From positions 14,597 through 78,596 of the IMG/VR virus record IMGVR_UViG_3300037797_000133: DNA of 64,000 nt; one strand, written 5' to 3'. Of this stretch, positions 1 through 64,000 are shown one piece after another. The stretch is from a virus (taxonomy: Duplodnaviria > Caudoviricetes). Made by a program: the position numbers and the translations under genes. The notes beneath the pieces were generated by a model, which saw nothing but the letters and a program-made list of their open reading frames with translations, made no database searches and was not told the DNA's origin. Numbering within the stretch: position 1 is the first letter of the stretch; each line of letters begins with the position of its first letter.

Positions 1-57
1 CGGCGAAGGCATCCACATCGGCGGGGACAACGTCGCCGACACGACGGGGGAGGGGCC

Positions 58-249
58 GTGAACGGTGGACCCGATCGCCAGGACCGCCCAGTGGCTGGTC
101 CCTCTGGTGTGTCTGGCCTGCGTCGTGGCTGGTCTCGTCGATGCCATGGTCGGCCGTTAGCTGACGTGGCGCTCCTGCTCGTCGGCCCGGTCGCCGTCAT
201 CGGCGTGGCCGCCGTCGCCTACCTGATCGCCACGGGGCGGATCCGATGA
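58..249 (+). CDS. small membrane protein
   Basis: C-terminal hydrophobic helix (ALLLVGPVAVIGVAAVAYLIA); ATGA overlap with next gene. Confidence 0.5.
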   Translation: MNGGPDRQDRPVAGPSGVSGLRRGWSRRCHGRPLADVALLLVGPVAVIGVAAVAYLIATGRIR

Positions 250-395
250 TCGTCCTCGACCACGACCCCCTAACCGACGAGGACCGCACCCTGGCCGGCC
301 CCGTCGAGCGGCGCATCCTCGCTGCGATCGACGAGTCGGAGCGGCTCGCCGCCGAGGAGGACGCCTGGCGGCGTCTGGCAGGGGAGGCGTCGTGA
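246..395 (+). CDS. hypothetical protein (49 aa)
   Basis: Read manually: MIVLDHDPL...GEAS*; coupled start/stop overlaps on both sides. Confidence 0.6.
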   Translation: MIVLDHDPLTDEDRTLAGPVERRILAAIDESERLAAEEDAWRRLAGEAS

Positions 396-568
396 TCGGC
401 CTCGCCTTCGGGGCGGTCCGTCACCGGATCGGCCTCCTCGTCGTCATCGCGGTGATCATCGTCTTCGCCACCGGCCTCCCCCTGCGGGTCGAGGAGCACT
501 TCGCCCCCGTCGACAACCCGTACGACGACACCCCCACGACCACCGAACCGGAGGTGGCATCACCGTGA
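392..568 (+). CDS. small single-TM protein, possible spread (Spd)-like accessory
   Basis: Read manually: MIGLAFGAVRHRIGLLVVIAVIIVFATGLP...; GTGA overlaps; precedes DUF2637 and TraB-like genes. Confidence 0.55.
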   Translation: MIGLAFGAVRHRIGLLVVIAVIIVFATGLPLRVEEHFAPVDNPYDDTPTTTEPEVASP

Positions 569-1638
569 GCAGCGCCAACGGACAGCGCTACGCCGAAGGC
601 GACATCTTCACCGTCTGGCGCGACCAGACCGAGGAGTACGTCGAGGAAGAGGGCAGGGTCGCCGCCCGGCGCACCACCACCGAACGGCGCCCCCGTACGC
701 CCACCGCCGCCGAGGGACGGGAGGCCGCAGGGTCGCTCCTCTTCGACGGGATCACCGCCCTCGGCATCGCGGTCCTTGGGCTCATCGGCTTCTACGTGAG
801 CTTCTCGACGGTCCGCGACTCGGCGGTCGGCCAGTCGTTCGGGTCGAAGGCGTGGGCGCTCCCGCTCACCGTCGACGCCGGCATCGCCGTCTTCACCGCC
901 CTCGACCTCCGCATGGCCGCCCACGGCATGCGCGCCCGCTGGGTGCGCGTGTTCCCGTGGGCGCTCAACGGCATCACCGTCTACCTGAACGGCGCCGAGC
1001 AGGCCACGTGGGCCGGCAAGATCGGCCACGCCGCCCTGCCGTTCATGTGGATCGGCGCCGTCGAGGCCGTCGCCCTCATCGTGAAGCGTCGCACCCAAGG
1101 CCCCAAGCCTGAGGTCGACCAGATCCCCCGGGCCCGCTGGCTGCTCGCCCCCGGCCCGACCCTGCTGCTGTGGCGGCGCATGCGCCTGTGGGGCGTCACG
1201 TCCTACGACGAGGCGCTCGAGCGCGAGTGCGACCGTCGCCTCGTCCGGGCCCGTCTCGCCCAGCAGCACGGTTCGCTGCGCAAGCTCCCGGCCGAGACCA
1301 GGGAGCTGTACCGGATGGGCAAGCTCCGGGCCACCGACGTCGTCCTGGAGGTGCCCGCGGTCGTCACGGTCGACCCGCCGGCCGCTCCTGCGGCCCCTGA
1401 GGCGCCCGTGGCGGCTCCGACGCTCGTCGCCGTCCCTGCACTGCCGCCGGCCGATGAGGCCCGCCGGGAGGACGTTGAGACGGCCGCCCGCCGGATCGTC
1501 CGCGACCAGTTCGACGGCAAGTGCCCCGGCCGCCCCACCCTCACCGCCGCCCTCAAGGCCGACGGACACACGATCAGCAACGCCGACGCCGCCGACCTGG
1601 TGCGCCGGCTGAAGGCCGAAGGGAACGACAGTGCTTGA
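565..1638 (+). CDS. DUF2637-type membrane protein of actinomycete plasmid/AICE transfer regions
   Basis: About 4 TM helices, AWALPLTVDAG, IPRARWLLAPGPTLLLWRRMRLW motif, Pro/Ala linker, C-terminal HTH-like segment. Confidence 0.75.
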   Translation: MSSANGQRYAEGDIFTVWRDQTEEYVEEEGRVAARRTTTERRPRTPTAAEGREAAGSLLFDGITALGIAVLGLIGFYVSFSTVRDSAVGQSFGSKAWALPLTVDAGIAVFTALDLRMAAHGMRARWVRVFPWALNGITVYLNGAEQATWAGKIGHAALPFMWIGAVEAVALIVKRRTQGPKPEVDQIPRARWLLAPGPTLLLWRRMRLWGVTSYDEALERECDRRLVRARLAQQHGSLRKLPAETRELYRMGKLRATDVVLEVPAVVTVDPPAAPAAPEAPVAAPTLVAVPALPPADEARREDVETAARRIVRDQFDGKCPGRPTLTAALKADGHTISNADAADLVRRLKAEGNDSA

Positions 1639-3898
1639 CCGCGAGGACAAGTCGCTGCGCCGCATACTCGAGCGCCGTAGTGGCCGGTACGTCAACGACG
1701 ACCTCGCCGACGACATGCTCGGCCACATGGGCGTCGGCCCCGTCGCCGCCACCGTCGTCGAAGACGTCGACTGGGACGAGGAGCTGTCCGAGCTCGAAGA
1801 CGTCATCGACGTCGAGCCGATCGACCCGCCCGGCGATCTGCCCGACCGCGGGGCACCGAAGCTGCCCCGGGCGGACCGGGAGTCCCGGCCGGTTCTGCCC
1901 GCCTGGCTCGACGCCCCGAAGGCAGCGGTCAAGCAGCGCTGCCGGGACCTCAAGCACGACGTGAAGTTCCACGCCACCCGGGCGCCGTCCTACGCCGGTC
2001 GGGCCGTGAAGTACGCGCCCGCTGGCGTGGGCCGCACCTACCGGGGCCTGTACCGCTGGGCGACCGACTACGAGTCGGCGCCCGCCCGGTACCTGGAGGC
2101 GCAGCGGGGCAACACGTCCGCGTACCTGGCGCTCGCTCAGCAGCGAGACGAGCGGGTGCATGACCGGCGGTTCCTGGCGATGGGTCTCGGCTGCCTACTG
2201 CCGCTCACGGTCCTCGCCGTCTGGTTCGGGCTGACCGGACCGGAGCTGCCCGGACAGACCCGCCTCGTTGCCTTCGTGGCGGCCCTTGTGACGGTCGTGG
2301 TCCTCGGCCATATCGGGGCACCGGAGGACAAGCCGATCGTCGAGTCGGCCGCCGCCGGCCCGGCACGCCGCCGGATCACCTGGTCGATGCTGCGGGCCGC
2401 GTTCGAGGCCGAGGGCGTGAAGCTGTCCAAGGCCCGCCCCGACGGCGCCCCCGCCGACCCGGCTCGAGAGATGACGCTCGTCCGGGAGATCTCCCGCGAC
2501 GCCCGAGACACCGGCTACGTGGCGACGATCGACCTGCCGTTGGGCAAGACCGCGGCGGACGCCATGGCGAAGCGGGACAAGATCGCCTCCGGGCTGTCCG
2601 TCTCCCGGGCCCAGGTGCACATCACCCCCGACGCGGACAGCGAGCGGCGCATCAACATCTACGTCGCCGACGTCGACCCGTTCACCCGCCCTCGCCGGGT
2701 CTCCCCGTTGGCGTCGCTGCGCCAGCTCGACTTCTGGGAGGGCTTCGACTTCGGCACCAACGCCAAGGGCGAACCGGTCCGGCTCAAGCTCGTGTGGACG
2801 CACCTGCTCGTCGCCGCCATCCCCCGGATGGGCAAGAGCTACGCCGCGCTCATCGCCGCGTGCGCCGCCGCCCTCGACCCGCGGGTGCGGATCATCATCC
2901 TCAACGGCAAGAAGGGCGCCTGGCGTCACCTCGCCAAGGTCTGCCACCGCTACGTGGCCGGCGCCCGCGACGAGGCCGTCCTCTACGTGCTGCGCACCCT
3001 GCGCGAGTGCAAGGCCGACATCGACGCCCGCGGCGACCGCATCGAGGAACTCGACGAAAAGTACGGCTACGGCGACAAGCTCGTCCCGCAGGTCGCCTCC
3101 GACCCGAGCCAGGGCATGCCCCTCGTCGCGATCTTCATCGACGAAGCGCAGCGCTACATCGGGCACGGACAGTACGGCGGCGAGATCCTCGCCCTCTTGA
3201 AGGACATCGCCAAGGTCGGACCCTCGGCCGGCTACATGCTGATCGTCGCTGTCCAGAAGCCGACCGGCGACGTCATCGACACCGACCTCCGGGACAACAT
3301 GGGGCTCCGCTACGTGCTCCGCATGAAGACCTCGGCGGGTTCGAAGGCGGCGCTCGGCGAGATCACCCCGGGCTTCGACCCGGTGCAGTTCTCGGACAGG
3401 CACAAGGGCGTCGGGGTGCTCGACGGGTCGGACAACGAGGAAGAGTCGCTCGACGGCGCGGACATCGACATTGTCCGCACGGACAGCCTCGACATGGCGA
3501 TGGTCGAGGAGATCGCGGACAGGGCCCATGCTGTCCGGACAGGCATGAACAAGCTGTCCGGCTACGCAGCGGGCGACGACCTGTCCGAGGAGTCGACGCC
3601 GTTCCTGCTGCTCGACCACCTGTCCGACGCCATCAAGCTCGGCGAGGACAAGGTGTGGTCAGCCGATCTGATCCGCCGCATCGCGGACAGTCACCCCGAG
3701 GCGTACGACGGCTGGTCGCCCGACGACCTGGCCAACCACCTGAAGCCGTACGGGGTCGAGACGATCCAGATCAGCCGCACCGTCACGGACCCTGAGACGG
3801 GCGTGAAGCGCCAGAAGAACTGGCGTGGCGTCGCCGTCGCGGACCTCACCGAGGCCTACAACCGGGAGATGGCGAAGCGCGCCGCGCTCGGCCAGTGA
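1631..3898 (+). CDS. traB: FtsK/SpoIIIE-family DNA translocase, Streptomyces TraB/AICE type
   Basis: Two N-terminal TMs, Walker A variant LLVAAIPRMGKS, Walker B AIFIDEAQ, VAVQKP, LRYVLRM, C-terminal wHTH-like domain (KVWSADLIRRIA...LKPYGVETIQI...NWRGV). Confidence 0.85.
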   Translation: MLDREDKSLRRILERRSGRYVNDDLADDMLGHMGVGPVAATVVEDVDWDEELSELEDVIDVEPIDPPGDLPDRGAPKLPRADRESRPVLPAWLDAPKAAVKQRCRDLKHDVKFHATRAPSYAGRAVKYAPAGVGRTYRGLYRWATDYESAPARYLEAQRGNTSAYLALAQQRDERVHDRRFLAMGLGCLLPLTVLAVWFGLTGPELPGQTRLVAFVAALVTVVVLGHIGAPEDKPIVESAAAGPARRRITWSMLRAAFEAEGVKLSKARPDGAPADPAREMTLVREISRDARDTGYVATIDLPLGKTAADAMAKRDKIASGLSVSRAQVHITPDADSERRINIYVADVDPFTRPRRVSPLASLRQLDFWEGFDFGTNAKGEPVRLKLVWTHLLVAAIPRMGKSYAALIAACAAALDPRVRIIILNGKKGAWRHLAKVCHRYVAGARDEAVLYVLRTLRECKADIDARGDRIEELDEKYGYGDKLVPQVASDPSQGMPLVAIFIDEAQRYIGHGQYGGEILALLKDIAKVGPSAGYMLIVAVQKPTGDVIDTDLRDNMGLRYVLRMKTSAGSKAALGEITPGFDPVQFSDRHKGVGVLDGSDNEEESLDGADIDIVRTDSLDMAMVEEIADRAHAVRTGMNKLSGYAAGDDLSEESTPFLLLDHLSDAIKLGEDKVWSADLIRRIADSHPEAYDGWSPDDLANHLKPYGVETIQISRTVTDPETGVKRQKNWRGVAVADLTEAYNREMAKRAALGQ

Positions 3899-3903
3899 TC
3901 CGT

Positions 3904-4068
3904 CGCTACGCGTAGCACCCCCAGCCGCTACGCGTAGCACTAGTGCTAGCACCTGAGACTGGTTCTCACCTGGGCCTTAGCGGGCTAGCACCAGATCTGC
4001 GACTCCGCCGAAACCGTGCCGGGGGGCCGGTTCTCGGTGGGGTCGCAGCAGCCGCTACCCGCTACGCG
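3904..4068. repeat. repeat cluster directly downstream of traB (candidate clt locus)
   Basis: CGCTACGCGTAGCAC at 3904 and 3926; palindrome GTGCTAGCAC 3943-3952; TAGCAC at 3913, 3935, 3947, 3986; CGCTAC again near 4053 and 4060. Confidence 0.6.
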
Positions 4069-4088
4069 ACCCCACCCAGGAGACCGCC

Positions 4089-4505
4089 ATGCACGTCCAC
4101 TACGAGATCTCCCAGAAGCGCTCCACCGAAGGCCACCTGCGGCTCACCGCCGAGCAGGAGCACGACTACAAGAAGGCCCGCACCGACGAGCAGCGCAAGG
4201 CCGCCGTCCGGGCCGCGATCCTCGCCCACGCCGACGAGACCGACGACTGGGCATACGACGACCTGCTGACCCTGTCCGCTGTCCCCGACGACGCCGACCA
4301 CCCGCTGCTCGTCGAAGCCGACAAGCTGCGGACAGGCCGACTTGTCCGCCGCGAGGAGCGCCTGCGGACAGCGCTGCTGTCCGGCGGGCTGTCCGAGGAG
4401 GACGAGCTGCGGCTGTCCGCCACCCGCGCTGTCCTGTCCGACCGCGGCGAGATCCTCGAAGACTGCCCGGGCCTCCCGGACATCGAGCACCTCGACTGGG
4501 CCTGA
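4089..4505 (+). CDS. hypothetical protein
   Basis: AGGAGA RBS, GC3-rich coding pattern, 138 aa. Confidence 0.75.
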   Translation: MHVHYEISQKRSTEGHLRLTAEQEHDYKKARTDEQRKAAVRAAILAHADETDDWAYDDLLTLSAVPDDADHPLLVEADKLRTGRLVRREERLRTALLSGGLSEEDELRLSATRAVLSDRGEILEDCPGLPDIEHLDWA

Positions 4506-4563
4506 CCAGACCCTGTCCGTTTGCCCGACACAACCCGGGCCCGCGGGGCTACCGTCGGGAGGC

Positions 4564-4749
4564 ATGCGGTACACGGCAGCGGTGAAGACGGCAGAGCGAC
4601 TCCCGCGCCGCACGCTCGAGCAGCGGGCGGAGCGGCTGCTGCGGGTGTGGGAGAACCTCGGCGACAAGATGTCCCGCGGCGACCGGATCAAGCTCGCCGC
4701 CGCACGGGAGGCGCTCAACCTTCCGCCGCTCTACGGGCTCGAGCCCTGA
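4564..4749 (+). CDS. hypothetical basic protein
   Basis: GGAGG RBS before ATG 4564; ends at terminator hairpin. Confidence 0.65.
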   Translation: MRYTAAVKTAERLPRRTLEQRAERLLRVWENLGDKMSRGDRIKLAAAREALNLPPLYGLEP

Positions 4750-4798
4750 ACGCCCTGAGGCCCCGCACCGGACGTACCGGGCGGGGCCTCAGGGCGTT
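4749..4798. terminator. bidirectional hairpin terminator between convergent operons
   Basis: 18-bp perfect stem AACGCCCTGAGGCCCCGC / GCGGGGCCTCAGGGCGTT. Confidence 0.8.
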
Positions 4799-4807
4799 GG
4801 GGCCGGG

Positions 4808-4972
4808 TCACGTTCTCGTCGGCCGCCGGAGGGTGGAGACGACAGCGAGGCACAGCACGATCACGGCGACGCAGGCGAACAGCAGCCAGCCGTGAACGAT
4901 CACCCAGTCGGCCATCGACCCGGTCGGGCCGGCCTCGGGGTCCTCGGCGAACCAGGCGCGTAGGTCAAGCAT
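4808..4972 (-). CDS. small single-TM protein
   Basis: MLDLRAW... with hydrophobic helix WLLFACVAVIVLCLAVV; RBS AGGAGA. Confidence 0.6.
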   Translation of the reverse strand: MLDLRAWFAEDPEAGPTGSMADWVIVHGWLLFACVAVIVLCLAVVSTLRRPTRT

Positions 4973-5162
4973 CGGGGTCTCCTGGTCGTTGCGTGTGGTC
5001 GGGTCGTAGGGCCCGTGCGGCGATGGCGGCCCGCCGGCGGGTGGGCTGGCAGACCGCACAGGGGGTGTGGGTGGCGTGTTCGTTGACGGCGTCGGGGTGG
5101 TAGCCGCAGTCCTCGGCGAGCAACGCCCGCAGGATCCGGTCGACGTCGTCGCCGTCAGGCAT
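4965..5162 (-). CDS. hypothetical phage protein
   Basis: MPDGDDVDRIL...; overlapping chain of minus-strand genes. Confidence 0.55.
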   Translation of the reverse strand: MPDGDDVDRILRALLAEDCGYHPDAVNEHATHTPCAVCQPTRRRAAIAARALRPDHTQRPGDPDA

Positions 5163-5439
5163 CGTCGTCGTCCGTCGTGGCGTGAATGAGCGGGCGGCCC
5201 TCGGCGTCGTAGGCGCAGGCACCGTGCTGGCCGCACTCGGGACACGGGTTGGCGAGGCGCCGCTCCAGCTCGTACTCGGCGGCGTCCGGGAGGTTCGGGT
5301 CGTCCTCGGGGTCGTACGGCTGGTCAGGTCCGTCCTGGCCGAGGACGTGGACCCAGAACTCGCCGTCGTCCATCGCGTCGCGCAGGTCCGCCTCGGGGCA
5401 GAGCGGCACGCCGGCGGCGTCGACGAGGTGGCCGCTCAC
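5155..5439 (-). CDS. hypothetical protein with CxxC...C motif
   Basis: CPECGQHGACAYD; acidic; GTGA coupling. Confidence 0.7.
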   Translation of the reverse strand: MSGHLVDAAGVPLCPEADLRDAMDDGEFWVHVLGQDGPDQPYDPEDDPNLPDAAEYELERRLANPCPECGQHGACAYDAEGRPLIHATTDDDDA

Positions 5440-5684
5440 GCTGCGGCTTCCTGCTCGTCGAGGAACGCCTGCACCGCTGCGTGGTTACTGAGGCAGCGGG
5501 CCAGGAACTGGCCGACCTCGAACTCGTCGAAAGCCGTGCAGATCGGGACGTCAGGCCGCTTGCCCGTCACGGGCCGGACGATCGACCAGCCCTTCGGGTA
5601 GGTGCGGGCGACGGTGTCGCCGATCACGTCGTCGTCGTCGGCGAACAGCTCGTAGTGGCCCTCGGGGAACGGGAGGCCGCTCAC
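5436..5684 (-). CDS. hypothetical phage protein
   Basis: GTGA-coupled ORF, 82 aa. Confidence 0.7.
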   Translation of the reverse strand: MSGLPFPEGHYELFADDDDVIGDTVARTYPKGWSIVRPVTGKRPDVPICTAFDEFEVGQFLARCLSNHAAVQAFLDEQEAAA

Positions 5685-5896
5685 TGGTCCAACCAGACGA
5701 TGTCCGTTCGGCCGTTGTGTCCGTGGACGTGCTCGACCGCTGCGGCGCCCTTGTCGTGGAACACCACGGAGGTGGGCCAGTCGGTGAGCCAGCGGAGCGC
5801 CACAACCCCGTCGTCGAACTCGACGCCCTGCGCGACGACTCCGTCGCCGGAGACCCCGCTGACGTCCTCGTGTCGGTGTAGCTCGAATCGCCTCAC
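5681..5896 (-). CDS. small phage protein
   Basis: RFELHRHEDVSGVSGDGVVAQGVEFDDG...HGHNGRT, a pattern I recognise from actinophage early genes. Confidence 0.75.
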   Translation of the reverse strand: MRRFELHRHEDVSGVSGDGVVAQGVEFDDGVVALRWLTDWPTSVVFHDKGAAAVEHVHGHNGRTDIVWLDQ

Positions 5897-5954
5897 GTTC
5901 GTTCTCCAGTTCGTTCGGTTGCCCTGGCTTCCGGGGGAGTGGAGCCAGCGCGGG

Positions 5955-6095
5955 TCACTTCTCGATGCGGGTGGGGCGGCGGGACAGCAGCAGGGCTACG
6001 ACCACACCGGCGGCGATAACGACCGCCACGGCCAGCCCGCAGGCGGCGAGGTCTCGTAGGCCCGCCATCCACTGTTCGTGGGTCGTGGCGGTCAC
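5955..6095 (-). CDS. small single-TM protein
   Basis: MTATTHEQW...LAVAVVIAAGVVVALLL. Confidence 0.55.
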   Translation of the reverse strand: MTATTHEQWMAGLRDLAACGLAVAVVIAAGVVVALLLSRRPTRIEK

Positions 6096-6331
6096 CACGG
6101 CTGGTCCTCGCGGGGGAGGGGCGGCAGCCGGTCGAAGCGCTCGACCCGGATGCGGGAGGGGGTGCGCTCGGCCGGGGTCACCGGTTTTCGCCGCAGCCGC
6201 TCCCTGACCCGGCGGGCCAGGGACTCGACCCCGTGGTGGGACAGGAGGCACAGCCCGAGGGCGGCCGCCAGGCACCGGAACCAGCCGGTGTCCCACGCGG
6301 CCACCAGGTCCGCCCACGCCACCGCGGTCAC
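6092..6331 (-). CDS. small membrane protein
   Basis: MTAVAWADL...CLAAALGLCLL; GTGA overlaps. Confidence 0.55.
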   Translation of the reverse strand: MTAVAWADLVAAWDTGWFRCLAAALGLCLLSHHGVESLARRVRERLRRKPVTPAERTPSRIRVERFDRLPPLPREDQPW

Positions 6332-6771
6332 GCCACGCCCTCCGGCTTGCCGACCGCCGGGTGCGACCCGGACTGCTCCTGGCGCTCCTCGTAGGCGAGG
6401 CGGGCGCACTGGTCCTCGACCGCCGCCGCCGCTCGCTGCACCTCCCGGCGCTCACCGACCCAACGGCAGATCCCGACCTCGGCGACCACGGCACCGTCGG
6501 GCCGGGCGTAGACCACCGGCACCGTCTCCGCCGTGACGTAGATCGAAGCCAGCGCGTCGCGCTCGGCCTCGAGCCGCTCGACGTCACCGGCCAGCCGGTC
6601 GGCGAGGTCCATCGCGGTGGCGTGTGCCTCCCAGGCGATGCCGACCTCGCGGGACAGCTCCCCGATGATCTTGGCGCCTTCGTTCTCGCGCTGGTCGTCG
6701 TAGCGGATGTGGCCGACTTCGGTGAGCCACCGGTCGCCCCGCTCCCGGGCGGTCTCCCCGTTGGTGCTCAT
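6328..6771 (-). CDS. hypothetical coiled-coil protein
   Basis: MSTNGETARE...; ATGA/GTGA coupling. Confidence 0.65.
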   Translation of the reverse strand: MSTNGETARERGDRWLTEVGHIRYDDQRENEGAKIIGELSREVGIAWEAHATAMDLADRLAGDVERLEAERDALASIYVTAETVPVVYARPDGAVVAEVGICRWVGERREVQRAAAAVEDQCARLAYEERQEQSGSHPAVGKPEGVA

Positions 6772-6989
6772 GACGCCACCCGCAGGGGCGCCGACTCGCC
6801 GAACACCGCGAGCTCGGCCGGCGACAGCGGCTCCGGCGGGCGTTGCCGCGACGGGACCCGGGACGTCGCGTCCACCCACCAGGCGCCTTCACGCACCCAG
6901 CCGGCGACGCAACGGTCGCCGATCCCGGCTCGCACCCGCAGACGGCTGACCGCCGCCGGCTCGGGGGGAGCCATCGCGTGCCGGCTCAT
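6768..6989 (-). CDS. hypothetical protein
   Basis: ATGA-coupled ORF. Confidence 0.5.
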   Translation of the reverse strand: MSRHAMAPPEPAAVSRLRVRAGIGDRCVAGWVREGAWWVDATSRVPSRQRPPEPLSPAELAVFGESAPLRVAS

Positions 6990-7153
6990 GACGCCACCCG
7001 GTGCTGCTCGTGGCCGATCGCCATGAACCGGACCGCAGCCCTGCCCGCCACCGGGTCCGCCACGTCGGCGAGCCGGTCAGCTTCGGCCTCGGTGATGTGG
7101 CCGGCGACGAGACCGCGGGCGATCTCGTCGAGCCGTGCAGTGACCGGGCTCAC
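6986..7153 (-). CDS. hypothetical protein (55 aa)
   Basis: Read manually: MSPVTARLDEIARG...RVAS*; fills the chain with 4-bp overlaps. Confidence 0.55.
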   Translation of the reverse strand: MSPVTARLDEIARGLVAGHITEAEADRLADVADPVAGRAAVRFMAIGHEQHRVAS

Positions 7154-7416
7154 AGCTCACCGCCGAGCGCCTTGGCGACGGCTTCGAGCACGACGTAGGC
7201 GTCGCGTTCGACCGCGTCGCTCGGCCACTGGTAGCCGTTCTCCTCGGCGAGTCGCCTGCCGCCGGCGGGGGTGAACCGGGGGAGCAGCTCTGCGAGCTTG
7301 CCGAGGATCTCGTCCACGTCGCCCGGGTCGTCGCCCACGTAGGAGCCGAGCAGCGCACGGACATCGTTGCGTGCCCCGGCCAGCTCCTCGGCCTCGACGG
7401 GATCGGGGGTGGTCAC
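7150..7416 (-). CDS. hypothetical protein
   Basis: MTTPDPVEAEEL...; GTGA coupling. Confidence 0.65.
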   Translation of the reverse strand: MTTPDPVEAEELAGARNDVRALLGSYVGDDPGDVDEILGKLAELLPRFTPAGGRRLAEENGYQWPSDAVERDAYVVLEAVAKALGGEL

Positions 7417-7622
7417 GACGTCACCCGCTGGTTCCACTCGACCGACTCGGCGACCACGTCGTCGAAGTCCGAGATCGAGCCGGGGTCGATCAGCTCACCG
7501 AGGTCGGTGTCGTAGCCGAGCCGCAGGGCGGACACGTGGCAATCCATGCACCACGTGCTGCCGTCCTTCAGGCGGACGTCGGCGTGGTCGCCGCAGGACT
7601 CGCAGCGCTTGATCGCGGTCAC
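7413..7622 (-). CDS. small zinc-ribbon protein
   Basis: CESC...CMDC; RBS AAGGAGAG. Confidence 0.7.
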   Translation of the reverse strand: MTAIKRCESCGDHADVRLKDGSTWCMDCHVSALRLGYDTDLGELIDPGSISDFDDVVAESVEWNQRVTS

Positions 7623-7689
7623 TGGCTCTCTCCTTGCTGGTTGGGGATGGAGGCCTCCGGCTCGCGGGGAGCACGAGCCGGTGGCCAGA

Positions 7690-7917
7690 TCAGGTGTCGG
7701 GGGTCAGGACGATCTCGAAGTAGGCGGTGTCGTCGCAGGCGCGGAACCGGCCCTCGGCCTTGCCTGTGACGACCGCGTCGCCGTCGAACACGCCGAACGC
7801 CTCGACGATCTGCATCAGGTGGTTGAGGCCGTCCGGCCACACGGTGCACAGCGGCTTCGACGGCAGCCCGGACGTCGACAGGCGCACCTCGATCGGGCAC
7901 TCACGGGTCTCGCTCAC
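7690..7917 (-). CDS. hypothetical protein
   Basis: MSETRECPIEVRL...; GTGA coupling. Confidence 0.6.
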   Translation of the reverse strand: MSETRECPIEVRLSTSGLPSKPLCTVWPDGLNHLMQIVEAFGVFDGDAVVTGKAEGRFRACDDTAYFEIVLTPDT

Positions 7918-8138
7918 CGGGCCTCCTCGGGGTCCTCGTCGGAGACGACGATCGAGCCGTCGTCGCGGCGGGTCACCCACTGGCCCGGCCAGATCGGGAT
8001 CACCTGGCCGTCGGCGAGGCACAGGAACGGGTGGTGGCCGGGGCCTTCGTCGGCGCAGTCGGCGACGAACTCCATGCCGGTCAGCTCGGCGATCTCCGCG
8101 CAGTTCAGGTGCGGCTCGTACCGGAGGGACCGGCTCAC
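7914..8138 (-). CDS. hypothetical protein
   Basis: MSRSLRYEPHLNC...; GTGA coupling. Confidence 0.6.
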   Translation of the reverse strand: MSRSLRYEPHLNCAEIAELTGMEFVADCADEGPGHHPFLCLADGQVIPIWPGQWVTRRDDGSIVVSDEDPEEAR

Positions 8139-8695
8139 CGGACACCCGCCGGGGCGGCGGCGTCGAGGTGCGAGTACATGCGGGTCAGCAAGTCCTGATC
8201 CCACCGGGTCGGGTAGGCGTTCACACACGGGCCGTCCACCGAGCCGTGCGACAGGCCGAGACCGTGGCCGAGCTCGTGGCAGATCCCGTTCGCCAGGGCC
8301 GCGAGGTTCTGGCCGCGCCGGTTGTCGAACACCGCGTACGTGTTCGGGCTCGTCACGATCCGTTCGCCGATCGCCGCCTGCGGTGCCAGACCGCCGTTGC
8401 GGGCCTCACCGCGCACCGGGAGACAGTTCTCGCCCGACCGGCAGGTGCGGACCACCATCGAGATCCGCGGGTTCGCGTTCCACCGCGCCACCGCGTTCAC
8501 GACGGCGGGACGGAGGACCTCGGCCGACGGGGTGACCTGCACGACCACCAGCGTCTGCGCCCCCGACGACCGGCCCCAGTGGCGACCCGAGTCCCGCGAC
8601 GTCTCCGCAGCAGACACGGCACCGGTCAGGACGACCACAGCGAGCACCAGGCCGACAGCGGCAGCCAAGGAGCAGCGGATGCGGGAGGCAGTCAT
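8135..8695 (-). CDS. secreted zinc metalloprotease (metzincin/matrixin-like)
   Basis: Signal peptide-like N-terminus (SLAAAVGLVLAVVVLTGAVSAA) and HELGHGLGLSH = HExxHxxGxxH. Confidence 0.8.
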   Translation of the reverse strand: MTASRIRCSLAAAVGLVLAVVVLTGAVSAAETSRDSGRHWGRSSGAQTLVVVQVTPSAEVLRPAVVNAVARWNANPRISMVVRTCRSGENCLPVRGEARNGGLAPQAAIGERIVTSPNTYAVFDNRRGQNLAALANGICHELGHGLGLSHGSVDGPCVNAYPTRWDQDLLTRMYSHLDAAAPAGVR

Positions 8696-9024
8696 CCGTA
8701 GAACTCCCACTTCGCTGACGGCCACTGGAGGGCAGCGCGCCGCATCTCGTGGAGCACCGCTAGCAGCGACTCGTACGAGCCCCACTTGTTCTCCGGGTTC
8801 ATCGCCTCGAAGCGGCGGCGCTGCGCCGACATGGTGTCGATGACCATGCCGAGCTTGGCCGCCACCTCGTCGGAGCCGAGCGACTCACGGGGCCAGAACT
8901 CCGGCCAGCCCGCCTCACGGATCATCCGGTTGCAGTTGTGCGTGTAGTTCACGGCGAGCACCTCGAACGTGCTCTCGTCGCCGTCGACCTCGTGGGTGAC
9001 CGTGGCGGTCGCGTCCCAGCTCAT
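8692..9024 (-). CDS. hypothetical phage protein
   Basis: NYTHNCNRM...MNPENKWGSYE pattern; RBS GAGG. Confidence 0.75.
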   Translation of the reverse strand: MSWDATATVTHEVDGDESTFEVLAVNYTHNCNRMIREAGWPEFWPRESLGSDEVAAKLGMVIDTMSAQRRRFEAMNPENKWGSYESLLAVLHEMRRAALQWPSAKWEFYG

Positions 9025-9200
9025 CGGGCCTCTTCCTCCTGGAGCACAGCTCCGGATCGGTGGCTGGCCTTGTGGCGGGCCAGGTAGTCGTCTGCCGACG
9101 CTGCGTTCCGCGGCGGGGACGTGTAGCCACACGTGCACCACACCCGGGGACGTCGGGGATCGCCGACGAGGGCGCACTGATGGCGGGCGGGGCGGGTCAC
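9021..9200 (-). CDS. small Cys/His protein
   Basis: VWCTCG...YLARH; coupled overlaps. Confidence 0.55.
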   Translation of the reverse strand: MTRPARHQCALVGDPRRPRVWCTCGYTSPPRNAASADDYLARHKASHRSGAVLQEEEAR

Positions 9201-9481
9201 GGCGCCGCCTGCGTCAGGCCGAGCAGGACGGCCATGTCGTCCGACATCGGCTCGAACTCGATCGCCGGCGTCCAGCGGATCCACTCGTGGCTCCCGTCCG
9301 CCTTCGTGTTCGGCTGCCACCCGGCGCTCATGCGGCGGACCAGCTCGTCACGCTCGGCCCGCAGCGCCTCGTGGCTGCGCAGCACCTCCAGGAACGTCAT
9401 CGACGCGAGGCCCATCGCGCTGGCGGCCTCCTCGTCGTGCAGCAGGTCAGCCGTCCGCTCGACCGGCAGGATCTCGCTCAT
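9197..9481 (-). CDS. hypothetical protein
   Basis: ATGA-coupled ORF, 94 aa. Confidence 0.65.
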   Translation of the reverse strand: MSEILPVERTADLLHDEEAASAMGLASMTFLEVLRSHEALRAERDELVRRMSAGWQPNTKADGSHEWIRWTPAIEFEPMSDDMAVLLGLTQAAP

Positions 9482-9675
9482 CGCAGGCCCTCCCGCTCGC
9501 CTGGCCCGTCATGCCCCAGGGGCACGTCCCAGTCCTCGACGTGGGCGAGACGGTCCATCTCGACCCGCTCGTCGCCGCGGGCGCAGGCGAGGGCGTCCAC
9601 CGCCGAGTCGCACACGCCACCACACACCCGGCACTCGACCCCGGCAGGGAGGGGGGATGGAGCGACGACGCTCAC
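9478..9675 (-). CDS. small Cys-rich protein
   Basis: CRVCGGVC...C. Confidence 0.6.
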   Translation of the reverse strand: MSVVAPSPLPAGVECRVCGGVCDSAVDALACARGDERVEMDRLAHVEDWDVPLGHDGPGEREGLR

Positions 9676-9932
9676 GACGCACGCCCCGTCGCGGGCCGCA
9701 TGTACTCCTCGTCACGGGTCCTGATCCGTTCGGTGGCGGACAGCTCGTCGCTACGGCGAGGCGGCTGCCCGGCCGCCGCTCGCAGCTGCGCCAGCGTCGA
9801 GCAACGGAAGCACGTGACCATGTCCTCCGGCTCCAGCGTCGGCCCGTTGCAGGCGAAGAACTGGCAGTCGAGCCGGTCGAGCGCGTCCACCGCGTCGAGC
9901 AGCAGCTCCTGCGGGATGGCGACGACGGTCAC
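9672..9932 (-). CDS. small Cys-containing protein
   Basis: CQFFAC...CFRC. Confidence 0.65.
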   Translation of the reverse strand: MTVVAIPQELLLDAVDALDRLDCQFFACNGPTLEPEDMVTCFRCSTLAQLRAAAGQPPRRSDELSATERIRTRDEEYMRPATGRAS

Positions 9933-10147
9933 AGCCCCTCCTCCGAGTCGAACGAGGACCAGCCGCGACCAACCCGGAAGCAGCCGTCCCAGCGCGAGGC
10001 GTCACGCAACAGCGCGTCCATCTCGAGCGCCGACAGCGGGCCACGCCCCAACGGGAGGTAGCGCTCCGCGACCTCGGCCGCGGACACGGGTCGGTCGAAC
10101 GTCATCTCCGCGTCGAGCAACGCGCCCAGCACCGTGTCGCCGCTCAC
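9929..10147 (-). CDS. small possible wHTH protein
   Basis: RPVSAAEVAERY...; GTGA coupling. Confidence 0.55.
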   Translation of the reverse strand: MSGDTVLGALLDAEMTFDRPVSAAEVAERYLPLGRGPLSALEMDALLRDASRWDGCFRVGRGWSSFDSEEGL

Positions 10148-10434
10148 GACGCACCACCGAACGAGTCGACCCAGGCGTCCACATCGGCGTCGTCCTGGGC
10201 CTGCTTGCGTTCCCGGTCAGCCGCCACCTGCGCAGCGTTCGCCGCAGCGAGGGCAGCCACCAGGCCCGGCAGGACCGACGGCGGGAACACCACCGCGCCC
10301 TCCTGCCACGAGCCGTCCTCCTCGCGGTCCTGCGCCACGATCGACGCGTGGCAGTCCGGGGAGGACCGCACCACCAGGCGACCGCCGTCGTAGGCGATCG
10401 TCACGTCGACCGGGAGGCCGTCGGTGGCGCTCAC
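10144..10434 (-). CDS. hypothetical protein
   Basis: GTGA-coupled ORF, 96 aa. Confidence 0.65.
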   Translation of the reverse strand: MSATDGLPVDVTIAYDGGRLVVRSSPDCHASIVAQDREEDGSWQEGAVVFPPSVLPGLVAALAAANAAQVAADRERKQAQDDADVDAWVDSFGGAS

Positions 10435-10715
10435 GACTCACCGCCGCTGCGGCCGGCAGCGTTGCGCTTGTCGAGCGAACGGCTGCGCAGGTACTCGGCC
10501 CGGTCGCGCAGGTGCCGGTCGTGCTGGTCCTCACCACAGAGACGCACGGCGTCCCGCAGCAGCGACTCCATGTCGTCGGCCACCTCGTCGAGACGGTCCG
10601 GATGGGCGCTCCGGGCGTCGATCGTGTTGCCGAGATGCTTCGCCATCATCCGGAGGCCGCCAGCGGCCAGCACCGGGTTCGACGTCAGGTTGGGGGTGTT
10701 GGGTCCGTCGCTCAC
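10431..10715 (-). CDS. first gene of leftward early operon (hypothetical)
   Basis: GTG 6 nt after a TACTCT -10 box (leaderless geometry). Confidence 0.6.
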   Translation of the reverse strand: MSDGPNTPNLTSNPVLAAGGLRMMAKHLGNTIDARSAHPDRLDEVADDMESLLRDAVRLCGEDQHDRHLRDRAEYLRSRSLDKRNAAGRSGGES

Positions 10716-10717
10716 AT

Positions 10718-10752
10718 CGCCAGAGTAAGCGGTCGATCCTCGCTTAGTCAAG
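10718..10752 (-). promoter_or_regulatory. leftward sigma-A type early promoter with operator-like palindrome
   Basis: Minus strand TTGACT-N18-TACTCT; TAAGCG-N9-CGCTTA palindrome in the spacer; 15/16 match to the cro promoter. Confidence 0.7.
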
Positions 10753-10798
10753 CGGTGAAGTAGAACCCTCTCGCCCTGGTAATGGGCAGTATCACCGC
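10752..10798. other. candidate attP or operator upstream of integrase
   Basis: 47-bp segment bounded by inverted repeat GCGGTGA...TCACCGC; size fits serine-integrase attP but the half-site also resembles the local operator. Confidence 0.3.
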
Positions 10799-10826
10799 CA
10801 CTCTGTGAGCGTGTACGGTCCGCCTG

Positions 10827-12260
10827 GTGGAGGTGCTCCCGCGGGCCGCTGCGATCTACACGAGGATCTCGCTCGACCGCTCCGGCGAGGGCCTCGGCGT
10901 GGCCCGCCAGGAAGCCGACTGCCGACGTCTCGCCACCGAACGTGGCTGGCACGTCCACCGTGTGTACCCGGACAACGACCTCAGCGGTAGTGCCCGCGGT
11001 GTCACCCGCCCCGAGTACGACCAGCTCTGCGCCGACATCGCTGCCGGGATCGTCGATGCCGTCATCTGCTGGGACCTCGACCGGCTCACCCGCCAGCCCC
11101 GCCAGCTAGAGGAGTTCGTCGAGCTGTGCGACCGGGCCGGCGTACGTCACCTCGCTACCGTGTCCGGCGACATCCACATCGGCACCGGCGACGGCCTCCT
11201 CGTCGCGAGGATCAAGGGCGCGGTGGCGGCCGAGGAGGCGCGCAAGATCCGCCAGCGGGTCGCTCGCAAGCAGCAGGAGCTGGCCGAACGGGGTCTGCCC
11301 GGTGGCGGCGGCAAACGGCCACTCGGCTTCCAAGCCGACCGGATCACCCACGACCCCACGGAGGCAGCGGCCCTCCGCTACGCCGTCGATGTCGTGCTTA
11401 CCGGTGGCACCCTGGCTGACGCCGCAGCGGACGTGTCGTCGCGCCTCGCCCGCCCCGTCGATCCGTCCTCGCTGCGCCGAGTGCTCGTGTCGCCTCGCCT
11501 CGCCGGCCTCCGCCAGCGGCACGGCGCGATCGTCGGCGAGGCGAAGTGGGCGCCGATCATCGAGCCGGAGACCCAGGAACGGCTACGCGCCACGCTCGCC
11601 GGCAGGTACCGCTACAGCCGCCCCTACCGGGCCCACCTCCTCGGCGGCATCGCCCGCTGCGGCGCCCCAGGCTGCGACGCCAAGCTCCACGCCCAGGTCG
11701 TGAAAGGCCGACGGGAGGGTCTCGTCCAGTACTCGTGCCGGCGGGCCCGCGGCGGCTGCGGCCGAGTCGCCGTCACCGCCGACATCCTCGAAGGCGAGGT
11801 GCTGGCCGAGGTGCAACGCTGGCTACAGCAGCCCGAGTTCGCCGCCGCCATCGCCGCCGCCGTCGACGGCGACCCGCAGGGCGACCTCGACGACCTCGCC
11901 GCACAGGTCGTAGCGGCGGAGGCCGCGCTCGAGTCGCTCGCCCGGGAACGTCAGGAACTCGGCCTGGAGGTGGCGGAGTGGAAGGCGTTGCGGGAACCGA
12001 TCGCAGCCCGGCTCGACGCCGCCCGCCGCACGCTCAGCGAGGCCCGGCAGCGCAGCGGCCCGACACCGTTCTCAGGCGTCACCCCGGCCGAGCTCGCGGA
12101 GCTATGGCCGGCGCTGGCCGCCGACCCGGCCACGATGCGAGAGCTGATCCGCCTGCTCGTGGGCGAGATCCGGGTACGCCCCGTAGGCAAGGGCTGGCGA
12201 AGCGCAGTGCGTCAGCGGGTGCAGGTCGTGCCGGCATGGAGTGTCAGTGGCAGGGGCTGA
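10827..12260 (+). CDS. int: large serine recombinase (phage integrase)
   Basis: Resolvase motif AAIYTRIS, DLDRLTR, recombinase domain, Zn ribbon CGAPGC...YSCRRARGGCG, coiled coil. Confidence 0.95.
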   Translation: MEVLPRAAAIYTRISLDRSGEGLGVARQEADCRRLATERGWHVHRVYPDNDLSGSARGVTRPEYDQLCADIAAGIVDAVICWDLDRLTRQPRQLEEFVELCDRAGVRHLATVSGDIHIGTGDGLLVARIKGAVAAEEARKIRQRVARKQQELAERGLPGGGGKRPLGFQADRITHDPTEAAALRYAVDVVLTGGTLADAAADVSSRLARPVDPSSLRRVLVSPRLAGLRQRHGAIVGEAKWAPIIEPETQERLRATLAGRYRYSRPYRAHLLGGIARCGAPGCDAKLHAQVVKGRREGLVQYSCRRARGGCGRVAVTADILEGEVLAEVQRWLQQPEFAAAIAAAVDGDPQGDLDDLAAQVVAAEAALESLARERQELGLEVAEWKALREPIAARLDAARRTLSEARQRSGPTPFSGVTPAELAELWPALAADPATMRELIRLLVGEIRVRPVGKGWRSAVRQRVQVVPAWSVSGRG

Positions 12261-12341
12261 CAAGCCCGTACCCCCCCGGTTCACTTGCCCACGGATCGTG
12301 GGTAGGGTCGCGCGCACAGGGAGTAGTCGAACGGAGCGGGG

Positions 12342-12569
12342 TTGATGGGGATCAGCGATGATCCACGCGGCGAGGCGGGATTGAGCCGGCGGGTCGATGA
12401 GCTGGAGGACGGCTTCATCGAACTGCAAACGATCGTGTTCAACAGGTCGTCGGAGCAGCGCGAGGACTTGGACCGCAAGGCGGCGTCGGTCCACGAGCGC
12501 TTAGACGACCTGGAACGGGTGATGCAGCTCATCCTCGCCCAGCTGAATGATCGGAAGCCCGCTGGCTGA
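12342..12569 (+). CDS. small coiled-coil protein resembling the repressor C-terminus
   Basis: VHERLDDLERVMQLILAQL vs repressor VEERLADLEAQMREILRAL; TAGGGT -10-like box upstream. Confidence 0.65.
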   Translation: MMGISDDPRGEAGLSRRVDELEDGFIELQTIVFNRSSEQREDLDRKAASVHERLDDLERVMQLILAQLNDRKPAG

Positions 12570-12903
12570 GCGCCCGCAGGATCTCCCGCATCTGGGCCTC
12601 CAGGTCCGCTAGCCGTTCCTCCACCGTCCGCTCCCGCCCGCCGATGAGGCTGTCGCGGGGGGCGGCTGCGTCCTCGGGTTCGCCGCCCTTGCGGATGGCG
12701 TCGATGGCCCCGGGCGGCCAGTCCAGCGCGATCGACACGGAACGTAGCGTCGTGGGTTGGTAGCGGCTCTGCCGCGCCGTCTCGATCAACCGGATCGTCG
12801 ATGTCGCTACGCCGGCCGCGTGGGCGACGGCTTCCTGCGTGAGGCCGAGATCCTCGCGCCGCTGGCGAGCGCGCGCGCCCACCCGTTTCCAACCGTCGTC
12901 CAT
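12529..12903 (-). CDS. XRE-family HTH immunity repressor (CI-like)
   Basis: RREDLGLTQEAVAHAAGVATSTIRLIE; divergent from a second XRE gene, next to the integrase. Confidence 0.85.
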   Translation of the reverse strand: MDDGWKRVGARARQRREDLGLTQEAVAHAAGVATSTIRLIETARQSRYQPTTLRSVSIALDWPPGAIDAIRKGGEPEDAAAPRDSLIGGRERTVEERLADLEAQMREILRALSQRASDHSAGRG

Positions 12904-12981
12904 GGGGCGAGTTTGTACGGCAACTGTCGCGTGATTCAAGCGCCGACACCCTCGGTGACCAGGACTTTTCGGATCGTCACG

Positions 12982-13044
12982 GTAAGCGGTTGAAACACCG
13001 GCGCCAAGCGCTTGTATCGGCGCCGGTCACCGCTTACACTGGCG
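12982..13044 (+). promoter_or_regulatory. rightward early promoter and operator region
   Basis: TTGTAT(13012)-N17-TACACT(13035); nested inverted repeats GTAAGCGGT/ACCGCTTAC and ACCGGCGCC/GGCGCCGGT. Confidence 0.75.
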
Positions 13045-13047
13045 GTC

Positions 13048-13353
13048 GTGACGACGGACGCCGCGACCCTTCCCGCTGATCTCGACGAGCCGCCCGCCGC
13101 TGGGCTCGTCGCGGTCGCTTGGCACGCCTTCCACCGACGTAAGGACGACCTCAAGCTGAGCCAGCGCGAGGTCGCCGAGCGAGCGGCGGTCTCCGAGTAC
13201 ACGATCCGGCTGCTGGAGAAGGCGGGCCAGTCGAGCTTTCAGCGCTCGACGATGCGCTCCATCTCGCTCGCCCTCGACTGGCCGGGCGACGCTCTGGAGC
13301 GCATCCAGGCTGGCCTGCCCCCGGTCGCTCGCAAGCGCAAGGCATCGGCGTGA
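13048..13353 (+). CDS. XRE-family HTH Cro-like regulator
   Basis: KDDLKLSQREVAERAAVSEYTIRLLE; leaderless GTG 7 nt after the -10 box. Confidence 0.85.
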   Translation: MTTDAATLPADLDEPPAAGLVAVAWHAFHRRKDDLKLSQREVAERAAVSEYTIRLLEKAGQSSFQRSTMRSISLALDWPGDALERIQAGLPPVARKRKASA

Positions 13354-13481
13354 GCGACGACGCCCGACCCGAGTGGGGGCCGGCACCCGCTGACGTGTGT
13401 GAGCGCGTCGCCCGCCTGCTCGCCCCGAAGCTCAAGGAGCTGCGCGAGCGCAAGGCCGAGGCCGAGCGAGGTGTGGCGTGA
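13350..13481 (+). CDS. hypothetical protein (43 aa)
   Basis: Read manually: MSDDARPEWGP...; GTGA overlaps on both sides. Confidence 0.55.
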   Translation: MSDDARPEWGPAPADVCERVARLLAPKLKELRERKAEAERGVA

Positions 13482-14023
13482 GCGGCCGGGAGTGGGCCCG
13501 CATCGATCCGGCGCCGTCGTTCGGCATGGCCCTGTCGAGCCAGGGCGGGACCGTCCATCGGGTCCGGGCGGCCTATCGGTACTCACCTCCCCTCGGCATG
13601 CCGTCTGCGATCTGGGCGGTGTGGGAATGCCGGCCCGGCACCTGCGTCGAGGCTTGGCATTCGTCGGCCCGCCACGTCCAGCTGATGGACGACCCCGGCG
13701 CCCATCTTCGCTGCGCCAAGTGCGGCGTGGAGGACACCGGCAATCCGTCACTGGCATCGGGCCGGCCTGGCTGGCCGGACATCCCGGTGTCGCTCTACGT
13801 CGCCCGTCGCGTCGACGGCGTGGTGAAGGTCGGCTGCACGACTGACGTCGAGCGGCGGATGCGGCAGCTCGACGCGGAGCTGCTGGCCAGCCGTCCCGGC
13901 AACTACGTCGACGAGCGTCGCTTACTGGCCGGTCTGCCGCTGGAACCCGTCGAGGGCCAGGAGTGGTTCGCCCCTGGCTCTGAAGCCGTCCTGCTGGCCG
14001 CTCTCAACGAGGTCGCGGCATGA
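13478..14023 (+). CDS. GIY-YIG/T5orf172-like domain protein
   Basis: C-terminal LYVARRVDGVVKVGCTTDVERRM...E...EWF. Confidence 0.6.
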   Translation: MSGREWARIDPAPSFGMALSSQGGTVHRVRAAYRYSPPLGMPSAIWAVWECRPGTCVEAWHSSARHVQLMDDPGAHLRCAKCGVEDTGNPSLASGRPGWPDIPVSLYVARRVDGVVKVGCTTDVERRMRQLDAELLASRPGNYVDERRLLAGLPLEPVEGQEWFAPGSEAVLLAALNEVAA

Positions 14024-14341
14024 CCACCCCCACCCCTGGGACGTCGAGCGCTGATCGCGGCGGGTTCCCCCTGCCTGTCGCGGCCAGCGCTGGACGTCCC
14101 GGCCTGGTCCGTCCCGCGGAAGGGCCGGCCGGGGCGCCCTCTTCTCGGCGATCGGCACGCCTGTCCGCGGTTGCGCGGACGGGTCTGCGGGTGGCCGAGC
14201 CCGTTGCGAGCCAGCCCCGTAGCCGGCGTGCCTCCCCCAGTGGTCACGTCGGCCTCGGCCACCCCACCCCGTAAAGGCCGAAGGCCGGCCCCCAGCTTTG
14301 ACGGGCAGGGACCGGCCTTCCGAGACCAGGAGATCAACGTA

Positions 14342-14581
14342 ATGAGAGTTTCCCTACGTGTCGACCCCGAGGGTCGGGCCCGGCTCGATCAGCATCGGGC
14401 GCACCGGATCATGCTCGCCTTGCAGCGGGAGGGCGCGACGCCGGAGGAGGTGGCTGAGCTGTCGCCGCTGGGGTGGCTGCTCGCTGGTTCGCTGGCCGAG
14501 TTGCAGTCGCCGCCGTCCGGTGACGTGAAGCGGATCGTGCTCGCCGAGTACCGGCTCGAGGACGAGGCGGTGTCGGCGTGA
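14342..14581 (+). CDS. hypothetical protein
   Basis: AGGAGA RBS after hairpin 14280-14320. Confidence 0.6.
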   Translation: MRVSLRVDPEGRARLDQHRAHRIMLALQREGATPEEVAELSPLGWLLAGSLAELQSPPSGDVKRIVLAEYRLEDEAVSA

Positions 14582-14769
14582 GCGTCATCTACGCCTGGTG
14601 CACCGACTGCGAGCTGTACGCCCCGGTCGTGGTGCTCGCCCCCAATGGGCCGCAGATCCTCACCCACCCGACTCGCAACGACGACGGGACCTGCCGTGGC
14701 ACGGGACGGGTCCTCGCCCCCGGCTCGGAGACGCTCACGGCTGACGAGATCTTCGGCGGTGCGTCGTGA
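14578..14769 (+). CDS. small zinc-ribbon protein
   Basis: CTDC...H...CRGTG. Confidence 0.65.
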   Translation: MSVIYAWCTDCELYAPVVVLAPNGPQILTHPTRNDDGTCRGTGRVLAPGSETLTADEIFGGAS

Positions 14770-15041
14770 GCGCCACCGCCGACTTCGAGGTCCCGGCTGC
14801 CGAGCTGCTGGCCGAGGACGAGCGGTACCGCCGCGAGCACCTGGGCCTCCCGACCCGCACCGTCCATTCGGAGGTGTGGGGTTCGCACACGACCCGCTGC
14901 TGGAACGCCGGCATGGCTGCGGCTGTCGCCGATCTGGAGGACGAGCCGGTGTTCGGTTCGCCGACGGCGTTCGTGTGCACGTGCGGCCAGGCCGTGAACC
15001 CGCTGACGATGCTCCTGATCGCCACCGGTGGTGAGGCGTGA
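14766..15041 (+). CDS. hypothetical protein
   Basis: GTGA coupling; CW...CTCG. Confidence 0.6.
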   Translation: MSATADFEVPAAELLAEDERYRREHLGLPTRTVHSEVWGSHTTRCWNAGMAAAVADLEDEPVFGSPTAFVCTCGQAVNPLTMLLIATGGEA

Positions 15042-15325
15042 CCGCGCTCGATCCGGTCCTCGCCGCGCCGGCCGTGGCCGACGACCTCAACGATGTCGCC
15101 CGCTTCGTCCGCAAGGCCGAGATGTTCGCCCCGCTGTTCTTCGACGAGGGCTTCACGCTCACGGTCGAGACCCGCCACGAGTGGCTGTCCGCTGTCGAGC
15201 TGATGGAGGCCCACGGCGGCGTCGACCACGGCGTCTCCGCCGACCGCGAGTGGGCGGTCGCGTCCACCTACTTCGGTGGCCTGACCGTGTCGGTGCAGGC
15301 GCCGCTGGCGGAGGTGGGGGAGTGA
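15038..15325 (+). CDS. hypothetical protein
   Basis: GTGA coupling. Confidence 0.65.
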   Translation: MTALDPVLAAPAVADDLNDVARFVRKAEMFAPLFFDEGFTLTVETRHEWLSAVELMEAHGGVDHGVSADREWAVASTYFGGLTVSVQAPLAEVGE

Positions 15326-15705
15326 TGGCCCACCGCGAAGACCCGATCATCGTGGCGATCGCTCAGGCCATCGACCACGTCCGCAAGGGCAACGCCGGGG
15401 CGGCCGTCGACACGCTGGAGGCGGCCGACCCGGACGGCTTCATGTCCACCTACGCGATCGCTGGCGGTATCGCCCGCCTCGGGATCACGAGTGGGCCGGT
15501 CACGGTCACGTCGTTCGGCTCGACGCCGGGCCAGGACGAGTACGGGGCTTCCCTCGGTGCGTTCATCGCTGCCGCCGGCAACGGCGACGTCGAGGGGGCG
15601 CGGGCGGTCTACTTCGCTGACGCCTTCGTCACCGGCGAGATGATGGGCGACCTCCTCATCATCGCTAGCCAGCTCGTCGATGGTGCTTCCGGGGCGGTCG
15701 GCTGA
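15325..15705 (+). CDS. hypothetical protein
   Basis: TGATG coupling, GGAGG RBS. Confidence 0.65.
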   Translation: MAHREDPIIVAIAQAIDHVRKGNAGAAVDTLEAADPDGFMSTYAIAGGIARLGITSGPVTVTSFGSTPGQDEYGASLGAFIAAAGNGDVEGARAVYFADAFVTGEMMGDLLIIASQLVDGASGAVG

Positions 15706-16661
15706 TGGCCCTCGCCAAGGACCTGTCCCACCTGCCGACCCCGGCAGCCACGAAGGACGAGCCGTTCGCCCCGGACCCGGAGCCGACGTTCCTCCTGCCG
15801 TACCTGGACGACCTCGTCGCCCGGAACGCAGCCGAGGGCCAGCGCCCGCACGCCGTCGCGGGCACCCGGTTCCGCCACTCGATGGCCGGCAACTGCTCGA
15901 GGGCCGTCGCCTACTACGCGCTCGGCGTCGACGAGTCGAACCCGATGGACCTGTGCGGCGTGGTCGTCACCGGCAACGGGACGGCGAAGCACGACGAGAT
16001 CCAGGACGTGCTCATCCGTGAGGTCGACGGCCTCACCGTCGAGGTGCCCTGCCAGGTCGACGACTTCGACGGGTCCGGCAACGCCGACGGCCTGCGCGTC
16101 ATCGACGGCAAGCGCATCTGCTGGGAGCACAAGAACGTCGGCGGGTTCGCCTTCAAGATGGCGATCGGGGAGCGCTCGGCGCCGCAGGGCCCGAAGCACG
16201 ACCACATCGTCCAGGCGGGCCTGAACGCCCTCGCTCTGGGTGCTGACACGGTGGTCATCACCTACCTGACGTGGGAGGCGGTGAGCGTCCAGGCCGCGGC
16301 CCGGAAGCACATCGACGGCCCGAACCGCATCGCCGCCCAGTGGACGATCGAGCGGGACGTCTGGGAGCCGCTGGCCCTCGATGAGGTGAAGCGCATCAAG
16401 GCGATCCTCGCCATGGTCGACGGCGGCACGCTCCCGGCCCGCAAGATCCCGGACCCGCAGCTGCCGAAGGGCGCGGTCATCGTCGACCCTTCGTCGGCTC
16501 GGTGGGAGCAGCACAACGCCGACGGCGAGATCCTCGATACCGGATCTACTTGGTCGTGTTTCTACTGTCGCTGGCAGGACCTCTGCGTTCGCACGCCCGC
16601 CGGCCGTGCCCCCGTCGAGACGCTCGTCGAGATCGGCGCACTCCCCGAGGTGGCGGCATGA
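15705..16661 (+). CDS. Cas4/AddB-like PD-(D/E)XK exonuclease with Fe-S staple
   Basis: N-terminal NCSRAVAYY, GNADG...WEHK, HIVQAGLN, C-terminal CFYCRWQDLC (1+3 Cys). Confidence 0.8.
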   Translation: MALAKDLSHLPTPAATKDEPFAPDPEPTFLLPYLDDLVARNAAEGQRPHAVAGTRFRHSMAGNCSRAVAYYALGVDESNPMDLCGVVVTGNGTAKHDEIQDVLIREVDGLTVEVPCQVDDFDGSGNADGLRVIDGKRICWEHKNVGGFAFKMAIGERSAPQGPKHDHIVQAGLNALALGADTVVITYLTWEAVSVQAAARKHIDGPNRIAAQWTIERDVWEPLALDEVKRIKAILAMVDGGTLPARKIPDPQLPKGAVIVDPSSARWEQHNADGEILDTGSTWSCFYCRWQDLCVRTPAGRAPVETLVEIGALPEVAA

Positions 16662-17638
16662 CCCGGCGCCCCGTCCCCGTGCGCTCCCTCGCGACGCGCC
16701 TGCCCGACGCCGGCCGCATCCGCATTGGCGTGAAGGTCCCGGTCCCGGGCAAGGACCGCAACGGCAACCCGAAGTCCCGGCCCGAGAAGATCGACCGGTT
16801 CCGCTTCACGAGCGCCGACCGGACGGCCCTCGACCAGGTGGCCGCCATCTACGGCGGCCAGGTCACCGAGTGGGTCGAGCCGAAGGCCGCGCCCGGCCAG
16901 TGGCAGGTCATCACCGACGCCCGCGAGATCCGGATCGCTCTGCCGCCGGACCCGCTGGGCAACACGCCCGTCTACGAGCTGTGGGCCGGTGGCGGCTGCC
17001 AGCGGCGCTGCGACGGCGAGACCGTCGAGATGCTCACCAACGGGCCCGACGGCCTCGACCTCCAGACCGCTCCGTGCATCTGCGACCGCAAGCAGGCGCT
17101 CGAGTGCTCGCTGCACACCCGCCTGTCGGTGCTGCTGCCCGAGGTCCGGTTCGCCGGCGTGTGGCGGCTGGACACGAAGTCGCAGAACGCCGCGGTGGAG
17201 CTACCCGGGATGGTGGAGCTGATCCGGTCGCTTCAGGACCGGGGGATCGTCCGGGCGACGATGCGCGTCGAGTGGCGCAAGCAGGTCCAGGCCGGCCAGA
17301 CCCGCGAGTTCGCCGTCCCGGTCCTCGGTGTCGACGACACGCTGAACGAGCTCGCGGCCGGCTCCGCCCGGCTGGGTGCCCTGTCGTCCGCTGCTGCGCC
17401 GGAGCCGATGGCCGAGCTGAACGCCGGCCCCGACCTCGACGACGAGGCAGTCGAGGCCGAGATCGTTGAGCCGACCATCTCGCCCGACGACGCCGAGTCG
17501 ATCAAGGCCCGGGTCAACGCGGGAGGCCCGGCCGTCATCAAGGCGTGGCGTACCCAGTTCGGTGTGGCCCCTGCGGATCTGCCGGCTGAGCGGTACGACG
17601 AGGCGCTCGCCTTCCTCGCCGAGGGGGTGACGGCGTGA
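16658..17638 (+). CDS. phiC31/phiBT1 gp3-like recombination directionality factor family protein
   Basis: GRIRIG...FRFTS...AAIYGG...ELWAGGGCQRRCDG...PCIC...C, matching the gp3-like pattern from memory; serine integrase in the same genome. Confidence 0.7.
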   Translation: MTRRPVPVRSLATRLPDAGRIRIGVKVPVPGKDRNGNPKSRPEKIDRFRFTSADRTALDQVAAIYGGQVTEWVEPKAAPGQWQVITDAREIRIALPPDPLGNTPVYELWAGGGCQRRCDGETVEMLTNGPDGLDLQTAPCICDRKQALECSLHTRLSVLLPEVRFAGVWRLDTKSQNAAVELPGMVELIRSLQDRGIVRATMRVEWRKQVQAGQTREFAVPVLGVDDTLNELAAGSARLGALSSAAAPEPMAELNAGPDLDDEAVEAEIVEPTISPDDAESIKARVNAGGPAVIKAWRTQFGVAPADLPAERYDEALAFLAEGVTA

Positions 17639-18000
17639 ACTTCGCCGACACGTTCGCCGAGGTGCAGCGCCTGTCCGGGCTCATCGACGAGGGCCTCGCT
17701 GCCCTGCGTACCCAGGCCCACGCCGTGGCCGAGGCGGAGCACACGTATCGACACTCGAAGGCCCGCGCTTGGCTAGAGGCACCTCGCGTCGTCGCCGGTC
17801 AGAAGATCACCGCTGGCGAGCGTGAGGCCTGGGTCGACGCTGCCACGGCTGACCAGCGCCGTGACCGCGACATGGCCGACGGCCTCCGCGCTGCCGCTCT
17901 CGAAGCGGTGCGCTCCCGCCGCACGCAGCTTTCGGCCATCCAGTCGCTCCTCGCGGCCGATCGTGCCGAAGCCGAGTTTTCGCGAACGGGGCCCCGATGA
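17635..18000 (+). CDS. helical phage protein
   Basis: GTGA coupling; amphipathic helices. Confidence 0.7.
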   Translation: MNFADTFAEVQRLSGLIDEGLAALRTQAHAVAEAEHTYRHSKARAWLEAPRVVAGQKITAGEREAWVDAATADQRRDRDMADGLRAAALEAVRSRRTQLSAIQSLLAADRAEAEFSRTGPR

Positions 18001-18470
18001 CGATGCTCCCCGGCCCCGACAAGCTCGACTGCCCCTGCGGGTGCGGCAAGTTCGGCACGCCCCGGCGCAAGGCGTGGGGCGACGGTCTTCGCCACGTCAG
18101 CCGCTGCCCCTGCCCGCGCTGCGTCGGCGGCCGCCAGAGCGGCAAGGCGCGACGCCGCGAGAACAAGGTGGCGAAGGATCTCGGCGGCCACCGCCACGCC
18201 CTCTCCGGCGGCCTGTCTGGCGCTGACGTGTCGGCCGGCTACTGGTCGTTCGAGGAGACGTCGAACGAGGCGATCGTGCGTGGCTTCCGCCGCTGGTGGA
18301 CGTCGAAGGGTGTGCGCTCGAAGCTCGCCCGCCTGTTCGCCCGCCGCGGCGAGGCCCACGCCCTCGTTCTGTCCTGGGACGGACGGCCTCAGGTGGTCGT
18401 GACGCCCTACGAGGACTTCGTCGCCCACTTCCCGCACCAGTCCACCGACGGGCCGGGAGGGGCAGCGTGA
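17997..18470 (+). CDS. possible Holliday-junction resolvase-like nuclease with N-terminal Cys cluster
   Basis: CPCGC...CPCPRC, then RRRENKVAKDLGG...SG...ADV...FEE (Hjc-like pattern, but the catalytic K is not evident). Confidence 0.4.
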   Translation: MTMLPGPDKLDCPCGCGKFGTPRRKAWGDGLRHVSRCPCPRCVGGRQSGKARRRENKVAKDLGGHRHALSGGLSGADVSAGYWSFEETSNEAIVRGFRRWWTSKGVRSKLARLFARRGEAHALVLSWDGRPQVVVTPYEDFVAHFPHQSTDGPGGAA

Positions 18471-18619
18471 GCGCCCCGGCCAAGGAGCTGCGCATCTGCG
18501 CCAACTGCCAGCACCGGCAGCACGGCCAGTGCACCTCGAACGTCTTCCCCGTGTGGGTCTGCGACTGCCTGTGCCGGCTGATCGGCACCGCCCCTGACGG
18601 CCCGAAGGACGCGGCGTGA
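18467..18619 (+). CDS. small Cys-rich protein
   Basis: CANC...C...CDCLC. Confidence 0.55.
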   Translation: MSAPAKELRICANCQHRQHGQCTSNVFPVWVCDCLCRLIGTAPDGPKDAA

Positions 18620-18777
18620 CGGCCGCCGAGGTGTGGACGTACCGGGGCCGGTCGCATCCGTTCCTGAACGCCGACGGGTCGACCGATGTTCGGGCGCTGC
18701 TGGCGCGCTGGGACGACGAGGCGAACCGCGACGCCGACCGTTCGGACCGTGAGCCGATCCGGAGGTCGGGCCAGTGA
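18616..18777 (+). CDS. hypothetical protein
   Basis: Read manually; GTGA overlaps on both sides. Confidence 0.5.
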   Translation: MTAAEVWTYRGRSHPFLNADGSTDVRALLARWDDEANRDADRSDREPIRRSGQ

Positions 18778-19151
18778 GCCGGCGCGGCGACGAGATGACG
18801 TCGCTCTCCGACGTGCGGGTGACGCCTCTCCCGGTCGCGGCCGAGCCGCACGAGCACGGCACCGTCTGGCGCTGGCGCCCCGTGCGCGACGAGGCCCGCC
18901 GGAACTGCGCCATCTGCCGTCCGGCGCTCCCGTGCTTCACCCACGGCGCCCCGACGTTCCAGTGGGCCGACTACCCGTACGGCACGCTCGGCGCCTCGCC
19001 TCCCCCTGGCGGGTTCGAGCGCTGCCAGCGCTGCACTCGCACCGACGCCGTCGCCGTGGGTGTCCACCGCGGCGAGGACCTGATCGACGGCGCCATCTGC
19101 GACCGGTGCATCGATCGCCGCTACGGCAAGCGCAACTGGGAGGCGTCATGA
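18774..19151 (+). CDS. Cys-rich hypothetical protein
   Basis: CAIC...C, CQRC...CDRC. Confidence 0.65.
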   Translation: MSRRGDEMTSLSDVRVTPLPVAAEPHEHGTVWRWRPVRDEARRNCAICRPALPCFTHGAPTFQWADYPYGTLGASPPPGGFERCQRCTRTDAVAVGVHRGEDLIDGAICDRCIDRRYGKRNWEAS

Positions 19152-19426
19152 GCGTCTCGGACGCCTTGTGGTTCCTCGCTGTCGCCGGCCCGGATGCGGC
19201 CGCCCCCGCCTTCGTGTTCGCCGCTGAGCTGAGCCCAGCGGAGAGGACCGGCGTCGGCCTGGTTCTCCTCGTCGGCCTGATCGTCGCCGCCGCCAGCCTC
19301 ACCGGCTTCGTGCTCTGGCTCGGCGATCTGCGTCGGCGCCGCAAGGCCCGCCGCGCCGTCGCCCCTGTCCTCCGCGGGCGCAGCTCGACGCGCGCCCGCC
19401 GCTTCCGCAAGGAGACCCCGAAGTGA
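19148..19426 (+). CDS. membrane protein
   Basis: TM GVGLVLLVGLIVAAASLTGFVLWL followed by a basic tail. Confidence 0.6.
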   Translation: MSVSDALWFLAVAGPDAAAPAFVFAAELSPAERTGVGLVLLVGLIVAAASLTGFVLWLGDLRRRRKARRAVAPVLRGRSSTRARRFRKETPK

Positions 19427-19683
19427 TCCCCACCCTCGCCACAACCATCGACGCCGAGTTCGGCGTGACCGGCGGCGGGATCGTCCGCCCGGTCATGCTC
19501 GGCCTCGCGGTCACCTTCGGCGCCTGGTGCATCGGCCAGCTGTGGGCCCGCCTGGAGCCTGAGGCGTACGGCCATCCGTACAGCCTCGACCGGGCCGAGT
19601 GGGACCCGGGCTACGCGACGGCGCCGTGGCAGAACGACATCACCGCCCCGCACGTCCACACCGAGCAGCGGAGGGCGTCGTGA
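19423..19683 (+). CDS. small membrane protein
   Basis: VMLGLAVTFGAWCIG helix. Confidence 0.6.
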   Translation: MIPTLATTIDAEFGVTGGGIVRPVMLGLAVTFGAWCIGQLWARLEPEAYGHPYSLDRAEWDPGYATAPWQNDITAPHVHTEQRRAS

Positions 19684-19835
19684 ACGTCTCCACGACCGAC
19701 CTCAAGATCGTCGACACGGCGGACGAGGACCCGAAGACCTGCCGCGACGGGCGCCCTGGCTGCAAGCGCGTCGCGTTCATCGACGGCCGCTGCATCGGCT
19801 GCCACGCCGCCCGGCCCGAGCGGAGGGCGTCATGA
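19680..19835 (+). CDS. small Cys/His protein
   Basis: C...C...CIGCH. Confidence 0.55.
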   Translation: MNVSTTDLKIVDTADEDPKTCRDGRPGCKRVAFIDGRCIGCHAARPERRAS

Positions 19836-20200
19836 GCGCCATCGACGACCGGCTCGAGCGAGCCCTGCACCGCGACCCCCGCCAGCCGTACACGGGCGCC
19901 GCCGAATGCGCCGAGGACGGCTGCCACTCCGACGCTCACACCCGTGGCCTGTGCTCGAAGCACTACAACCGCCAGCGGCGGGCAGCGATGCGGGCAGGCA
20001 CGTGGGTGCCCGTCCCGCAGGCCCCGCCGGTCGACTCCGAGGAGCCGGTCTGCACCTGCGCTGTCGCCCGCCCTGACGGCATCGGCGAGTGCGCGACCTG
20101 CCGCCGGGTGGTCATCGCTTCGATGGCCCCGGCGATCCGGGTCAAGGCGCTGGTCCGCTGGCCGCACCTCGCCGGCCAGACGATCGGCGGTGCGGCGTGA
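19832..20200 (+). CDS. zinc-finger protein
   Basis: CAEDGCHSDAHTRGLCSKHY motif, also present three times in the HNH gene. Confidence 0.65.
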   Translation: MSAIDDRLERALHRDPRQPYTGAAECAEDGCHSDAHTRGLCSKHYNRQRRAAMRAGTWVPVPQAPPVDSEEPVCTCAVARPDGIGECATCRRVVIASMAPAIRVKALVRWPHLAGQTIGGAA

Positions 20201-20511
20201 TCTGGCTCGCCGTCCTCGCCGGCCGGGCGTGGCTCTGGTCCTACGGGCTGAACGCCGTCTACGCCGTCGGTCTCATCGTCGGCGCCGCGGCCGGCTGGGT
20301 GGCCCGCGAGTTCGCCGGCGCCTACCTCCCCCAGCTCGACGCCGAACCCGGCGCCACCTACGGGCGCCTGGTGCGCACCACCCGCCAGCAGCTCCTCGAC
20401 CGGGTCGCCGCCCGCTCCCAGACGCTCCGCCACCGCCAGCTCGACACGGCCGAGATCGCCGCGCTCGACCTCGACGACGACGAGCTCGAGCCGAAGGTGG
20501 CGGCGGCGTGA
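20197..20511 (+). CDS. membrane protein
   Basis: Hydrophobic N-terminal half. Confidence 0.6.
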   Translation: MIWLAVLAGRAWLWSYGLNAVYAVGLIVGAAAGWVAREFAGAYLPQLDAEPGATYGRLVRTTRQQLLDRVAARSQTLRHRQLDTAEIAALDLDDDELEPKVAAA

Positions 20512-21379
20512 GCTCGAGCACCTGCACCCGTTGCGAGCTCGAGCTCGAGGCCGGCGACGAGCTCACGCGGGACGGCCTGCCGTACTGCTCGGACCGGTGC
20601 GCCGAGCTCGGCCCGAAGCCGGTGGTGCTCGAGGGGCAGCGCGCCCTGTTCGAGCTCGAGGCGACGTCGTGAGCACGCTCGAGCGAGTCGAGCTCGAGGT
20701 GGGCTACGCCGCCCCGGCCATGCCGGACTCGCCGGTGATGGCCGCCTCCAGATGGCCCACGAATGCCGAGCTCGTTGCCGACGTGGCGCGCCTTGGATGG
20801 TTGCGCTCAAGCGACACGGTGCTCGACCCGACGTACGGCCGGGGCCGCTGGTGGGCCAAGTGGCGGCCCGCCCGCCTCGTCGCGACCGACATCCGCCTCC
20901 GTGGAGCTCGAGACGCACGACCCCATGACGCCCGCTGCGACTTCCGTGCCCTGCCGTTCCGCTCGAGCTCGTTCGACGCCGTCGCATGGGACCCGGCCTA
21001 CGTCGCAGCCGGCGGCAGGAAGACGACGGGCATGGTCGACTTCCACGACCGGTACGGGATGGACGACGCCCCCGCCACGCCGGCCGAGCTCCAAGCCCAC
21101 AACAACGCCGGACTGCCCGAGCTCGTCCGCGTGCTCAAGCCCGGCGGGATCCTGCTGGCGAAGACGCAGGACTACGTGTCGTCCGGGAAGCTCTGGCCGG
21201 GCACGCACTACACCCTGACGGCCGCCCTGGAGCTCGAGCTCGAGCTCGTCGACCGTCTCGAGCACATCGGCTCCCCGCGCCCGCAGCCGCCCCGGTCTCG
21301 AGCGGACGGCCAGCCGGTGCGCCAGCAGCACAGCCGCCGAAATCTGTCGACGCTGTTCGTGTTCCGGAAGCCGCTCGAG
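20482..21379. repeat. dense cluster of GAGCTC/CTCGAG hexamers
   Basis: Hand count of 16 GAGCTC and 15 CTCGAG in about 900 bp, in several reading frames. Confidence 0.85.
20508..20672 (+). CDS. small zinc-finger protein
   Basis: CTRC...YCSDRCA. Confidence 0.6.
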   Translation: MSSSTCTRCELELEAGDELTRDGLPYCSDRCAELGPKPVVLEGQRALFELEATS

Positions 21380-21421
21380 CGACGCCGTCGCCAGCCCTCC
21401 CTGCTGGAGGTGCCGGCATGA
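20669..21421 (+). CDS. amino (m6A/m4C) DNA methyltransferase
   Basis: SAM motif VLDPTYGRG, catalytic FDAVAWDPAY (DPPY variant), LVRVLKPGG. Confidence 0.8.
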   Translation: MSTLERVELEVGYAAPAMPDSPVMAASRWPTNAELVADVARLGWLRSSDTVLDPTYGRGRWWAKWRPARLVATDIRLRGARDARPHDARCDFRALPFRSSSFDAVAWDPAYVAAGGRKTTGMVDFHDRYGMDDAPATPAELQAHNNAGLPELVRVLKPGGILLAKTQDYVSSGKLWPGTHYTLTAALELELELVDRLEHIGSPRPQPPRSRADGQPVRQQHSRRNLSTLFVFRKPLERRRRQPSLLEVPA

Positions 21422-21485
21422 ACCTGCTCCTCGCTCTGGCTGCCGCTCTCGGCATCGCCTGCACGTACGCGCTGGTGGAGCTGGC

Positions 21486-21719
21486 TCAGCTCCTCGGCCT
21501 CGGCGGGAGCGTGCTGTGAGCCCGCTCGCAGGCGGCCTTCGCTTCGTCGAGGCTGGTGTAGCGCCCGATCGGTTTGCCGGTGCGGCAGAGCACAGCGAGC
21601 CAGTGCGGCGCGAAGTCGGGTGTCAGCGTGACGGTGGCGCACATGTAGCCGTCGTCGTCGAGCATTCGCGTCTCGCCATCGCCAGCGGCTTCGCGTGCGG
21701 GGTCCCATCGGTAGGCCAT
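21486..21719 (-). CDS. isolated antisense-oriented small protein
   Basis: MAYRWDPARE...RYTSLDEAKAACE; GGAGA-like RBS; protein-like composition. Confidence 0.55.
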   Translation of the reverse strand: MAYRWDPAREAAGDGETRMLDDDGYMCATVTLTPDFAPHWLAVLCRTGKPIGRYTSLDEAKAACERAHSTLPPRPRS

Positions 21720-21811
21720 CTCGCCCACCTCTACCGCCGTCCCGTGACAGGTCGGCGCGTCGGGGCCGGCGCACCTTCTCAGACTCGCCCTCAGACCTGC
21801 GGTGGTGCGTC

Positions 21812-22141
21812 GTGAGCGAGCGTCGCTGCGGACCGCAGGTCGCCGCCCTTCGCTGGCCGGTCCAGCCGCTGCTCGACAACACGTCCCTGACGCCGTCGGA
21901 TCTGCGCACCCTGGTCGGCGGCGGCAAGTACGGGCAGCTCGTCGCCGAGGGGCTGACGGACCAGCAGGCGGACCGGTGGGCGATCCGCGGCGGCGTCCAC
22001 CCCGGCTGCGTTTGGGACTCGTGGTTCGACGCGGCGTTGACCCCGCTGGATGAGGCGCACGTGGCCGGCGGGTGGCGCCAAGCCTGGCTGTGGGCCGACG
22101 AGCAGTCCGAGCGCTGCGCCGACGAGCGGAGAGCGGCGTGA
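21812..22141 (+). CDS. hypothetical protein
   Basis: ADRWAIRGGVHPGCVW pattern; GTG after GGTGGTG. Confidence 0.6.
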   Translation: MSERRCGPQVAALRWPVQPLLDNTSLTPSDLRTLVGGGKYGQLVAEGLTDQQADRWAIRGGVHPGCVWDSWFDAALTPLDEAHVAGGWRQAWLWADEQSERCADERRAA

Positions 22142-22238
22142 GCCCTGCATCCCGGCCGCTCCATCCGGGCGGCGAGACGCTGACATCGCTGGGTGGCGTG
22201 ACGCCCACTCAGCGCTATCCCGGGGCCGAATGCCCTGG

Positions 22239-22290
22239 TAGAGTGCCCGTACACGTAGTGACCCCCGCGGTGCGTCAACACCCGGGGGTC
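22239..22290 (+). promoter_or_regulatory. extended -10 promoter plus leader hairpin with TGCGTCAACA loop
   Basis: TGG-TAGAGT, then stem GACCCCCG...CGGGGGTC. Confidence 0.6.
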
Positions 22291-22364
22291 TGCCCAACGC
22301 CGCTTGGAGGCGCTGAGATGGATCAGGTTACTTGCTGCCCGCGTACGTCCACGGGGACGACGCT

Positions 22365-22730
22365 GTGAGCGGCGACATGAAGCCCATCGCCCGCTACGAG
22401 CGCCAGATCCCTGCGCGCCTAGTGGTGCGCTTGGAGAACGGTGAGGAGTGGGACGCCGACGAGGGCGACCTGCTCCGCTTCGGGTTCTGCCGCACGGTCA
22501 CCGCCGAGTACGAGGCAGGCAACGCCATCACCCTCGCTGGCCTCGACCCCAGCGGCGACCACTCGGGTCTCCGGTACGCCATCGAGCGCGCCCTGCGCGG
22601 CGCTCCGCTCGACCCCGACGACGCCGAGGACGCTGTCGTCCTGGCGACGCTCCGCCATCAGGCCGAGCTGTTCCGTCGGGGGGTCAACCCCGACGAGTGG
22701 GAGCTTCCCGATGCCGGAGGTGCATCGTGA
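22365..22730 (+). CDS. hypothetical protein
   Basis: GTG coupled to the stop of a 16-aa upstream ORF. Confidence 0.65.
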   Translation: MSGDMKPIARYERQIPARLVVRLENGEEWDADEGDLLRFGFCRTVTAEYEAGNAITLAGLDPSGDHSGLRYAIERALRGAPLDPDDAEDAVVLATLRHQAELFRRGVNPDEWELPDAGGAS

Positions 22731-22957
22731 GCAACCTCCCTCCGATCCAGTCCGGCGAGATCTACATCCGCTGCCCCGAATGCCTGACCATCGGCTGGAC
22801 CGAAGACGACGACTCGGAGCCGATGCCCGACTGCCCGCCCTGCGGCGTGCCCGCAGAGAAGTGGCAGCCGGGCGACGAGGGCACCCCCGACGTCCGCCTG
22901 ATCGACGGCGACCCTGTCGACGCAGCGCACCACCTGACGGCGGAGGTGCAGCCGTGA
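22727..22957 (+). CDS. small zinc-ribbon protein
   Basis: CPEC...CPPC. Confidence 0.6.
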   Translation: MSNLPPIQSGEIYIRCPECLTIGWTEDDDSEPMPDCPPCGVPAEKWQPGDEGTPDVRLIDGDPVDAAHHLTAEVQP

Positions 22958-23277
22958 TGGCCGCCCACCAGGACCGCTACGCCCACCTCGGGCCGAAGCG
23001 CCGCAAGGGCCGCGTCCACGCCTTCCGCGGCTTGCAGCCCGTCACCGCGTCCGCCGCGGAGACCCGCCGGGACCGCCAGTGCCACCGCGGTGACGGCGTC
23101 CCGAAGGCACGCCTCACCGAGACCGCAGCCCGCGACCTCGCTGCCCAGTGGTACGGCTACAACGCCTACGAGTGCTCCTCGTGCGGCTGGTGGCACGTCG
23201 GCCGCATCCCCGGCCGTCTCTGGTCCGAGCCCGCCCCTGACGCTGGGGCCGAGCAGAGCACCGGAGGCGATCGATGA
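22954..23277 (+). CDS. hypothetical protein
   Basis: AYECSSCGWWHVG motif. Confidence 0.65.
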   Translation: MMAAHQDRYAHLGPKRRKGRVHAFRGLQPVTASAAETRRDRQCHRGDGVPKARLTETAARDLAAQWYGYNAYECSSCGWWHVGRIPGRLWSEPAPDAGAEQSTGGDR

Positions 23278-23795
23278 GGCCGACCCTCATCTCCGAGGTG
23301 CTCGACATGGTGGCCCGGTCGTCGATGACCCCCGCCGGCGACGACGCCGACGTGCTGCGCCAGGCGGCGGACATCCTCCGTTCGGGCCGGTCGAAGGACG
23401 GCTCTGTCGTTATCGTCGCCGGCCCGCTCCATGACCCGTGGGTGAACGAGCTGGAGGACACCGCCGACCGGGTGCGTGCCCTCTACGACGAGCTGCACGG
23501 CGTCTCCGAGCACGTCGACGACCTGCTGCGCCTGTTCCGGGAGCGGCGCGGCGACAAGCTCTGCCCGATCTGCCGCAAGCCCTCGCATCCCGGGTGCTGC
23601 GACGAGGAGGCCGCGGCGTACCGCCGTTCGCTCGGCATGGCCTACGACGGCTGGACGCCGGGTGACCGGAACGACGCCTACAAGCGTGGCCACTGGGTGC
23701 GGGGCTTCGGTGACCGCGAGCCGATGACCGAGGCGCAGCAGCTCATCCACTACGGCGAGGTCATCGTTCCTGCCGGCCCCGGAGGCGATCGATGA
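23274..23795 (+). CDS. hypothetical protein
   Basis: ATGA coupling; CPIC...HPGCC. Confidence 0.7.
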   Translation: MRPTLISEVLDMVARSSMTPAGDDADVLRQAADILRSGRSKDGSVVIVAGPLHDPWVNELEDTADRVRALYDELHGVSEHVDDLLRLFRERRGDKLCPICRKPSHPGCCDEEAAAYRRSLGMAYDGWTPGDRNDAYKRGHWVRGFGDREPMTEAQQLIHYGEVIVPAGPGGDR

Positions 23796-24190
23796 CCGCC
23801 CCCGACGTCATCCACTGCCGCGAGTGCGGACGCCCCTGGGGTGTCCGCCTCGGCCGCCCTGACGGCGCCGCAGAGGCCCGAGAGGCGCTCCTCGACGCCT
23901 ACCGGACGTTCCTCGCCGAGGACTACGGCACCGACGAGTACGCGGCCCCTGAGCTGCCCGAGCCGGAGCAGGTCGACATCGTGTTCGTGTCGGCCGCTGA
24001 CAACCGTTGGCTCGACTGGGTCGGCATCGAGTCGTGCGCCGACTCCGACACCTGGAACCGGGCCGATCACCTGCCCGAGATGCCGAAGTGGTGGAACGGG
24101 TTCAAGCGGGCCAAGCCGGCGCTCTGGTGGGACTGCTGCCAGCTCGACCCGGTGCCGCTCGCCCTCGCCAGCGAAGGGGGCGACCAGTGA
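23792..24190 (+). CDS. hypothetical protein
   Basis: ATGA coupling; Trp-rich. Confidence 0.7.
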   Translation: MTAPDVIHCRECGRPWGVRLGRPDGAAEAREALLDAYRTFLAEDYGTDEYAAPELPEPEQVDIVFVSAADNRWLDWVGIESCADSDTWNRADHLPEMPKWWNGFKRAKPALWWDCCQLDPVPLALASEGGDQ

Positions 24191-24384
24191 CCTGCCCCAC
24201 CTGCCACTACCGCGATTGCACCCCCGAGGGTCTGGAGTACGAACCCGCAGCTGCCGGTGACGGCGTCGCGGTCCTCGTCTGCCCTTGCACCAGCTGCCAC
24301 ATGGACGTGCCTGTCGACGACCGGGTGTTGGCCGCCGAGGTGCGGATCCACCACGCGCTCGCCGCCATGGGGGTCCAGCCGTGA
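24187..24384 (+). CDS. small Cys-rich protein
   Basis: CPTCHYRDC...CPCTSC. Confidence 0.55.
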   Translation: MTCPTCHYRDCTPEGLEYEPAAAGDGVAVLVCPCTSCHMDVPVDDRVLAAEVRIHHALAAMGVQP

Positions 24385-24521
24385 CCGCCCCTCGATGCGG
24401 CACCCGATTCGGCAAGCGCCGCCAGTACACGTGCAAGCGCCTGCCCCGGCATCGGGGACCCCACCGGTTGCGGGCCACCGCCGCCGAGCTCGCGGCGCTG
24501 CTCCGGAGGGCGCGGCGATGA
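24381..24521 (+). CDS. small Cys/His basic protein
   Basis: CG...C...HRGPH. Confidence 0.5.
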   Translation: MTAPRCGTRFGKRRQYTCKRLPRHRGPHRLRATAAELAALLRRARR

Positions 24522-24784
24522 CCGCTCGCACCCTCCTCGCCACCTGCGCCCTCGCTCTGGCCGCGTGCTCGTCCTCGAGCGCGCCGCCGGCAACCACGAC
24601 CACCACCGAGCCCGAGACCCGCTTCTGGGTGGGCCACGCCGGCGGCAACGAGACCCAGGTGTGCGTCGAGCACCCGGACGGCGACGACACCACCACGACG
24701 TGCGCCCCCTGCTACTGGCCTGACGGGGACCCGTCGGCCGGCTCGTGGGTGGAGTGCGAGCGTTTCGACGAGGAGGGGTCGTGA
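24518..24784 (+). CDS. lipoprotein
   Basis: Lipobox ALAAC, Ser/Thr linker, four further Cys. Confidence 0.7.
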   Translation: MTARTLLATCALALAACSSSSAPPATTTTTEPETRFWVGHAGGNETQVCVEHPDGDDTTTTCAPCYWPDGDPSAGSWVECERFDEEGS

Positions 24785-25362
24785 GCGTCGACGTCTTCTC
24801 CGAGCTGTCGCCCCCCTACGCCACGATCGTGGCGGACCCGCCGTGGCCGTACCCCGAGGGCTGGCCTGGCTGGGGAATGACTGCGGCCGAGCGACGCGCC
24901 CTGCCCTACACGTCAATGACCGTTGACGAAATTGCAGCCCTGCCTGTTCGATCGCTCGCAGCGCGCGAGGGCTACTTGTTCCTGTGGACGACGAACCGCT
25001 ACCTGCGGGCGTCGTTCGACGTCCTCGATGCCTGGGGGTTCACGTTCCGCCAGGCGGTCGTGTGGTGCAAAGACCCGCAGGGTGAGGGCCCGGGCGGCAT
25101 GTTCGCTCAGACCACCGAGTACGTGATGGTCGCCCAGAACATCGGTCCTCGGTCCCATGCCCGCGGCAAGCGCACTAGTGGCAGCCGTGAGGCCTCGTCG
25201 TGGTTCAAGGCGCCGAAGGCGGCGCATAGCGCCAAGCCGCCGTCGTTCATGGACGCGGTCGAGCGTGTCGCCCCGGGCCCGTACCTGGAGCTGTTCTGCC
25301 GCCAGCCGCGTTTCGGATGGGACACCTGGGGCTGGGGACATGAGTTCGGGGAGGCCTCGTGA
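24781..25362 (+). CDS. MT-A70 family adenine methyltransferase
   Basis: IVADPPW, YTSMTVDEI, LFLWTT, WGF...WCK, HSAKP, YLELFCR. Confidence 0.9.
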   Translation: MSVDVFSELSPPYATIVADPPWPYPEGWPGWGMTAAERRALPYTSMTVDEIAALPVRSLAAREGYLFLWTTNRYLRASFDVLDAWGFTFRQAVVWCKDPQGEGPGGMFAQTTEYVMVAQNIGPRSHARGKRTSGSREASSWFKAPKAAHSAKPPSFMDAVERVAPGPYLELFCRQPRFGWDTWGWGHEFGEAS

Positions 25363-25402
25363 CCCTCCGCATCTACACCGCCACCAGGAGTGAAGTCCCT
25401 GG

Positions 25403-25458
25403 TAAGGTGGCCGGACAACCGAAAACGAGCCGAGCCCCTGCGCTAACAGGGGCCCGGC
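25403..25458 (+). promoter_or_regulatory. extended -10 promoter plus leader hairpin with TGCGCTAACA loop
   Basis: TGG-TAAGGT, then stem GCCG..CCCCTG/CAGGGG..CGGC. Confidence 0.6.
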
Positions 25459-25483
25459 GATGACACAGGAGGAGCTATCTCCC

Positions 25484-25786
25484 ATGTCGACCCCCGAGCC
25501 TACGGGCTCGTCGCCACGGCGTACGGCCGTTCGAGACAACACCGCCGCCCAGCTGGAAGCAGCTTGGGCCGAACTCGAACGACAGGGCGCAGCCGTCCGT
25601 CGCCGGGACCTTCCGACGCTCCCCGACGATGCGCTCAACGCGCTGCTGCGCCACGAGTGCCAGCGCATCCGAGCGCTCGCCGAACGGGACCTGCCCGCGC
25701 CGGCGCCGTTCGACTGGCGGTCGTACCGCCGCCGCACGGAGGGCCGGGTGTTCTTCTCCGGCGGGTTCCAGAGGCGGGTCGCATGA
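25484..25786 (+). CDS. hypothetical protein
   Basis: AGGAGG RBS. Confidence 0.6.
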   Translation: MSTPEPTGSSPRRTAVRDNTAAQLEAAWAELERQGAAVRRRDLPTLPDDALNALLRHECQRIRALAERDLPAPAPFDWRSYRRRTEGRVFFSGGFQRRVA

Positions 25787-25917
25787 TCTGCCCCGACTGC
25801 CGCGGGACGGGCCTCTGCGTCGCCTGTGACGGCCGGAACGTGGATGCCAACGGCGACAGCCCCTGCACCTGGTGCCGGGGCTCCCTGCGTTGCACGTGTC
25901 GGGAGGGCGACCGGTGA
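25783..25917 (+). CDS. DnaJ-type zinc-finger mini-protein
   Basis: CPDCRGTG, CVACDG, CTWCRGS. Confidence 0.6.
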   Translation: MICPDCRGTGLCVACDGRNVDANGDSPCTWCRGSLRCTCREGDR

Positions 25918-26153
25918 GCGACGAGCGCGACGTTGGTCGGTCGGTCGCCTGGGACCCCTCCGACCCTCCCTGTCCCCGCTGCGAGCTGATCGACCTGGTT
26001 CAGCGCACCGGCGACCAGAGGGTTTGCACGAACTGCTGGACGCTCTTCGAAGGGACATACCCGGAGTGGCAGGCGATGGCCGGTGCCCGGGTCCAGTGGC
26101 GCGAGGTCTACACCGCGCCACGTGATGACGACACGAAGGAACGGGCGACGTGA
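25914..26153 (+). CDS. small zinc-ribbon protein
   Basis: CPRC...CTNC. Confidence 0.6.
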   Translation: MSDERDVGRSVAWDPSDPPCPRCELIDLVQRTGDQRVCTNCWTLFEGTYPEWQAMAGARVQWREVYTAPRDDDTKERAT

Positions 26154-26638
26154 GCACGACTCTGAAGGCCAGACCCACCACCTACAACGGGATCAAGATG
26201 CGGTCCCGGCTCGAGGCCGGCTACGCGCAGTGGCTCGACGGGTGGGATGTCGAGTGGACCTACGAGCCGCAGTGCTTCGCCGCGGCCGACGGCCAGTACC
26301 TCCCCGACTTCCGACTCGACGGCGTCGTGGTCCCGATCCGGCCGGGAGCGGCTGTCTACGTCGAGGTGAAGCCGTCGCTCGCCTCGCTCGACATGGATGC
26401 CCTGTGGCGCCGGATGTCGATCATCAAGGGCAGCGACCCGGACTGCGTCCTGTTGCTCCAGGTGCCAGGGGGGAGGGGCCTGGTTGCCGGTCGCTCCCGC
26501 ATCACGGACGAACCGGTGTGGGCCGACGCGACGTGGCTCTTCGGCAGCTTCAACGGTGAGAAGTCGAAGCTCACGCTCAGTCAGCCGATCGCCCCGCATG
26601 ACCTCCCTTGGCCCGATGGCTATTGGGAGGGCACCTGA
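26150..26638 (+). CDS. PD-(D/E)XK endonuclease-like protein
   Basis: YNGIKMRSRLEA...YEP...YLPDF...VEVK. Confidence 0.75.
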   Translation: MSTTLKARPTTYNGIKMRSRLEAGYAQWLDGWDVEWTYEPQCFAAADGQYLPDFRLDGVVVPIRPGAAVYVEVKPSLASLDMDALWRRMSIIKGSDPDCVLLLQVPGGRGLVAGRSRITDEPVWADATWLFGSFNGEKSKLTLSQPIAPHDLPWPDGYWEGT

Positions 26639-27759
26639 TGGCACGGAGCTTCGGCCGCACCCTGTCGTCCCTGTGGGGCGACGAGAGCTGGTGCAGCCTC
26701 ACCCCGGGCGCCCAGCGCCTCCACATGATGCTGACGTCACAGCGGGCCATGACGCTCGCAGGGACGATCAGCCTCACCGCCAAGCGGTGGACGCGCTACT
26801 CGGCCAACACGACTGTCGCCGACATCGAGCGGGCGCTCTACGAGCTGTCCGACGCCGGCTGGGTGATGCTCGACGAGGAGACCGACGAGGTCGTCGTGCC
26901 GGCCGTCCTGAGCGACGACCTGAACGCCGGCCGCCTGTCCTCTCAGGTGGCCAAGGGCTTCTGGTCGGCGTGGGACGCCATCGACTCGCGGCACCTGCGG
27001 AGGGTGGTGGTCGGTGCGCTCGGTGACGATGTGTGGGCGAAGCTCGAACCGCTCGCCCCCCTCGATGCGGTGCATTACCGCAGGTCGTCCCCAATCGATA
27101 CGGAACCGCCTCCCCGAACCGATAGGGAGACGCACCCCCCTACCGAGAGTGAAGCGTCGCCCCCAGTCGAGACGGATCGTTCCAGTCGAATCGAGTCGAA
27201 CGGCAGGGCCCCTATCGATTCCACACGCGCCCGTCTCTCGACTGTCGATCTTCGATCTTCGATGGTCGATGGTCGATGCGACTCGTCGGCACCCGAGGAC
27301 GACCCCGAACCCGTTGAGGTCGTCGAGACGTCGCCGCCCGCCCCGGCGGTCGTCGACCCGACGCTCGCCCACGCCCGGCGGCTGTGCGTTCTGCTGGCCG
27401 ACTCCATCGCCGATCGGGACTCCAAGCGCCCGAGCATCTCCGATGCGTGGGTGCGGGACATGGAGCGCCTGATGCGCATCGACGGCCGTGCGCCGGAGGA
27501 CGTCGAGCGGGTGATCCGCTGGCTCGACCGTGGCGCCGACGACGTCGCCTCGTTCTGGCAGCCGAACGTCCGCTCGCCGAAGAAGCTCCGCGAGAAGTGG
27601 GACCAGATGCGGGAGCAGCACCGGCGCAGCACCGTCGGGCGCGGTACCCGGGCAGCGAGAGACGACCGGGCGTGGGAGGACGGGCACACGCTCCTGCGTG
27701 CCGTCGGCTCCGACGTGAACCCGATCGACCTCCTCACGAGCCGGAGGAACGGGCAGTGA
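26638..27759 (+). CDS. phage replication initiator / replisome organiser
   Basis: N-terminal wHTH-like region, low-complexity linker with DNA repeats, C-terminal DVERVIRW...FWQPNVRSPKKLREKWDQM. Confidence 0.75.
   Translation: MARSFGRTLSSLWGDESWCSLTPGAQRLHMMLTSQRAMTLAGTISLTAKRWTRYSANTTVADIERALYELSDAGWVMLDEETDEVVVPAVLSDDLNAGRLSSQVAKGFWSAWDAIDSRHLRRVVVGALGDDVWAKLEPLAPLDAVHYRRSSPIDTEPPPRTDRETHPPTESEASPPVETDRSSRIESNGRAPIDSTRARLSTVDLRSSMVDGRCDSSAPEDDPEPVEVVETSPPAPAVVDPTLAHARRLCVLLADSIADRDSKRPSISDAWVRDMERLMRIDGRAPEDVERVIRWLDRGADDVASFWQPNVRSPKKLREKWDQMREQHRRSTVGRGTRAARDDRAWEDGHTLLRAVGSDVNPIDLLTSRRNGQ
27245..27279. repeat. five tandem 7-mers TCGATNN in the initiator linker (candidate origin)
   Basis: TCGATCT TCGATCT TCGATGG TCGATGG TCGATGC. 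Confidence 0.55.
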
Positions 27760-28319
27760 ACCTCGACGACGCAATGACCTGCCTGTGGCTCACCAAGTCC
27801 CACTGGTCGAACTTCAACGTGCTTAGCGGCGAGAAGCTGGCTCTTCAGGCCGGCGCCTGGCTCGACGTCCTGGGCGATGTCGACCTGGCCGACGTCCGGG
27901 CGGCCCTCGCCGAGCTGGACGTGGAGGGTCTCGAGTTCGCCCCCACGCCGGGCCAGGTCCGCCAGACGATCCTGCGGCGACGCGGGGAGCTGGCTCCGGA
28001 CACCGACCAGGCGCTCACGGAGGTGCTGGACAAGTACCGCCGCGGCTACGACTACACGACGGGAAGGCCCGACCAGGTCTCGCACCCGGCGATCGACGAG
28101 GCGATGCGCACGCTCGGTGGCTGGCGCCAGGCCGGCCAGATGCCCACCGACGAGCTGCGCCGGCAGTTCCGGTACGCCTACGAGCCTGCGGCCAAGCGGG
28201 CGGACCGCGAGGCGTCTGCGCCGCCGGCCGCGCCTACCGGCATCGACCGGTCGGCCGAGGTGCTTGCCCTCCCGACGCCGGAACGGCCGACGTTGCCACG
28301 GCACTACGAGGAGGCGTGA
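27756..28319 (+). CDS. helicase loader/inhibitor-like protein
   Basis: AWLDVLGDVD...VRAAL...EFAPTPGQVR; directly after the initiator. Confidence 0.6.
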   Translation: MNLDDAMTCLWLTKSHWSNFNVLSGEKLALQAGAWLDVLGDVDLADVRAALAELDVEGLEFAPTPGQVRQTILRRRGELAPDTDQALTEVLDKYRRGYDYTTGRPDQVSHPAIDEAMRTLGGWRQAGQMPTDELRRQFRYAYEPAAKRADREASAPPAAPTGIDRSAEVLALPTPERPTLPRHYEEA

Positions 28320-28675
28320 TGGTCGGTTCCGCGAAGACGCACCAGAAGCAACGGGCCCGGTTCCGCCGCCTGCTCGAGTCCGAGGGTGTGCCGCCCGAGG
28401 CGATCGAGCGGAAGGTCGCGAAGCTCGCTGACCGGCAGCGTGCCCAGCGGCTGCACGCGGCGGCTGACCGGGAGCTGGTCCACCAGGGGCAGGAGGCCCG
28501 CGAGGCGGAGACGTACGCCCGCCTGTCCCCGTCGGACGCCGGCTACCGGCCGAGCTCACCGGATCCGCTGTTGCGTGGCCCGGCGCGGGTGACGTCGATG
28601 ACGGCCCGTGCCGCTGCCCGCCGGCGAGCCACCACGAGGTACGAGTACGACCGGCTCGACGGTGAGGCCTCGTGA
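28316..28675 (+). CDS. hypothetical basic protein
   Basis: GTGA coupling. Confidence 0.6.
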   Translation: MMVGSAKTHQKQRARFRRLLESEGVPPEAIERKVAKLADRQRAQRLHAAADRELVHQGQEAREAETYARLSPSDAGYRPSSPDPLLRGPARVTSMTARAAARRRATTRYEYDRLDGEAS

Positions 28676-28878
28676 CTCCCGAGCTGACCAACCTGCTCGA
28701 TGCGTGGCTGGCGTGGTCGCGTGGCCCGGCGGATCGCCAGGGGGTGCTCCGCCTCCAGGCTGCGTCCCGTGTCGCCGGGTTGGGTGTCCCGGCCTACGCG
28801 GTGGGGGACCTGATCGTCGACGGGCTACGCCGCGGGCTGTCCGCGGATGAGGCCGTCGCCGCGCTGGGGGCGTCGTGA
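28672..28878 (+). CDS. hypothetical protein
   Basis: GTGA coupling. Confidence 0.6.
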   Translation: MTPELTNLLDAWLAWSRGPADRQGVLRLQAASRVAGLGVPAYAVGDLIVDGLRRGLSADEAVAALGAS

Positions 28879-29171
28879 GCGCGCCTCGGCCGACCTGGAT
28901 GCCCCTGGCCGAGCTGACCGCGCGCTGGGCCCCCGGCTCGTATCCGCAGCCGTGGACGTGGGACGACGAGGAGCGTCACATCCTCGCTCAGGTCTGCCTC
29001 TGCTGTGGCCAGCCGGGGCACTACCAGCTCGCCCTCGAAGCGCATCTCGCCGAGCACGGGCTGACCCAGGGCGTGTGCCTCGGGACCGATGGCCGCATCT
29101 GGGACGGACACCACCGGATCGTCGCTGCCCGGCGGCTTGGGATCGAGCGGATCCCGCTGGAGGCGTCGTGA
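28875..29171 (+). CDS. ParB/Srx N-terminal-like protein
   Basis: GRIWDGHHRIVAARRLGIERIP. Confidence 0.75.
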   Translation: MSAPRPTWMPLAELTARWAPGSYPQPWTWDDEERHILAQVCLCCGQPGHYQLALEAHLAEHGLTQGVCLGTDGRIWDGHHRIVAARRLGIERIPLEAS

Positions 29172-29623
29172 GCACCGCGCCCCGTCCCATCCCCGTGCCC
29201 GCTACGGGCCCTGAGTCGCCCGGAGAGCGCTCGGAACCCCACGCGACGTACGGCGGGAGCCGCCAGACCAACACGGGCGATCTGAGCGCCTCACAACCGA
29301 ACCGACAGCGAAAGGGCGGCAGCATGAGCGAGAGCACAGGCGTCGACGAGACGACGCAGGCCAAGGCGGGAAGCGGCCGACCTCCGAAGCGCTCCCTTCG
29401 GTCGCGCCTCCGCTGGTGGCCCTACGACCACCTGCGCTCGTTCCGGCGGGAGGATGGCTTCCCCTATGACCAGTACGCCTGGGTGTTCTCCCGGGCTTAC
29501 CGACTCGCCATGGAGCAGCTGCACAAGCGAGGGCGCCACTGGACGAAGCTCACCGGCCCGGACAACGACATCCTCTGGTGCCAGTGGTGCGGCCACCGCG
29601 AGTCGGTGAAGCAGGCAGCGTGA
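29168..29623 (+). CDS. hypothetical protein (start uncertain)
   Basis: C-terminal HW...WCQWCGHR. Confidence 0.5.
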   Translation: MSTAPRPIPVPATGPESPGERSEPHATYGGSRQTNTGDLSASQPNRQRKGGSMSESTGVDETTQAKAGSGRPPKRSLRSRLRWWPYDHLRSFRREDGFPYDQYAWVFSRAYRLAMEQLHKRGRHWTKLTGPDNDILWCQWCGHRESVKQAA

Positions 29624-29790
29624 CCTCCCTCACCCACGACGACCTCGACGCGCTGTGGGCCGCGAGCGCCCTCGGCCCTGCGTCACCCGATGGGGCATGC
29701 GGCGCCCACTGGCTGATCCCTGCGGTGGGACTCGCCCTCGCAGCAGCCGTTGGCGCAGCGGTCACGCTCGTCATCGTCCGACGCCCGTAG
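29620..29790 (+). CDS. small C-terminal TM protein
   Basis: WLIPAVGLALAAAVGAAVTLVIV. Confidence 0.5.
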   Translation: MTSLTHDDLDALWAASALGPASPDGACGAHWLIPAVGLALAAAVGAAVTLVIVRRP

Positions 29791-29847
29791 CCTGCGACCA
29801 GCGATACGCAACCGGATAGCTGCGCAACCCATGGAGTGGAGGTGACC

Positions 29848-30501
29848 GTGCCCGACCGAAGCATTGACCCCACCGACGCCAGCACCTGGCCCGACGTGTG
29901 CCCCGACTGCGGCAACGCCATCACCGTCACCCGCCAATGCATGGGCCATCGCACCTCCGACGGCGTCCACTGCGGCAACAAGGCACTCAAAGGCCAGGTC
30001 GTGTGCCGCAAGCACGGCGGCGCAGCCAAGCAAGCTCGAGCCAAGGCCAGCGAGCGCATCGAGGAGGCGCGGGCGAAGCGCACGATCGAGCAGGCGCTGG
30101 CCAAGATCGACCGGGACTCCCTCGGTGTCGTCGAAGCGATCGAACCCCTCGACGCCCTGCTCCTCGCCCTCTACCGGACCGCGGCGTTCGCCGGAGTGCT
30201 GCACTCGGTGCTGTCGTCGGCGGACCTGGACGAGCTGACCCAGTGGGGTGCGACGGGCAAGCAGCTGTCGGTGTTCGCCGAGCTGTACATGCGGTTGACG
30301 GAGCAGCAGGCCAGGATCGCCTCCGCTTGCTTGAAGGCGGGCGTCGAGGAGCGGTCGGTGCGTCTGGCGGAGGGGCAGGCGGAGCTGATGGCGAGCGTGT
30401 TGCGGGAGTTCGCGAAGCGGTGCGGTCTGGATCTGGCGTCGCCGGAGGTGGCTGCGGCTGCGAGGGCGAGCCTGACGCTGGTCGAGGGCCGAGCGGCGTA
30501 G
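29848..30501 (+). CDS. terminase small subunit (putative)
   Basis: C...C...VCRKHGG motif, then helical region; start of the late region; GGAGG RBS. Confidence 0.65.
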   Translation: MPDRSIDPTDASTWPDVCPDCGNAITVTRQCMGHRTSDGVHCGNKALKGQVVCRKHGGAAKQARAKASERIEEARAKRTIEQALAKIDRDSLGVVEAIEPLDALLLALYRTAAFAGVLHSVLSSADLDELTQWGATGKQLSVFAELYMRLTEQQARIASACLKAGVEERSVRLAEGQAELMASVLREFAKRCGLDLASPEVAAAARASLTLVEGRAA

Positions 30502-30560
30502 GTCAGCTACAGGTATGCGAACTACTTGACGAGTAGCTGAGCTACCCGCATACTGAGGGC
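30498..30560 (+). promoter_or_regulatory. sigma-A promoter P1 with palindromic operators
   Basis: TTGACG(30526)-N17-CATACT, ATG 6 nt later; GTAGSTSAGCTAC at 30498 and 30533. Confidence 0.8.
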
Positions 30561-30719
30561 ATGACGAACGAAGAACTCCGCCGGATCGCCGGAGACTCCT
30601 ATACCGACATCGTCGCCGCCGGCGCCGACCCGCGGGCACACGCTCGGCTCGTCGACCGCCTCGGCGCCGACGAAGCCGAACACTGGATGTGGGTCGCTGG
30701 CCAGTGCCCGACGTCGTAG
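30561..30719 (+). CDS. leaderless hypothetical protein (52 aa)
   Basis: Read manually: MTNEELRRIAGD...CPTS*. Confidence 0.6.
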   Translation: MTNEELRRIAGDSYTDIVAAGADPRAHARLVDRLGADEAEHWMWVAGQCPTS

Positions 30720-31750
30720 ACCTCTACGGCGGCCCCGGCGGATGGGCCGAAGGCCTCCGCTCCCTCGGCCTCACCGACTTCGGCATAGACCGCGACCAGG
30801 CCTGTTACACCACCCGCCGCGCAGCGGGCCACGACGCCATACTCGGCGACGTCTCCGAGCTCGACCCCACCCGCTACTCCGCGTCCGGGCTGATCGGTTC
30901 GCCGCCCTGCCCGCTTTTCTCCGACGCCGGACTCCGCCACGGCGTGGCTGCCACCGACCTACTGGCTGGCGCCATCGGTGACGTCGCCCGCGGTCGGGAT
31001 CCCCGCGCACAGCTTCGCCAGCAGGTCGCCGACCTCGTCGAACCCGCCATCTCTGCCGCTCACCCCGAGTGGGATGCCGGCACCCTCCTACTCGACGTCA
31101 CCACCCGCACCCGGGCCGAAGCCGAACGCCTCGCCGCCGAAGCTGCACAGGTTCTCGAGCCGGCCCGGTGGGCTCACTCCCTCCACCCCGAGTGGATAGC
31201 GCTGGAACAGGTGCGGGCCGTTCTGCCCATCTGGCAGGCCTACGCCGCCGCACTCGGCGAGCTCGGCTACGACACCGCCACCGGGATCGTCGACGTCGCC
31301 GATTACGGCGTTCCGCAGCACCGCCGTCGGGCCGTCCTCGTCGCCAGCCGGGTCCGACCTGCCCGCCTCCCGATCCCTACCCATGGGCCCGGTCGGATCC
31401 CGTGGGTGTCGATGGCCACGGCTCTCGGGTGGAAGGCTGGCCGAGTCGGGTTCCCGCGCCGTGACGACGGCTCCGGCACCGCCACCGACGACGGGTACAG
31501 GGATCGCGACTGGTGGCCAGTCGACGGGCCGGCGCCGACCCTCACCGAGAAGGCCCGCTCCTGGTCCGTCGTTCTCTCCTCCGGTCCTGACGCCGGGATG
31601 TCCCGCCCGCTAGAGCTCGCCGAGGCCCTCATCCTGCAGGGGTTCCGGGCCGACTACCCGTTGCACGGCACCCGGACGGATCGGTTCCGTCAGGTCGGCG
31701 ACGCGGTCCCGCCCCCCCTCGCCGCGGCGCTCGTCGGGGTGGTGACGTGA
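30704..31750 (+). CDS. C5-cytosine DNA methyltransferase
   Basis: DLYGGPGG, GSPPC, EQV (ENV variant), YGVPQHRRR, QVGDAVPP. Confidence 0.92.
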   Translation: MPDVVDLYGGPGGWAEGLRSLGLTDFGIDRDQACYTTRRAAGHDAILGDVSELDPTRYSASGLIGSPPCPLFSDAGLRHGVAATDLLAGAIGDVARGRDPRAQLRQQVADLVEPAISAAHPEWDAGTLLLDVTTRTRAEAERLAAEAAQVLEPARWAHSLHPEWIALEQVRAVLPIWQAYAAALGELGYDTATGIVDVADYGVPQHRRRAVLVASRVRPARLPIPTHGPGRIPWVSMATALGWKAGRVGFPRRDDGSGTATDDGYRDRDWWPVDGPAPTLTEKARSWSVVLSSGPDAGMSRPLELAEALILQGFRADYPLHGTRTDRFRQVGDAVPPPLAAALVGVVT

Positions 31751-31784
31751 GCTGCACCTGATGCGATCCGGTGGGCATCACCGA

Positions 31785-31832
31785 GTATGCGAACTACTTG
31801 ACAGGTAGGTCAGCTACCGGCAGACTGTGGGC
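31785..31832 (+). promoter_or_regulatory. sigma-A promoter P2, duplicate of P1
   Basis: GTATGCGAACTACTTGAC identical to 30513-30530; TTGACA-N17-CAGACT; operator GTAGGTCAGCTAC at 31805; ATG 6 nt after the -10 box. Confidence 0.8.
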
Positions 31833-32057
31833 ATGCCGAACCCCCCGCACCCCACCAACCCGAGCGCCATGGTCGACGACCCGGAGACCAAGAGCAGCTA
31901 CATGGTCTACCGGGACGGGACCGACTGGGCCGCCAGCGGCAACGTCTGGGTGCCCGGCACCTTCGCCATCCGCTTCGACCTCGCGGACGCCATGACGTCC
32001 GCCGGCTTCCCTCAGCGGGTGCAGCGCAAGATCACGAAGGCCCTGGGCCAGTCGTGA
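31833..32057 (+). CDS. leaderless hypothetical protein
   Basis: ATG at leaderless position of P2. Confidence 0.65.
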   Translation: MPNPPHPTNPSAMVDDPETKSSYMVYRDGTDWAASGNVWVPGTFAIRFDLADAMTSAGFPQRVQRKITKALGQS

Positions 32058-32530
32058 CCTCCGCCCCTCTCGGCGATCCGGTGGGCATCACCGAGATCGC
32101 CGAACGTCTCGGCGTCGAGCGCCAGACCGCCCAGAACTGGGCCTACGCCCAAGCGCACGGGACGGCCAAGAACCCGATGCCCGCCCCGTGGCGGATCATC
32201 GGCGGCCGCACTCCGATCTGGCATTTCCCCGACGTGGCCGAGTGGCACGCCGCCAAGGATCCCCGGGGTGGACGGGCGCGCACCCTCCAGCCGACGACTG
32301 AGGCGAGCGACGTCCTCGAGCCGTCGCCCGCATCGAACGGTGACCGCCCTCTGTTCGCCGCTCCTGCGGTCAACGTGGCCGGCTCGGCGTGGACGTGGTC
32401 CGTCGAGGTGAACGGCAAGCGGGTGACGGCACGTGCCTCGTCTCGCCGCGATCTTCGGGGCAAGGCGAAGGAGCGGGTCGCCCGCGAGCTCGGTCACGAC
32501 GACTTCGACGTAGAGGTGACGGACGCATGA
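32054..32530 (+). CDS. AlpA/excisionase-like HTH regulator with extra C-terminal domain
   Basis: VGITEIAERLGVERQTAQNW...PAP...GRTPIW..DV..W. Confidence 0.7.
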   Translation: MTSAPLGDPVGITEIAERLGVERQTAQNWAYAQAHGTAKNPMPAPWRIIGGRTPIWHFPDVAEWHAAKDPRGGRARTLQPTTEASDVLEPSPASNGDRPLFAAPAVNVAGSAWTWSVEVNGKRVTARASSRRDLRGKAKERVARELGHDDFDVEVTDA

Positions 32531-32889
32531 GCGCCGAGACCGAGCGCATCGTGCGCGCCCTGGCCGCTGAGTCGCCGCTGCTGGTCGACGACCCGGTCGG
32601 CGCGGTCGGCTGCCTGCTGTGCCTCGACATCGGCCGTCCGCCGGCGAACGACGAACCCGAGCCGCATGACCCCTCCTGCCCTTGGCGTCTGGCCCGAGAG
32701 TGGGTAGCGAAGCACCCCGAGTCCGGCGGCGAGCCTTCTCGCCTTGAGGGGGCGGCACAGCGCCTCCTCGACGGCGTGACGCCGTTCATCTCGGCGCTGG
32801 AGTGCGAGCACGGCGTCGACGGCGAGGAGCTGTACGCCGACCTAGCGGAAGCGATCGGTTTGCCTCGGAACTACCGCCCGTCGGACTAG
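32527..32889 (+). CDS. hypothetical protein
   Basis: CLLC...HDPSCPW. Confidence 0.6.
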   Translation: MSAETERIVRALAAESPLLVDDPVGAVGCLLCLDIGRPPANDEPEPHDPSCPWRLAREWVAKHPESGGEPSRLEGAAQRLLDGVTPFISALECEHGVDGEELYADLAEAIGLPRNYRPSD

Positions 32890-32956
32890 CCCTGCATCCG
32901 CCGCCCACGCTCCGAGTTTGTGCAACCACCCGGTAGCACGTGTAACACTCAGAGTG

Positions 32957-33532
32957 ATGACGAGTGACCCACAGCGTTGGGAGGACTGGGCTGCATGCGA
33001 AGGGCTCGACCCCGGCCTGTGGTTCCTTGACAAAGGACACGTCCTCAGCCCGAAGGCGAAACAGACGTGCCACGACTGCCCCGTCTTCTTCGCCTGCCTG
33101 GAGCAATCGCTCGGCCGACGTGAGACCCACGGCGGTTGGGCCGGCGCCGCGCCCCGCACCCGCCGGGTCCTCTGGCACGCCTGGGTCGCCCGCACCCACG
33201 ACTACGACCCGGCTTGCACCCGCAGCTCGTGTTGGTGCCGTGTCGCCGAGACGCACCGCGAGTCGCTGATCGAGTCGAGCACGCCGCTCCAGCTGAACGG
33301 GCCGGGCGCCCGATGCGGCAAGCGCAGCACGTACGCCCGTGGCTGCCGGTGCCTCGCCTGCCGCACGGCGATCTCACCGACCGGGGTGCGGATGCGTGAC
33401 GCCGGCATCGACATCCTCGCCTGGTTCGAACGCTGGTTCGACGGCGACGCCCGCTACGACGACAGCGTGATGCCGCTCGTCCGGCGCATGGCCAAGTACG
33501 AGATCACCGACGGCGAAGCCGCAGCGGCGTGA
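32957..33532 (+). CDS. whiB: WhiB-family transcription factor with extra Cys-rich C-terminal module
   Basis: WAAC...WF...AKQTCHDCPVFFACL...GGWAG; then CG..STY..GCRCLAC. Confidence 0.85.
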   Translation: MTSDPQRWEDWAACEGLDPGLWFLDKGHVLSPKAKQTCHDCPVFFACLEQSLGRRETHGGWAGAAPRTRRVLWHAWVARTHDYDPACTRSSCWCRVAETHRESLIESSTPLQLNGPGARCGKRSTYARGCRCLACRTAISPTGVRMRDAGIDILAWFERWFDGDARYDDSVMPLVRRMAKYEITDGEAAAA

Positions 33533-34095
33533 GCATCTTCGACGGTCTCGCCCTCGGCACCTACCGGCTCGTGTGCATCGACCCGCCGTGGCCAGCCGAC
33601 ATCACTCAACGCCTCGGCGGCGCCGGCCGTCGACGTCGCAGCCGGGCAGCCGACCACTACGCCACGATGAGCCTCGACGACATCCGGGCGTTGCCGATCA
33701 GCGACCTCGCCGCCCCCGACGCCTGGTGCGTCCTGTGGGTCACGAACGCCGTCATGACCCGCGGCGACCACGCCGGCCTGCTCGAGGGGTGGGGGTTCCG
33801 TCCGATCACCGCTGTCACCTGGTGCAAGCCGGGCGGCGGTGGGTTGGGCGTCTACTTCCGTGGCGCCACAGAGCACGCCCTGATCGGCGTCAGGGGCACC
33901 GGCACCGTGCCGGCTACGCCGTGGCCCTCCACCTGGTTCCAGGCGGCGAGAACGCATCACAGCGCCAAACCCGACGCGCTCATGGACATCCTCGAGCTGG
34001 TCGGCCCGACACCACGGGTCGAGCTGTTCCAGCGCCGGCCCCGGTTCGGGTGGGATGGCTGGGGCGCCGGCTACGAGTCGCAGGTGTCGGCGTGA
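33529..34095 (+). CDS. MT-A70 family adenine methyltransferase (second copy)
   Basis: CIDPPW, YATMSLDDI, LWVT, WGF...WCK, HSAKP, VELFQR. Confidence 0.9.
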   Translation: MSIFDGLALGTYRLVCIDPPWPADITQRLGGAGRRRRSRAADHYATMSLDDIRALPISDLAAPDAWCVLWVTNAVMTRGDHAGLLEGWGFRPITAVTWCKPGGGGLGVYFRGATEHALIGVRGTGTVPATPWPSTWFQAARTHHSAKPDALMDILELVGPTPRVELFQRRPRFGWDGWGAGYESQVSA

Positions 34096-34358
34096 CCCGC
34101 CTCCGCCGCCACGGAGGCACACCCGAACAGCACACGGCCGGCCCTGGCTCGCTGTGCCTCGGCTGCCACGCCGGCACCCTCCGTCCCGTGGGCGACGTCC
34201 TCGTGTGCGGCGAGTGCCGCCGCCACGTCGACCCGGGCCCGTTCACCGCAGCGCGCCTAGCCGAGCTCGCGGCGGACCGTGGCGTGACCCTCGACTCCGT
34301 CGGGTCGCTGCGCCGCAAGCGGGGGCGAGCGCTGCCCCGAGCGGGAACCCCCACGTAG
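34092..34358 (+). CDS. small zinc-ribbon protein
   Basis: CLGC...CGEC. Confidence 0.5.
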   Translation: MTRLRRHGGTPEQHTAGPGSLCLGCHAGTLRPVGDVLVCGECRRHVDPGPFTAARLAELAADRGVTLDSVGSLRRKRGRALPRAGTPT

Positions 34359-34361
34359 CCC

Positions 34362-35852
34362 ATGGCTGCGCCGATGCTCGCCGTCACCGGCAGGTGCCCA
34401 CACGGCAAGGCATCGGCGCGCCTGTGCGCCTTCTGCATCGCCGCCGAGTCGTTCGCTCCGCCGCCGCCCGAGCGTGTCTCGCCGGTGGCGTTCGCTGAGC
34501 GCTACAGCCGCGGCCAGTACAAGCGGTTCCGTCACGTCGAGATCATCGAGGAGGCGATCCTCGACACCATCGCTACCGGGGGGCGGCTGATCCTGTCCGC
34601 CTCGGTGCGCCACTCGAAGTCGCAGACGGCGTCGATGTGGTTCCCGGCCTGGTACCTCGGCACTCACCCGGACAAGCGGGTGATCCTCGCCGGGCACGAG
34701 GCCGACTTCGCTGCCCGCTGGGGGAGAGCGGCGAGGGACATCCTCACCGAGCACGGTCCGGAGGTGTTCGGCGTCGAGGTGTCCCGCCGCAGCGAAGCGG
34801 CGAACCGCTGGGATCTCGCCCGCCCACACGTCGGCGGCATGCTCACCGTCGGCGTAGGAGGGAGCCCGATAGGCCGTGGCGCCGACCTCATGGTCCTCGA
34901 CGATGTGTGCAAGTCGTTCGAGGACGCCATGTCCCCGCTGAAACGCCGCCGGCTGATCGACTGGTGGACGGGCACCATGGCCAGCCGCATCGAACCCGGG
35001 GGCGCTGTGATCCTCATCCAGGCCCGATGGCACGAAGAGGACTTGGCCGGGTTCCTGCTGCGCGAGGCGCCCGAGGTGTGGAAGGAGCTGCGCCTCCCGG
35101 CGCTGTGCGACGACCCCGAGAACGACCCGATGGGCCGCGATCTCGGCGAGGCCCTGTGGCCGGAGCGGTGGCCGAAGGAAGCGCTCGAGGAGCGTCGCAG
35201 GGAGGTGTCGCTGTCGCTGGGCGAGGTGGTGTGGCGGGCCCAGTACCAGCAGCGCCCGACCCGGCCCGAGGGTGGCATGTTCCCGGAGGACCGGTGGGAG
35301 TTCGTGTCGGCCGAGCGGTACGACTGGAACCCGAGGTGGGTCCGGTCGTGGGATCTGGCGGCGACGTCGGGCGGCGGCGACTACACGGTCGGCGTGCTGA
35401 TCGGTGCGCTCGACGACGGACGCACCCTGATCCGTGATGTGCGGCGGGGCCAGTGGTCGGCGGACGAGGTGCGCGACCAGATCCGCCGGGCGGCACAGGA
35501 CGATCCGTCCGGGACGAGGGTGGAGCTGCCGCAGGACCCGGGGCAGGCGGGCAAGGACCAGGTGCAGCAGCTGACCCGCATGCTGTCCGGCTACGACGTC
35601 CACTCACAGCCGGTCACCGGGTCGAAGGAGGTGCGGGCTACGGGTCTGTCGGCGCAGCAGCGGGCCCGCAACGTGCTGCTGTGGGAGGCGCCATGGAACG
35701 GCCCGTTCATCGCCGAGCTGGCGGCTTTTCCACAGGCCGCTCACGACGATCAGGTCGACGGGGCGACGGGCGGGTTCGATGCGTTGCACCGCGGGTCGGG
35801 TCCGGTGCAGGAGTCGAGCTGGAAGGACTACGGGCGCCTGTCCCGCAGGTAG
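34362..35852 (+). CDS. terL: terminase large subunit
   Basis: Walker A variant SASVRHSKS, GRGADLMVLDD, QARWHEEDLAG, YQQRP, nuclease RSWDLA...HDDQVD. Confidence 0.92.
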   Translation: MAAPMLAVTGRCPHGKASARLCAFCIAAESFAPPPPERVSPVAFAERYSRGQYKRFRHVEIIEEAILDTIATGGRLILSASVRHSKSQTASMWFPAWYLGTHPDKRVILAGHEADFAARWGRAARDILTEHGPEVFGVEVSRRSEAANRWDLARPHVGGMLTVGVGGSPIGRGADLMVLDDVCKSFEDAMSPLKRRRLIDWWTGTMASRIEPGGAVILIQARWHEEDLAGFLLREAPEVWKELRLPALCDDPENDPMGRDLGEALWPERWPKEALEERRREVSLSLGEVVWRAQYQQRPTRPEGGMFPEDRWEFVSAERYDWNPRWVRSWDLAATSGGGDYTVGVLIGALDDGRTLIRDVRRGQWSADEVRDQIRRAAQDDPSGTRVELPQDPGQAGKDQVQQLTRMLSGYDVHSQPVTGSKEVRATGLSAQQRARNVLLWEAPWNGPFIAELAAFPQAAHDDQVDGATGGFDALHRGSGPVQESSWKDYGRLSRR

Positions 35853-35872
35853 CCCGACGTACGATCGTCGGC

Positions 35873-36106
35873 ATGCCAGGCGATAGCGAACCCCAGCTCA
35901 TGTACTACGAGCAGCCCGAGGGCGCTCCTGAGCTGCTCACCCGCGTGGACCCGGCGTCGCCGTTGGCAGTGCACACGGCCGCGGGCTGGGTCATCTACGA
36001 CCGGCAGCCGGACGGCTCGATGAGGGAGCGTGAGGGCGGTCCGTTCGCCGAGTTGCACTGCGTGGTGACGAACCCCCTCCCACCTGCATCCGCTGTTCGC
36101 CCGTAA
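35873..36106 (+). CDS. leaderless hypothetical protein
   Basis: TACGAT -10 box at 35860, ATG 7 nt later. Confidence 0.55.
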   Translation: MPGDSEPQLMYYEQPEGAPELLTRVDPASPLAVHTAAGWVIYDRQPDGSMREREGGPFAELHCVVTNPLPPASAVRP

Positions 36107-36173
36107 CGCCACTACCACCATCGGCGTTCTTCGGTAGGGCCACTCGGCCCTGCGACTCAATGAGGAGCGCTAC

Positions 36174-36992
36174 GTGAGACCCTTCCGTATCTCGGCTGTC
36201 CTACTGACGGCCGGCCTGTTCCTGGCCGTCGGCGCCACGGGTGCCCCCGCCCCCGCTTCGGCTGCCCCGGCGACGTGTGGCCCGCATCTCAACGAGGTGG
36301 AGATCGCCTCGCGTCGGCCGCACTGCACGACCACGACCACGGTCGCTGTGCCCGTCGCGATCACCCCCGACCTCCCGACCCTCGTGTGCGTGGACGGCAA
36401 GACGTTCCTGTCGGTCCCGGAGCCGCCCCTCGGCGTCGCCGGCTACCGCCTCAACGACGAGCCGGTCGAAGGCACGGTCGAGATCGAGGACGGCACCCAC
36501 ACGGTGAGCGTCGTGCTGCTCGACGGCTACGTCCTCGAAGACGGCGCTGCGGCCGAGGCGGAGATCGAGGCGCCGATCGCCGACTGCACCCCGCCGGTCG
36601 AGACCACGACGACCACGGAGGCCCCGGTCGAGACGACCACGACGGTCGTGGACACGGTGCCGGAGACGACGACCACCGTCGCCGAGACGACCACCACGGT
36701 GCCCGAGACCACGGTCCCCGGTGTGACGGAGCCGACGTGCGCCGACTACCCGGGCATGAACATCCCCCGCGACGACCCCCGCTACCGGCCCGCCCTCGAC
36801 GCTGACGGCGACGGCATCGCGTGTGAGTCCGCTGTGGACAACGCCGTGTCGTTCACGCCTGTCGCCCGGGGCGGGGAGCTGCCGCGGACCGGGTCGACGG
36901 TCGCGCCGTGGGTGGCAGCAGGTGCCGCTCTGCTCCTCATCGGCGGGGCGCTCGTCGCTCTATCGTCGAAGGGCGCGCTGCTGCGCCGCTAG
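36174..36992 (+). CDS. secreted LPXTG-anchored surface protein with Excalibur Ca-binding domain
   Basis: Signal peptide, Thr-rich stalk, CADY...YRPALDADGDGIACE, LPRTG + TM + basic tail. Confidence 0.85.
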   Translation: MRPFRISAVLLTAGLFLAVGATGAPAPASAAPATCGPHLNEVEIASRRPHCTTTTTVAVPVAITPDLPTLVCVDGKTFLSVPEPPLGVAGYRLNDEPVEGTVEIEDGTHTVSVVLLDGYVLEDGAAAEAEIEAPIADCTPPVETTTTTEAPVETTTTVVDTVPETTTTVAETTTTVPETTVPGVTEPTCADYPGMNIPRDDPRYRPALDADGDGIACESAVDNAVSFTPVARGGELPRTGSTVAPWVAAGAALLLIGGALVALSSKGALLRR

Positions 36993-37039
36993 GTCGTTCG
37001 GGCACAAGACGTCCCCAGCCGTCGCCCGAGCTAGAGCAC

Positions 37040-37072
37040 CCGCCCGCCGGTCCCCCCTTAACCGGCGGGCGG
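37040..37072 (+). terminator. hairpin terminator
   Basis: 12-bp stem CCGCCCGCCGGT/ACCGGCGGGCGG. Confidence 0.65.
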
Positions 37073-37140
37073 TGTCGCGTCTGGGCACTGGTGCGCGCCT
37101 GCATCCCGCCTGATCCCCTGGTCTCCGCCACGGTCGGCGG

Positions 37141-39027
37141 GTGGCCGGCACCAACGCACCCGTATTCGACGTCTGGGCGCCGCTCAATCACTTCCTGGCG
37201 ATGGAGGACGACCCCGGGTCGTTCGGTCTCCTCTCACCCAGCTGGATCAGCGCCGAGCATCACCGCCGTTTGCGGGCCTACAAGCTGCTCGCCGCCCTGC
37301 GGTTGAACAACCGGCGCTACTACGCCTCGACGGTCAAGACGGTCTGCGACCAGTTCCGGGAGTACGGCGACGCCGACCTCCTCGTCGACACCACACGGGC
37401 AGGCGTGCTCGGCCGGGACCCCGAGCTGGTCGTCGACGGCGCCGACGTCGATCTGCCCGACGCACCAGTCCTCCCGCCCGAGCCCGAGACGCCGAAGGAC
37501 GAACCGTCGGACTCGCCGTCGGTGTCCGCCGCGATCCGCACCCGGGTGTACGACACGCAGCTGGCCCGCTGGGAGACCGACGCCCTCGCCGCCGTCGACG
37601 AGTGGGAACGCCTGTGGACCGACCTGCCCGGCCTCCAAGAGCGGCAGCGCTGGTACCGGGACTGGGCGAAGAAGGAGTCGTTCTGGGCGAAGATCCACGA
37701 GGGCGAGGGCGACACCGTCGGTCTCGGTGACGGCGTCTACGCGCTGCGCTGGTCGACGAAGAAGAAGCGGGTCAAGCTCGACGTCTTCGACCCGGGCCAC
37801 TACTTCCCGGTCCGGAACCTCGAAGGCGACGACGACGGCTACCCGCGCAAGATCCACCTGGCGTGGGAGTTCGAGGACGACGACGGCAAGAAGTTCGTGC
37901 GTCGCCTCACCTGGGAACTCGGCCCGATCGAACCGGTGGGCGACAGCCTGCGGGTCGGAGACCGCTACGCCGCCGACGGCCGCATCGTCCGCGACCTCCC
38001 GTGGGTCGACCCCGACGAGGACGACTACGAGCCTGCGGCGGAGACCTGCTACTTCTCGGCCGGCGTCTGGGACCTGAGCAAGGTCCGGTCGCTCACTTCC
38101 CTGGCTGACGTGTCCGACGGCGCCGCCCGGTGGGACGAGAACGAGGACGGCACCCCGGCGTACCGCGTCGACCTCGGCGTGGACTTCATCCCGGTCGTGC
38201 ATGTCCCCGACACCCCGACGGGTCGGGAGCACTTCGGGGCGTCGGTCCTGCTGCGTGTCGCTCAGCTGCTCGGCGACATCTCCGTTGGCGACACCGACTC
38301 GGCCGCCGCGTCCGAGCTCGCGGCGGGTCCGGCGATCTCCCTGTCCGCCTCGGTGAACGCCGGGGAGACGCTGCACGTCCGACCCGGCGCCGTCTACCAG
38401 GTGGGCGAAGGCGGGCGCATGGACGTGCTCGACCTGTCGACCGGGCTGGCCGAGCTGCGCAAGCGGGTCGTGGAGCTGCGCGACTTGCTGTCCGTCAACG
38501 CCCAGGTGCCCGGGGTGGCGCTCGGTCGCATCGACCCGGGCGAGGCCCCGTCGGGTGTGGCGCTGGCGATGCTGTTCTCCCCGTTCGGGCAGCTCGTGGG
38601 CGCACTCCGGATGGTCCGCGAGGAGAAGTACGGGCTCATGCTCCGGATGGTCGCCAGGCTTAGTCAGGTCGGGGGGGCCCTCGAGCCTGGTCCGAACCCG
38701 CCGGCCGGCATCGCTTTCGGCCCGTTCCTGCCGACGGACCGGACGGCTGTGGTCAACGAGGTCGCATCGCTGCTGGAAGCGGGCGCCATCTCCCGTCAGT
38801 CCGCCGTACAGACCCTTGTCGCCGCCGGCTGGACGATGGACGACGCCAGAGGCGAGGTCGACCGCATCCGGCTTGATCGTGAGGACGCTCGGTCAATTGC
38901 GGACGCAACAGGGTCGGAGCAGCTTGGCGCCGACTACCTCGGGATGGAGCTGCCAGATACGGCAGCTCCCACCGTGTCTGCCCCTCAGATCTCACTCCCT
39001 GGCGCCATCGCTGACCAGGTAGAATGA
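37141..39027 (+). CDS. portal protein
   Basis: 628 aa, between terminase and scaffold/capsid; APSGVAL...IS...AV pattern. Confidence 0.75.
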   Translation: MAGTNAPVFDVWAPLNHFLAMEDDPGSFGLLSPSWISAEHHRRLRAYKLLAALRLNNRRYYASTVKTVCDQFREYGDADLLVDTTRAGVLGRDPELVVDGADVDLPDAPVLPPEPETPKDEPSDSPSVSAAIRTRVYDTQLARWETDALAAVDEWERLWTDLPGLQERQRWYRDWAKKESFWAKIHEGEGDTVGLGDGVYALRWSTKKKRVKLDVFDPGHYFPVRNLEGDDDGYPRKIHLAWEFEDDDGKKFVRRLTWELGPIEPVGDSLRVGDRYAADGRIVRDLPWVDPDEDDYEPAAETCYFSAGVWDLSKVRSLTSLADVSDGAARWDENEDGTPAYRVDLGVDFIPVVHVPDTPTGREHFGASVLLRVAQLLGDISVGDTDSAAASELAAGPAISLSASVNAGETLHVRPGAVYQVGEGGRMDVLDLSTGLAELRKRVVELRDLLSVNAQVPGVALGRIDPGEAPSGVALAMLFSPFGQLVGALRMVREEKYGLMLRMVARLSQVGGALEPGPNPPAGIAFGPFLPTDRTAVVNEVASLLEAGAISRQSAVQTLVAAGWTMDDARGEVDRIRLDREDARSIADATGSEQLGADYLGMELPDTAAPTVSAPQISLPGAIADQVE

Positions 39028-39064
39028 CGAGGAGTGGCCGGGGCGTGCTCGAACACCCCCGGCC
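39020..39064 (+). promoter_or_regulatory. -10 box plus leader hairpin with TGCTCGAACA loop
   Basis: TAGAAT at the portal 3' end; stem GGCCGGGG/CCCCGGCC. Confidence 0.6.
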
Positions 39065-39086
39065 GTGGTCAACCACCTAGTGAGAG

Positions 39087-39764
39087 GTGATCGACGTGCC
39101 TGAGCGTACGTGTTCTGTCGACGGCTGTGCTCAGCCGCACAAGGCCCGTGGCTACTGCTCGAAGCACTACCAGCGGTTCACGAAGTTCGGCGACCCGCTG
39201 AAGGTCGGCTACACCCAGAGTCCGCCCCAGTGCATCGTCGACGGCTGCGCCGGCGTAGTCCTTGCCCGCGGCTGGTGTCGCAGGCACTACTACCGCTGGA
39301 GCACCCATGGGGATCCGCTCGCAGGCAGAGCGTTCGCGCGGCCCCACCCGGAACGGTGCACGGTCGACGGCTGTGAGAAGCCTCACTTCTGTCAGGACTT
39401 CTGCTCGGGCCACTACGCCCGTTGGAAGAAGCACGGCGACCCCAACTACGTCCCGTTCAGCGCTTGGGCGGAGCAGCGCTTCTGGCCGCAGGTGGACAAG
39501 TCCGGGCCGCCATCGAGGTACAGGCCAGACCTTGGCCCGTGTTGGCTGTGGCTCGGTCCACTCAACCGTCACGGATATGGCATCTACAGCAACAAGCGCA
39601 CGCACCGCATCGCCTACGAGCTTCTCGTCGGTGCCGTGCCGCGGGGCCTTGAGCTGGACCACCTGTGCCGTGTGCGCAACTGCTGCAACCCGGCACACCT
39701 CGAAGCCGTCACCCACCAGGTGAACGCCAAGCGCGGGGCCGAGGCCAGGGCCGCCGGCTACTAG
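39087..39764 (+). CDS. HNH homing endonuclease with three N-terminal zinc-finger repeats
   Basis: 3x C..DGC.....G.C..HY.R; CWLW, GYG, HRIAY, LDHLCRVRNCCNPAHLE. Confidence 0.9.
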   Translation: MIDVPERTCSVDGCAQPHKARGYCSKHYQRFTKFGDPLKVGYTQSPPQCIVDGCAGVVLARGWCRRHYYRWSTHGDPLAGRAFARPHPERCTVDGCEKPHFCQDFCSGHYARWKKHGDPNYVPFSAWAEQRFWPQVDKSGPPSRYRPDLGPCWLWLGPLNRHGYGIYSNKRTHRIAYELLVGAVPRGLELDHLCRVRNCCNPAHLEAVTHQVNAKRGAEARAAGY

Positions 39765-39808
39765 CTGCATCCGCTAGCCAGGACGAGGAGGGGCCACGGT
39801 CGCACGCC

Positions 39809-40024
39809 GTGGCCCCTCCTGTCGCGCCATCCCTCCTCGACCGGGCGCAGGCTGCCCTGCATCGTGTCGTCCACTACCGGTCGACGTACTGCCTCCACCG
39901 CTTGCACGACGACTGCCGGCTCACCTGCGTGATCTGCAACGGGCCGTGCTGGTGCTGGTGTCACCGCACCGAGCGGCGCCGGTTGCAGTGGGACGCCTGG
40001 CTGCGCTCCTTCGGACGCCGGTGA
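39809..40024 (+). CDS. small Cys/His-rich protein
   Basis: YCLH..HDDCRLTC..C.GPC.C.CH; GTG at leaderless position of a CTGCATCC promoter. Confidence 0.6.
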   Translation: MAPPVAPSLLDRAQAALHRVVHYRSTYCLHRLHDDCRLTCVICNGPCWCWCHRTERRRLQWDAWLRSFGRR

Positions 40025-40644
40025 CCCCGTACTACGACGAGGACGGGATCACCATCTTCCACGGGGATTGCCGGGAGGTGGACGCCTGGCTGTCCGCTGA
40101 CGTGCTGGCCACCGATCCGCCGTACGGCATCGCCTTCAAGAGCGGGTGGACAGGAAGCGCGATCGCCAACGATGAAACGCTGGCCGCGCGTGACGCCGTC
40201 CTCGCTGCTTGGGGTGATCGGCCGTCGCTCGTCTTCGGTTCGCCGGGGCGAGCAGAGCCGCAGGGGGTGGTCGGGCGCCTCGTGTGGCACCGCCCTGGCT
40301 CAGGCATGGGCGACTTGTCGCTGCCATGGAAGCCCGACTGGGAGATCGTCTACGTGCTCGGGTCGGGCTTCGTCGGCACCCGCCGCGGGAGCGCCGTCCT
40401 GACCTACCCATGGGACGTCTTCCGGGGTAGCGCTCTCCATCCCCACCAGAAGCCCCTCGGGCTCATGCGCGACCTGCTCGCCAAGTGCCCCCCGGGAGCG
40501 ATCGCCGACCCGTTCATGGGTTCGGGCTCGACGCTCCGCGCGGCGAAGGACCTCGGCCGCCGGGCCATAGGCGTTGAGCTGGACGAGCGGTACTGCGAGG
40601 TTGCCGCCAAGCGTCTCGCCCAGGGCGTGCTCGCCTTCGGATGA
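40021..40644 (+). CDS. beta-class N4/N6 DNA methyltransferase
   Basis: GDCRE, TDPPYG, HPHQKP, DPFMGSGST, GVELDERYC. Confidence 0.92.
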   Translation: MTPYYDEDGITIFHGDCREVDAWLSADVLATDPPYGIAFKSGWTGSAIANDETLAARDAVLAAWGDRPSLVFGSPGRAEPQGVVGRLVWHRPGSGMGDLSLPWKPDWEIVYVLGSGFVGTRRGSAVLTYPWDVFRGSALHPHQKPLGLMRDLLAKCPPGAIADPFMGSGSTLRAAKDLGRRAIGVELDERYCEVAAKRLAQGVLAFG

Positions 40645-40783
40645 CGGCGTGCGTCCCCGAGACCGGCTGAGGCTCCGCTGGCTGGTGTGGCGCCGCCGGC
40701 TCCCCGGCCGCAGCGTCGTCGTCGCCTGGCGTTGGCGCCGCTTTCGCCGGGGCCCGTGGTGGCACGGACGTAGCTGACCTGCA

Positions 40784-40822
40784 CTGCATCCCCCGGGGCA
40801 CCTGGGTGTCCACGGACCATCG
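40784..40822 (+). promoter_or_regulatory. late promoter motif CTGCATCC...GACCATCG (one of 10 copies)
   Basis: Near-identical to 51013-51051; other CTGCATCC copies at 22145, 32892, 36084, 37099, 39765, 49293, 53072, 61711. Confidence 0.7.
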
Positions 40823-40899
40823 CTACTGACCGGCAGTCGTAGGGCTGTCGGGCGGACACCCCGATCCGTCAACGGGGGAGCGAGACCCACGGAGGACCG

Positions 40900-41622
40900 A
40901 TGCCCGAGAACGAGACCGCCACCAGCACCGAGACCACCGCCCCGAGCGGGGACAACGGCGCGCCCAGCGGCAGCGAAGGCACGAGCCCCACCAACGTCAC
41001 CGTCAACGCACCGGCCCCGCAGACCGAGGCCGAGGCGAAGTTCACGCAGGCGGACCTCGACAAGCACGCCGGCCGACGGGCCAACGAAGCGAAGCGAGCC
41101 CGCGACAAAGAGATCGCCGACGCCCTCGGCGTCCCGATCGACAAGGCCAGGGAGATCATCGCCGAGCGGCAGGCGGCCGAAGAGGCCGCCAAGTCCGAGG
41201 CCGACAAGCTCCGCGACCAGCTCGCCGCCGTCGAACGCGAGCGGGACACAGCGACCGCCGCAGCGGCCCAGGAGCGGTTCCAGTCCCGGATGCGTTCCCG
41301 GCTCGCCAACGACGGCGTGCCCCCCAAGTCGCTCGACCGGGCCCTGAAGATGGTCGACCTTCCCGTCGACGCCAGCGACGACGACATCGCCGCCGAGGTC
41401 GAGTCCCTCCGCGACGCCGTGCCCGGCCTGTTCGCCCCGCCCGCCGGAGAGCCGGCCCGGCCCCCCGCCCCGTCCGGTGTCACCGCCGCCGCCGTTCCCC
41501 CGGCCGGCGGTCACGCCCCGCAGTCCCTGCTCGAGAAGGGCGCCGCCGCAGCAAGGGCGCGGTTCCCCCAGAACGACCCCGACCGCGACCCCTTCCAACG
41601 GCTCACCGGCCGTCGCTCCTAG
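40900..41622 (+). CDS. capsid scaffolding protein
   Basis: Acidic/Thr N-terminus, FTQADLD, coiled coil, position before capsid genes. Confidence 0.8.
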   Translation: MPENETATSTETTAPSGDNGAPSGSEGTSPTNVTVNAPAPQTEAEAKFTQADLDKHAGRRANEAKRARDKEIADALGVPIDKAREIIAERQAAEEAAKSEADKLRDQLAAVERERDTATAAAAQERFQSRMRSRLANDGVPPKSLDRALKMVDLPVDASDDDIAAEVESLRDAVPGLFAPPAGEPARPPAPSGVTAAAVPPAGGHAPQSLLEKGAAAARARFPQNDPDRDPFQRLTGRRS

Positions 41623-41637
41623 AGGAGATCCAACTCC

Positions 41638-42375
41638 ATGCCCCAGCTGACCCCGGCGGAGAACGCCAACCTCGTCCAGGACGACGGACGGTGGCGCGGC
41701 GACACCGGCAACCCGGTGTACCCGAACGAGACGATCGCCCTCGACAAGTCGGCCTTCACCGGCACCTGGACCAACGGGTTCATCCCGTCGGGTGTCGCCC
41801 TCGCCCAGCTGACGGCCACGAAGCTGTACGTCCCGTACGGCGGCAACGCCTCCGAGGTGCAGAGCCTCATCGCGACGGGCGCCTCGGCCGGCACGTTCAC
41901 CCTCACCTTCGACGGTGAGACCACCGCCGCGATCGCCTGGAACGCCAACGCCGCCGCCGTCCAGTCGGCGCTCGAAGCGCTGTCCAGCGTGAACCCCGGC
42001 GACATCACGGCCGCTGGCGGCCCGCTGCCCGGCACCGCTGTGACGCTCACGTTCGGCGGCCAGTACGGCGGCACGAACGTCCCGGCGATCACCGGCAACT
42101 CCGGTTCGCTGACCGGTGGCACCGCCACCATCACGACGCCGACCGCCGGCGGTTCCGCCTCGTCGGACGGCTCGCAGACCTTCGCCGGTCTCCTCTACGC
42201 CCCCGTCGCCTACGGGCTCGGCAACGCCGCAGGCGACGACCTGCTCGGCGCCCTGTTCGTCGGCGGCACCGTCTTCCAGGAGTTCCTCCCCGTGCAGGTG
42301 GCCGGGCCGGGCTTCGTCGATGCCGACGCCGTGGCCGATGCCCGGCACATCCGCTTCATCCCGAAGCCGGTCTGA
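41638..42375 (+). CDS. head decoration protein
   Basis: Between scaffold and MCP; IPSGVAL...FAGLLY, with inserted Ig-like GTFTLTF...AVQSALEAL domain. Confidence 0.7.
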   Translation: MPQLTPAENANLVQDDGRWRGDTGNPVYPNETIALDKSAFTGTWTNGFIPSGVALAQLTATKLYVPYGGNASEVQSLIATGASAGTFTLTFDGETTAAIAWNANAAAVQSALEALSSVNPGDITAAGGPLPGTAVTLTFGGQYGGTNVPAITGNSGSLTGGTATITTPTAGGSASSDGSQTFAGLLYAPVAYGLGNAAGDDLLGALFVGGTVFQEFLPVQVAGPGFVDADAVADARHIRFIPKPV

Positions 42376-42412
42376 CCCAACCCGTCTGACGGACTGAATC
42401 AAGGAGCCCTGA

Positions 42413-43486
42413 GTGGCCGAGTACATCTACGACATCGTCGACCCGGTCGAGCTGACGGGGTACGTCCGCACGGCCACCGAGGACGCCTTCCCGTTCGCGG
42501 ACCTGCTGCCGATCCTGCCGACGACCGACATCGAATACGAGCTGACCCAGCTCGACCACCGTGGCGGCCCTGTCGCCCGGTACCGCGGCTGGGACGTCCC
42601 GGCGCAGCTCGGCCGCCGGCCCGGCGTGTCGACGATCACCGGTGAGATCCCGCCGCTGAGCCTGGCCTACGACCTCCGTGAGAAGGAGATCAACCAGGTC
42701 AACGCCCTGCGGACGGGTCTCGGTGACCGATACGACCAGCGGGTCGTCGACAAGATCCTCGACGACGCCGTCAACGCCGCTCTCGGCGTGATGAACCGGC
42801 TGTCGTGGGCGTGCGCCGAGCTGCTCACCACCGCACAGGTGACGCTCACCGACGCCACCCCCGGCGTGTCGGCCGGCAACGCCGTGAAGGCCAAGTTCGC
42901 GACGCCGCCCGCGCAGCTCGCCGTCGCCCCCCTCGGCGCCCTCTGGTCGAACCACTCGACCTCGGTGCCGCTCGACGACCTCCTCGCCTGGGAGACCGCT
43001 TTCGCCGACAACAACGGCGGGCTGCCCCCCGACGCGTGGATCATGTCGAAGAAGACGCGCAGCCACCTGGCCCAGAACACCCAGGTCCGGGCCCAGATGC
43101 TGTCGGCCCCCGCTGGCTACGTCGCCACCCCGAACGACCTGTCGGCGGTCATGGACCAGTACGGCATCTCCGGCCGGCTCGTCGTCTCCGACATCCGCCT
43201 GCCGCTGATGACCGACGACACGGCGTCGGGCCGGGCGATCCCGGAGAACTACGTGATCGCTGTCCGTTCAGCTGCCCTCGGCAACACGCTGATGGCTCCG
43301 AGCTCGAACGCGACGACGCTCGCCGCTGGCGCCCCGGCCCGGTCGGTGCTGGCCTCGCAGCCGGGCATCACCGCCTTCCAGGTCGCCGATGTGAACCCGG
43401 CGAAGATCACGACTGTCGCCGACGCCGTGGCGCTCCCGGTCCTCCGGGATCCGAACGCCCTGTTCGTCGCGATCCCGCACGCCTGA
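42413..43486 (+). CDS. major capsid protein (lambda gpE-like)
   Basis: 357 aa after the decoration gene; C-terminal ALPVLRDPNALFVA pattern. Confidence 0.85.
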   Translation: MAEYIYDIVDPVELTGYVRTATEDAFPFADLLPILPTTDIEYELTQLDHRGGPVARYRGWDVPAQLGRRPGVSTITGEIPPLSLAYDLREKEINQVNALRTGLGDRYDQRVVDKILDDAVNAALGVMNRLSWACAELLTTAQVTLTDATPGVSAGNAVKAKFATPPAQLAVAPLGALWSNHSTSVPLDDLLAWETAFADNNGGLPPDAWIMSKKTRSHLAQNTQVRAQMLSAPAGYVATPNDLSAVMDQYGISGRLVVSDIRLPLMTDDTASGRAIPENYVIAVRSAALGNTLMAPSSNATTLAAGAPARSVLASQPGITAFQVADVNPAKITTVADAVALPVLRDPNALFVAIPHA

Positions 43487-43737
43487 TGGGCCGGATCCTG
43501 GCGAGTTCGGTGCACCTGTTCGACGGCCGCTCCTTCGCGGCCGGTGACGAGGTGCCCGACGACGTGGCAGAGCAGATCACCAACCCCGCTGTGTGGGTCG
43601 ATGGCGACACGGACGAGGTGTCGCCCGGGGCGGCCCACGAGGACTCTGACGGGTCCGACGCGGCCGAGCAGCCGGCGGGTGACGGGTCCCGGTCCCGTCC
43701 CCGCCGAGCCTCGGCGAAGAAGCCAGACAGGGAGTAG
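43486..43737 (+). CDS. small head-associated protein
   Basis: GDEVPDDVAEQITNPAVW; TGATG coupling to MCP. Confidence 0.65.
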   Translation: MGRILASSVHLFDGRSFAAGDEVPDDVAEQITNPAVWVDGDTDEVSPGAAHEDSDGSDAAEQPAGDGSRSRPRRASAKKPDRE

Positions 43738-43740
43738 CCG

Positions 43741-44067
43741 GTGGCCGAGTTCACCCCGCAGATCGAAGGCGAGCTGCGGGCGTGGACCGGCAGCCTGCCG
43801 GATCGTGAGGAGCTGGAGGAACGCTGGCGTCTGGCGGGCGAGTCCGTCTACCGGGCGGCGCTGGCGATCCTCCGGGAACGCCGTGCTGACCTCCTCGCCT
43901 CGCCGGCACGCTGGGCGGTAGAAGGCGACTACTCGCAAGACAGCAGCGGCAACCTCGCTCAGCTGAACGCCCAGATCGCCCAGCTCGAGACCCTCGCAGA
44001 GGACCCGGCTGCCACGTCGAGCGCACTGACCGTCTCGTACATGGTGCGGGACCGTTGCGGCCGCTAG
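43741..44067 (+). CDS. head-to-tail adaptor (putative)
   Basis: Size and position. Confidence 0.55.
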   Translation: MAEFTPQIEGELRAWTGSLPDREELEERWRLAGESVYRAALAILRERRADLLASPARWAVEGDYSQDSSGNLAQLNAQIAQLETLAEDPAATSSALTVSYMVRDRCGR

Positions 44068-44074
44068 GAGACCT

Positions 44075-45640
44075 GTGGGCACGGTGAACCTGAAGCCGGG
44101 CCGTCTCGACATCGAGTCGGACCCCCGCAACGCGCACGCCTTCCACCTCGTGTGGCCCGTCGACCTGTCGGGTCGCACGTTCGCCGCGCGCCTCGACGAC
44201 GACGCCGCGGTGCCGTGGGTCGTAACGGTCGACGACGAGATGATGACCGTCGCCATCCCCGCCGGTCTCGGGACCGACACCCGGAACTGGCGGCTTACCG
44301 AAGGCGACCAGGTGGTCTTCGTGGGCCGGTGGACCCCGTCGACGTCGGGCACGGTGTCGCCGTCGGGGACGGTGGTCGTGTCGATGGCGGACGCGACGGT
44401 GACGGTCGTGGCCACGGGCCCACCCGGCCCGCCGGGCGCCGACGGTTCACCGGGCGCCGATGGCGAGGACGGCCTGCCGGGCGAGGACGGCCCGCCTGGT
44501 GTGGTCGCCGCCACGGCCCCGGCGACGTACAACGCCGGCACGCAGACGATCGGCGTCGCGGTCGGCACCACCGCGGGCACGGTCGCCGCAGGGGATGACC
44601 CCCGCTTCGCCGGTGGTGGCGGTGGGGGAGCGGTCGACTCGGTCAACGGTCAGACCGGCGTCGTCGTCCTCACCGCCGCGAGCGTCGGGGCAGCGACTGT
44701 CGCCCAGGCCGCGGGCCTCGTCGATGCCCTCGACGACGAGCTGGCCACCGTCGCCAAGTCGGGCGCCTACGGGGACCTCACCGGGACGCCGACGATCCCG
44801 GACTCCCCGGACGACATCGGCGCCGAGGTGGCCGGTGCCGCCGCCACGGTCGATGACCGGGTCGACGGGGTGGTCGCCGATCTCGTCACGCAGACCGGCC
44901 GCATCGATTCGGTGGTCAGCACCAACGACGTCCAGGCCGGGCAGCTCACCTCGCTCGCTGGCCTCGTGGTCGACCTCCAGGGCGCCGACACCGCCATCGA
45001 CGGGCGCCTCGATGTGGTTGAGGCGGACCTACCTGGCAAGGCGGACACGTCGTCGCTCGCCACCGTCGCCACCTCCGGCGCGTACGCGGACCTGTCCGGC
45101 CGACCCGACATCGCCGCCTACCTGGTGCCCCGCACCGGCTACAGCAGCGGCGAGTGGACGTCGTGCGCCGGCGTAGCAACGTCCTCGTCGCTCGTCTCGT
45201 ACGCGCCGAACGTGCTGCGGTTCGCCCCGTTCCGGCCCATCGTGGACATGACCGCGGACCGGATGCGGTTCTACGTGGCCGCCGCGGCCAACGTCCGGGC
45301 CGGGATCTACGCCAGCGACGGCACCAACGGCGCGCCCGGCACCCGACTCGTCGACGCCGGAGTCGCAGCGGTCGCCGTGGCGGGAGATCAGACGTTGACG
45401 ATCTCGCTGGCGATGACCGCCGGGACCCTCTACTGGCTCGTCGTTCAGAACGACGTGACGGTCAACATGCGGTCCCACCCGGAGGCGTCCATGCCGGTGC
45501 TCGAACCGAACGCCCCGTCCGTGGCGACCAACACGGTGACGTGGACCGCCAACCAGTTCTACGTCAACGGCCTGCCGTCCCCGGCGCCGACGCTCATCAA
45601 GTCCACGCTCGTCCCTGCCGTCCAGTTGAGGGTCGCCTGA
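44075..45640 (+). CDS. fibre-like structural protein with collagen repeat
   Basis: N-terminal BppU-like beta domain, GPPGPPGADG collagen, VDSVNGQTGVV, 2x LATVA.SG.Y.DL, coiled coil, C-terminal beta domain. Confidence 0.75.
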   Translation: MGTVNLKPGRLDIESDPRNAHAFHLVWPVDLSGRTFAARLDDDAAVPWVVTVDDEMMTVAIPAGLGTDTRNWRLTEGDQVVFVGRWTPSTSGTVSPSGTVVVSMADATVTVVATGPPGPPGADGSPGADGEDGLPGEDGPPGVVAATAPATYNAGTQTIGVAVGTTAGTVAAGDDPRFAGGGGGGAVDSVNGQTGVVVLTAASVGAATVAQAAGLVDALDDELATVAKSGAYGDLTGTPTIPDSPDDIGAEVAGAAATVDDRVDGVVADLVTQTGRIDSVVSTNDVQAGQLTSLAGLVVDLQGADTAIDGRLDVVEADLPGKADTSSLATVATSGAYADLSGRPDIAAYLVPRTGYSSGEWTSCAGVATSSSLVSYAPNVLRFAPFRPIVDMTADRMRFYVAAAANVRAGIYASDGTNGAPGTRLVDAGVAAVAVAGDQTLTISLAMTAGTLYWLVVQNDVTVNMRSHPEASMPVLEPNAPSVATNTVTWTANQFYVNGLPSPAPTLIKSTLVPAVQLRVA

Positions 45641-45912
45641 TGCCGCCCATCCTCCGAACCGACCGCAACCAGGAGTTCGGCCCCGACGGGAAGCTGGTCT
45701 CCTCCGAGACCGTCGAGGTCGACGTCACCGCCGAGGTGAACGCGGCGACCTTGCACGGCGCGGCGACCGCTGCCCTGGCCAACAACCGCACGTTCCTCGC
45801 CATCCAGGGCGCCCCGACGAACGCCCAGGTCGTCGCCCAGGTGCGGGCGTTGACCCGCCAGAACCAGGCGCTGATACGGCTCGTGCTCGGCCTGCTCGAC
45901 GAGACCGACTGA
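45640..45912 (+). CDS. fibre-associated small protein
   Basis: TGATG coupling after the fibre gene. Confidence 0.6.
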   Translation: MPPILRTDRNQEFGPDGKLVSSETVEVDVTAEVNAATLHGAATAALANNRTFLAIQGAPTNAQVVAQVRALTRQNQALIRLVLGLLDETD

Positions 45913-45919
45913 GGCCGCC

Positions 45920-46228
45920 GTGACAGCGCAGCGCATCCTCATCGACTCGCGGCCAGGGTGCGTCGACCACCTGTTCCGCCCCGGCTCGAGCTTCACCGTC
46001 ACGTTCCGCTTCACCGCAGGCGAGACCACCGGCCACACCTACACGTCGGTCCTCGGCGGGCAGATCCTCGACGTCGACCTCGACGACGACACCGTCACCG
46101 TGTCCGCGACAGCGGAGCAGACCGCCGATGTCGGCGGGCCGACGGCGTGGCGGCTGCTCGAAGACGACGAGGAGCTGCTGATCGGCACCTGGTCGCCGTC
46201 GAACTCGCCGCGGGGTTCGGCCCGGTGA
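45920..46228 (+). CDS. BppU-like domain protein, paralogous to the N-terminus of 44075
   Basis: PG..D...WRL.E.D.....G.W.PS..G shared pattern. Confidence 0.6.
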   Translation: MTAQRILIDSRPGCVDHLFRPGSSFTVTFRFTAGETTGHTYTSVLGGQILDVDLDDDTVTVSATAEQTADVGGPTAWRLLEDDEELLIGTWSPSNSPRGSAR

Positions 46229-46380
46229 CGGCGTGCCGTGAGGTGATCGTCTCGACCCGGTCCCCGGTCGTCACGGTGACCACCCGGGCGCCGGTCGTCG
46301 AGGTGAAGACGAGCGGCGGCAGGGGCCCGAAGGGCGACCCGGGAGACTCGGCCGAGTTCATCGACGGTGGCGGCCCGTGA
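46225..46380 (+). CDS. short linker/collagen peptide
   Basis: VVTVTT...GPKGDPGD...IDGGGP; GTGA overlaps. Confidence 0.55.
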   Translation: MTACREVIVSTRSPVVTVTTRAPVVEVKTSGGRGPKGDPGDSAEFIDGGGP

Positions 46381-48134
46381 CCCGGATGCGGCAACGGCGC
46401 GGCACCGCCGCCCAGTGGACGACAGCGAACCCGGTACTCGCCGACGGCGAACTCGGCGTCGAGTCCGACACCGGCAACGTGAAGGTCGGCGACGGCGCCA
46501 CCGCCTGGACCGGACTGCGCTACTCGGCGTCACCAGATGCTGTGGAGGCGGTCGACGGTCTCGGTGTCCGCGTCGACGACGTCGAAGGCAGCCTGGCCGG
46601 CACAGCGACGGTGGCGGCGCTCACTGCGGAGTCGTCGGCACGTGAGGCGGCGGATACGGCGCTGGACGGCCGTGTGGATGCCTTGGAGGCGTTCGAGCCT
46701 GCGATAGCGACGCTCACTGACCCGATCGTCGTCCAGTTCGGTGGGTCACCCGGCGCTCTCGCCATCACGTCCGCCTACCACGGCCCGTTCTGGCCGACGG
46801 CCACGGACCTGCCCAACTTCTCGTGGGAGTTCTGGTCCTGCGCCATCGACGTGAGCATCACCGGCTACCTCATCTCGGAGGGCTACGGCGGCGCCCACGC
46901 GGTGCTGGCCAGCGTGCTCACCGGCATCGGCGGCTCCACCTGGAACGGCACGACGGAGACGTACTTCCAGGGGCGCTACAGCCCCCAGCTCGGCGAGTGG
47001 GTGCACAGCCGGTTCGGTTGGGATGGCAAGTTCCTGCACGTCTGGATCAACGGCATCCACGTCGGCATGACCCCGTTCACGGGTCCGCGCCGCGCCCAAC
47101 AGGGCACCGTCTACATCGGCGGCAGCGACCACTCCAACCTCACTGGCAGGATCGCCATGGTCCGCGCCTACGAGGGCAGCTGCCCCGCCTACGCCGCCGG
47201 CAGCATCTACGCCGCCTGGGTCCCGTCCCGGGCGTTCATGGCCGTCAAACCGACGGACGTGCAGGGCTCACCCGACGCCCAGTTCTGCGCCCACTACCTC
47301 GGCATGCCCACCGCCCGCACGATCCCCGACCTGAGCGAGGGCTACGCGGGTGTGCGCCACCACGGCCAGCTGGTCAACACCAGCGGCAACCCCAACCGGG
47401 CACCCGGCCCGTTCTGGGTCACGGACCCGACGGCCCCGTTCAACCTGGCCGCCGAGCCCGCCCGTACGCGGGTGTTCGCCGCTCCGACCAGCGTCCCCGC
47501 CGGCGCCAAGATCTGGGACTCGGTGGGCCGCGAGGACTCCATCCCCGCGTTCGCCTCCAGCTTCGTCGGCGGCGTCCCGCAGACCACCCCCGGTAGCACC
47601 GAGGGCGGCAGCCTCGGCGTCAAGGCCTGGCAGTTCCACAGCGCCGCCAACCGCTGGGGCGTCTTCGACGGGGCGCTCCTCGGCTTCCACACCACCGGCA
47701 AAGCCGGCCTGTACGTCCTCAACGACTCGCCCGACATGGACGTCCGGGTCGACCGCAAGAACGCCGCCGGGTACGACACGCAGCCCCCCGCGACGATCAA
47801 CCGGGTCGACCAGGGCCTGATCCTGCGGCGGGTCGACGGTTCCAACTACCTGTTCACCTGGCAGTTCCGCGATCCCGCTGGCAACAACTACGTGCGGCTG
47901 TACCGGTGCGTGGCGGGGGTCGACACGCTCATCGCGACGATCACCCTGCCTAACTACACGTGGACCACTCAGCGGTGGGTGCTCGCCGGCACGACCGTCA
48001 CCTGCTACATCGACGGGGTCCAGCGGGGACAGGCCACGGGGGTCACCGACCACCAGGAGGGCCTGGGCGTGGGCCTCTTCCACATGCAGGGCGCCCCGAC
48101 CTCGGTCAAGGCCAAGAACTTCGTCGTCTACTGA
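46377..48134 (+). CDS. fibre/receptor-binding protein with Mtd-N-like head and LamG (concanavalin A-like) domains
   Basis: MRQRRGTAAQWTTANPVLADGELGVESDTGNVKVGDG; EWVHSRFGWDGKFLHVWING...VYIGG. Confidence 0.8.
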   Translation: MTRMRQRRGTAAQWTTANPVLADGELGVESDTGNVKVGDGATAWTGLRYSASPDAVEAVDGLGVRVDDVEGSLAGTATVAALTAESSAREAADTALDGRVDALEAFEPAIATLTDPIVVQFGGSPGALAITSAYHGPFWPTATDLPNFSWEFWSCAIDVSITGYLISEGYGGAHAVLASVLTGIGGSTWNGTTETYFQGRYSPQLGEWVHSRFGWDGKFLHVWINGIHVGMTPFTGPRRAQQGTVYIGGSDHSNLTGRIAMVRAYEGSCPAYAAGSIYAAWVPSRAFMAVKPTDVQGSPDAQFCAHYLGMPTARTIPDLSEGYAGVRHHGQLVNTSGNPNRAPGPFWVTDPTAPFNLAAEPARTRVFAAPTSVPAGAKIWDSVGREDSIPAFASSFVGGVPQTTPGSTEGGSLGVKAWQFHSAANRWGVFDGALLGFHTTGKAGLYVLNDSPDMDVRVDRKNAAGYDTQPPATINRVDQGLILRRVDGSNYLFTWQFRDPAGNNYVRLYRCVAGVDTLIATITLPNYTWTTQRWVLAGTTVTCYIDGVQRGQATGVTDHQEGLGVGLFHMQGAPTSVKAKNFVVY

Positions 48135-48136
48135 CC

Positions 48137-49093
48137 ATGACCCAACCGGCCGAGGTCGAACGCACAGCCCAACAGCTGATTGCCCTCTACGAGCGGGCAC
48201 AGGACGACATCCGGGCCGAGCTCGAAGCGATCGCCGCCACGCCGTCGAAGGCGGGGCAGCGCAGACGGCTGCGGGCAGCGGCGGCCGAGGTGCAACGGCA
48301 GCTCGACGCGCTCGAGGCTACGACGGCGACGTGGCTGACGACGCAGCTCCCGTACGTCTACGAGCTGGGGGCGACGGCGACGAGCGTGCAGATGGGCGAA
48401 GCGTTCGTGTGGACCAGCTCGCACGCCAACGCTGTGCAGCAGCTGGCGACCCGCACGTGGGACGAGCTGCTGTCGGCGACCACCTACACCCGCGAGGAGA
48501 CGAAGCGTTGGCTTCGGGACCAGGTGCGCCGCCAGGCAGGCCTGTCGCTCGTCGAGGGGCGCACCTCCCAGCAGGCGGCCCGTGCCCTCGTAGGGGCCGC
48601 TGGAGAGGCCGTAGAGGCGATCGGGGCGCCGGTGGGCTACGTCCGCTACAAGGACGGCAGCTACCGGACCCTCGCCGACTACGCCGACACGGCGCTCCGC
48701 ACCGAGGTAGCGGTCGCCCACAACGCCGGCAGCCTCAACCAGATGGCCGCCCTGAACGTCACCCATGCCGAGTGCGTCGACGGCATGGGGTGCGGGCTGA
48801 CCAGCCACGACGACGGCAACCCAGCCAACGGCAAGGTGTTCCCGATCGCCACGGCCATGTCCTACCCGACCGCGCATCCCCGCTGCCGCCGTAGCTGGAT
48901 CGCCCGTCCGGAAGTGCGGTCGGCCGCCGAGGCGAGGGCCGCCGAGCCGCTGCGCTCACCCGAGCAGATGGCCGACCAGGCTGCCGCCGAGGTGGAGCGG
49001 GCGCGGACGCTCACGCAGCGCCGGACGAACCGCCAGGCGCGGGCCGCCCGTGCGCCGAGGGCCCCTCGGAGTCCGCGGCGCGCAGCATCCTGA
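48137..49093 (+). CDS. minor capsid protein (gpF/SPP1 gp7-like)
   Basis: YADTALRTE.A.A.N.G, C-terminal C...HP.CRR. Confidence 0.75.
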   Translation: MTQPAEVERTAQQLIALYERAQDDIRAELEAIAATPSKAGQRRRLRAAAAEVQRQLDALEATTATWLTTQLPYVYELGATATSVQMGEAFVWTSSHANAVQQLATRTWDELLSATTYTREETKRWLRDQVRRQAGLSLVEGRTSQQAARALVGAAGEAVEAIGAPVGYVRYKDGSYRTLADYADTALRTEVAVAHNAGSLNQMAALNVTHAECVDGMGCGLTSHDDGNPANGKVFPIATAMSYPTAHPRCRRSWIARPEVRSAAEARAAEPLRSPEQMADQAAAEVERARTLTQRRTNRQARAARAPRAPRSPRRAAS

Positions 49094-49247
49094 CCCCGCC
49101 GACGATCCCGCAGAACGAGGCGACGAACAGGGCGAGGACCTCCCAACCCTCGGACGCCTCCGGGTCGGAGAAGAACTGCCACAGGAAGAACGGCGTCACG
49201 GCGACGCCGAACGCGATGGTGATGAAGGCTCGTGTGCGCTGGCTCAC
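49011..49247 (-). CDS. antisense two-TM membrane protein (start uncertain)
   Basis: AFITIAFGVAVTPFFLWQFF and WEVLALFVASFCGIVGGV. Confidence 0.45.
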   Translation of the reverse strand: MSQRTRAFITIAFGVAVTPFFLWQFFSDPEASEGWEVLALFVASFCGIVGGVRMLRAADSEGPSAHGRPAPGGSSGAA

Positions 49248-49335
49248 GCCGCGCACGGTACGACGCCGACCACTCACAGTCACTGGCATCGGCTGCATCC
49301 GGCACGCGACCGCAACAGCGGCGCAGCGTCGAGCG

Positions 49336-49695
49336 ATGGCCAGCACCAAGTTCTCCCTCGTCGCCACCCCCGTCGGGTTGGGCCGATGCGTCCTCGACCT
49401 GGGCGGCGACCCGGTCGACGTCCTCGACCAGGTTGAGCAAGGGTCGGTCCACTTCGGGGACGGCCGGCCGACGGTGCTCACGTTGCACGAGACGGCGGCC
49501 GGGCACATCGAAGGCGAGGGGATCGTCCGGGTGGTCGAGACGGTCGACGACCCGGCCAAGCTCATCGTCGACTTCCTCGAGAAGGTCGACCCGAACGAGC
49601 TGCACCGGGTGGCGATGGAAGGCCTCGACGCCTCCACCACGGTCTCGGGGGCGTATCTGGCGACGTTGCGCCGCTGGGCGACGGGGGAGCCGTGA
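49336..49695 (+). CDS. hypothetical protein
   Basis: ATG at leaderless position of the 49293 CTGCATCC promoter. Confidence 0.65.
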   Translation: MASTKFSLVATPVGLGRCVLDLGGDPVDVLDQVEQGSVHFGDGRPTVLTLHETAAGHIEGEGIVRVVETVDDPAKLIVDFLEKVDPNELHRVAMEGLDASTTVSGAYLATLRRWATGEP

Positions 49696-50114
49696 TCGCC
49701 GACTTCGCCGCTGGGCGCCGGGCCGCCGAGTCAGCGTTCATCGACACGTGCCGCATCACCCGCGACCCGCAAGCCGTCGGCGACGACTACAGGGACTACG
49801 GCACCGGCGAGATGGTCGAAGGCGCCGATGACGCCAGCGCCGTCTACGAGGGGCCGTGCATGTTCCGCCCTGCCGCCGACCGGCGTGGCGAGGAGGACCG
49901 GTCGGGGGCGTCGATGTACGAGCAGCACTACCGGGTGCGCCTGCCGATGTCGTCGCCCGAGATCAAGATCGGCGACGTCCTGTCGCTCACCGTCTGCACC
50001 ATGGACCCGCACATGGTCGGCGCCCCCGTCGTGGTCACCCGGGTCGACGGCGGGACCGCCTCCATCACGCGCATCCTCACGTGCACCGCCGAGCGTCGAG
50101 GGCCGGCGCAGTGA
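49692..50114 (+). CDS. head-tail joining protein (DUF6093-like)
   Basis: DTCRITR...VYEGPC...VRLP...GDV. Confidence 0.75.
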   Translation: MIADFAAGRRAAESAFIDTCRITRDPQAVGDDYRDYGTGEMVEGADDASAVYEGPCMFRPAADRRGEEDRSGASMYEQHYRVRLPMSSPEIKIGDVLSLTVCTMDPHMVGAPVVVTRVDGGTASITRILTCTAERRGPAQ

Positions 50115-50524
50115 GCGACGGCCTCGACATCGACGTGAAGGGCGTCCAGCAGATCGCCGCGAACCTCCAACGGGGCGGGGCACGCATGGGCTTCGCCGGC
50201 GCCGCCCTCGTCCAGACGTACGGGGCGATGCTCCAAGCGAAGGTCCGGGCGAACGCCTCCGGCCGTCCGGGTCCCCGCATCCAGACCGGCGACTACAACC
50301 GCAGCATCAGCCTCGAAACGAGTCTGGGCGGCGGCGCCTACGAGGCAAAGGTTTATACCAATAGGCCACAGGCTGCTCGCTTGGAGTATGGATTTTCCGG
50401 TAGTGACTCCTTGGGGCGAACATATAGCAATCCGCCTTTGCCCCACTTCGAACCGGCCGGCAAAGAGATAGAACCGGCATTCGTCAAGGCAGTCGAAGCG
50501 CTCGCAGCGAAGGCGTTCGACTAG
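50111..50524 (+). CDS. HK97 gp10-like tail completion protein
   Basis: TGDYNRSI...ARLEYG...PHFEPA. Confidence 0.75.
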   Translation: MSDGLDIDVKGVQQIAANLQRGGARMGFAGAALVQTYGAMLQAKVRANASGRPGPRIQTGDYNRSISLETSLGGGAYEAKVYTNRPQAARLEYGFSGSDSLGRTYSNPPLPHFEPAGKEIEPAFVKAVEALAAKAFD

Positions 50525-51012
50525 TGCCCGACGCACGCACCGCGCTCGCCAGCGTCACCGACGCCCTCATCGCCCTCCTGCTCGAGGAGACGGACCGGCC
50601 GTGGGGCGACGGCCTCGCCCCCGGTGAGATGGGTACCAGGCCCGACTACCCGTACGGGATCGTCTACTCGTTCCCGTCGGGGCGCACCGACCAGGACGCC
50701 GGGCGGCCGGAGGGGTCGGCGTTCGAGATCTACCAGGTGACCGCCGTCGGCACGACCCGATGGTCGGCGCAGAACCTGGCGGGCCGGGCCCACCGGGCGA
50801 TCGTCGACCGGACCGGGTCCGGCTACACCCACGAGATCGACGGCTACACGGTCCGCACCTCCGCAGGGATGACCACCGCCACCCGGTCGCTGAGCGGCGA
50901 CGACGGGCTGATCGTCTGGCACCGCCAGTTCGAATCCTCCGGCGGCCACCAGCGGGAGGGCGCGATCCACAACTGGGTCGACCGCTACCTGTTCAAGGTC
51001 TCGCCGGTCTGA
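50524..51012 (+). CDS. tail terminator protein (putative)
   Basis: PYGIVY...YQVTAVG; position before the tail tube gene. Confidence 0.65.
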   Translation: MPDARTALASVTDALIALLLEETDRPWGDGLAPGEMGTRPDYPYGIVYSFPSGRTDQDAGRPEGSAFEIYQVTAVGTTRWSAQNLAGRAHRAIVDRTGSGYTHEIDGYTVRTSAGMTTATRSLSGDDGLIVWHRQFESSGGHQREGAIHNWVDRYLFKVSPV

Positions 51013-51088
51013 CTGCATCCCCCGGCCTACCTGGGGTTGCCCGGACCATCGGGGCCGTGCACGAGCAGTCGACTCTCGGGGAGCGCTG

Positions 51089-51418
51089 ATGGCGATCCTG
51101 TCCACCCAGCAGGTGAGCCTCACCGGTCTGGCGCCCACCTACGCGGCTGCCGCCGGCGGAGGCGACAAGTTCCAGCCGGGGACCACCGTGTTCCTCCACG
51201 TGAAGAACGGATCCGGGGCGCCGATCACGGTGACCGTCGATTCGAAGACGCCGTCGAGCTACGGCGACGACGTCAACATCGAGGTCGCCGTCCCGGCAAC
51301 GACCGGTGAGCGGATGATCGGCCCGTTCAACCCGTCCCGGTTCTCCGGTTCCGACGGGCTCGCCGACATCAGCTACTCGGGTGTCACGAGCCTGACGATC
51401 GCGGTGGTGCGGCTGTGA
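51089..51418 (+). CDS. virion structural protein
   Basis: FLHVKNGSGAPITVTV...IGPF pattern of actinophage structural genes. Confidence 0.6.
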   Translation: MAILSTQQVSLTGLAPTYAAAAGGGDKFQPGTTVFLHVKNGSGAPITVTVDSKTPSSYGDDVNIEVAVPATTGERMIGPFNPSRFSGSDGLADISYSGVTSLTIAVVRL

Positions 51419-51729
51419 ACGACGACCGCGTGTGGATGAGCCACCCGGACATCGACGGCGAGCCCGTGTCGATGACCCGCGAGCAGTACGACCTGCACTA
51501 CGAGGCCCGGGGCTGGCAGCTGGTGGAGGCGCCGCTCGACTACGGCACCACGCCGATCACGCCGCCGCCCCCGCCGGAGGGCATCGACGAGATGACGAAG
51601 GCCGAGCTGGTCGACGCAGCGAAGCAGCGAGGCGTCCCGCTCGAGTCCGGCGCCAAGAAGGACGAGATCGCCGACGCCCTCAAGGCGGCGGCCACCACCA
51701 CCCCGCCCGATCAGGGCAAGGAGGCCTGA
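51415..51729 (+). CDS. small protein with HeH/Rho-N-like domain
   Basis: MTKAELVDAAKQRGV....KKDEI. Confidence 0.6.
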   Translation: MNDDRVWMSHPDIDGEPVSMTREQYDLHYEARGWQLVEAPLDYGTTPITPPPPPEGIDEMTKAELVDAAKQRGVPLESGAKKDEIADALKAAATTTPPDQGKEA

Positions 51730-51732
51730 CCC

Positions 51733-52221
51733 ATGGGTCGCATGCACCTGTTCGGCGTCGAGAAGGTGGTGTTCTGTCCTTCGATCGCGTCGACGTCGTC
51801 GCCGTCCCGGCCGGAGATCACCGCCGGTGTCGTCCTCGTCAACCCGGGCGTCTACCAGCATGAGGGCCTCCAGGAGATGGACGGCTTCGAGGCCGCGTCC
51901 ACCTTCATCGAGGTCCCGGATGCGAGCACCGACTTCGACGGCAAGATCCCGGGCCGCAAGCAGGCCGGCGAGCCGATGCTCCGGTTCTACGAGTCGGACT
52001 CCGGCAGCCCGGTCCGCACCGCTCTCGCCGAAGGCACGAGCGGCTACGTGATCCGCATGCCGTACGGCGACGTGGCCACGAAGCGCTGCGAGGTCTACCC
52101 GGTGACGATCGCCTCGACGAACACGTCCCAGCTCACCTCCGGCAACGACGCCGCCACGTTCGCCGCCGCGATGGCGATCACGGCGAAGCCCGAGAAGAAC
52201 GCCGTCATCCCGGCGCCGTAG
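51733..52221 (+). CDS. major tail (tube) protein
   Basis: P.RPEITAG...GYVIRMPYG...EVYPV; precedes chaperones and tape measure. Confidence 0.85.
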   Translation: MGRMHLFGVEKVVFCPSIASTSSPSRPEITAGVVLVNPGVYQHEGLQEMDGFEAASTFIEVPDASTDFDGKIPGRKQAGEPMLRFYESDSGSPVRTALAEGTSGYVIRMPYGDVATKRCEVYPVTIASTNTSQLTSGNDAATFAAAMAITAKPEKNAVIPAP

Positions 52222-52312
52222 CTCCAGTCGCTGGGGGACGGGGTCGCTCGCTGGCCGCCCCGGCCCCCAGCAATCCAGCCAGCGACCCTGAGGCCAGCGG
52301 AGAGAGCGAGCA

Positions 52313-52804
52313 ATGGCCAGCACCATCGACGAGATCCTCGCCCGCAAGAAGCCGGTCGAGGTCACGCTCAACGTGAAGATGGGCGACGAGGACGACAAGG
52401 TCGACTTCGTCATCCGTGCCGTCGGCCGCAAGGCGTGGAAGAAGCTGGTCGACGAGTACCAGCCGAAGCCCGCCCAGCAGGACGAGTACCAGGCCCGCCA
52501 GCGCGCCGCCGGGATCGCCGAACGGAACGTCGAACGGCTCGAGTACGACCCCGAACGGTTCCCCGCGGTGTGCTTGGCGGCGACGTTCCACGACCCGGCG
52601 CTCACCATCGAGGAAGCCCAGCGGCTGTGGGACTCGGAGGTGTTCTCCGACGGTGAGCTCGAACGCATCTTCGCCGCCTGCATGGGCATCAACCGAATCG
52701 CCGACGGCACGGTGAACTGGGGAAAAGGATCGCCGGAGACGCCCGACTCCGAGACCAGCTCGCCGTCTCCCGAGCCTTCAAGCGACCCCTCTCCGAGTTC
52801 CTGA
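52313..52804 (+). CDS. tail assembly chaperone (gpG-like)
   Basis: Position; G GGA AAA slippery site near the 3' end. Confidence 0.8.
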   Translation: MASTIDEILARKKPVEVTLNVKMGDEDDKVDFVIRAVGRKAWKKLVDEYQPKPAQQDEYQARQRAAGIAERNVERLEYDPERFPAVCLAATFHDPALTIEEAQRLWDSEVFSDGELERIFAACMGINRIADGTVNWGKGSPETPDSETSSPSPEPSSDPSPSS

Positions 52805-53118
52805 CCTGGTCGGACGACGACCAGGACGCGGCGATCGCCTACGAGGCGTGGCTGCTCCAGCAGCGGGCCGAGCGCTGCGGCCGATGCGGTCACCACCCGG
52901 ACGACTTCACCGACCCGGATGTGGCGTGGGAGACGAACGAGGTCACCTGCCTCGGCTGCCGTGCCCTCGCCGCAGGCGAAGAGGATCTGTCGGACAAGCG
53001 GCGCCGGTACGTGACGGTGCGCCTCGACCCGATCCCGCTGGCGGAAGTCGAGCGGCGCCTCGACGCCGAAGCTGCATCCGACGCCGAGCGTGCCACTGCG
53101 TCGACCGTGACCAGGTGA
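52313..53118 (+). CDS. frameshifted tail assembly chaperone (gpGT-like), -1 frameshift at 52720-52726
   Basis: GGGAAAA; the -1 frame continues RIAGDARLRDQL...WSDDDQDAAIAY...CGRCG...CLGC to stop 53118. Confidence 0.8.
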
Positions 53119-53137
53119 ACGGCCAGCGGGGCGAGCC

Positions 53138-56100
53138 TTGAACAACATCGAGATCGCCCTTCGGCTGAACCTCGGCAACTTCACCGCCCAAGCGGGGGCG
53201 GCTGCCGGCGTGGTCCGCAAGATGGGCTCGGACATGGCCGGCGTCGGCAAGAGCGTCGGCACTGGCCTTCAAGGCGCGGGGGCGAGCGCGAAGCAGTTCG
53301 GCGCCGACGTCGGCGGCGCGTTCAAGGGTGTCGGAGCCGGCATCAAGCAGGCCGGCTCCGAGGTGTCCGGGTTCGGGCGCAAGCTCGCCGCCGAGGCCGA
53401 CATCCCGAAGGTGTCGCTCGAGGGTCTGTCTCGCGGCGCCATGGTGATGGGCGCCGGCATGCTCGCCGGGTTCGGGCTGGCCACGAAGGCGACGATGGAG
53501 TTCGACGCCCAGCTGTCCGAGCTCGCGGCGGTCTCTGGTGCGACCGGCGCGCAGATGAGCCAGCTGCGCGAGCAGGCGTTGCAGATGGGCGCAGACACGG
53601 CGTTCAGCGCCTCGGAGGCGGCCGAAGCGCAGACGGAGCTGAGCAAGGCTGGCGTCTCGACCGCCGACATCATGGGCGGCGCCCTGTCCGGCGCCCTCGG
53701 CCTGGCCGGCGCCGGGTCCCTCGCCCTCGCCGAAGCGGCGACGATCGCCGCGAACACGATGGTCCAGTTCGGTCTGTCGGGCAAGGACGTCGAGAGCATC
53801 GCTGACGCCCTCGCCAACGCGGCGAACTCGACCGGTGGTGACGTCGCCGACTTCGGGGCGTCGATGAACCAGACGGCCCTCGTCGCCGATCAGCTCGGCC
53901 TCAGCATGGAAGACACCGTCGGCACGCTGACGGCGTTCGCCTACGCAGGCCTCAAGGGCTCCGACGCCGGCACGTCGATGAAGACGATGTTGGCGTCGTT
54001 CATCCCGAAGTCCGTCGAGGCAGCAGCGACGATGGAGCAGCTGGGCCTCGAGTTCTTCGACGCGCAGGGCAACTTCGTCGGCATCTCCGAGGCCGCCGGC
54101 CAGCTGCAAGAGAAGATGTCCGGGCTGACGGTCGAGCAGCGGGCCGCCGCCATGCAGACCATCTTCGGGTCCGACGCCGTGCGCGCCGCGAACATCCTCT
54201 ACCAGGAGGGCGCCGCCGGCATCGAAGGCTGGATCGACAGCGTCTCCAAGTCTGGCACCGCCTCCCTGATGGCCGCCCAGAAGATGAACAACCTGAAGGG
54301 CGACATCGAGCAGCTCAAGGGCTCGCTCGAGACCGCCCTCATCGGCGTCGGCGACGCCGGGACGGGCCCTCTGCGGTCGCTGGTGCAGAACCTGACCGGG
54401 GTGGTCAACGCCTTCAACGGGCTGCCCGGCCCCGCCAAGGCCGGCGTCGGAGCGGTTCTCGGCATCGGCGGGGCGGCGATCACCGCCGTCGGCGCGCTCG
54501 GCGCCCTGTACCCGAAGCTCGTCGCTGGCAAGGCGGCTCTCGCCAGCATGGGCACCGTTGGCCAGGCGGCAGCCGGCAACCTCAAGGGCTTCGTCGGGAT
54601 CGTCGGCACGATCGGCGCTGTCGCCGGCGCACTGAGCCTCCTCGACGGCGCCGCGAAGAAGCTCCGACCGATCGAGGAGTTCGACGGGTCCGCCCTCGAG
54701 AACAGCCTCCTGAACATCGCCGAGGGCGGCAAGGCGTCGGGCGATGCCCTCGGCCTGCTCGGCGAGGATTTCGGCGGTCTCGAGGACGCCATGTCCCGGG
54801 TCTTCGACAAGTCGAACGCCGAGGGTGTCCTGGACATCATTCACCCCGGCGACGTGCACGACCTTGAGCAGGCGAAGAAGAGCATCGACGACGTCGACAA
54901 GGCGCTCGCCAGCCTCGCCGCCAAGGACCCGGGCGCTGCCGCCACGGCGTTCGAGCGGATCAGCGACGCGATGATCGACGCGGGCATGTCGACAGGGGAC
55001 GTCGAGTCCGCCTTCGACGACTACGGCTCTGCGCTTCTCGAGCTCGACACCAGCAGCCGCACCGCCGAGGGGGCGACCGACAGCCTGACCGGCGCCGTCG
55101 GCGAGCAGGCCGGGGCGTACGAGGAAGCCGAGTCGGCGCTGCGCGACTACCTCGACGCGCAGAAAGCCCAGTTCGACCCGTTGTTCGCTGCGATCGACGC
55201 GACGAACGGCGTGCGCGACGCCCAGGTCGGCTACGAGGACGCCCTGGTCGGGGTGGAGGACGCTCAGGGCGCCCTGAACGCCGCCATCGCGGAGCATGGT
55301 CGGAACAGCCCTGAGGCGGCAGCGGCGTCGCGTGACCTCGCCCAAGCGCAACGGGACCTCGACGACTCGTCGGTCGGCGCGGCGCAGGCGGCGCTCGAGA
55401 TGGACCAGGCGCTCGTCGGGCTCGCTGACGGGGTGAGCGCTGGCAGCGTCTCGGTCGGCGACGCGACGGCGATGCTGAACAACTGGGTGGCGGCGGGGTG
55501 GGTGACCCAGGGCCAGGCCGACCAGGTCGCAGCAAAGTTCGGGATCCTGTCCCTCGCCGCTGACGACGTGGCAGGCAAGCGGGTCGACATCCCGATCAGC
55601 GAGACCGGCGGCCCGGCGACGAGGGCTGAGCTGCACGGCGTCCGCGACGCGGCGATGCTGACCGACGAGCAGAACCCGATCGTCGCGATCATGGAGTCCG
55701 GCGCCGGGAACGTGGTGCAGCGGATCTTCAGCGTTGTCGGCGCAGCGCGAGTGGCCGACGCTCAGGCTCCGAACATCCCTGTCTCCGAGTCCGGTTCCGG
55801 CAACGTCGTGCAGCGGCTCTTCGGCGTCACCGGCGCGGCCCGTACGACGGGCGCCCAGCGGCCGAACGTGGGCGTGTCCGAGACCGGGGCCGGCAACGTG
55901 ATCCAGCGCCTGTTCGGTGTGGGTGGCGCGGCACGGGCGATTCCGAGCAGCCGACACACGAGCCTCGGCGCGACGGACAACGCATCCGGGACGATCGGCA
56001 GCGTCCAGCGAAGCCTCAACGGGCTGCGCGACCGCAGCATCACCGTCTCGGTCCACTACCAGAAGACCGGCGACGCCGCCGCCGCCATCCAGGCAGGCAA

Positions 56101-57157
56101 GGAACGCCGCTGGGGTGGCGCCCACGAGATGCGCGGCGGGGTCCCCGTCGACATCGTGGCCGCCACCGGCGCCGCCTGGCAGGCAGGCGTGTACCGCGAT
56201 CCGACGATCCTGTTCGGGGAACGTCAAACCGGTGGCGAGGCGATGATCCCGCGTCTCGGCAACCGTGACCGCTCCGAGCGCATCCTCGAGACCGCCGCCG
56301 GCTGGTACGACCTCGCGGTCGTCCCCGCCGATTCGATCGCCGCCGCGACCGGGTACGTGCCCGCAGGCGCTGGTGGCGGCGTGGGAGCGGCCGTCGACCT
56401 GGCCGCGGAGATCCGGGCTCAGACCGGGGTGACCGAACAGGGGCTGCGGCACACGGCGGACAACGTGGTCTCGCAGGTGCGCCACTCGGGCGACGTCGCC
56501 GTGTCCGCCACCCGCGATGTCGCAGGCGCGACCCGGACGGGGACGACCGCCGTCGAGAACCAGCTCAAGTTCGTGAACGCCGGGATCCTCGCCCTGCGCA
56601 CCGAAGAAGCTGCCCGTGCCGCCGTGCCACCCGGCGGCGCCACCAGCAGCGGAGGCGGGGGAGGCGGCGGAGGGGGAGGGCTGACGCGGCGTCAGCGCGC
56701 CGACCTCGGCGGCCACCGGTCGCCGGGCGACAAGTCCCAGTCGATCCTGCTCGGGTCGATCTCCCGGGCCCGCTGGGACCAGCTGATGGCGCAGGGCTGG
56801 CACGGCCACCGCGACGACCACCGTGAGGCCCTGTGGCCCCCGCATCTCGCCGCAGGCGGCTGGGTGAAGGCCAAGCCGGGCGGCATACCCGCCGTCGTCG
56901 GTGAGGGCCGCTGGGACGAACTGGTGGCCCCTGAGCCGATGGTGCGGTCCCTGCTCGAGGACGCCGCCCGCGCCGGCGGGGCGAGGGCTGTCCCCGTGGG
57001 GCGGACCGTGGTGATCAACGCGCCGGTGAACGTCGCCCTTCACGCCGGCAACGTCATCGCCGAACGGGATCTGCTCCGCCAGGTCGAAGAGATCGCCGAA
57101 GGACGGGTGTCCCGGGCGTTGCACGCGCTCGCCGACGAAGTTGGGGTGCGGGGCTGA
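53138..57157 (+). CDS. tape measure protein (TP901 family)
   Basis: 1339 aa, Ala/Gly-rich; F.ASEAAEAQTEL.KAG, GSDAGTS.KTML, IFGSDAVRAA, GEGRWDELVAP. Confidence 0.95.
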   Translation: MNNIEIALRLNLGNFTAQAGAAAGVVRKMGSDMAGVGKSVGTGLQGAGASAKQFGADVGGAFKGVGAGIKQAGSEVSGFGRKLAAEADIPKVSLEGLSRGAMVMGAGMLAGFGLATKATMEFDAQLSELAAVSGATGAQMSQLREQALQMGADTAFSASEAAEAQTELSKAGVSTADIMGGALSGALGLAGAGSLALAEAATIAANTMVQFGLSGKDVESIADALANAANSTGGDVADFGASMNQTALVADQLGLSMEDTVGTLTAFAYAGLKGSDAGTSMKTMLASFIPKSVEAAATMEQLGLEFFDAQGNFVGISEAAGQLQEKMSGLTVEQRAAAMQTIFGSDAVRAANILYQEGAAGIEGWIDSVSKSGTASLMAAQKMNNLKGDIEQLKGSLETALIGVGDAGTGPLRSLVQNLTGVVNAFNGLPGPAKAGVGAVLGIGGAAITAVGALGALYPKLVAGKAALASMGTVGQAAAGNLKGFVGIVGTIGAVAGALSLLDGAAKKLRPIEEFDGSALENSLLNIAEGGKASGDALGLLGEDFGGLEDAMSRVFDKSNAEGVLDIIHPGDVHDLEQAKKSIDDVDKALASLAAKDPGAAATAFERISDAMIDAGMSTGDVESAFDDYGSALLELDTSSRTAEGATDSLTGAVGEQAGAYEEAESALRDYLDAQKAQFDPLFAAIDATNGVRDAQVGYEDALVGVEDAQGALNAAIAEHGRNSPEAAAASRDLAQAQRDLDDSSVGAAQAALEMDQALVGLADGVSAGSVSVGDATAMLNNWVAAGWVTQGQADQVAAKFGILSLAADDVAGKRVDIPISETGGPATRAELHGVRDAAMLTDEQNPIVAIMESGAGNVVQRIFSVVGAARVADAQAPNIPVSESGSGNVVQRLFGVTGAARTTGAQRPNVGVSETGAGNVIQRLFGVGGAARAIPSSRHTSLGATDNASGTIGSVQRSLNGLRDRSITVSVHYQKTGDAAAAIQAGKERRWGGAHEMRGGVPVDIVAATGAAWQAGVYRDPTILFGERQTGGEAMIPRLGNRDRSERILETAAGWYDLAVVPADSIAAATGYVPAGAGGGVGAAVDLAAEIRAQTGVTEQGLRHTADNVVSQVRHSGDVAVSATRDVAGATRTGTTAVENQLKFVNAGILALRTEEAARAAVPPGGATSSGGGGGGGGGGLTRRQRADLGGHRSPGDKSQSILLGSISRARWDQLMAQGWHGHRDDHREALWPPHLAAGGWVKAKPGGIPAVVGEGRWDELVAPEPMVRSLLEDAARAGGARAVPVGRTVVINAPVNVALHAGNVIAERDLLRQVEEIAEGRVSRALHALADEVGVRG

Positions 57158-59277
57158 TGCCGATCGTCGAGCTGGTCCCGGAGTCCCGTGTCGAGGAGTC
57201 CGGGTCGTTCACCGTGGTCAGCGCCGCGAACTCGGCGGTCGCCCTCTCGGACGGCAGCAACTCGACCTATGTGCGGGCGGGCGGGTCGACGACGACGGAC
57301 GGCTGGTACTGCCGGTTCCTGATGACGGCCTTGTCGATCCCGGCGGGTTCGATCGTCGAGAAGGTGCAGCTGGCCTTCCTGTACAGCCACGCCGTGTTCT
57401 CGCCGCCGAACTCGGAGATCTTGCGGGCGTACACGGTGCTGGTCGGCCGGCCGTCGGGCGGCGGCCACGACTACTTCGGGTACACGTCGGGGGAGGTGAC
57501 GCCGTCGTGGGAGAACAACTCGGCGACGATCCACACCTGGTACTCCGGCTTCAAGGAGACGTATCAGACGTCGTCGGGGGCGAAGTACATCGGTGACGTC
57601 GCCACCGGGACCGGTGTCCGGTTCTACGTCGACTGCAACACCAAACGGGGCTACCCGTGGTCGATCGCCCGGATGTACCAGCTGATCCTCCGGGTGCACT
57701 ACAACTCGCCGCCGGTCGCGACGGTGACCGCCCCGACGGGAACGGTTCTCGTTTCGCGGCCGCCGGTGTCGTGGACGCACGTCGACTCCGACGGCGACCC
57801 GCAGACCGGCTACGACCTGCGAATCTTCTCGCAGGCCCAGTACTCGGCGCCGTCGTTCAACGTCGAGACGACGACCCCCGCCTATAAGCGGATCGGGTCC
57901 GGCACCGGGGAGACGACGCACACCCCGACGAAAGCCCCGGGCCCGAACGGCAACTACCGGGCGTACGTGCGCACCCAGCAGCGCAAGATCGCCGGTGACG
58001 CCCTCTACTCGGCGTGGGATTCCGAGGACTTCACCACCAACGCCGACACCCCGCCGGCCCCGGCGATCTCGGCGACGTACGACTCGGGCGCTGCCGCGAT
58101 CGTCGTGCAGGTCAACGGCAGGGCGAACCTGCTCACCGGCGCCCAGTCGTCGTTCGAGACGGCACCGACTCCGACGCCGACAGCGGGCACGAACACGACC
58201 CTTCTGCGGGTCCAGACGACCGGCACGCCACCGAACGGCACGTGGGCGTACCAGATCACGAAGACCGTCTCGACGGGCACGGCGAGCATGGTCGTGAACC
58301 CGACGTCGGGGTCCGTCTACGGGGCCCCTGTGACGGCCGGCGCGAGCTACGACGCCCGCGCCTCGTTCCGTGCCGCGGTCACCGGACGCCAGTGCACCGT
58401 GGCCATCACGTGGCTCACGGCGGCGGGGTCGTCGATCTCGACGTCGACGAGCACGGCGATCACCGACACGACCGGCGGCTGGACCGAAGCGCAGATCACC
58501 GCCACCGCACCCGCCACCTCGGCGTTCGCGCAGATCACCGCGGCCATCGCCTCCGCCGCCACCTCGGAGGTGCATCGGGTCGACAAGGTGTCGCTGTCCC
58601 CGACGGGCGCCGGCGCCTGGTCCCTCGGCGGGTTCGCGTCGACCGCCCACGTCGTCACCATCCAACGGTCCTTCAACGCCGGCACCACCTGGACCGACGT
58701 CCCCGCAGCACGGGTCACCCAGGATCCGCTCAACCAGGCGGCCGAGCTGTACGACTGGGAGGTCCCGTCGGGGGCGACCGTCCACTACCGGGCCAACGCC
58801 GAGTCGACCGACCCGAACGGCGACCCGGCCACCAGCCCCTGGTCGTCCACGGACGACGCCACCAACGCCGTTCTCAGCTCGTGGATGCTCCGCGACCTCG
58901 AAGACCCCGACCAGCTCTCCATGCCGCTGGTGATGCTCGACGGGTACAAGCTCAACAGCCAGATCCCCGGCACCACCGACTACCCGCTCGGGTCGTCGTC
59001 GGCTGTCGTCGTCCACGACGGCCGCAAGGACCCGGTGCTGTCCGGCGACATCCTGCTCCGCGACCAGGCGGCCGTGACGCTGTGGCGATCCATCGTCGGC
59101 TCCGGCAACACCCTGCTCTTGCAGGATGTGCGCGGGGAGCAGTGGTACGTACAGGTCGGCGACTACGACGAAGTGCCGACGAACGCCGCCCCGCTCGCCA
59201 CGGAGACGACCCCGGTGTCGTGGTCGACGTTCGTGCGGGGCGTCACGTTCGTCTCCGTGGCGAGGCCCGGTGGCTAG
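57157..59277 (+). CDS. minor tail protein with Ig/Fn3-like domains
   Basis: Thr/Ser-rich beta domains directly after the tape measure gene. Confidence 0.7.
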   Translation: MPIVELVPESRVEESGSFTVVSAANSAVALSDGSNSTYVRAGGSTTTDGWYCRFLMTALSIPAGSIVEKVQLAFLYSHAVFSPPNSEILRAYTVLVGRPSGGGHDYFGYTSGEVTPSWENNSATIHTWYSGFKETYQTSSGAKYIGDVATGTGVRFYVDCNTKRGYPWSIARMYQLILRVHYNSPPVATVTAPTGTVLVSRPPVSWTHVDSDGDPQTGYDLRIFSQAQYSAPSFNVETTTPAYKRIGSGTGETTHTPTKAPGPNGNYRAYVRTQQRKIAGDALYSAWDSEDFTTNADTPPAPAISATYDSGAAAIVVQVNGRANLLTGAQSSFETAPTPTPTAGTNTTLLRVQTTGTPPNGTWAYQITKTVSTGTASMVVNPTSGSVYGAPVTAGASYDARASFRAAVTGRQCTVAITWLTAAGSSISTSTSTAITDTTGGWTEAQITATAPATSAFAQITAAIASAATSEVHRVDKVSLSPTGAGAWSLGGFASTAHVVTIQRSFNAGTTWTDVPAARVTQDPLNQAAELYDWEVPSGATVHYRANAESTDPNGDPATSPWSSTDDATNAVLSSWMLRDLEDPDQLSMPLVMLDGYKLNSQIPGTTDYPLGSSSAVVVHDGRKDPVLSGDILLRDQAAVTLWRSIVGSGNTLLLQDVRGEQWYVQVGDYDEVPTNAAPLATETTPVSWSTFVRGVTFVSVARPGG

Positions 59278-60457
59278 ACCGCTCTCCGACGAGCTCGCCC
59301 AGGCGGTCACCTACGGGGGCGGCATCGAGACCACCGTGGACGTGTACGGGCGGGACGGGTCGCTGCTCTGCTCGTCGCACGCCTCCGAGACCTCGGGTGA
59401 CGACACGCCCCGCATCTACGTGGTCGACGGGTCGATCTCCACCGACGAGTCCCGTGACGTCCCCGGCTCGGGCGCCCTCACTGTGCTCGTCGACGCGGAG
59501 ACCGCCGCCGGTGTCCTCCCGTACAGCGCTGGTTCGCCCCTGTCGCCGATCAACGGGGCGATGGTGTACGTCGGGTACCGGGCCACCGCCGGGGGCGCCA
59601 CAACCCCGTACGGGGCCTATGAGGTGCTGAAAGCGGAGATCGACGAGTCGGCGGAAGGGATCACCCTCGGTCTGTCGCTGGCCGACCGGGCGCAGCGGAT
59701 CAAACGGGCGAAGCTGTGGCGGGGCCGCAAGATCATCGCCGGGTCCAGCTACACGACCGCGTTCGAAGCGATGCTGATCTCCGCGCTCGGCGACGGCGTG
59801 AACGTCACGATCGAGTACACGTCGATCCGGACGCCGCTGCTCACCTGGGGCGAAGACGACGACCGGCTCGAAGCCGTGAACAGCCTCGCGACAGCGATCG
59901 GCTACCGGGTCGAGTGGAACGCCAACGGCGTCGGCGACGTGTGGGTCGGCCCGGACACCGACACCGGCGACGAACCCATCTGGACCATCTACGAAGGTGG
60001 CAACACGCTGGTCTCCCGCCTGAACCGGGAGCTGTCCGACGAGGACACCTACAACGGTGTCGTCGCCCGCGGCGAGTCCGCCGCATCGGACGGGCCGCCG
60101 ATCCGGTACGAGAAGTGGGACACCGACCCCGACTCGCTCACCTACTTCGACCCCGACATCCCCGAAGCCTCAGCGATGGGCCCCGTCCCGTACGTCCACT
60201 CCGACAAGCAGATCACCTCGAACGCCCAAGCAGCGTCCGTCTGCGAGGCGCTGCTGCCGAAGAAGCTCGGGCTCGTCGAACGGCTCCGCATCGAACGGCC
60301 CCTCCACCCGGGCATCCAGGTCGCCGACCCGATCTACGTCGAACGGCCCTCCATCGGGGCGTCCGGCGTGTTCATCGTCGAATCGACCAACGTCGCGTTG
60401 AAAGCCAGCGCCGGGCGCATGTCGATCGTGTGCAGGGAAAGGCGGCTCTTCCAATGA
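59270..60457 (+). CDS. minor tail (hub/Tal-like, DUF5047-like) protein
   Basis: YNGVVARGE...GPVPY; position. Confidence 0.7.
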   Translation: MARPLSDELAQAVTYGGGIETTVDVYGRDGSLLCSSHASETSGDDTPRIYVVDGSISTDESRDVPGSGALTVLVDAETAAGVLPYSAGSPLSPINGAMVYVGYRATAGGATTPYGAYEVLKAEIDESAEGITLGLSLADRAQRIKRAKLWRGRKIIAGSSYTTAFEAMLISALGDGVNVTIEYTSIRTPLLTWGEDDDRLEAVNSLATAIGYRVEWNANGVGDVWVGPDTDTGDEPIWTIYEGGNTLVSRLNRELSDEDTYNGVVARGESAASDGPPIRYEKWDTDPDSLTYFDPDIPEASAMGPVPYVHSDKQITSNAQAASVCEALLPKKLGLVERLRIERPLHPGIQVADPIYVERPSIGASGVFIVESTNVALKASAGRMSIVCRERRLFQ

Positions 60458-61704
60458 CCGACGTCAGAGCCGTGTCCCGGGCAGCGGCGAAGGTCAAGCA
60501 GACCCGCGACAAAGCCGTCCCCGGCGGGCGGGCCGCCTACAACATGTCGATCGTCCGGACCGTCGACGGCGCCGACACGGTCACGCTCGAGGACGGCTCC
60601 GACGAAGGCCGCCCCGTCGCCTACCTCGGCAACCCGTGGGACTACCACCCGGGGATGCGGGTGTGCTGGATCGACGAGGCGGGCGCCCCGCTCGTCGTGG
60701 GCCCCGACCCGGGCATGGGCGCCTCCGTCGAGAACGGCACCCTCCCCGACTGGACGACCCCGCTGCTCGGGAACTCGTGGGTCGACTACGGCTCCGGCTA
60801 CGCGGCGGCCCGCTACTACCAGCAGCCCGACGGCTGGACCCGCCTCTCCGGCCTCATCAAATCCGGTACGGACAGCGCCACCATGTTCGTGGTCCCGGAC
60901 CCGCCGCCGTTCAACTGCTACTTCAACGTGAACAGCAACAACACCACCGCGATCCTCGCGGTGGGGACGAACGGGTCGGTGTCGAAGCTGAGCGGCGGCA
61001 ACAACACCTTCGTGTCCCTCGACAACGTCGTGTTCCCCCACGACTGGAACCACCGGGCGTGGCAGATAGCCGCGCTCCAAGGGACGTGGGACCACGAAGA
61101 CGGGTTCTCCGAGGGCCCGCCGGAGGTGTACGTCCGCGACGACGGCTGGTGCTGGTGGCACGGAGCTTTCAAGGCCGGCACGGTGAACACGGCGGCGCTG
61201 CTGCTCCCGCAGGACGCCCGGGTGTACCGGTACCACCAGATGCACCCGGTCGCCTCGTACACGGTCGCCGGCGTCGTCAACCTCGTCACGAACAACCGCG
61301 GCTACCTGCTGCCGACCAGCGCGCAGACCGTCCCGTACATGCTCGGCGGGGTGAACTACTTCGGGCACCGCGCCGCCGACGACCAGTTCGCGACGTTCAC
61401 CCCCAGCAACGGGTGGTCGGTGTTCGGCAGCATGTACCAGCCGCCCGGCTACACGAAGGACCGCTACGGGGTCGTCCACCTGCGCGGCCTAGTGCAGGCG
61501 ACCGGCAAGACCAGCAACGTGATCACGACCCTGCCCGCCGGCTACCGGCCCAGCGCGACGCTCGTGTTCAACGCCATCGGCGGCTCCGGCAACGGCACCC
61601 AGTCCCGCATCGACATCACCTCGAGCGGCGCCGTGACGTGGATCTCCGGCAGCGCGACCGGCTTCCTCTCGCTCAACCAGATCTCGTTTAGGGCGGAGCT
61701 GTAA
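60454..61704 (+). CDS. tail fibre / receptor-binding protein
   Basis: Three repeats of W...L.N.W......Y....G...L.GL pattern. Confidence 0.7.
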   Translation: MTDVRAVSRAAAKVKQTRDKAVPGGRAAYNMSIVRTVDGADTVTLEDGSDEGRPVAYLGNPWDYHPGMRVCWIDEAGAPLVVGPDPGMGASVENGTLPDWTTPLLGNSWVDYGSGYAAARYYQQPDGWTRLSGLIKSGTDSATMFVVPDPPPFNCYFNVNSNNTTAILAVGTNGSVSKLSGGNNTFVSLDNVVFPHDWNHRAWQIAALQGTWDHEDGFSEGPPEVYVRDDGWCWWHGAFKAGTVNTAALLLPQDARVYRYHQMHPVASYTVAGVVNLVTNNRGYLLPTSAQTVPYMLGGVNYFGHRAADDQFATFTPSNGWSVFGSMYQPPGYTKDRYGVVHLRGLVQATGKTSNVITTLPAGYRPSATLVFNAIGGSGNGTQSRIDITSSGAVTWISGSATGFLSLNQISFRAEL

Positions 61705-61753
61705 CCCCCACTGCATCCCGGCCGCACGCTGGGACAACGCTGATCGTGGCGGC

Positions 61754-62008
61754 ATGGCCAGCACCGACGACGAGTACGTCTTCCACGACGGCAGCGACGT
61801 CGAGATCGACGCACCCGCCGACGACCCGCCCCGCTCCGGCGAGTGGATCGACGCCGAACCGGCCCAGGAGCCCCTGACCGACGCCGAGGCCGCCCTCGGC
61901 GCCTACGTCGGCGACGCGATCGACATCAACGACGACGAGGACAACGGCGTCCCCGCCCTCGAGCTGCTCGCCGCAGTCGTCGACCAGGAGCGCCCCGATG
62001 GCCGGTGA
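61754..62008 (+). CDS. acidic hypothetical protein
   Basis: ATG at leaderless position of the 61711 CTGCATCC promoter. Confidence 0.65.
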   Translation: MASTDDEYVFHDGSDVEIDAPADDPPRSGEWIDAEPAQEPLTDAEAALGAYVGDAIDINDDEDNGVPALELLAAVVDQERPDGR

Positions 62009-62960
62009 AGCCACCGCCCGCGCCGAAGCGAAGCGCCTCGCCGAGCACCTGCGGAACCGCGGCATCACAACGTCGATCGAGCTCCAGAAGGGCCGAGGCG
62101 ACTGGCACGTCCCGAAGTACCTGGTGCTGAACCACCACACGGCGTCGTACAACCCGAAGGCGGGCGGCAACCTGACGCCGGCACTGGGCATCTGCAAGAC
62201 CGGGCGCCCCGACGTCACCGGCCCGTTGTGCAACGGCTACGGCGGCTACGACGGCGTGTTCCGCATCATCACGATGGGCCTCGCCAACCACCCCGGACAG
62301 GGCGGACCGATCGTCGTCGATGGCGTCCGCGTCCCGAAGGACTCGGCTCGACCCGCCACGTTCGGGATCGAGTGGGAGGGCGGCTACCACACCTGGACGG
62401 CTGACGAACGGGCCTGGATGGCCCGAGTGAACGTCGCTCTCCTCGAGTTCTACGGCCGCCCCGTGACGTCCCAGCTGGAGCACAGCACCTGGACGAAACG
62501 CAAGGTCGACCGCAAGGACATCACCCGAGACATCGCCATCGCTGACGCCCGCCGCGTCGGCTCGACCCTGGAGAAGGACATGCCTCTCGACGCCGCCGAC
62601 AAGGACTGGCTCCGCAAGCTCGTCATGGACTCCGAGGCCAGGCAGAACACGCTGCTGTCCTCGGTGATCGCCTCCCAGCGGGCCGGCGTCCCGGTCCTGG
62701 TGAAGGGCAACGGCGTCTACGCCGACAGCCGCACCCCCGACCCGAACCACGTGGCGAAGTGGTGGGCCGTCGACGCCGACGGCGCCGAGCACATCCAGAA
62801 CCGCGACCGGGCCAACACCCTGATCGCCTCGAAGCTCCTCGTCGCCGACGCCACGAACCAGCCGTTCGTGTGGTCGCAGGACCAGGTCGACGCCCAGCTC
62901 GACGAGGACCAGCTCCCCGAGGCCGACGACGAGCCCGAGACACCGGCCCCCACCGGGTGA
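61998..62960 (+). CDS. endolysin, N-acetylmuramoyl-L-alanine amidase (Amidase_2)
   Basis: VLNHHTAS, ANHPG.G, FGIEW, EH..W..RKVD. Confidence 0.9.
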   Translation: MAGEATARAEAKRLAEHLRNRGITTSIELQKGRGDWHVPKYLVLNHHTASYNPKAGGNLTPALGICKTGRPDVTGPLCNGYGGYDGVFRIITMGLANHPGQGGPIVVDGVRVPKDSARPATFGIEWEGGYHTWTADERAWMARVNVALLEFYGRPVTSQLEHSTWTKRKVDRKDITRDIAIADARRVGSTLEKDMPLDAADKDWLRKLVMDSEARQNTLLSSVIASQRAGVPVLVKGNGVYADSRTPDPNHVAKWWAVDADGAEHIQNRDRANTLIASKLLVADATNQPFVWSQDQVDAQLDEDQLPEADDEPETPAPTG

Positions 62961-62971
62961 CGCAGGTCTAG

Positions 62972-63346
62972 GTGACGGCAGCCCTGCCATGGCCCTTGCT
63001 CACCTCCTGGTTCTGGGCGCAGACCACCGGCGACTCGGCGTTCCCGTGGGCCGAGTACGGGCTCGCCGGGGCCTGCCTCGCCGCCGTCGCCGTCTTCGCC
63101 AACCGCTCCATCGTCCGAGAGCGCGAGCAGCACGACGTGATCGTGGACTCGCTGCGCGCCGAGCTCACCGCGGAACGGGCCCGGCACGACAAGGACGAAG
63201 CCCGGATCATCGCTCAGCGCGACTCGATGATCGACGACTTCTTCCGGGCCGCGTTGCCGCTGCTGTCCCGCACCGCCGAGGTGCTCGAGAAGGTGCTGTA
63301 CGTCCTGGAGCGGGTGGACGGCGAGCGGGGGAGGGGCGAGCGGTGA
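62972..63346 (+). CDS. holin-like membrane protein
   Basis: TM EYGLAGACLAAVAVFA plus coiled coil, after the endolysin. Confidence 0.6.
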   Translation: MTAALPWPLLTSWFWAQTTGDSAFPWAEYGLAGACLAAVAVFANRSIVREREQHDVIVDSLRAELTAERARHDKDEARIIAQRDSMIDDFFRAALPLLSRTAEVLEKVLYVLERVDGERGRGER

Positions 63347-63504
63347 ACACCGACCCGAACTCGAACGAGCTGCGCGCAGCAGAGGCGGTCGCCTCCCTGA
63401 AAGTGCAGCTCAACGTGCTGGTCCAGGAGGTCTCGTCCGTCCTGGACCGGATCGAGAACGCCGCGGCGCGGCTATTGGAAGAGGCGAACCATGGACCCGA
63501 GTGA
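63343..63504 (+). CDS. small coiled-coil protein
   Basis: GTGA coupling in the lysis cassette. Confidence 0.55.
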   Translation: MNTDPNSNELRAAEAVASLKVQLNVLVQEVSSVLDRIENAAARLLEEANHGPE

Positions 63505-64000
63505 CCCCCGCCCGAGCGACGCTCACGGCGATCTCGTCGAGCTGATCGACTCGCTGATCGACGCGGTGCGGGACATGCGCGACACGGCGGAGGGGATCTC
63601 GTCGCGGTTGCGCACGTCCCGGTACGTGCAGCTGGCGCTCGCCGTCACCATGGTCCTGGTGGTCGTGTTGGGCCTGGCCGCCTGGCGGAGCGTTGAACGG
63701 GACTCGGCGGCGACGGCACGGGCAGAGGTGCGCAGCTGCCGCGACGCGATCGAAGGCCGGGCGGATCTCCGCGACGCGGTCGCCGGGGTCGTCGAGATCG
63801 TCATCGGGGTCACGGACAACCCGGCGGCGTTGCAGCCGCTCCTCGAGAACGTCCGCACCTATCTGGCGACCCAGTACCCGGAGCCGGGGTGCGCTGCCCG
63901 CCTCGGTCTCGACACGCCGACCACGACGGTGTCGACCACGACGGTCCCGCCGGCGGCGCCGGCCACCCCCACCCCGGCCCCCACGCCCACCACCACGGAG
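63491..64000 (+). CDS. single-TM membrane protein with Pro/Thr tail (partial, runs off window)
   Basis: Read manually from ATG 63491; TM LALAVTMVLVVVLGLAAW. Confidence 0.6.
   Translation, partial: MDPSDPRPSDAHGDLVELIDSLIDAVRDMRDTAEGISSRLRTSRYVQLALAVTMVLVVVLGLAAWRSVERDSAATARAEVRSCRDAIEGRADLRDAVAGVVEIVIGVTDNPAALQPLLENVRTYLATQYPEPGCAARLGLDTPTTTVSTTTVPPAAPATPTPAPTPTTTE

Follow-up and report, generated by a model that had tools for sequence, protein, structure and literature searches.

The non-structural arm of an uncultured tailed phage genome carries an intact TraB-family module, in which a TraB-like double-stranded DNA (dsDNA) translocase is encoded directly downstream of a DUF2637 membrane protein and is followed by a dense array of short repeats. 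We propose that the cassette was acquired by horizontal exchange from AICE and plasmid TraB systems and, by analogy with them, that it would pump the phage's own genome. We hold this reading with evenly balanced confidence, and jointly with the view that the contig is the complete genome, ∼78.4 kb, of a temperate siphovirus whose host is a high-GC, probably mycelial actinomycete. The evidence comes from the genes present and their conserved order, from modeled folds, from a repeat array whose layout relatives share, from physical linkage to phage genes and from a mosaic distribution.

The Cassette Shares a Closing Contig with Phage Genes

The window (the whole stretch of DNA analyzed, 64,000 nt) is part of a single virus contig of 78,596 bp (L001), the first 151 bases of which are repeated identically at its end (63850–64000 in the window), indicating circular closure or terminal redundancy. 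By this end repeat, the cassette shares one closed molecule with genes, all on the + strand, for the terminase large subunit (34374–35852; PF17289, PF03237), the portal protein (37141–39027; PHROG 64), a major capsid protein of the lambda E type (42413–43486; PHROG 29, E 4e-45; PF03864), the tape measure protein (53138–57157; PHROG 1533, E 2e-94) and an endolysin (61998–62960; PHROG 880, E 1e-17). On the same strand are a replication module with an O-like initiator and a P-like helicase loader (26638–28319; PHROGs 3171, 391 and 109), a large serine recombinase (integrase) adjoining the immunity region (10827–12260; PF00239, E 4e-26, with Zn_ribbon_recom) and a Gp3-like recombination directionality factor (RDF; 16658–17638; PF18897, E 9e-37). 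Just before the window begins is a tyrosine integrase (L001:2809–3900) that adjoins tRNA-Pro and tRNA-Trp genes and is 12 kb from traB, in the post-lysis position that is usual for phage integrases. The two integrases and the Gp3-like RDF suggest that the phage integrates. A WhiB-like regulator is also encoded by the phage.

An earlier note on this DNA had taken it for a complete tailed phage, and virion, lysis, replication and lysogeny genes are indeed present on one contig that closes on itself through the 151-base overlap. The same note reported no tyrosine integrase, which is correct for the window and incorrect for the molecule. It also saw no AICE replication protein, and none (RepSA, RepAM/DUF3631 or Prim-Pol) was found among ORFs of at least 180 aa outside the structural arm of the whole contig, where replication is of the phage type. 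Likewise, the ORFs of at least 180 aa scanned include neither ParA nor ParB, and no GntR-type Kor/TraR regulator was found beside the cassette, in contrast to most AICE relatives. In a search for att-like duplications of the tRNA/int-proximal region, no second copy exceeding 15 nt turned up in the rest of the genome; the only matches were of 13–15 nt and at chance level. The cassette is 16 kb and 60 kb from the contig ends and is flanked by phage-like gene trains, and base composition is uniform along the sequence. Since it sits on a circularly closing contig with virion genes, it belongs neither to a neighboring AICE nor to a host chromosome, the two upstream contexts that the earlier note had envisaged as counter-evidence. 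Among public sequencing runs, one sediment metagenome holds 6% of the sampled words, as 151-nt low-depth pieces of 97%–98% identity; joins seen at 80% likeness in its reads were dismissed as noise, and no RNA data sets holding the phage are listed among these runs.

A Coupled Gene Train Ends in a Strong Hairpin

The cassette is part of a co-directional gene train that begins ∼3 kb before the window (L001:11522) and runs rightward on the + strand. In the window, according to the ORF list, sequence and hydrophobicity, it opens with a 63-aa protein (58–249) that has one C-terminal hydrophobic helix and whose GTG start shares a GTGA with the stop codon of the gene before it; a related locus (L002) has a 74-aa gene at the matching position. 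This is followed by an ATGA-coupled, acidic and soluble protein of 49 aa (246–395) and a GTGA-coupled protein of 58 aa with one transmembrane (TM) helix (392–568). Next come a polytopic membrane protein of 357 aa (565–1638; DUF2637, PF10935, E 4e-23; PHROGs 29003 and 32569, function unknown) and, directly downstream and overlapping it, the TraB-like gene (1631–3898). Beyond the repeat array lies a conserved soluble protein of 138 aa (4089–4505) that has no Pfam match and no usable Protein Atlas match and that occupies the same place, 3′ of the array, in this phage, L002 and another related locus, L097. The final gene of the train encodes a 61-aa protein, also with no Pfam match (4564–4749).

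A perfect-type hairpin with 25-nt arms (4749–4798; −63 kcal/mol, z −8.3) separates this train from the convergent one. It was not flagged by a consensus terminator scan that relies on a T-run, because it has none, and is probably a bidirectional terminator that dispenses with a U-tract. The earlier description of three small genes, a DUF2637 protein and a TraB-like ATPase, joined by GTGA/ATGA coupling and converging on a shared terminator, therefore agrees with the ORFs found, with the start-stop overlaps visible at the junctions between 58 and 3898 and with the hairpin. The small genes had been described as membrane or hypothetical; the membrane label suits 58–249 and 392–568, with one hydrophobic helix each, and does not suit the soluble product of 246–395.

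The same note had placed the cassette's small hydrophobic proteins with the Spd proteins of conjugative plasmids, a label that is positional only. We considered and rejected the identification of the DUF2637 protein with SpdB2, since BLASTP of the former with the pSVH1 protein yields no E value better than 6 and SpdB2 has no DUF2637 match; the two share only a position upstream of traB and a polytopic membrane character. The pairing of DUF2637 with TraB is itself recurrent, being also found in L002, L097, L098 and 20 genomic or plasmid loci, and it includes AICEs and one linear plasmid in which the two genes adjoin.

The Translocase Is a Distant but Intact Member of the TraB Family

The protein encoded at 1631–3898 (755 aa) has a disordered N terminus, a TM hairpin, an FtsK-fold motor and a C-terminal winged helix. 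It has no Pfam match at any threshold, even E 10, and hence none to PF01580 (FtsK_SpoIIIE), and it matches the NCBIfam model NF041214 (plasmid_TraB) at E 2e-14 with 53 bits against an equivalog cut-off of 800. Together, these results make it a distant relative and not an equivalog of the modeled plasmid TraB. It matches PHROG 1358 (“FtsK/SpoIIIE-like”) at E 6e-28 and is 29% identical over 348 residues (E 2e-31) to pSVH1 TraB, a protein that has been characterized by experiment. The best Foldseek matches of its AlphaFold model are the FtsK motor domains 6t8o and 2ius (E ∼1e-12, ∼390–430 aligned columns). The Walker A motif is AIPRMGKS (A-x4-GKS, residues 396–403) and Walker B is FIDE (hhhhDE, 500–505); in a full-length alignment with 12 relatives, G401, K402, D504 and E505 are invariant (13/13 sequences). 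The TM hairpin corresponds to hydrophobic 19-mers at residues 181–199 and 212–230, which form long helices in the model.

The C-terminal ∼100 residues (winged helix at ∼660–752) are modeled in the order H-E-H-H-H-E-E-H, with a pLDDT of 84 for the last 108 residues. Their best Foldseek/VIA matches are all winged-helix DNA binders (PadR, Rex, Orc/Cdc6 and MarR), and these matches are modest (E 0.009 or worse, Z 5–6), so that the assignment holds at the level of fold class only and the reading of a clt site by this domain is a prediction. Published accounts describe TraB as the key translocase and as recognizing clt through its C terminus. Between this TraB and its 76% identical relative, dN/dS is 0.33. 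An ORF upstream of the cassette (L001:13336–13665) encodes a TraB fragment with Walker B, which points to past rearrangement or decay in the region. The earlier assignment as a TraB-like FtsK translocase with a C-terminal winged helix-turn-helix is thus upheld in its motor fold, TM hairpin and winged-helix fold class, and in phylogeny the ATPase groups with AICE and plasmid TraB proteins.

A clt-like Repeat Array Follows traB

By k-mer and repeat analysis, the interval between traB and the next gene (3899–4088) contains a clt-like array of ∼10 copies of an 8-mer near YGCTASSC. The word CGCTACGCGTAGCAC occurs twice (3904 and 3926), followed by the palindrome GTGCTAGCAC at 3943, by GCTAGCAC at 3984 and by a tandem CGCTACCC-GCTACGCG at 4051–4067. 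The 200 nt after the traB stop hold eight GCTAC/GTAGC/GCTAGC words against a maximum of four elsewhere, which makes this the densest cluster of the genome. Applied to pSVH1, the k-mer method picks up its known GACCCGGA repeats.

The layout of the array after traB recurs in L002 and L097, the relatives with 76% and 46% TraB identity, each with a lineage-specific 8-mer (GTAGCAGC in the L097-type array), and in the comparison with these two loci the 8-mer and the putative recognition helix of TraB change in step. A relative with 39% TraB identity has its lineage-specific 8-mer further downstream, and enriched words likewise follow traB in most relatives. By analogy with clt, the array is a likely candidate for a docking site of TraB; it also adjoins the upstream side of the next gene and could instead be an operator.

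Relatives Place the Cassette among Exchangeable Modules

More than 511 TraB relatives were found in actinomycete genomes, and the best 80 are mostly in AICE contexts. Of 96 loci with relatives, the majority have AICE-type neighbors, among them Int (67), GntR (45), Xis (40), Prim-Pol (37) and RepAM (22). These genomic relatives, mostly in canonical AICEs, are 29%–38% identical to the phage protein; the nearest (∼38%) are from Pseudonocardiaceae and Micromonosporaceae, and those from Streptomyces reach ∼31%. The earlier term “Streptomyces-type” is accordingly loose: membership in the TraB family stands, with 29% identity to pSVH1 TraB, but the nearest genomic relatives belong to the two other families. 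In isolated phages, tblastn with the TraB-like protein gave no match at E 1e-5 (50,697 records).

Relatives on viral contigs were retrieved with an alignment query, a single-protein query having returned nothing. The closest TraB relatives (76%, 46% and 39% identity) keep the DUF2637-TraB pair. An independent contig from another run carries the same cassette, with a 76% identical TraB, together with a 52% identical capsid gene and related tail genes. Conversely, the nearest structural relative (78% capsid identity) has no cassette in the 96% of its contig covered, which makes the cassette an exchangeable accessory module that is dispensable for the phage. Further viral contigs carry a TraB relative no more than 10 kb from a gene for a tape measure, tail or terminase protein, and in the tree the TraB relatives from phage-like contigs have at least three separate origins. 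Homologs of the tyrosine integrase are found beside TraB in two further loci, L006 and L012.

Several IMG/VR “viral” contigs with TraB relatives look like plain AICEs and were left out of the phage evidence. The TraB of one locus (L005) is identical to that of an Actinoplanes italicus locus with Int, Xis and GntR. A match to a 90-kb Streptomyces plasmid (H93), considered as a possible plasmid-phage, proved to be a conventional linear plasmid that carries GntR, TraB, DUF2637 and ParAB.

Proposed Role and Alternative Explanations

In the model that we infer for DNA binding, pumping, transfer and expression timing, membrane-bound TraB hexamers would use their winged helices to attach to the array on a circular phage genome, whether excised or replicating, as TraB does with clt in pSVH1. 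They would then, by the same analogy, pump this genome as dsDNA across septal cross-walls or hyphal contacts, with DUF2637 and the small membrane proteins possibly forming or anchoring the channel. The outcome would be a virion-independent route for the phage besides infection.

The mosaic distribution described above is also what would be seen if the cassette were inert or decaying cargo, acquired through illegitimate recombination with an AICE or plasmid and of no service to the phage: it is missing from the relative with 78% capsid identity and present, with 76% TraB identity, in the one with 52%, and TraB relatives on phage-like contigs are scattered over at least three places in the tree. 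The Walker B fragment upstream and the failure to find a cognate GntR regulator or AICE Rep would fit as well. We nevertheless consider this unlikely, as every ORF of the cassette is intact and translationally coupled, the catalytic motifs are invariant and dN/dS is 0.33. Furthermore, the layout of the non-coding array is kept even at a TraB identity of only 46%, which is unexpected for inert DNA. An active pump might instead serve another task, such as mimicry of FtsK or SffA in septation, sporulation or chromosome segregation, delivery of prophage DNA into spores, or exclusion or mobilization of other elements. Many actinobacteriophages carry FtsK-like genes, discussed in the accounts at hand as manipulators of host development (PMC10117723; bioRxiv 10.1101/2024.02.16.580700), and the WhiB-like regulator of this phage would be in keeping with such a task. 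However, the protein groups with AICE and plasmid TraB and not with the FtsK-like proteins of isolated phages, to which tblastn at E 1e-5 finds no match, and a TraB-type winged helix with its own cis repeat array points to recognition of the element's own DNA; a role of this kind thus seems improbable to us.

We give very little weight to a separate AICE, nested in the phage genome or lying beside the prophage, that excises and transfers alone. The presence of two integrases would agree with it, as would the tRNA-Pro and tRNA-Trp genes (a typical AICE target) beside the tyrosine integrase and the homologs of that integrase beside TraB in L006 and L012. Against these stand the uniform composition, the lack of any att-like duplication above 15 nt elsewhere in the genome, the failure to find RepSA, RepAM or Prim-Pol among ORFs of at least 180 aa and the 12 kb between traB and an integrase in the usual post-lysis phage position. 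It is similarly hard to credit that the assembly joined an AICE or plasmid fragment to a phage. The record is a contig of an uncultured virus with only trace reads in public runs, but it closes on itself, holds the cassette far from both ends between phage-like trains, and has a counterpart in an independent assembly from another run that links the cassette to related capsid and tail genes.

Transfer of the phage's own genome by the cassette is the reading that we favor. Its extension to a general principle is more tentative and falls short of even confidence: in mycelial actinomycetes, a swappable TraB/clt/DUF2637 cassette may let integrating tailed prophages pass their own dsDNA genomes without virions from one hyphal compartment to another or between mating mycelia, giving dual-mode transmission by infection and by a conjugation-like route, with the cassette traded between phages and AICEs and the recognition helix and 8-mer co-evolving. 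If the cassette works, it would provide a second route of spread that needs neither capsid nor receptor and would weaken the distinction between phages and conjugative elements. A working cassette would also bear on the movement of prophages and their cargo genes among soil actinomycetes and on escape from receptor-based or abortive defenses. Comprising a single pump, a single site and a single partner membrane protein, the system is compact, and its 8-mer apparently co-varies with the recognition helix, so the cassette offers a tractable test bed for the choice of DNA by TraB-type motors.

Comparison with Known Systems

The closest functional parallel is the TraB/clt/Spd system of pSVH1 (also pIJ101 and pSG5), which likewise has a membrane-anchored FtsK-fold ATPase of ∼750–770 aa with a C-terminal DNA-recognition domain, and the 29% identity between the pSVH1 and phage TraB proteins spans the pre-motor and motor regions. 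In both, short repeats lie at or after the 3′ end of traB, and directly upstream of it are translationally coupled genes for small membrane proteins and a single polytopic one; the order of the phage cassette resembles spdB3-spd79-spdB2-orf108-traB of pSVH1. In contrast, the polytopic partner is DUF2637 in the phage and SpdB2 in pSVH1, the repeat is ∼YGCTASSC instead of GACCCGGA, the phage cassette has no GntR TraR/Kor, and the replicon is a 78-kb tailed phage instead of a 12-kb RCR plasmid.

AICEs hold the nearest TraB relatives, often with DUF2637, along with Int, Xis, Prim-Pol/RepAM and GntR, and the phage shares with them site-specific integrases (tyrosine and serine). However, AICEs are ∼9–24 kb and have no virion genes, whereas the phage is ∼5 times larger and has full sets of virion and lysis genes and lambda-like replication; neither an AICE replication protein nor a GntR repressor turned up among its scanned ORFs. 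The earlier note's “phage/AICE hybrid” is therefore apt for the transfer cassette and overstated for the genome.

Isolated actinophages such as phiC31, VWB, Geonosis, Mandalore and Naboo also carry FtsK-like or SpdB2-like homologs of translocation or spreading proteins; the cassette differs from these in its TraB-type winged helix, cis repeat array and DUF2637 partner, and in giving no tblastn match. As far as they are described, the Streptomyces plasmid-phages pZL12/phiZL12 (Zhong et al., 2010, J Bacteriol 192:3747) and pFP4 (Chen et al., 2012, Plasmid 68:170) similarly combine a tailed-phage genome and a Streptomyces-type tra function on one replicon. By the same descriptions, they are extrachromosomal plasmid-prophages with ParAB, whereas the present phage has two integrases and an RDF, and ParAB was not found. 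The concept already has precedent in pZL12 and pFP4; new here are its extension to an integrating phage, the DUF2637-type partner and the evidence of modular exchange.

Proteins of the putative transfer cassette

The operon of five ORFs described in the earlier note is fully present (58-249, 246-395, 392-568, 565-1638 and 1631-3898), with its members joined by the GTGA/ATGA overlaps reported there. Two of the three small proteins have one transmembrane (TM) helix each, and the DUF2637 assignment of the 357-aa protein was confirmed (E 4e-23). The 755-aa protein, which has no Pfam matches, had been called a TraB-like FtsK translocase. This is supported by PHROG 1358 'FtsK/SpoIIIE-like' (E 6e-28), by the experimentally studied TraB of plasmid pSVH1 (29% identity over 348 residues), and by an AlphaFold model (13 homologues, pLDDT 71.6) whose best structural matches are FtsK motor domains, followed by the conjugation coupling protein TcpA; it is not, however, an equivalog of NCBIfam plasmid_TraB, which matches weakly (E 2e-14, 53 bits versus a cut-off of 800). 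No substitution occurs at the Walker A and Walker B residues in the family alignment, and a TM hairpin lies at around residues 181-230. The C-terminal 108 residues, modelled separately (32 homologues, pLDDT 84), have the predicted winged-helix topology that had been proposed, and their best Foldseek and VIA matches are all winged-helix DNA binders, with modest scores. The dN/dS of TraB against its 76%-identical relative is 0.33 (NG86, crude at such GC3), consistent with purifying selection.

The gene train ending in the cassette starts ∼3 kb before the window, at L001:11522 (L001 being the 14.6 kb of contig 5′ of the window), and closes on a hairpin with 25-nt arms (−63 kcal/mol, z −8.3) facing the convergent leftward train, in agreement with the terminator suggested earlier. 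Divergent to the start of this train, on the minus strand, is a gene whose 476-aa product joins an XRE-type HTH (HTH_31) to a complete peptide deformylase domain (L001:9636-11066). The train also contains a 109-aa ORF at L001:13336-13665, which is 931-1260 bases ahead of the window. It resembles a gene fragment, being paralogous to TraB in the Walker-B/post-Walker-B segment only (31% over 71 residues, E 4e-7), and it also matches TraB genes in two further loci, L006 and L009. The ORF may have been left behind by a former TraB gene or may encode a small regulatory subunit, and it shows that this genome arm was rearranged in the past. The next-but-two ORF (L001:14128-14388) begins with a Walker-B-like VVVAIDECQQW followed by two TM helices; its similarity is not significant in BLAST.

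Repeat array downstream of traB

The 190 nt from the traB stop to the next gene (3899-4088) hold two copies of CGCTACGCGTAGCAC, the palindrome GTGCTAGCAC, one more GCTAGCAC and the tandem CGCTACCC/GCTACGCG. With eight GCTAC/GTAGC/GCTAGC words in 200 nt versus at most four elsewhere, this is the densest such cluster in the genome. A k-mer enrichment test that picks up the established GACCCGGA clt repeats where traB of pSVH1 ends also finds lineage-specific CTA-containing words 3′ of traB in most relatives. The layout is kept in the two nearest relatives having the array (L002 and L097): two inverted pairs directly 3′ of the stop, then the palindrome, single copies and the tandem pair. The 8-mer is GCTACGCG in the phage and L002 and GCTGCTAC/GTAGCAGC in L097 and in L098, another locus with a close TraB relative; between these two lineages, the putative recognition helix in the family alignment differs in parallel (PDDLANHLKPY versus VDRLRAALRDY and VDTLRSHLRDA). 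The tandem pair lies directly 5′ of the ribosome-binding site of the next gene, and the array could instead be the operator of that gene.

The cassette resides in a phage genome

The window covers bases 14,597-78,596 of a single contig of 78,596 bp. The contig extension proposed in the earlier note revealed that its first 151 bases recur exactly at its end, so that the genome, of ∼78,445 bp, is either closed into a circle or terminally redundant. Self-trained gene calling gave 153 densely packed genes. Profile searches identified a virion and lysis set (terminase large subunit, portal, lambda-E-type major capsid, 1,339-aa tape measure, tail proteins and endolysin), O-like and P-like replication proteins, a WhiB-like regulator, several DNA methyltransferases, a large serine integrase beside the immunity region (10827-12260) and a Gp3-like RDF (16658-17638). 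The capsid has at most 29% identity to that of any isolated phage, and the phage is a member of an uncultured lineage.

The genome thus encodes two integrases of different classes, the second being a tyrosine integrase that adjoins a ∼1-kb non-coding island with tRNA-Pro(CGG) and tRNA-Trp(CCA) genes (L001:1589-3900). Just past the lysis end, a minus-strand gene (L001:891-1514) encodes a 207-aa protein in which the N-terminal DUF262/GmrSD_N domain is the only one present; it may serve in defence or anti-defence. The early region carries a Cas4-like exonuclease (PHROG 1706) alongside at least four DNA methyltransferases of Methyltransf_11-like, MT-A70, C5 and PHROG 359 type (15705-16661, 20669-21421, 24781-25362, 30704-31750 and 33529-34095), which suggests that much is invested in escape from restriction.

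The earlier note saw neither an AICE Rep nor a tyrosine integrase in the window; the former holds among the ORFs scanned, whereas the latter is encoded in L001. A separate AICE nested in the phage genome is nevertheless unlikely, indeed very improbable, and an assembly chimera is just as unlikely. The tyrosine integrase occupies the usual post-lysis position, the tRNA/integrase-proximal region shares no repeat >15 nt with the rest of the genome, and GC content is uniform along it (69-73%). Furthermore, RepSA, RepAM, Prim-Pol, GntR and ParAB were not found among ORFs of at least 180 aa outside the structural arm.

Phage linkage and modular exchange

In the record of the 76%-identical TraB (Logan SRR16123996_2693, 47.3 kb), the cassette is accompanied by genes for a decoration protein, a tail tube protein and a capsid that is 52% identical; thus, two independent assemblies tie the cassette to related virion genes. 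TraB relatives lie <10 kb from structural genes in viral contigs L004 (tape measure), L009 and L010 (tail) and L013 (terminase). In L013, an IMG/VR contig, traB lies between terL and portal homologues (L013:566-8950); the TraB relative and its small upstream genes are on the strand opposite to these flanking homologues of the phage genes, and the transfer cassette is inserted into the packaging module.

In the maximum-likelihood ATPase phylogeny, the phage groups with L002, L097 and L098 in a single clade with strong support, and other phage-context TraB sequences branch at no fewer than three separate places among AICE sequences. TraB and DUF2637 were not found in the closest structural relative, an 80.8-kb contig (capsid 78%, portal 53%; 96% of contig seen), which marks the cassette as an accessory module subject to horizontal exchange. 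At the place of the serine integrase of this phage, that relative has a tyrosine integrase (L103:5148-6266). In the 76% relative, TraB identity exceeds capsid identity (52%).

TraB relatives and their neighbours

The closest TraB proteins (76%, 46% and 39% identity) all come from uncultured assemblies, and in each a DUF2637 gene overlaps or abuts traB. Representative actinomycete genomes hold >511 relatives at ∼29-38% identity, the nearest in Lentzea, Pseudonocardia, Actinoplanes and Micromonospora, with those of Streptomyces at ∼31%. We clustered the flanking genes of 96 TraB loci and annotated cluster representatives: tyrosine integrase flanks traB in 67 loci, GntR in 45, HTH_17/Xis in 40, Prim-Pol in 37, DUF2637 in 23 and DUF3631/RepAM in 22. 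Loci with such neighbours are canonical AICEs. Since a linear plasmid of Streptomyces has DUF2637 in its transfer region as well, it is a recurrent partner of this TraB clade. Its identity with SpdB2 was rejected, as the proteins lack similarity and SpdB2 has no DUF2637 match.

A GGDEF diguanylate cyclase gene sits between DUF2637 and traB in 14 of the 96 loci, a Streptomyces AICE subset (e.g., L003:7826-8476), and is absent from the phage cassette. The TraB of L005 (IMG/VR UViG 2728369518_000002) is identical to that of a chromosomal locus of Actinoplanes italicus (L032) and neighbours GntR, Xis and tyrosine integrase genes; L005 looks like a plain AICE catalogued as a virus, which calls for caution when phage-borne TraB genes are counted via viral catalogues.

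Possible functions of the cassette

For efficient transfer, pSVH1 needs no protein other than TraB, which assembles as a hexamer in the membrane, recognises clt with its C-terminal end and pumps the plasmid as double-stranded DNA; for spreading across cross-walls, Spd proteins join it in a complex. By analogy, the cassette would pump the circular phage genome, directed by a clt-like site, across septa or hyphal contacts. We regard this as the most likely function, at about even chances. To the observed parts list, folds, cis array and evolutionary pattern, the analogy would add array binding, pumping, transfer and their timing. Alternatively, the cassette may be inert cargo, may act in exclusion, or may manipulate host development or handle DNA otherwise, roles of the last kind having been proposed for actinophage ftsK genes (PMC10117723; bioRxiv 10.1101/2024.02.16.580700).

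Comparison with known systems

The phage cassette would presumably work like the TraB/clt systems, although its TraB falls outside the plasmid TraB modelled by NCBIfam. The element is not an AICE, and the plasmid-maintenance genes of published plasmid-phages were not found among its ORFs of at least 180 aa outside the structural arm. According to papers citing the original studies, Streptomyces-type conjugal transfer in a tailed phage has a precedent in pZL12 (Zhong et al., 2010), and pFP4 is a second plasmid-phage (Chen et al., 2012). The present case extends this to an integrating prophage, in which an AICE-clade TraB is paired with DUF2637, the repeat site co-varies in two lineages and modular exchange is clear.

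Follow-up and report, generated by a model that had tools for sequence, protein, structure and literature searches.

In the SinI–SinR pair of Bacillus subtilis (PDB 1b0n), an Xre/434-type helix-turn-helix (HTH) repressor that self-associates through a helical C-terminal region is controlled by a small, adjacent, HTH-less protein that resembles this C-terminal region in sequence and forms a heterocomplex with SinR that stops its oligomerisation. A related design operates in most arbitrium Bacillus phages, which carry AimC, an HTH repressor of 80–140 aa without an autocleavage domain, AimL, encoded by a divergent Cro-like gene, and AimX, a highly divergent protein of 29–80 aa whose gene is convergent with aimC and overlaps it in some phages (bioRxiv 10.1101/2025.11.23.689978). 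AimX binds the C-terminal oligomerisation domain of AimC so that DNA binding is blocked, and its authors likened it to SinI/SinR (bioRxiv 10.1101/2025.11.23.689978). The locus described here shares with the arbitrium module a 124-aa HTH repressor without autocleavage, a divergent Cro-like paralogue and a 74-aa ORF that is convergent with the repressor gene and overlaps it by 41 nt; it differs in having a serine integrase upstream and no aimR–aimP, it has no sequence relation to that module, and the host phylum is another one. Compared with SinI–SinR, the repressor ends in one helix where SinR has a two-helix hook, the gene pair overlaps head-on whereas sinI and sinR stand in tandem, and the setting is the immunity switch of a high-GC actinophage, with a candidate pair known from sequence and models; neither protein matches the Pfam SinI family (PF08671) at E ≤ 0.1. 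Repressors are also inactivated without cleavage by Qtip of Vibrio phage VP882 and its kin, proteins of about 80 aa that act on a cI-type repressor; Qtip targets the N-terminal domain and aggregates the repressor, and it is not known to mimic the C-terminus or to be encoded convergently with cI. Proteins of the Ant/KilAC type, such as Che8 gp49 and ThulaThula gp38, belong to the cluster F and P mycobacteriophages that carry the nearest annotated HTH relatives of our repressor, but they are about 290 aa long and are encoded within the early lytic operon, by genes that do not run towards the repressor gene; a domain of this type is absent here.

The window analysed, a stretch of 64,000 nucleotides, comes from an IMG/VR viral contig that measures 78.6 kb and has a GC content of 71%. 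Its sole match among sequenced phages is Streptomyces phage ZL12, through one large protein, and no close viral contig turned up in scans that used the repressor and the integrase as queries; as far as these searches reach, the phage is isolated. A large serine integrase gene (10827–12260, plus strand; Pfam Resolvase, E 3.9e-26; phrog_95 integrase, E 7.9e-78) lies directly upstream of the small ORF and is co-directional with it, with a spacer of 84 nt. The small ORF, the candidate antirepressor gene (12345–12569, plus strand), encodes 74 aa from the ATG at 12345, or 75 aa from a TTG at 12342, and runs head-on into the CI-like repressor gene (12529–12903, minus strand; 124 aa, P0002; HTH_31, E 4.6e-9, and HTH_3; phrog_6288, E 7e-16), the two 3′ ends overlapping by 41 nt (12529–12569). 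The first-pass annotation had described a 75-aa ORF and a convergent, overlapping CI-like gene; both are present, the ORF being called as 74 aa. On the other side of the repressor lies a Cro-like HTH gene (13048–13353, plus strand; 101 aa from a GTG at 13048, or 113 aa from a TTG at 13012), and further downstream a gene for a Gp3-like recombination directionality factor (RDF; 16502–17638, plus strand; PF18897, E 1.4e-36). We considered whether the small ORF might itself encode an RDF or excisionase and rejected this, as it has no RDF match and the role is filled by the Gp3-like gene.

The small ORF is very probably a real gene. Its GC content at codon positions 1, 2 and 3 (0.68, 0.37 and 0.83) matches that of the real genes of the phage, and its codon log-likelihood, under a model trained on 15 long genes of the window, is +0.34 bit per codon, compared with −0.01 or less in the five other frames, 0.35 for the integrase and 0.40 for the Cro-like gene. 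A GGAG motif lies 8 nt 5′ of the ATG at 12345, and the 74-aa product was also called by the gene caller of the protein database. The AF2 model of the protein is a two-helix hairpin (helices 10–32 and 36–69; pLDDT 82) with a heptad pattern visible in both helices, and no Pfam family reaches threshold, in keeping with the earlier observation that the protein has no HTH. Homologues were found neither by tblastn against 50,697 phage records nor by a word-index search of 5.8 billion proteins, nor in IMG/VR pattern scans, the ESM Atlas or PDB sequences, and phmmer against 1.84 billion representatives returned only the protein itself. Its hairpin model had zero Foldseek matches in the PDB and BFVD, and a VIA-wide comparison returned generic helical hairpins only (Z ≤ 6.3), with nothing specific.

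The HTH domain of the repressor has tblastn matches to annotated mycobacteriophage immunity repressors, and its AF2 model consists of the HTH domain (residues 1–79), a low-confidence disordered linker (80–93) and a long amphipathic C-terminal helix (94–121; 12541–12624, minus strand). Pfam searches detected no peptidase or autocleavage domain in the protein, so another means of inactivation is required, and no other inactivator of the Ant, KilAC or Bro kinds was found among the early genes scanned. In the PDB, Foldseek matched the repressor model best to the SinR chain of the SinR/SinI complex (1b0n_A; 111 columns, E 5.9e-4), and next to ClgR, P22 c2 and 434 Cro. The homologue P0003 and the homologous product of a further locus, L018, retain the EERL..LE motif of this helix and its hydrophobic a/d positions. 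Since the six a/d positions are hydrophobic in all three family members found, the helix is likely to be a self-association element, and we infer that the repressor probably dimerises via this lone zipper-like helix of about three heptads. The Cro-like protein is 50% identical to the repressor over the HTH domain (31/62 by BLASTP, E 8e-19) and ends just past it, without a C-terminal helix; it is in effect the repressor minus that helix, and the presence of such an HTH-only paralogue indicates that local module duplication has occurred at this locus.

Between the repressor and Cro-like genes, k-mer and inverted-repeat analysis delimited a putative divergent promoter/operator region of 108 nt (12940–13047). 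A large, imperfect palindrome within it has its centre at 13009/13010 and carries the inverted elements GTAAGCGGT, ACCGGCGCC and TCGTCACG; the three inverted 8–9-mers, at 12974/13047, 12982/13029 and 12997/13019, are likely to be operators overlapping back-to-back promoters. The putative rightward promoter of the region reads TTGTAT-N17-TACACT, and a promoter on this Cro side would start the mRNA at about the GTG at 13048, with no leader or almost none.

The first-pass annotation had drawn attention to a likeness between the small protein and the C-terminal helix of the repressor, with 11 of 19 residues identical in the same heptad register, and had proposed from it a dominant-negative antirepressor. 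The likeness itself was confirmed. Residues 49–67 of the small protein (codons at 12489–12545, plus strand) align without gaps to repressor residues 94–112 (12568–12624) with 11/19 identities, and BLASTP extends the match to 12/23 (E 4e-4 as a single comparison). If Val49 and Val94 are set at position d, the two helices agree at each of the six a/d core residues and also in an Arg(g)/Glu(e) pair, a possible bridge across a parallel dimer. Positions a, d, e and g are identical in 9/12 cases, and positions b, c and f in 2/7 (Fisher one-sided p 0.067). The two proteins are each other's best match among the roughly 100 coding-like ORFs of the window: the small protein scores 51 against the repressor and 44 against the next protein, with other window proteins at 41–44, and the repressor tail scores 48 against the small protein and 39 against the next. 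The small protein scores 33 against the two true homologues of the repressor, and the repressor tail scores no higher than 40 against any of 540 neighbour ORFs of other loci. These scores make the likeness specific to the cognate repressor. Plain shuffles equalled the observed score in 9/5000 and 2/5000 cases. Shuffles that preserve heptad classes did so in 181/20000 cases (0.9%) for the small protein and 581/20000 (2.9%) for the repressor helix. Because these latter values are marginal (p 0.009–0.029) and the helix pair was selected from a scan over very many genes, we take the similarity, which lies weakly above chance, as suggestive only.

Related loci show what else can occupy the space between integrase and repressor. 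A search for integrase homologues led to two related elements, L010 (integrase identity 55%) and L011/L012 (51%). In each, the integrase is followed by a plus-strand ORF (124 or 107 aa) convergent with an HTH_31/HTH_3 gene (116 or 121 aa), beyond which lies a divergent HTH gene (72–78 aa). The contig of the repressor homologue P0003 (L002) likewise has a convergent ORF, of 106 aa. The convergent overlaps measure 40 nt in L010, 46 nt in L011 and 59 nt in L002, and the ORFs in this slot are coding-like (GC3 0.88–0.93). Two of these slot genes, P0124 and P0126, are akin solely to each other (E 9e-16) and were unrelated to the known families searched; we rejected them as homologues of the small ORF (BLASTP E 33 and 7.7; hhalign probability 0.1%), which the L002 slot gene does not resemble either. 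Co-variation of small protein and repressor in related phages, suggested earlier as a check, was not seen: in the only loci available, the slot genes are unlike the tails of their own repressors (E 0.44 and 9.6 for P0124 and P0126, and 9.9 in L002). In L018, which encodes the third member of the repressor family, the gene downstream of the repressor is co-directional and no convergent gene is present, and the other integrase relatives (45–56% identical), on short contigs, have different neighbours and added no syntenic loci. The head-on overlapping slot thus recurs, but sequence mimicry does not. The small ORF is therefore not conserved in sequence, as its only match among 1.84 billion representatives is itself, but its position is, the slot being refilled with other genes.

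Two side observations concern the same set of contigs. In both L010 and L011 (positions 1–3500 of each), a DUF2637 gene and a gene of 665–761 aa lie left of the integrase, as in the present contig, and L011 carries a WhiB gene within its early operon; this points to a common lineage of phage-like elements comprising L010, L011 and our contig. We also surveyed 13 non-redundant short metagenome repressors for mimicry, comparing the C-terminal 45 aa of each with neighbouring ORFs, and only one case stood out. In this gut-metagenome locus (L021), a 122-aa repressor (21–389) and a 136-aa neighbour (1165–1575) have a common C-terminal tail (score 66 versus a background of about 19), and the neighbour probably represents a full-length paralogue, not a mini-decoy.

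Architecture and precedent together make the antirepressor reading the best single mechanism for this locus. We regard the 74-aa protein as a plausible candidate for a SinI/AimX-like small antirepressor of the CI-like repressor, a reading held tentatively and at somewhat less than an even chance. The second helix of the small protein has the six core residues and the Arg(g)/Glu(e) pair of the repressor helix; docked against that helix, the small protein would form a 1:1 three-helix bundle with the repressor in place of the repressor–repressor pair. The repressor, left monomeric, would then grip the palindromic operators at 12940–13047 more weakly, and operator release would favour the Cro-like paralogue and the lytic cycle. 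In addition, the head-on, terminator-less overlap of 41 nt would set transcription of each gene against that of the other. Formation of the heterocomplex and the direction of its effect are putative here; the complex may form as described. The coding statistics of the ORF, the lack of a cleavage domain in the repressor, the SinR match of the repressor model, the cognate-specific core identities, the recurring slot, the AimX-like layout, the module duplication seen in the Cro-like paralogue and the RDF role filled by another gene count in favour and make this mechanism plausible; the marginal p values, the absence of synonymous-site similarity, the orphan status of the ORF, the lack of mimicry among the slot genes, the locus without a convergent gene (L018), the missing SinI signature and the lack upstream of an SOS box or another recognisable input count against it.

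The alternative with most weight, scarcely less likely in our view than the antirepressor reading, is that the small ORF encodes a real coiled-coil protein with another role, perhaps that of an accessory or exclusion protein made in lysogens from the variable integrase–repressor slot, and that the helix likeness arose by chance between amphipathic helices rich in Glu, Arg, Leu and Asp in a phage of 71% GC. The frequency with which heptad-preserving shuffles equal the score and the further window proteins at 41–44 speak for a chance likeness, and another role fits an orphan ORF in a region that is mosaic downstream of related integrases and is filled there by unrelated genes without mimicry. 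A match that is reciprocal best, cognate-specific and concentrated in the core speaks against chance, and another role leaves aside that the layout fits proven antirepressor modules and that a non-cleavable repressor needs an inactivator, for which the early genes scanned offer nothing else.

An effect exerted mainly in cis or through RNA, by transcriptional interference, or by antisense pairing of the integrase/small-ORF transcript with that of the repressor, across the overlap and with the peptide secondary, appears unlikely. The first-pass annotation had described the two coding segments (12489–12545 and 12568–12624) as an imperfect inverted repeat suggestive of an inverted duplication. They are complementary at 32 of 57 positions, an unusual value given that random in-frame pairs average 18.5/57 (p about 2e-4); the complementarity reaches only 56%, however, and the repeat finder did not report the pair. 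Identity by codon position is 12/19 at the first, 12/19 at the second and 8/19 at the third, where random pairs give 7.8/19. With third positions at chance, the DNA likeness is a by-product of the peptide likeness, and the proposed duplication finds no echo at synonymous sites: a recent inverted duplication is not supported, and an ancient one may conceivably be the source of the segment pair. The RNA from 12470 to 12645 folds no more stably than shuffled sequence, whichever strand is taken (z −0.30 and −0.35), and no intrinsic terminator was predicted at the convergent overlap; a selected RNA hairpin or bidirectional terminator was rejected on these grounds. The 3′ overlap of 40–59 nt in four loci with differing proteins, and the lack of a predicted terminator, would suit an effect in cis. 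On the other hand, all four slot ORFs are strongly coding-like (GC3 0.83–0.93), which argues for selection on the protein, no stable RNA structure was found, and in the arbitrium phages it was AimX protein, not antisense RNA, that acted in trans (bioRxiv 10.1101/2025.11.23.689978).

How the candidate antirepressor gene might be switched on was approached from its upstream region and its codons. Reading the sequence upstream suggests a putative promoter, TTCACT-N17-TAGGGT (12281–12308, plus strand), whose spacer contains a 15-bp palindrome, CCCACGgatCGTGGG (12288–12302); a scan with an E. coli-type consensus detected no promoter at 12281–12308. An operator common to this upstream sequence and the repressor/Cro region was sought and discarded, since the one 8-mer and one 9-mer in common are at chance level. 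No LexA-box-like site with up to three mismatches occurs between 12017 and 14940, and SOS control of the small ORF was rejected for want of such a site nearby. Elsewhere in the window, the sole zero-mismatch match to the actinobacterial SOS box TCGAAC-N4-GTTCGA lies at 33426–33441, about 90 nt 5′ of an ORF at 33529–34095 that may be an SOS-controlled late or middle gene. With up to three mismatches, the whole window holds 57 matches to this pattern versus 31 expected from shuffles, part of them in a GAGCTC/CTCGAG-rich stretch near 20500–21250.

The codon count revealed a TTA codon in the small ORF (12501–12503, plus strand) that encodes Leu53, at an a position of the heptad core; the aligned leucine of the repressor is specified by the rare codon CTA. 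TTA occurs 3 times among about 1480 leucine codons of the window. A second instance is codon 149 of a 181-aa T5orf172-like early gene (13478–14023) and the third is codon 102 of a probable shadow ORF (5182–5601), so that 2/3 fall within the immunity/early region. Translation of TTA in Streptomyces requires the bldA tRNA. Were the host a Streptomyces, this distribution of TTA could mean translational gating of the bldA type, and UUA as a phage sensor of host state has been proposed earlier (PMC10732093). It is conceivable, if quite improbable, that this is a Streptomyces-type temperate phage whose small protein is a cognate-specific zipper-helix decoy with translation gated by bldA through its core TTA, which would tie induction to host development and not to SOS. 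In such a phage, each repressor module would also exist as a separate duplicate that competes with the repressor, the HTH as the Cro-like protein and the zipper as the hairpin.

It is very improbable that the small ORF is a chance open frame in the integrase–repressor spacer, perhaps an attP or terminator region, as its lack of homologues and the small palindrome upstream might suggest, given codon-position GC and codon likelihood like those of real genes with no other frame fitting, GGAG 8 nt before the ATG, and coding-like genes in the same slot of related phages. Integration-dependent immunity, with attP inside the repressor gene, was also considered, and we found no evidence for it.

Short non-cleavable repressors are common in actinophages, and for most of them we know of no described route of inactivation. 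At present the antirepressor reading concerns one orphan gene with a marginally significant resemblance to its neighbour, and its value is that of a testable lead. Should it be true, the SinI/AimX design would extend to high-GC Actinobacteria, and a convergent mini-gene lying over the 3′ end of a repressor gene would become a search rule for antirepressors that homology searches miss. The pair would also provide a compact, orthogonal repressor and antirepressor for Streptomyces genetics.
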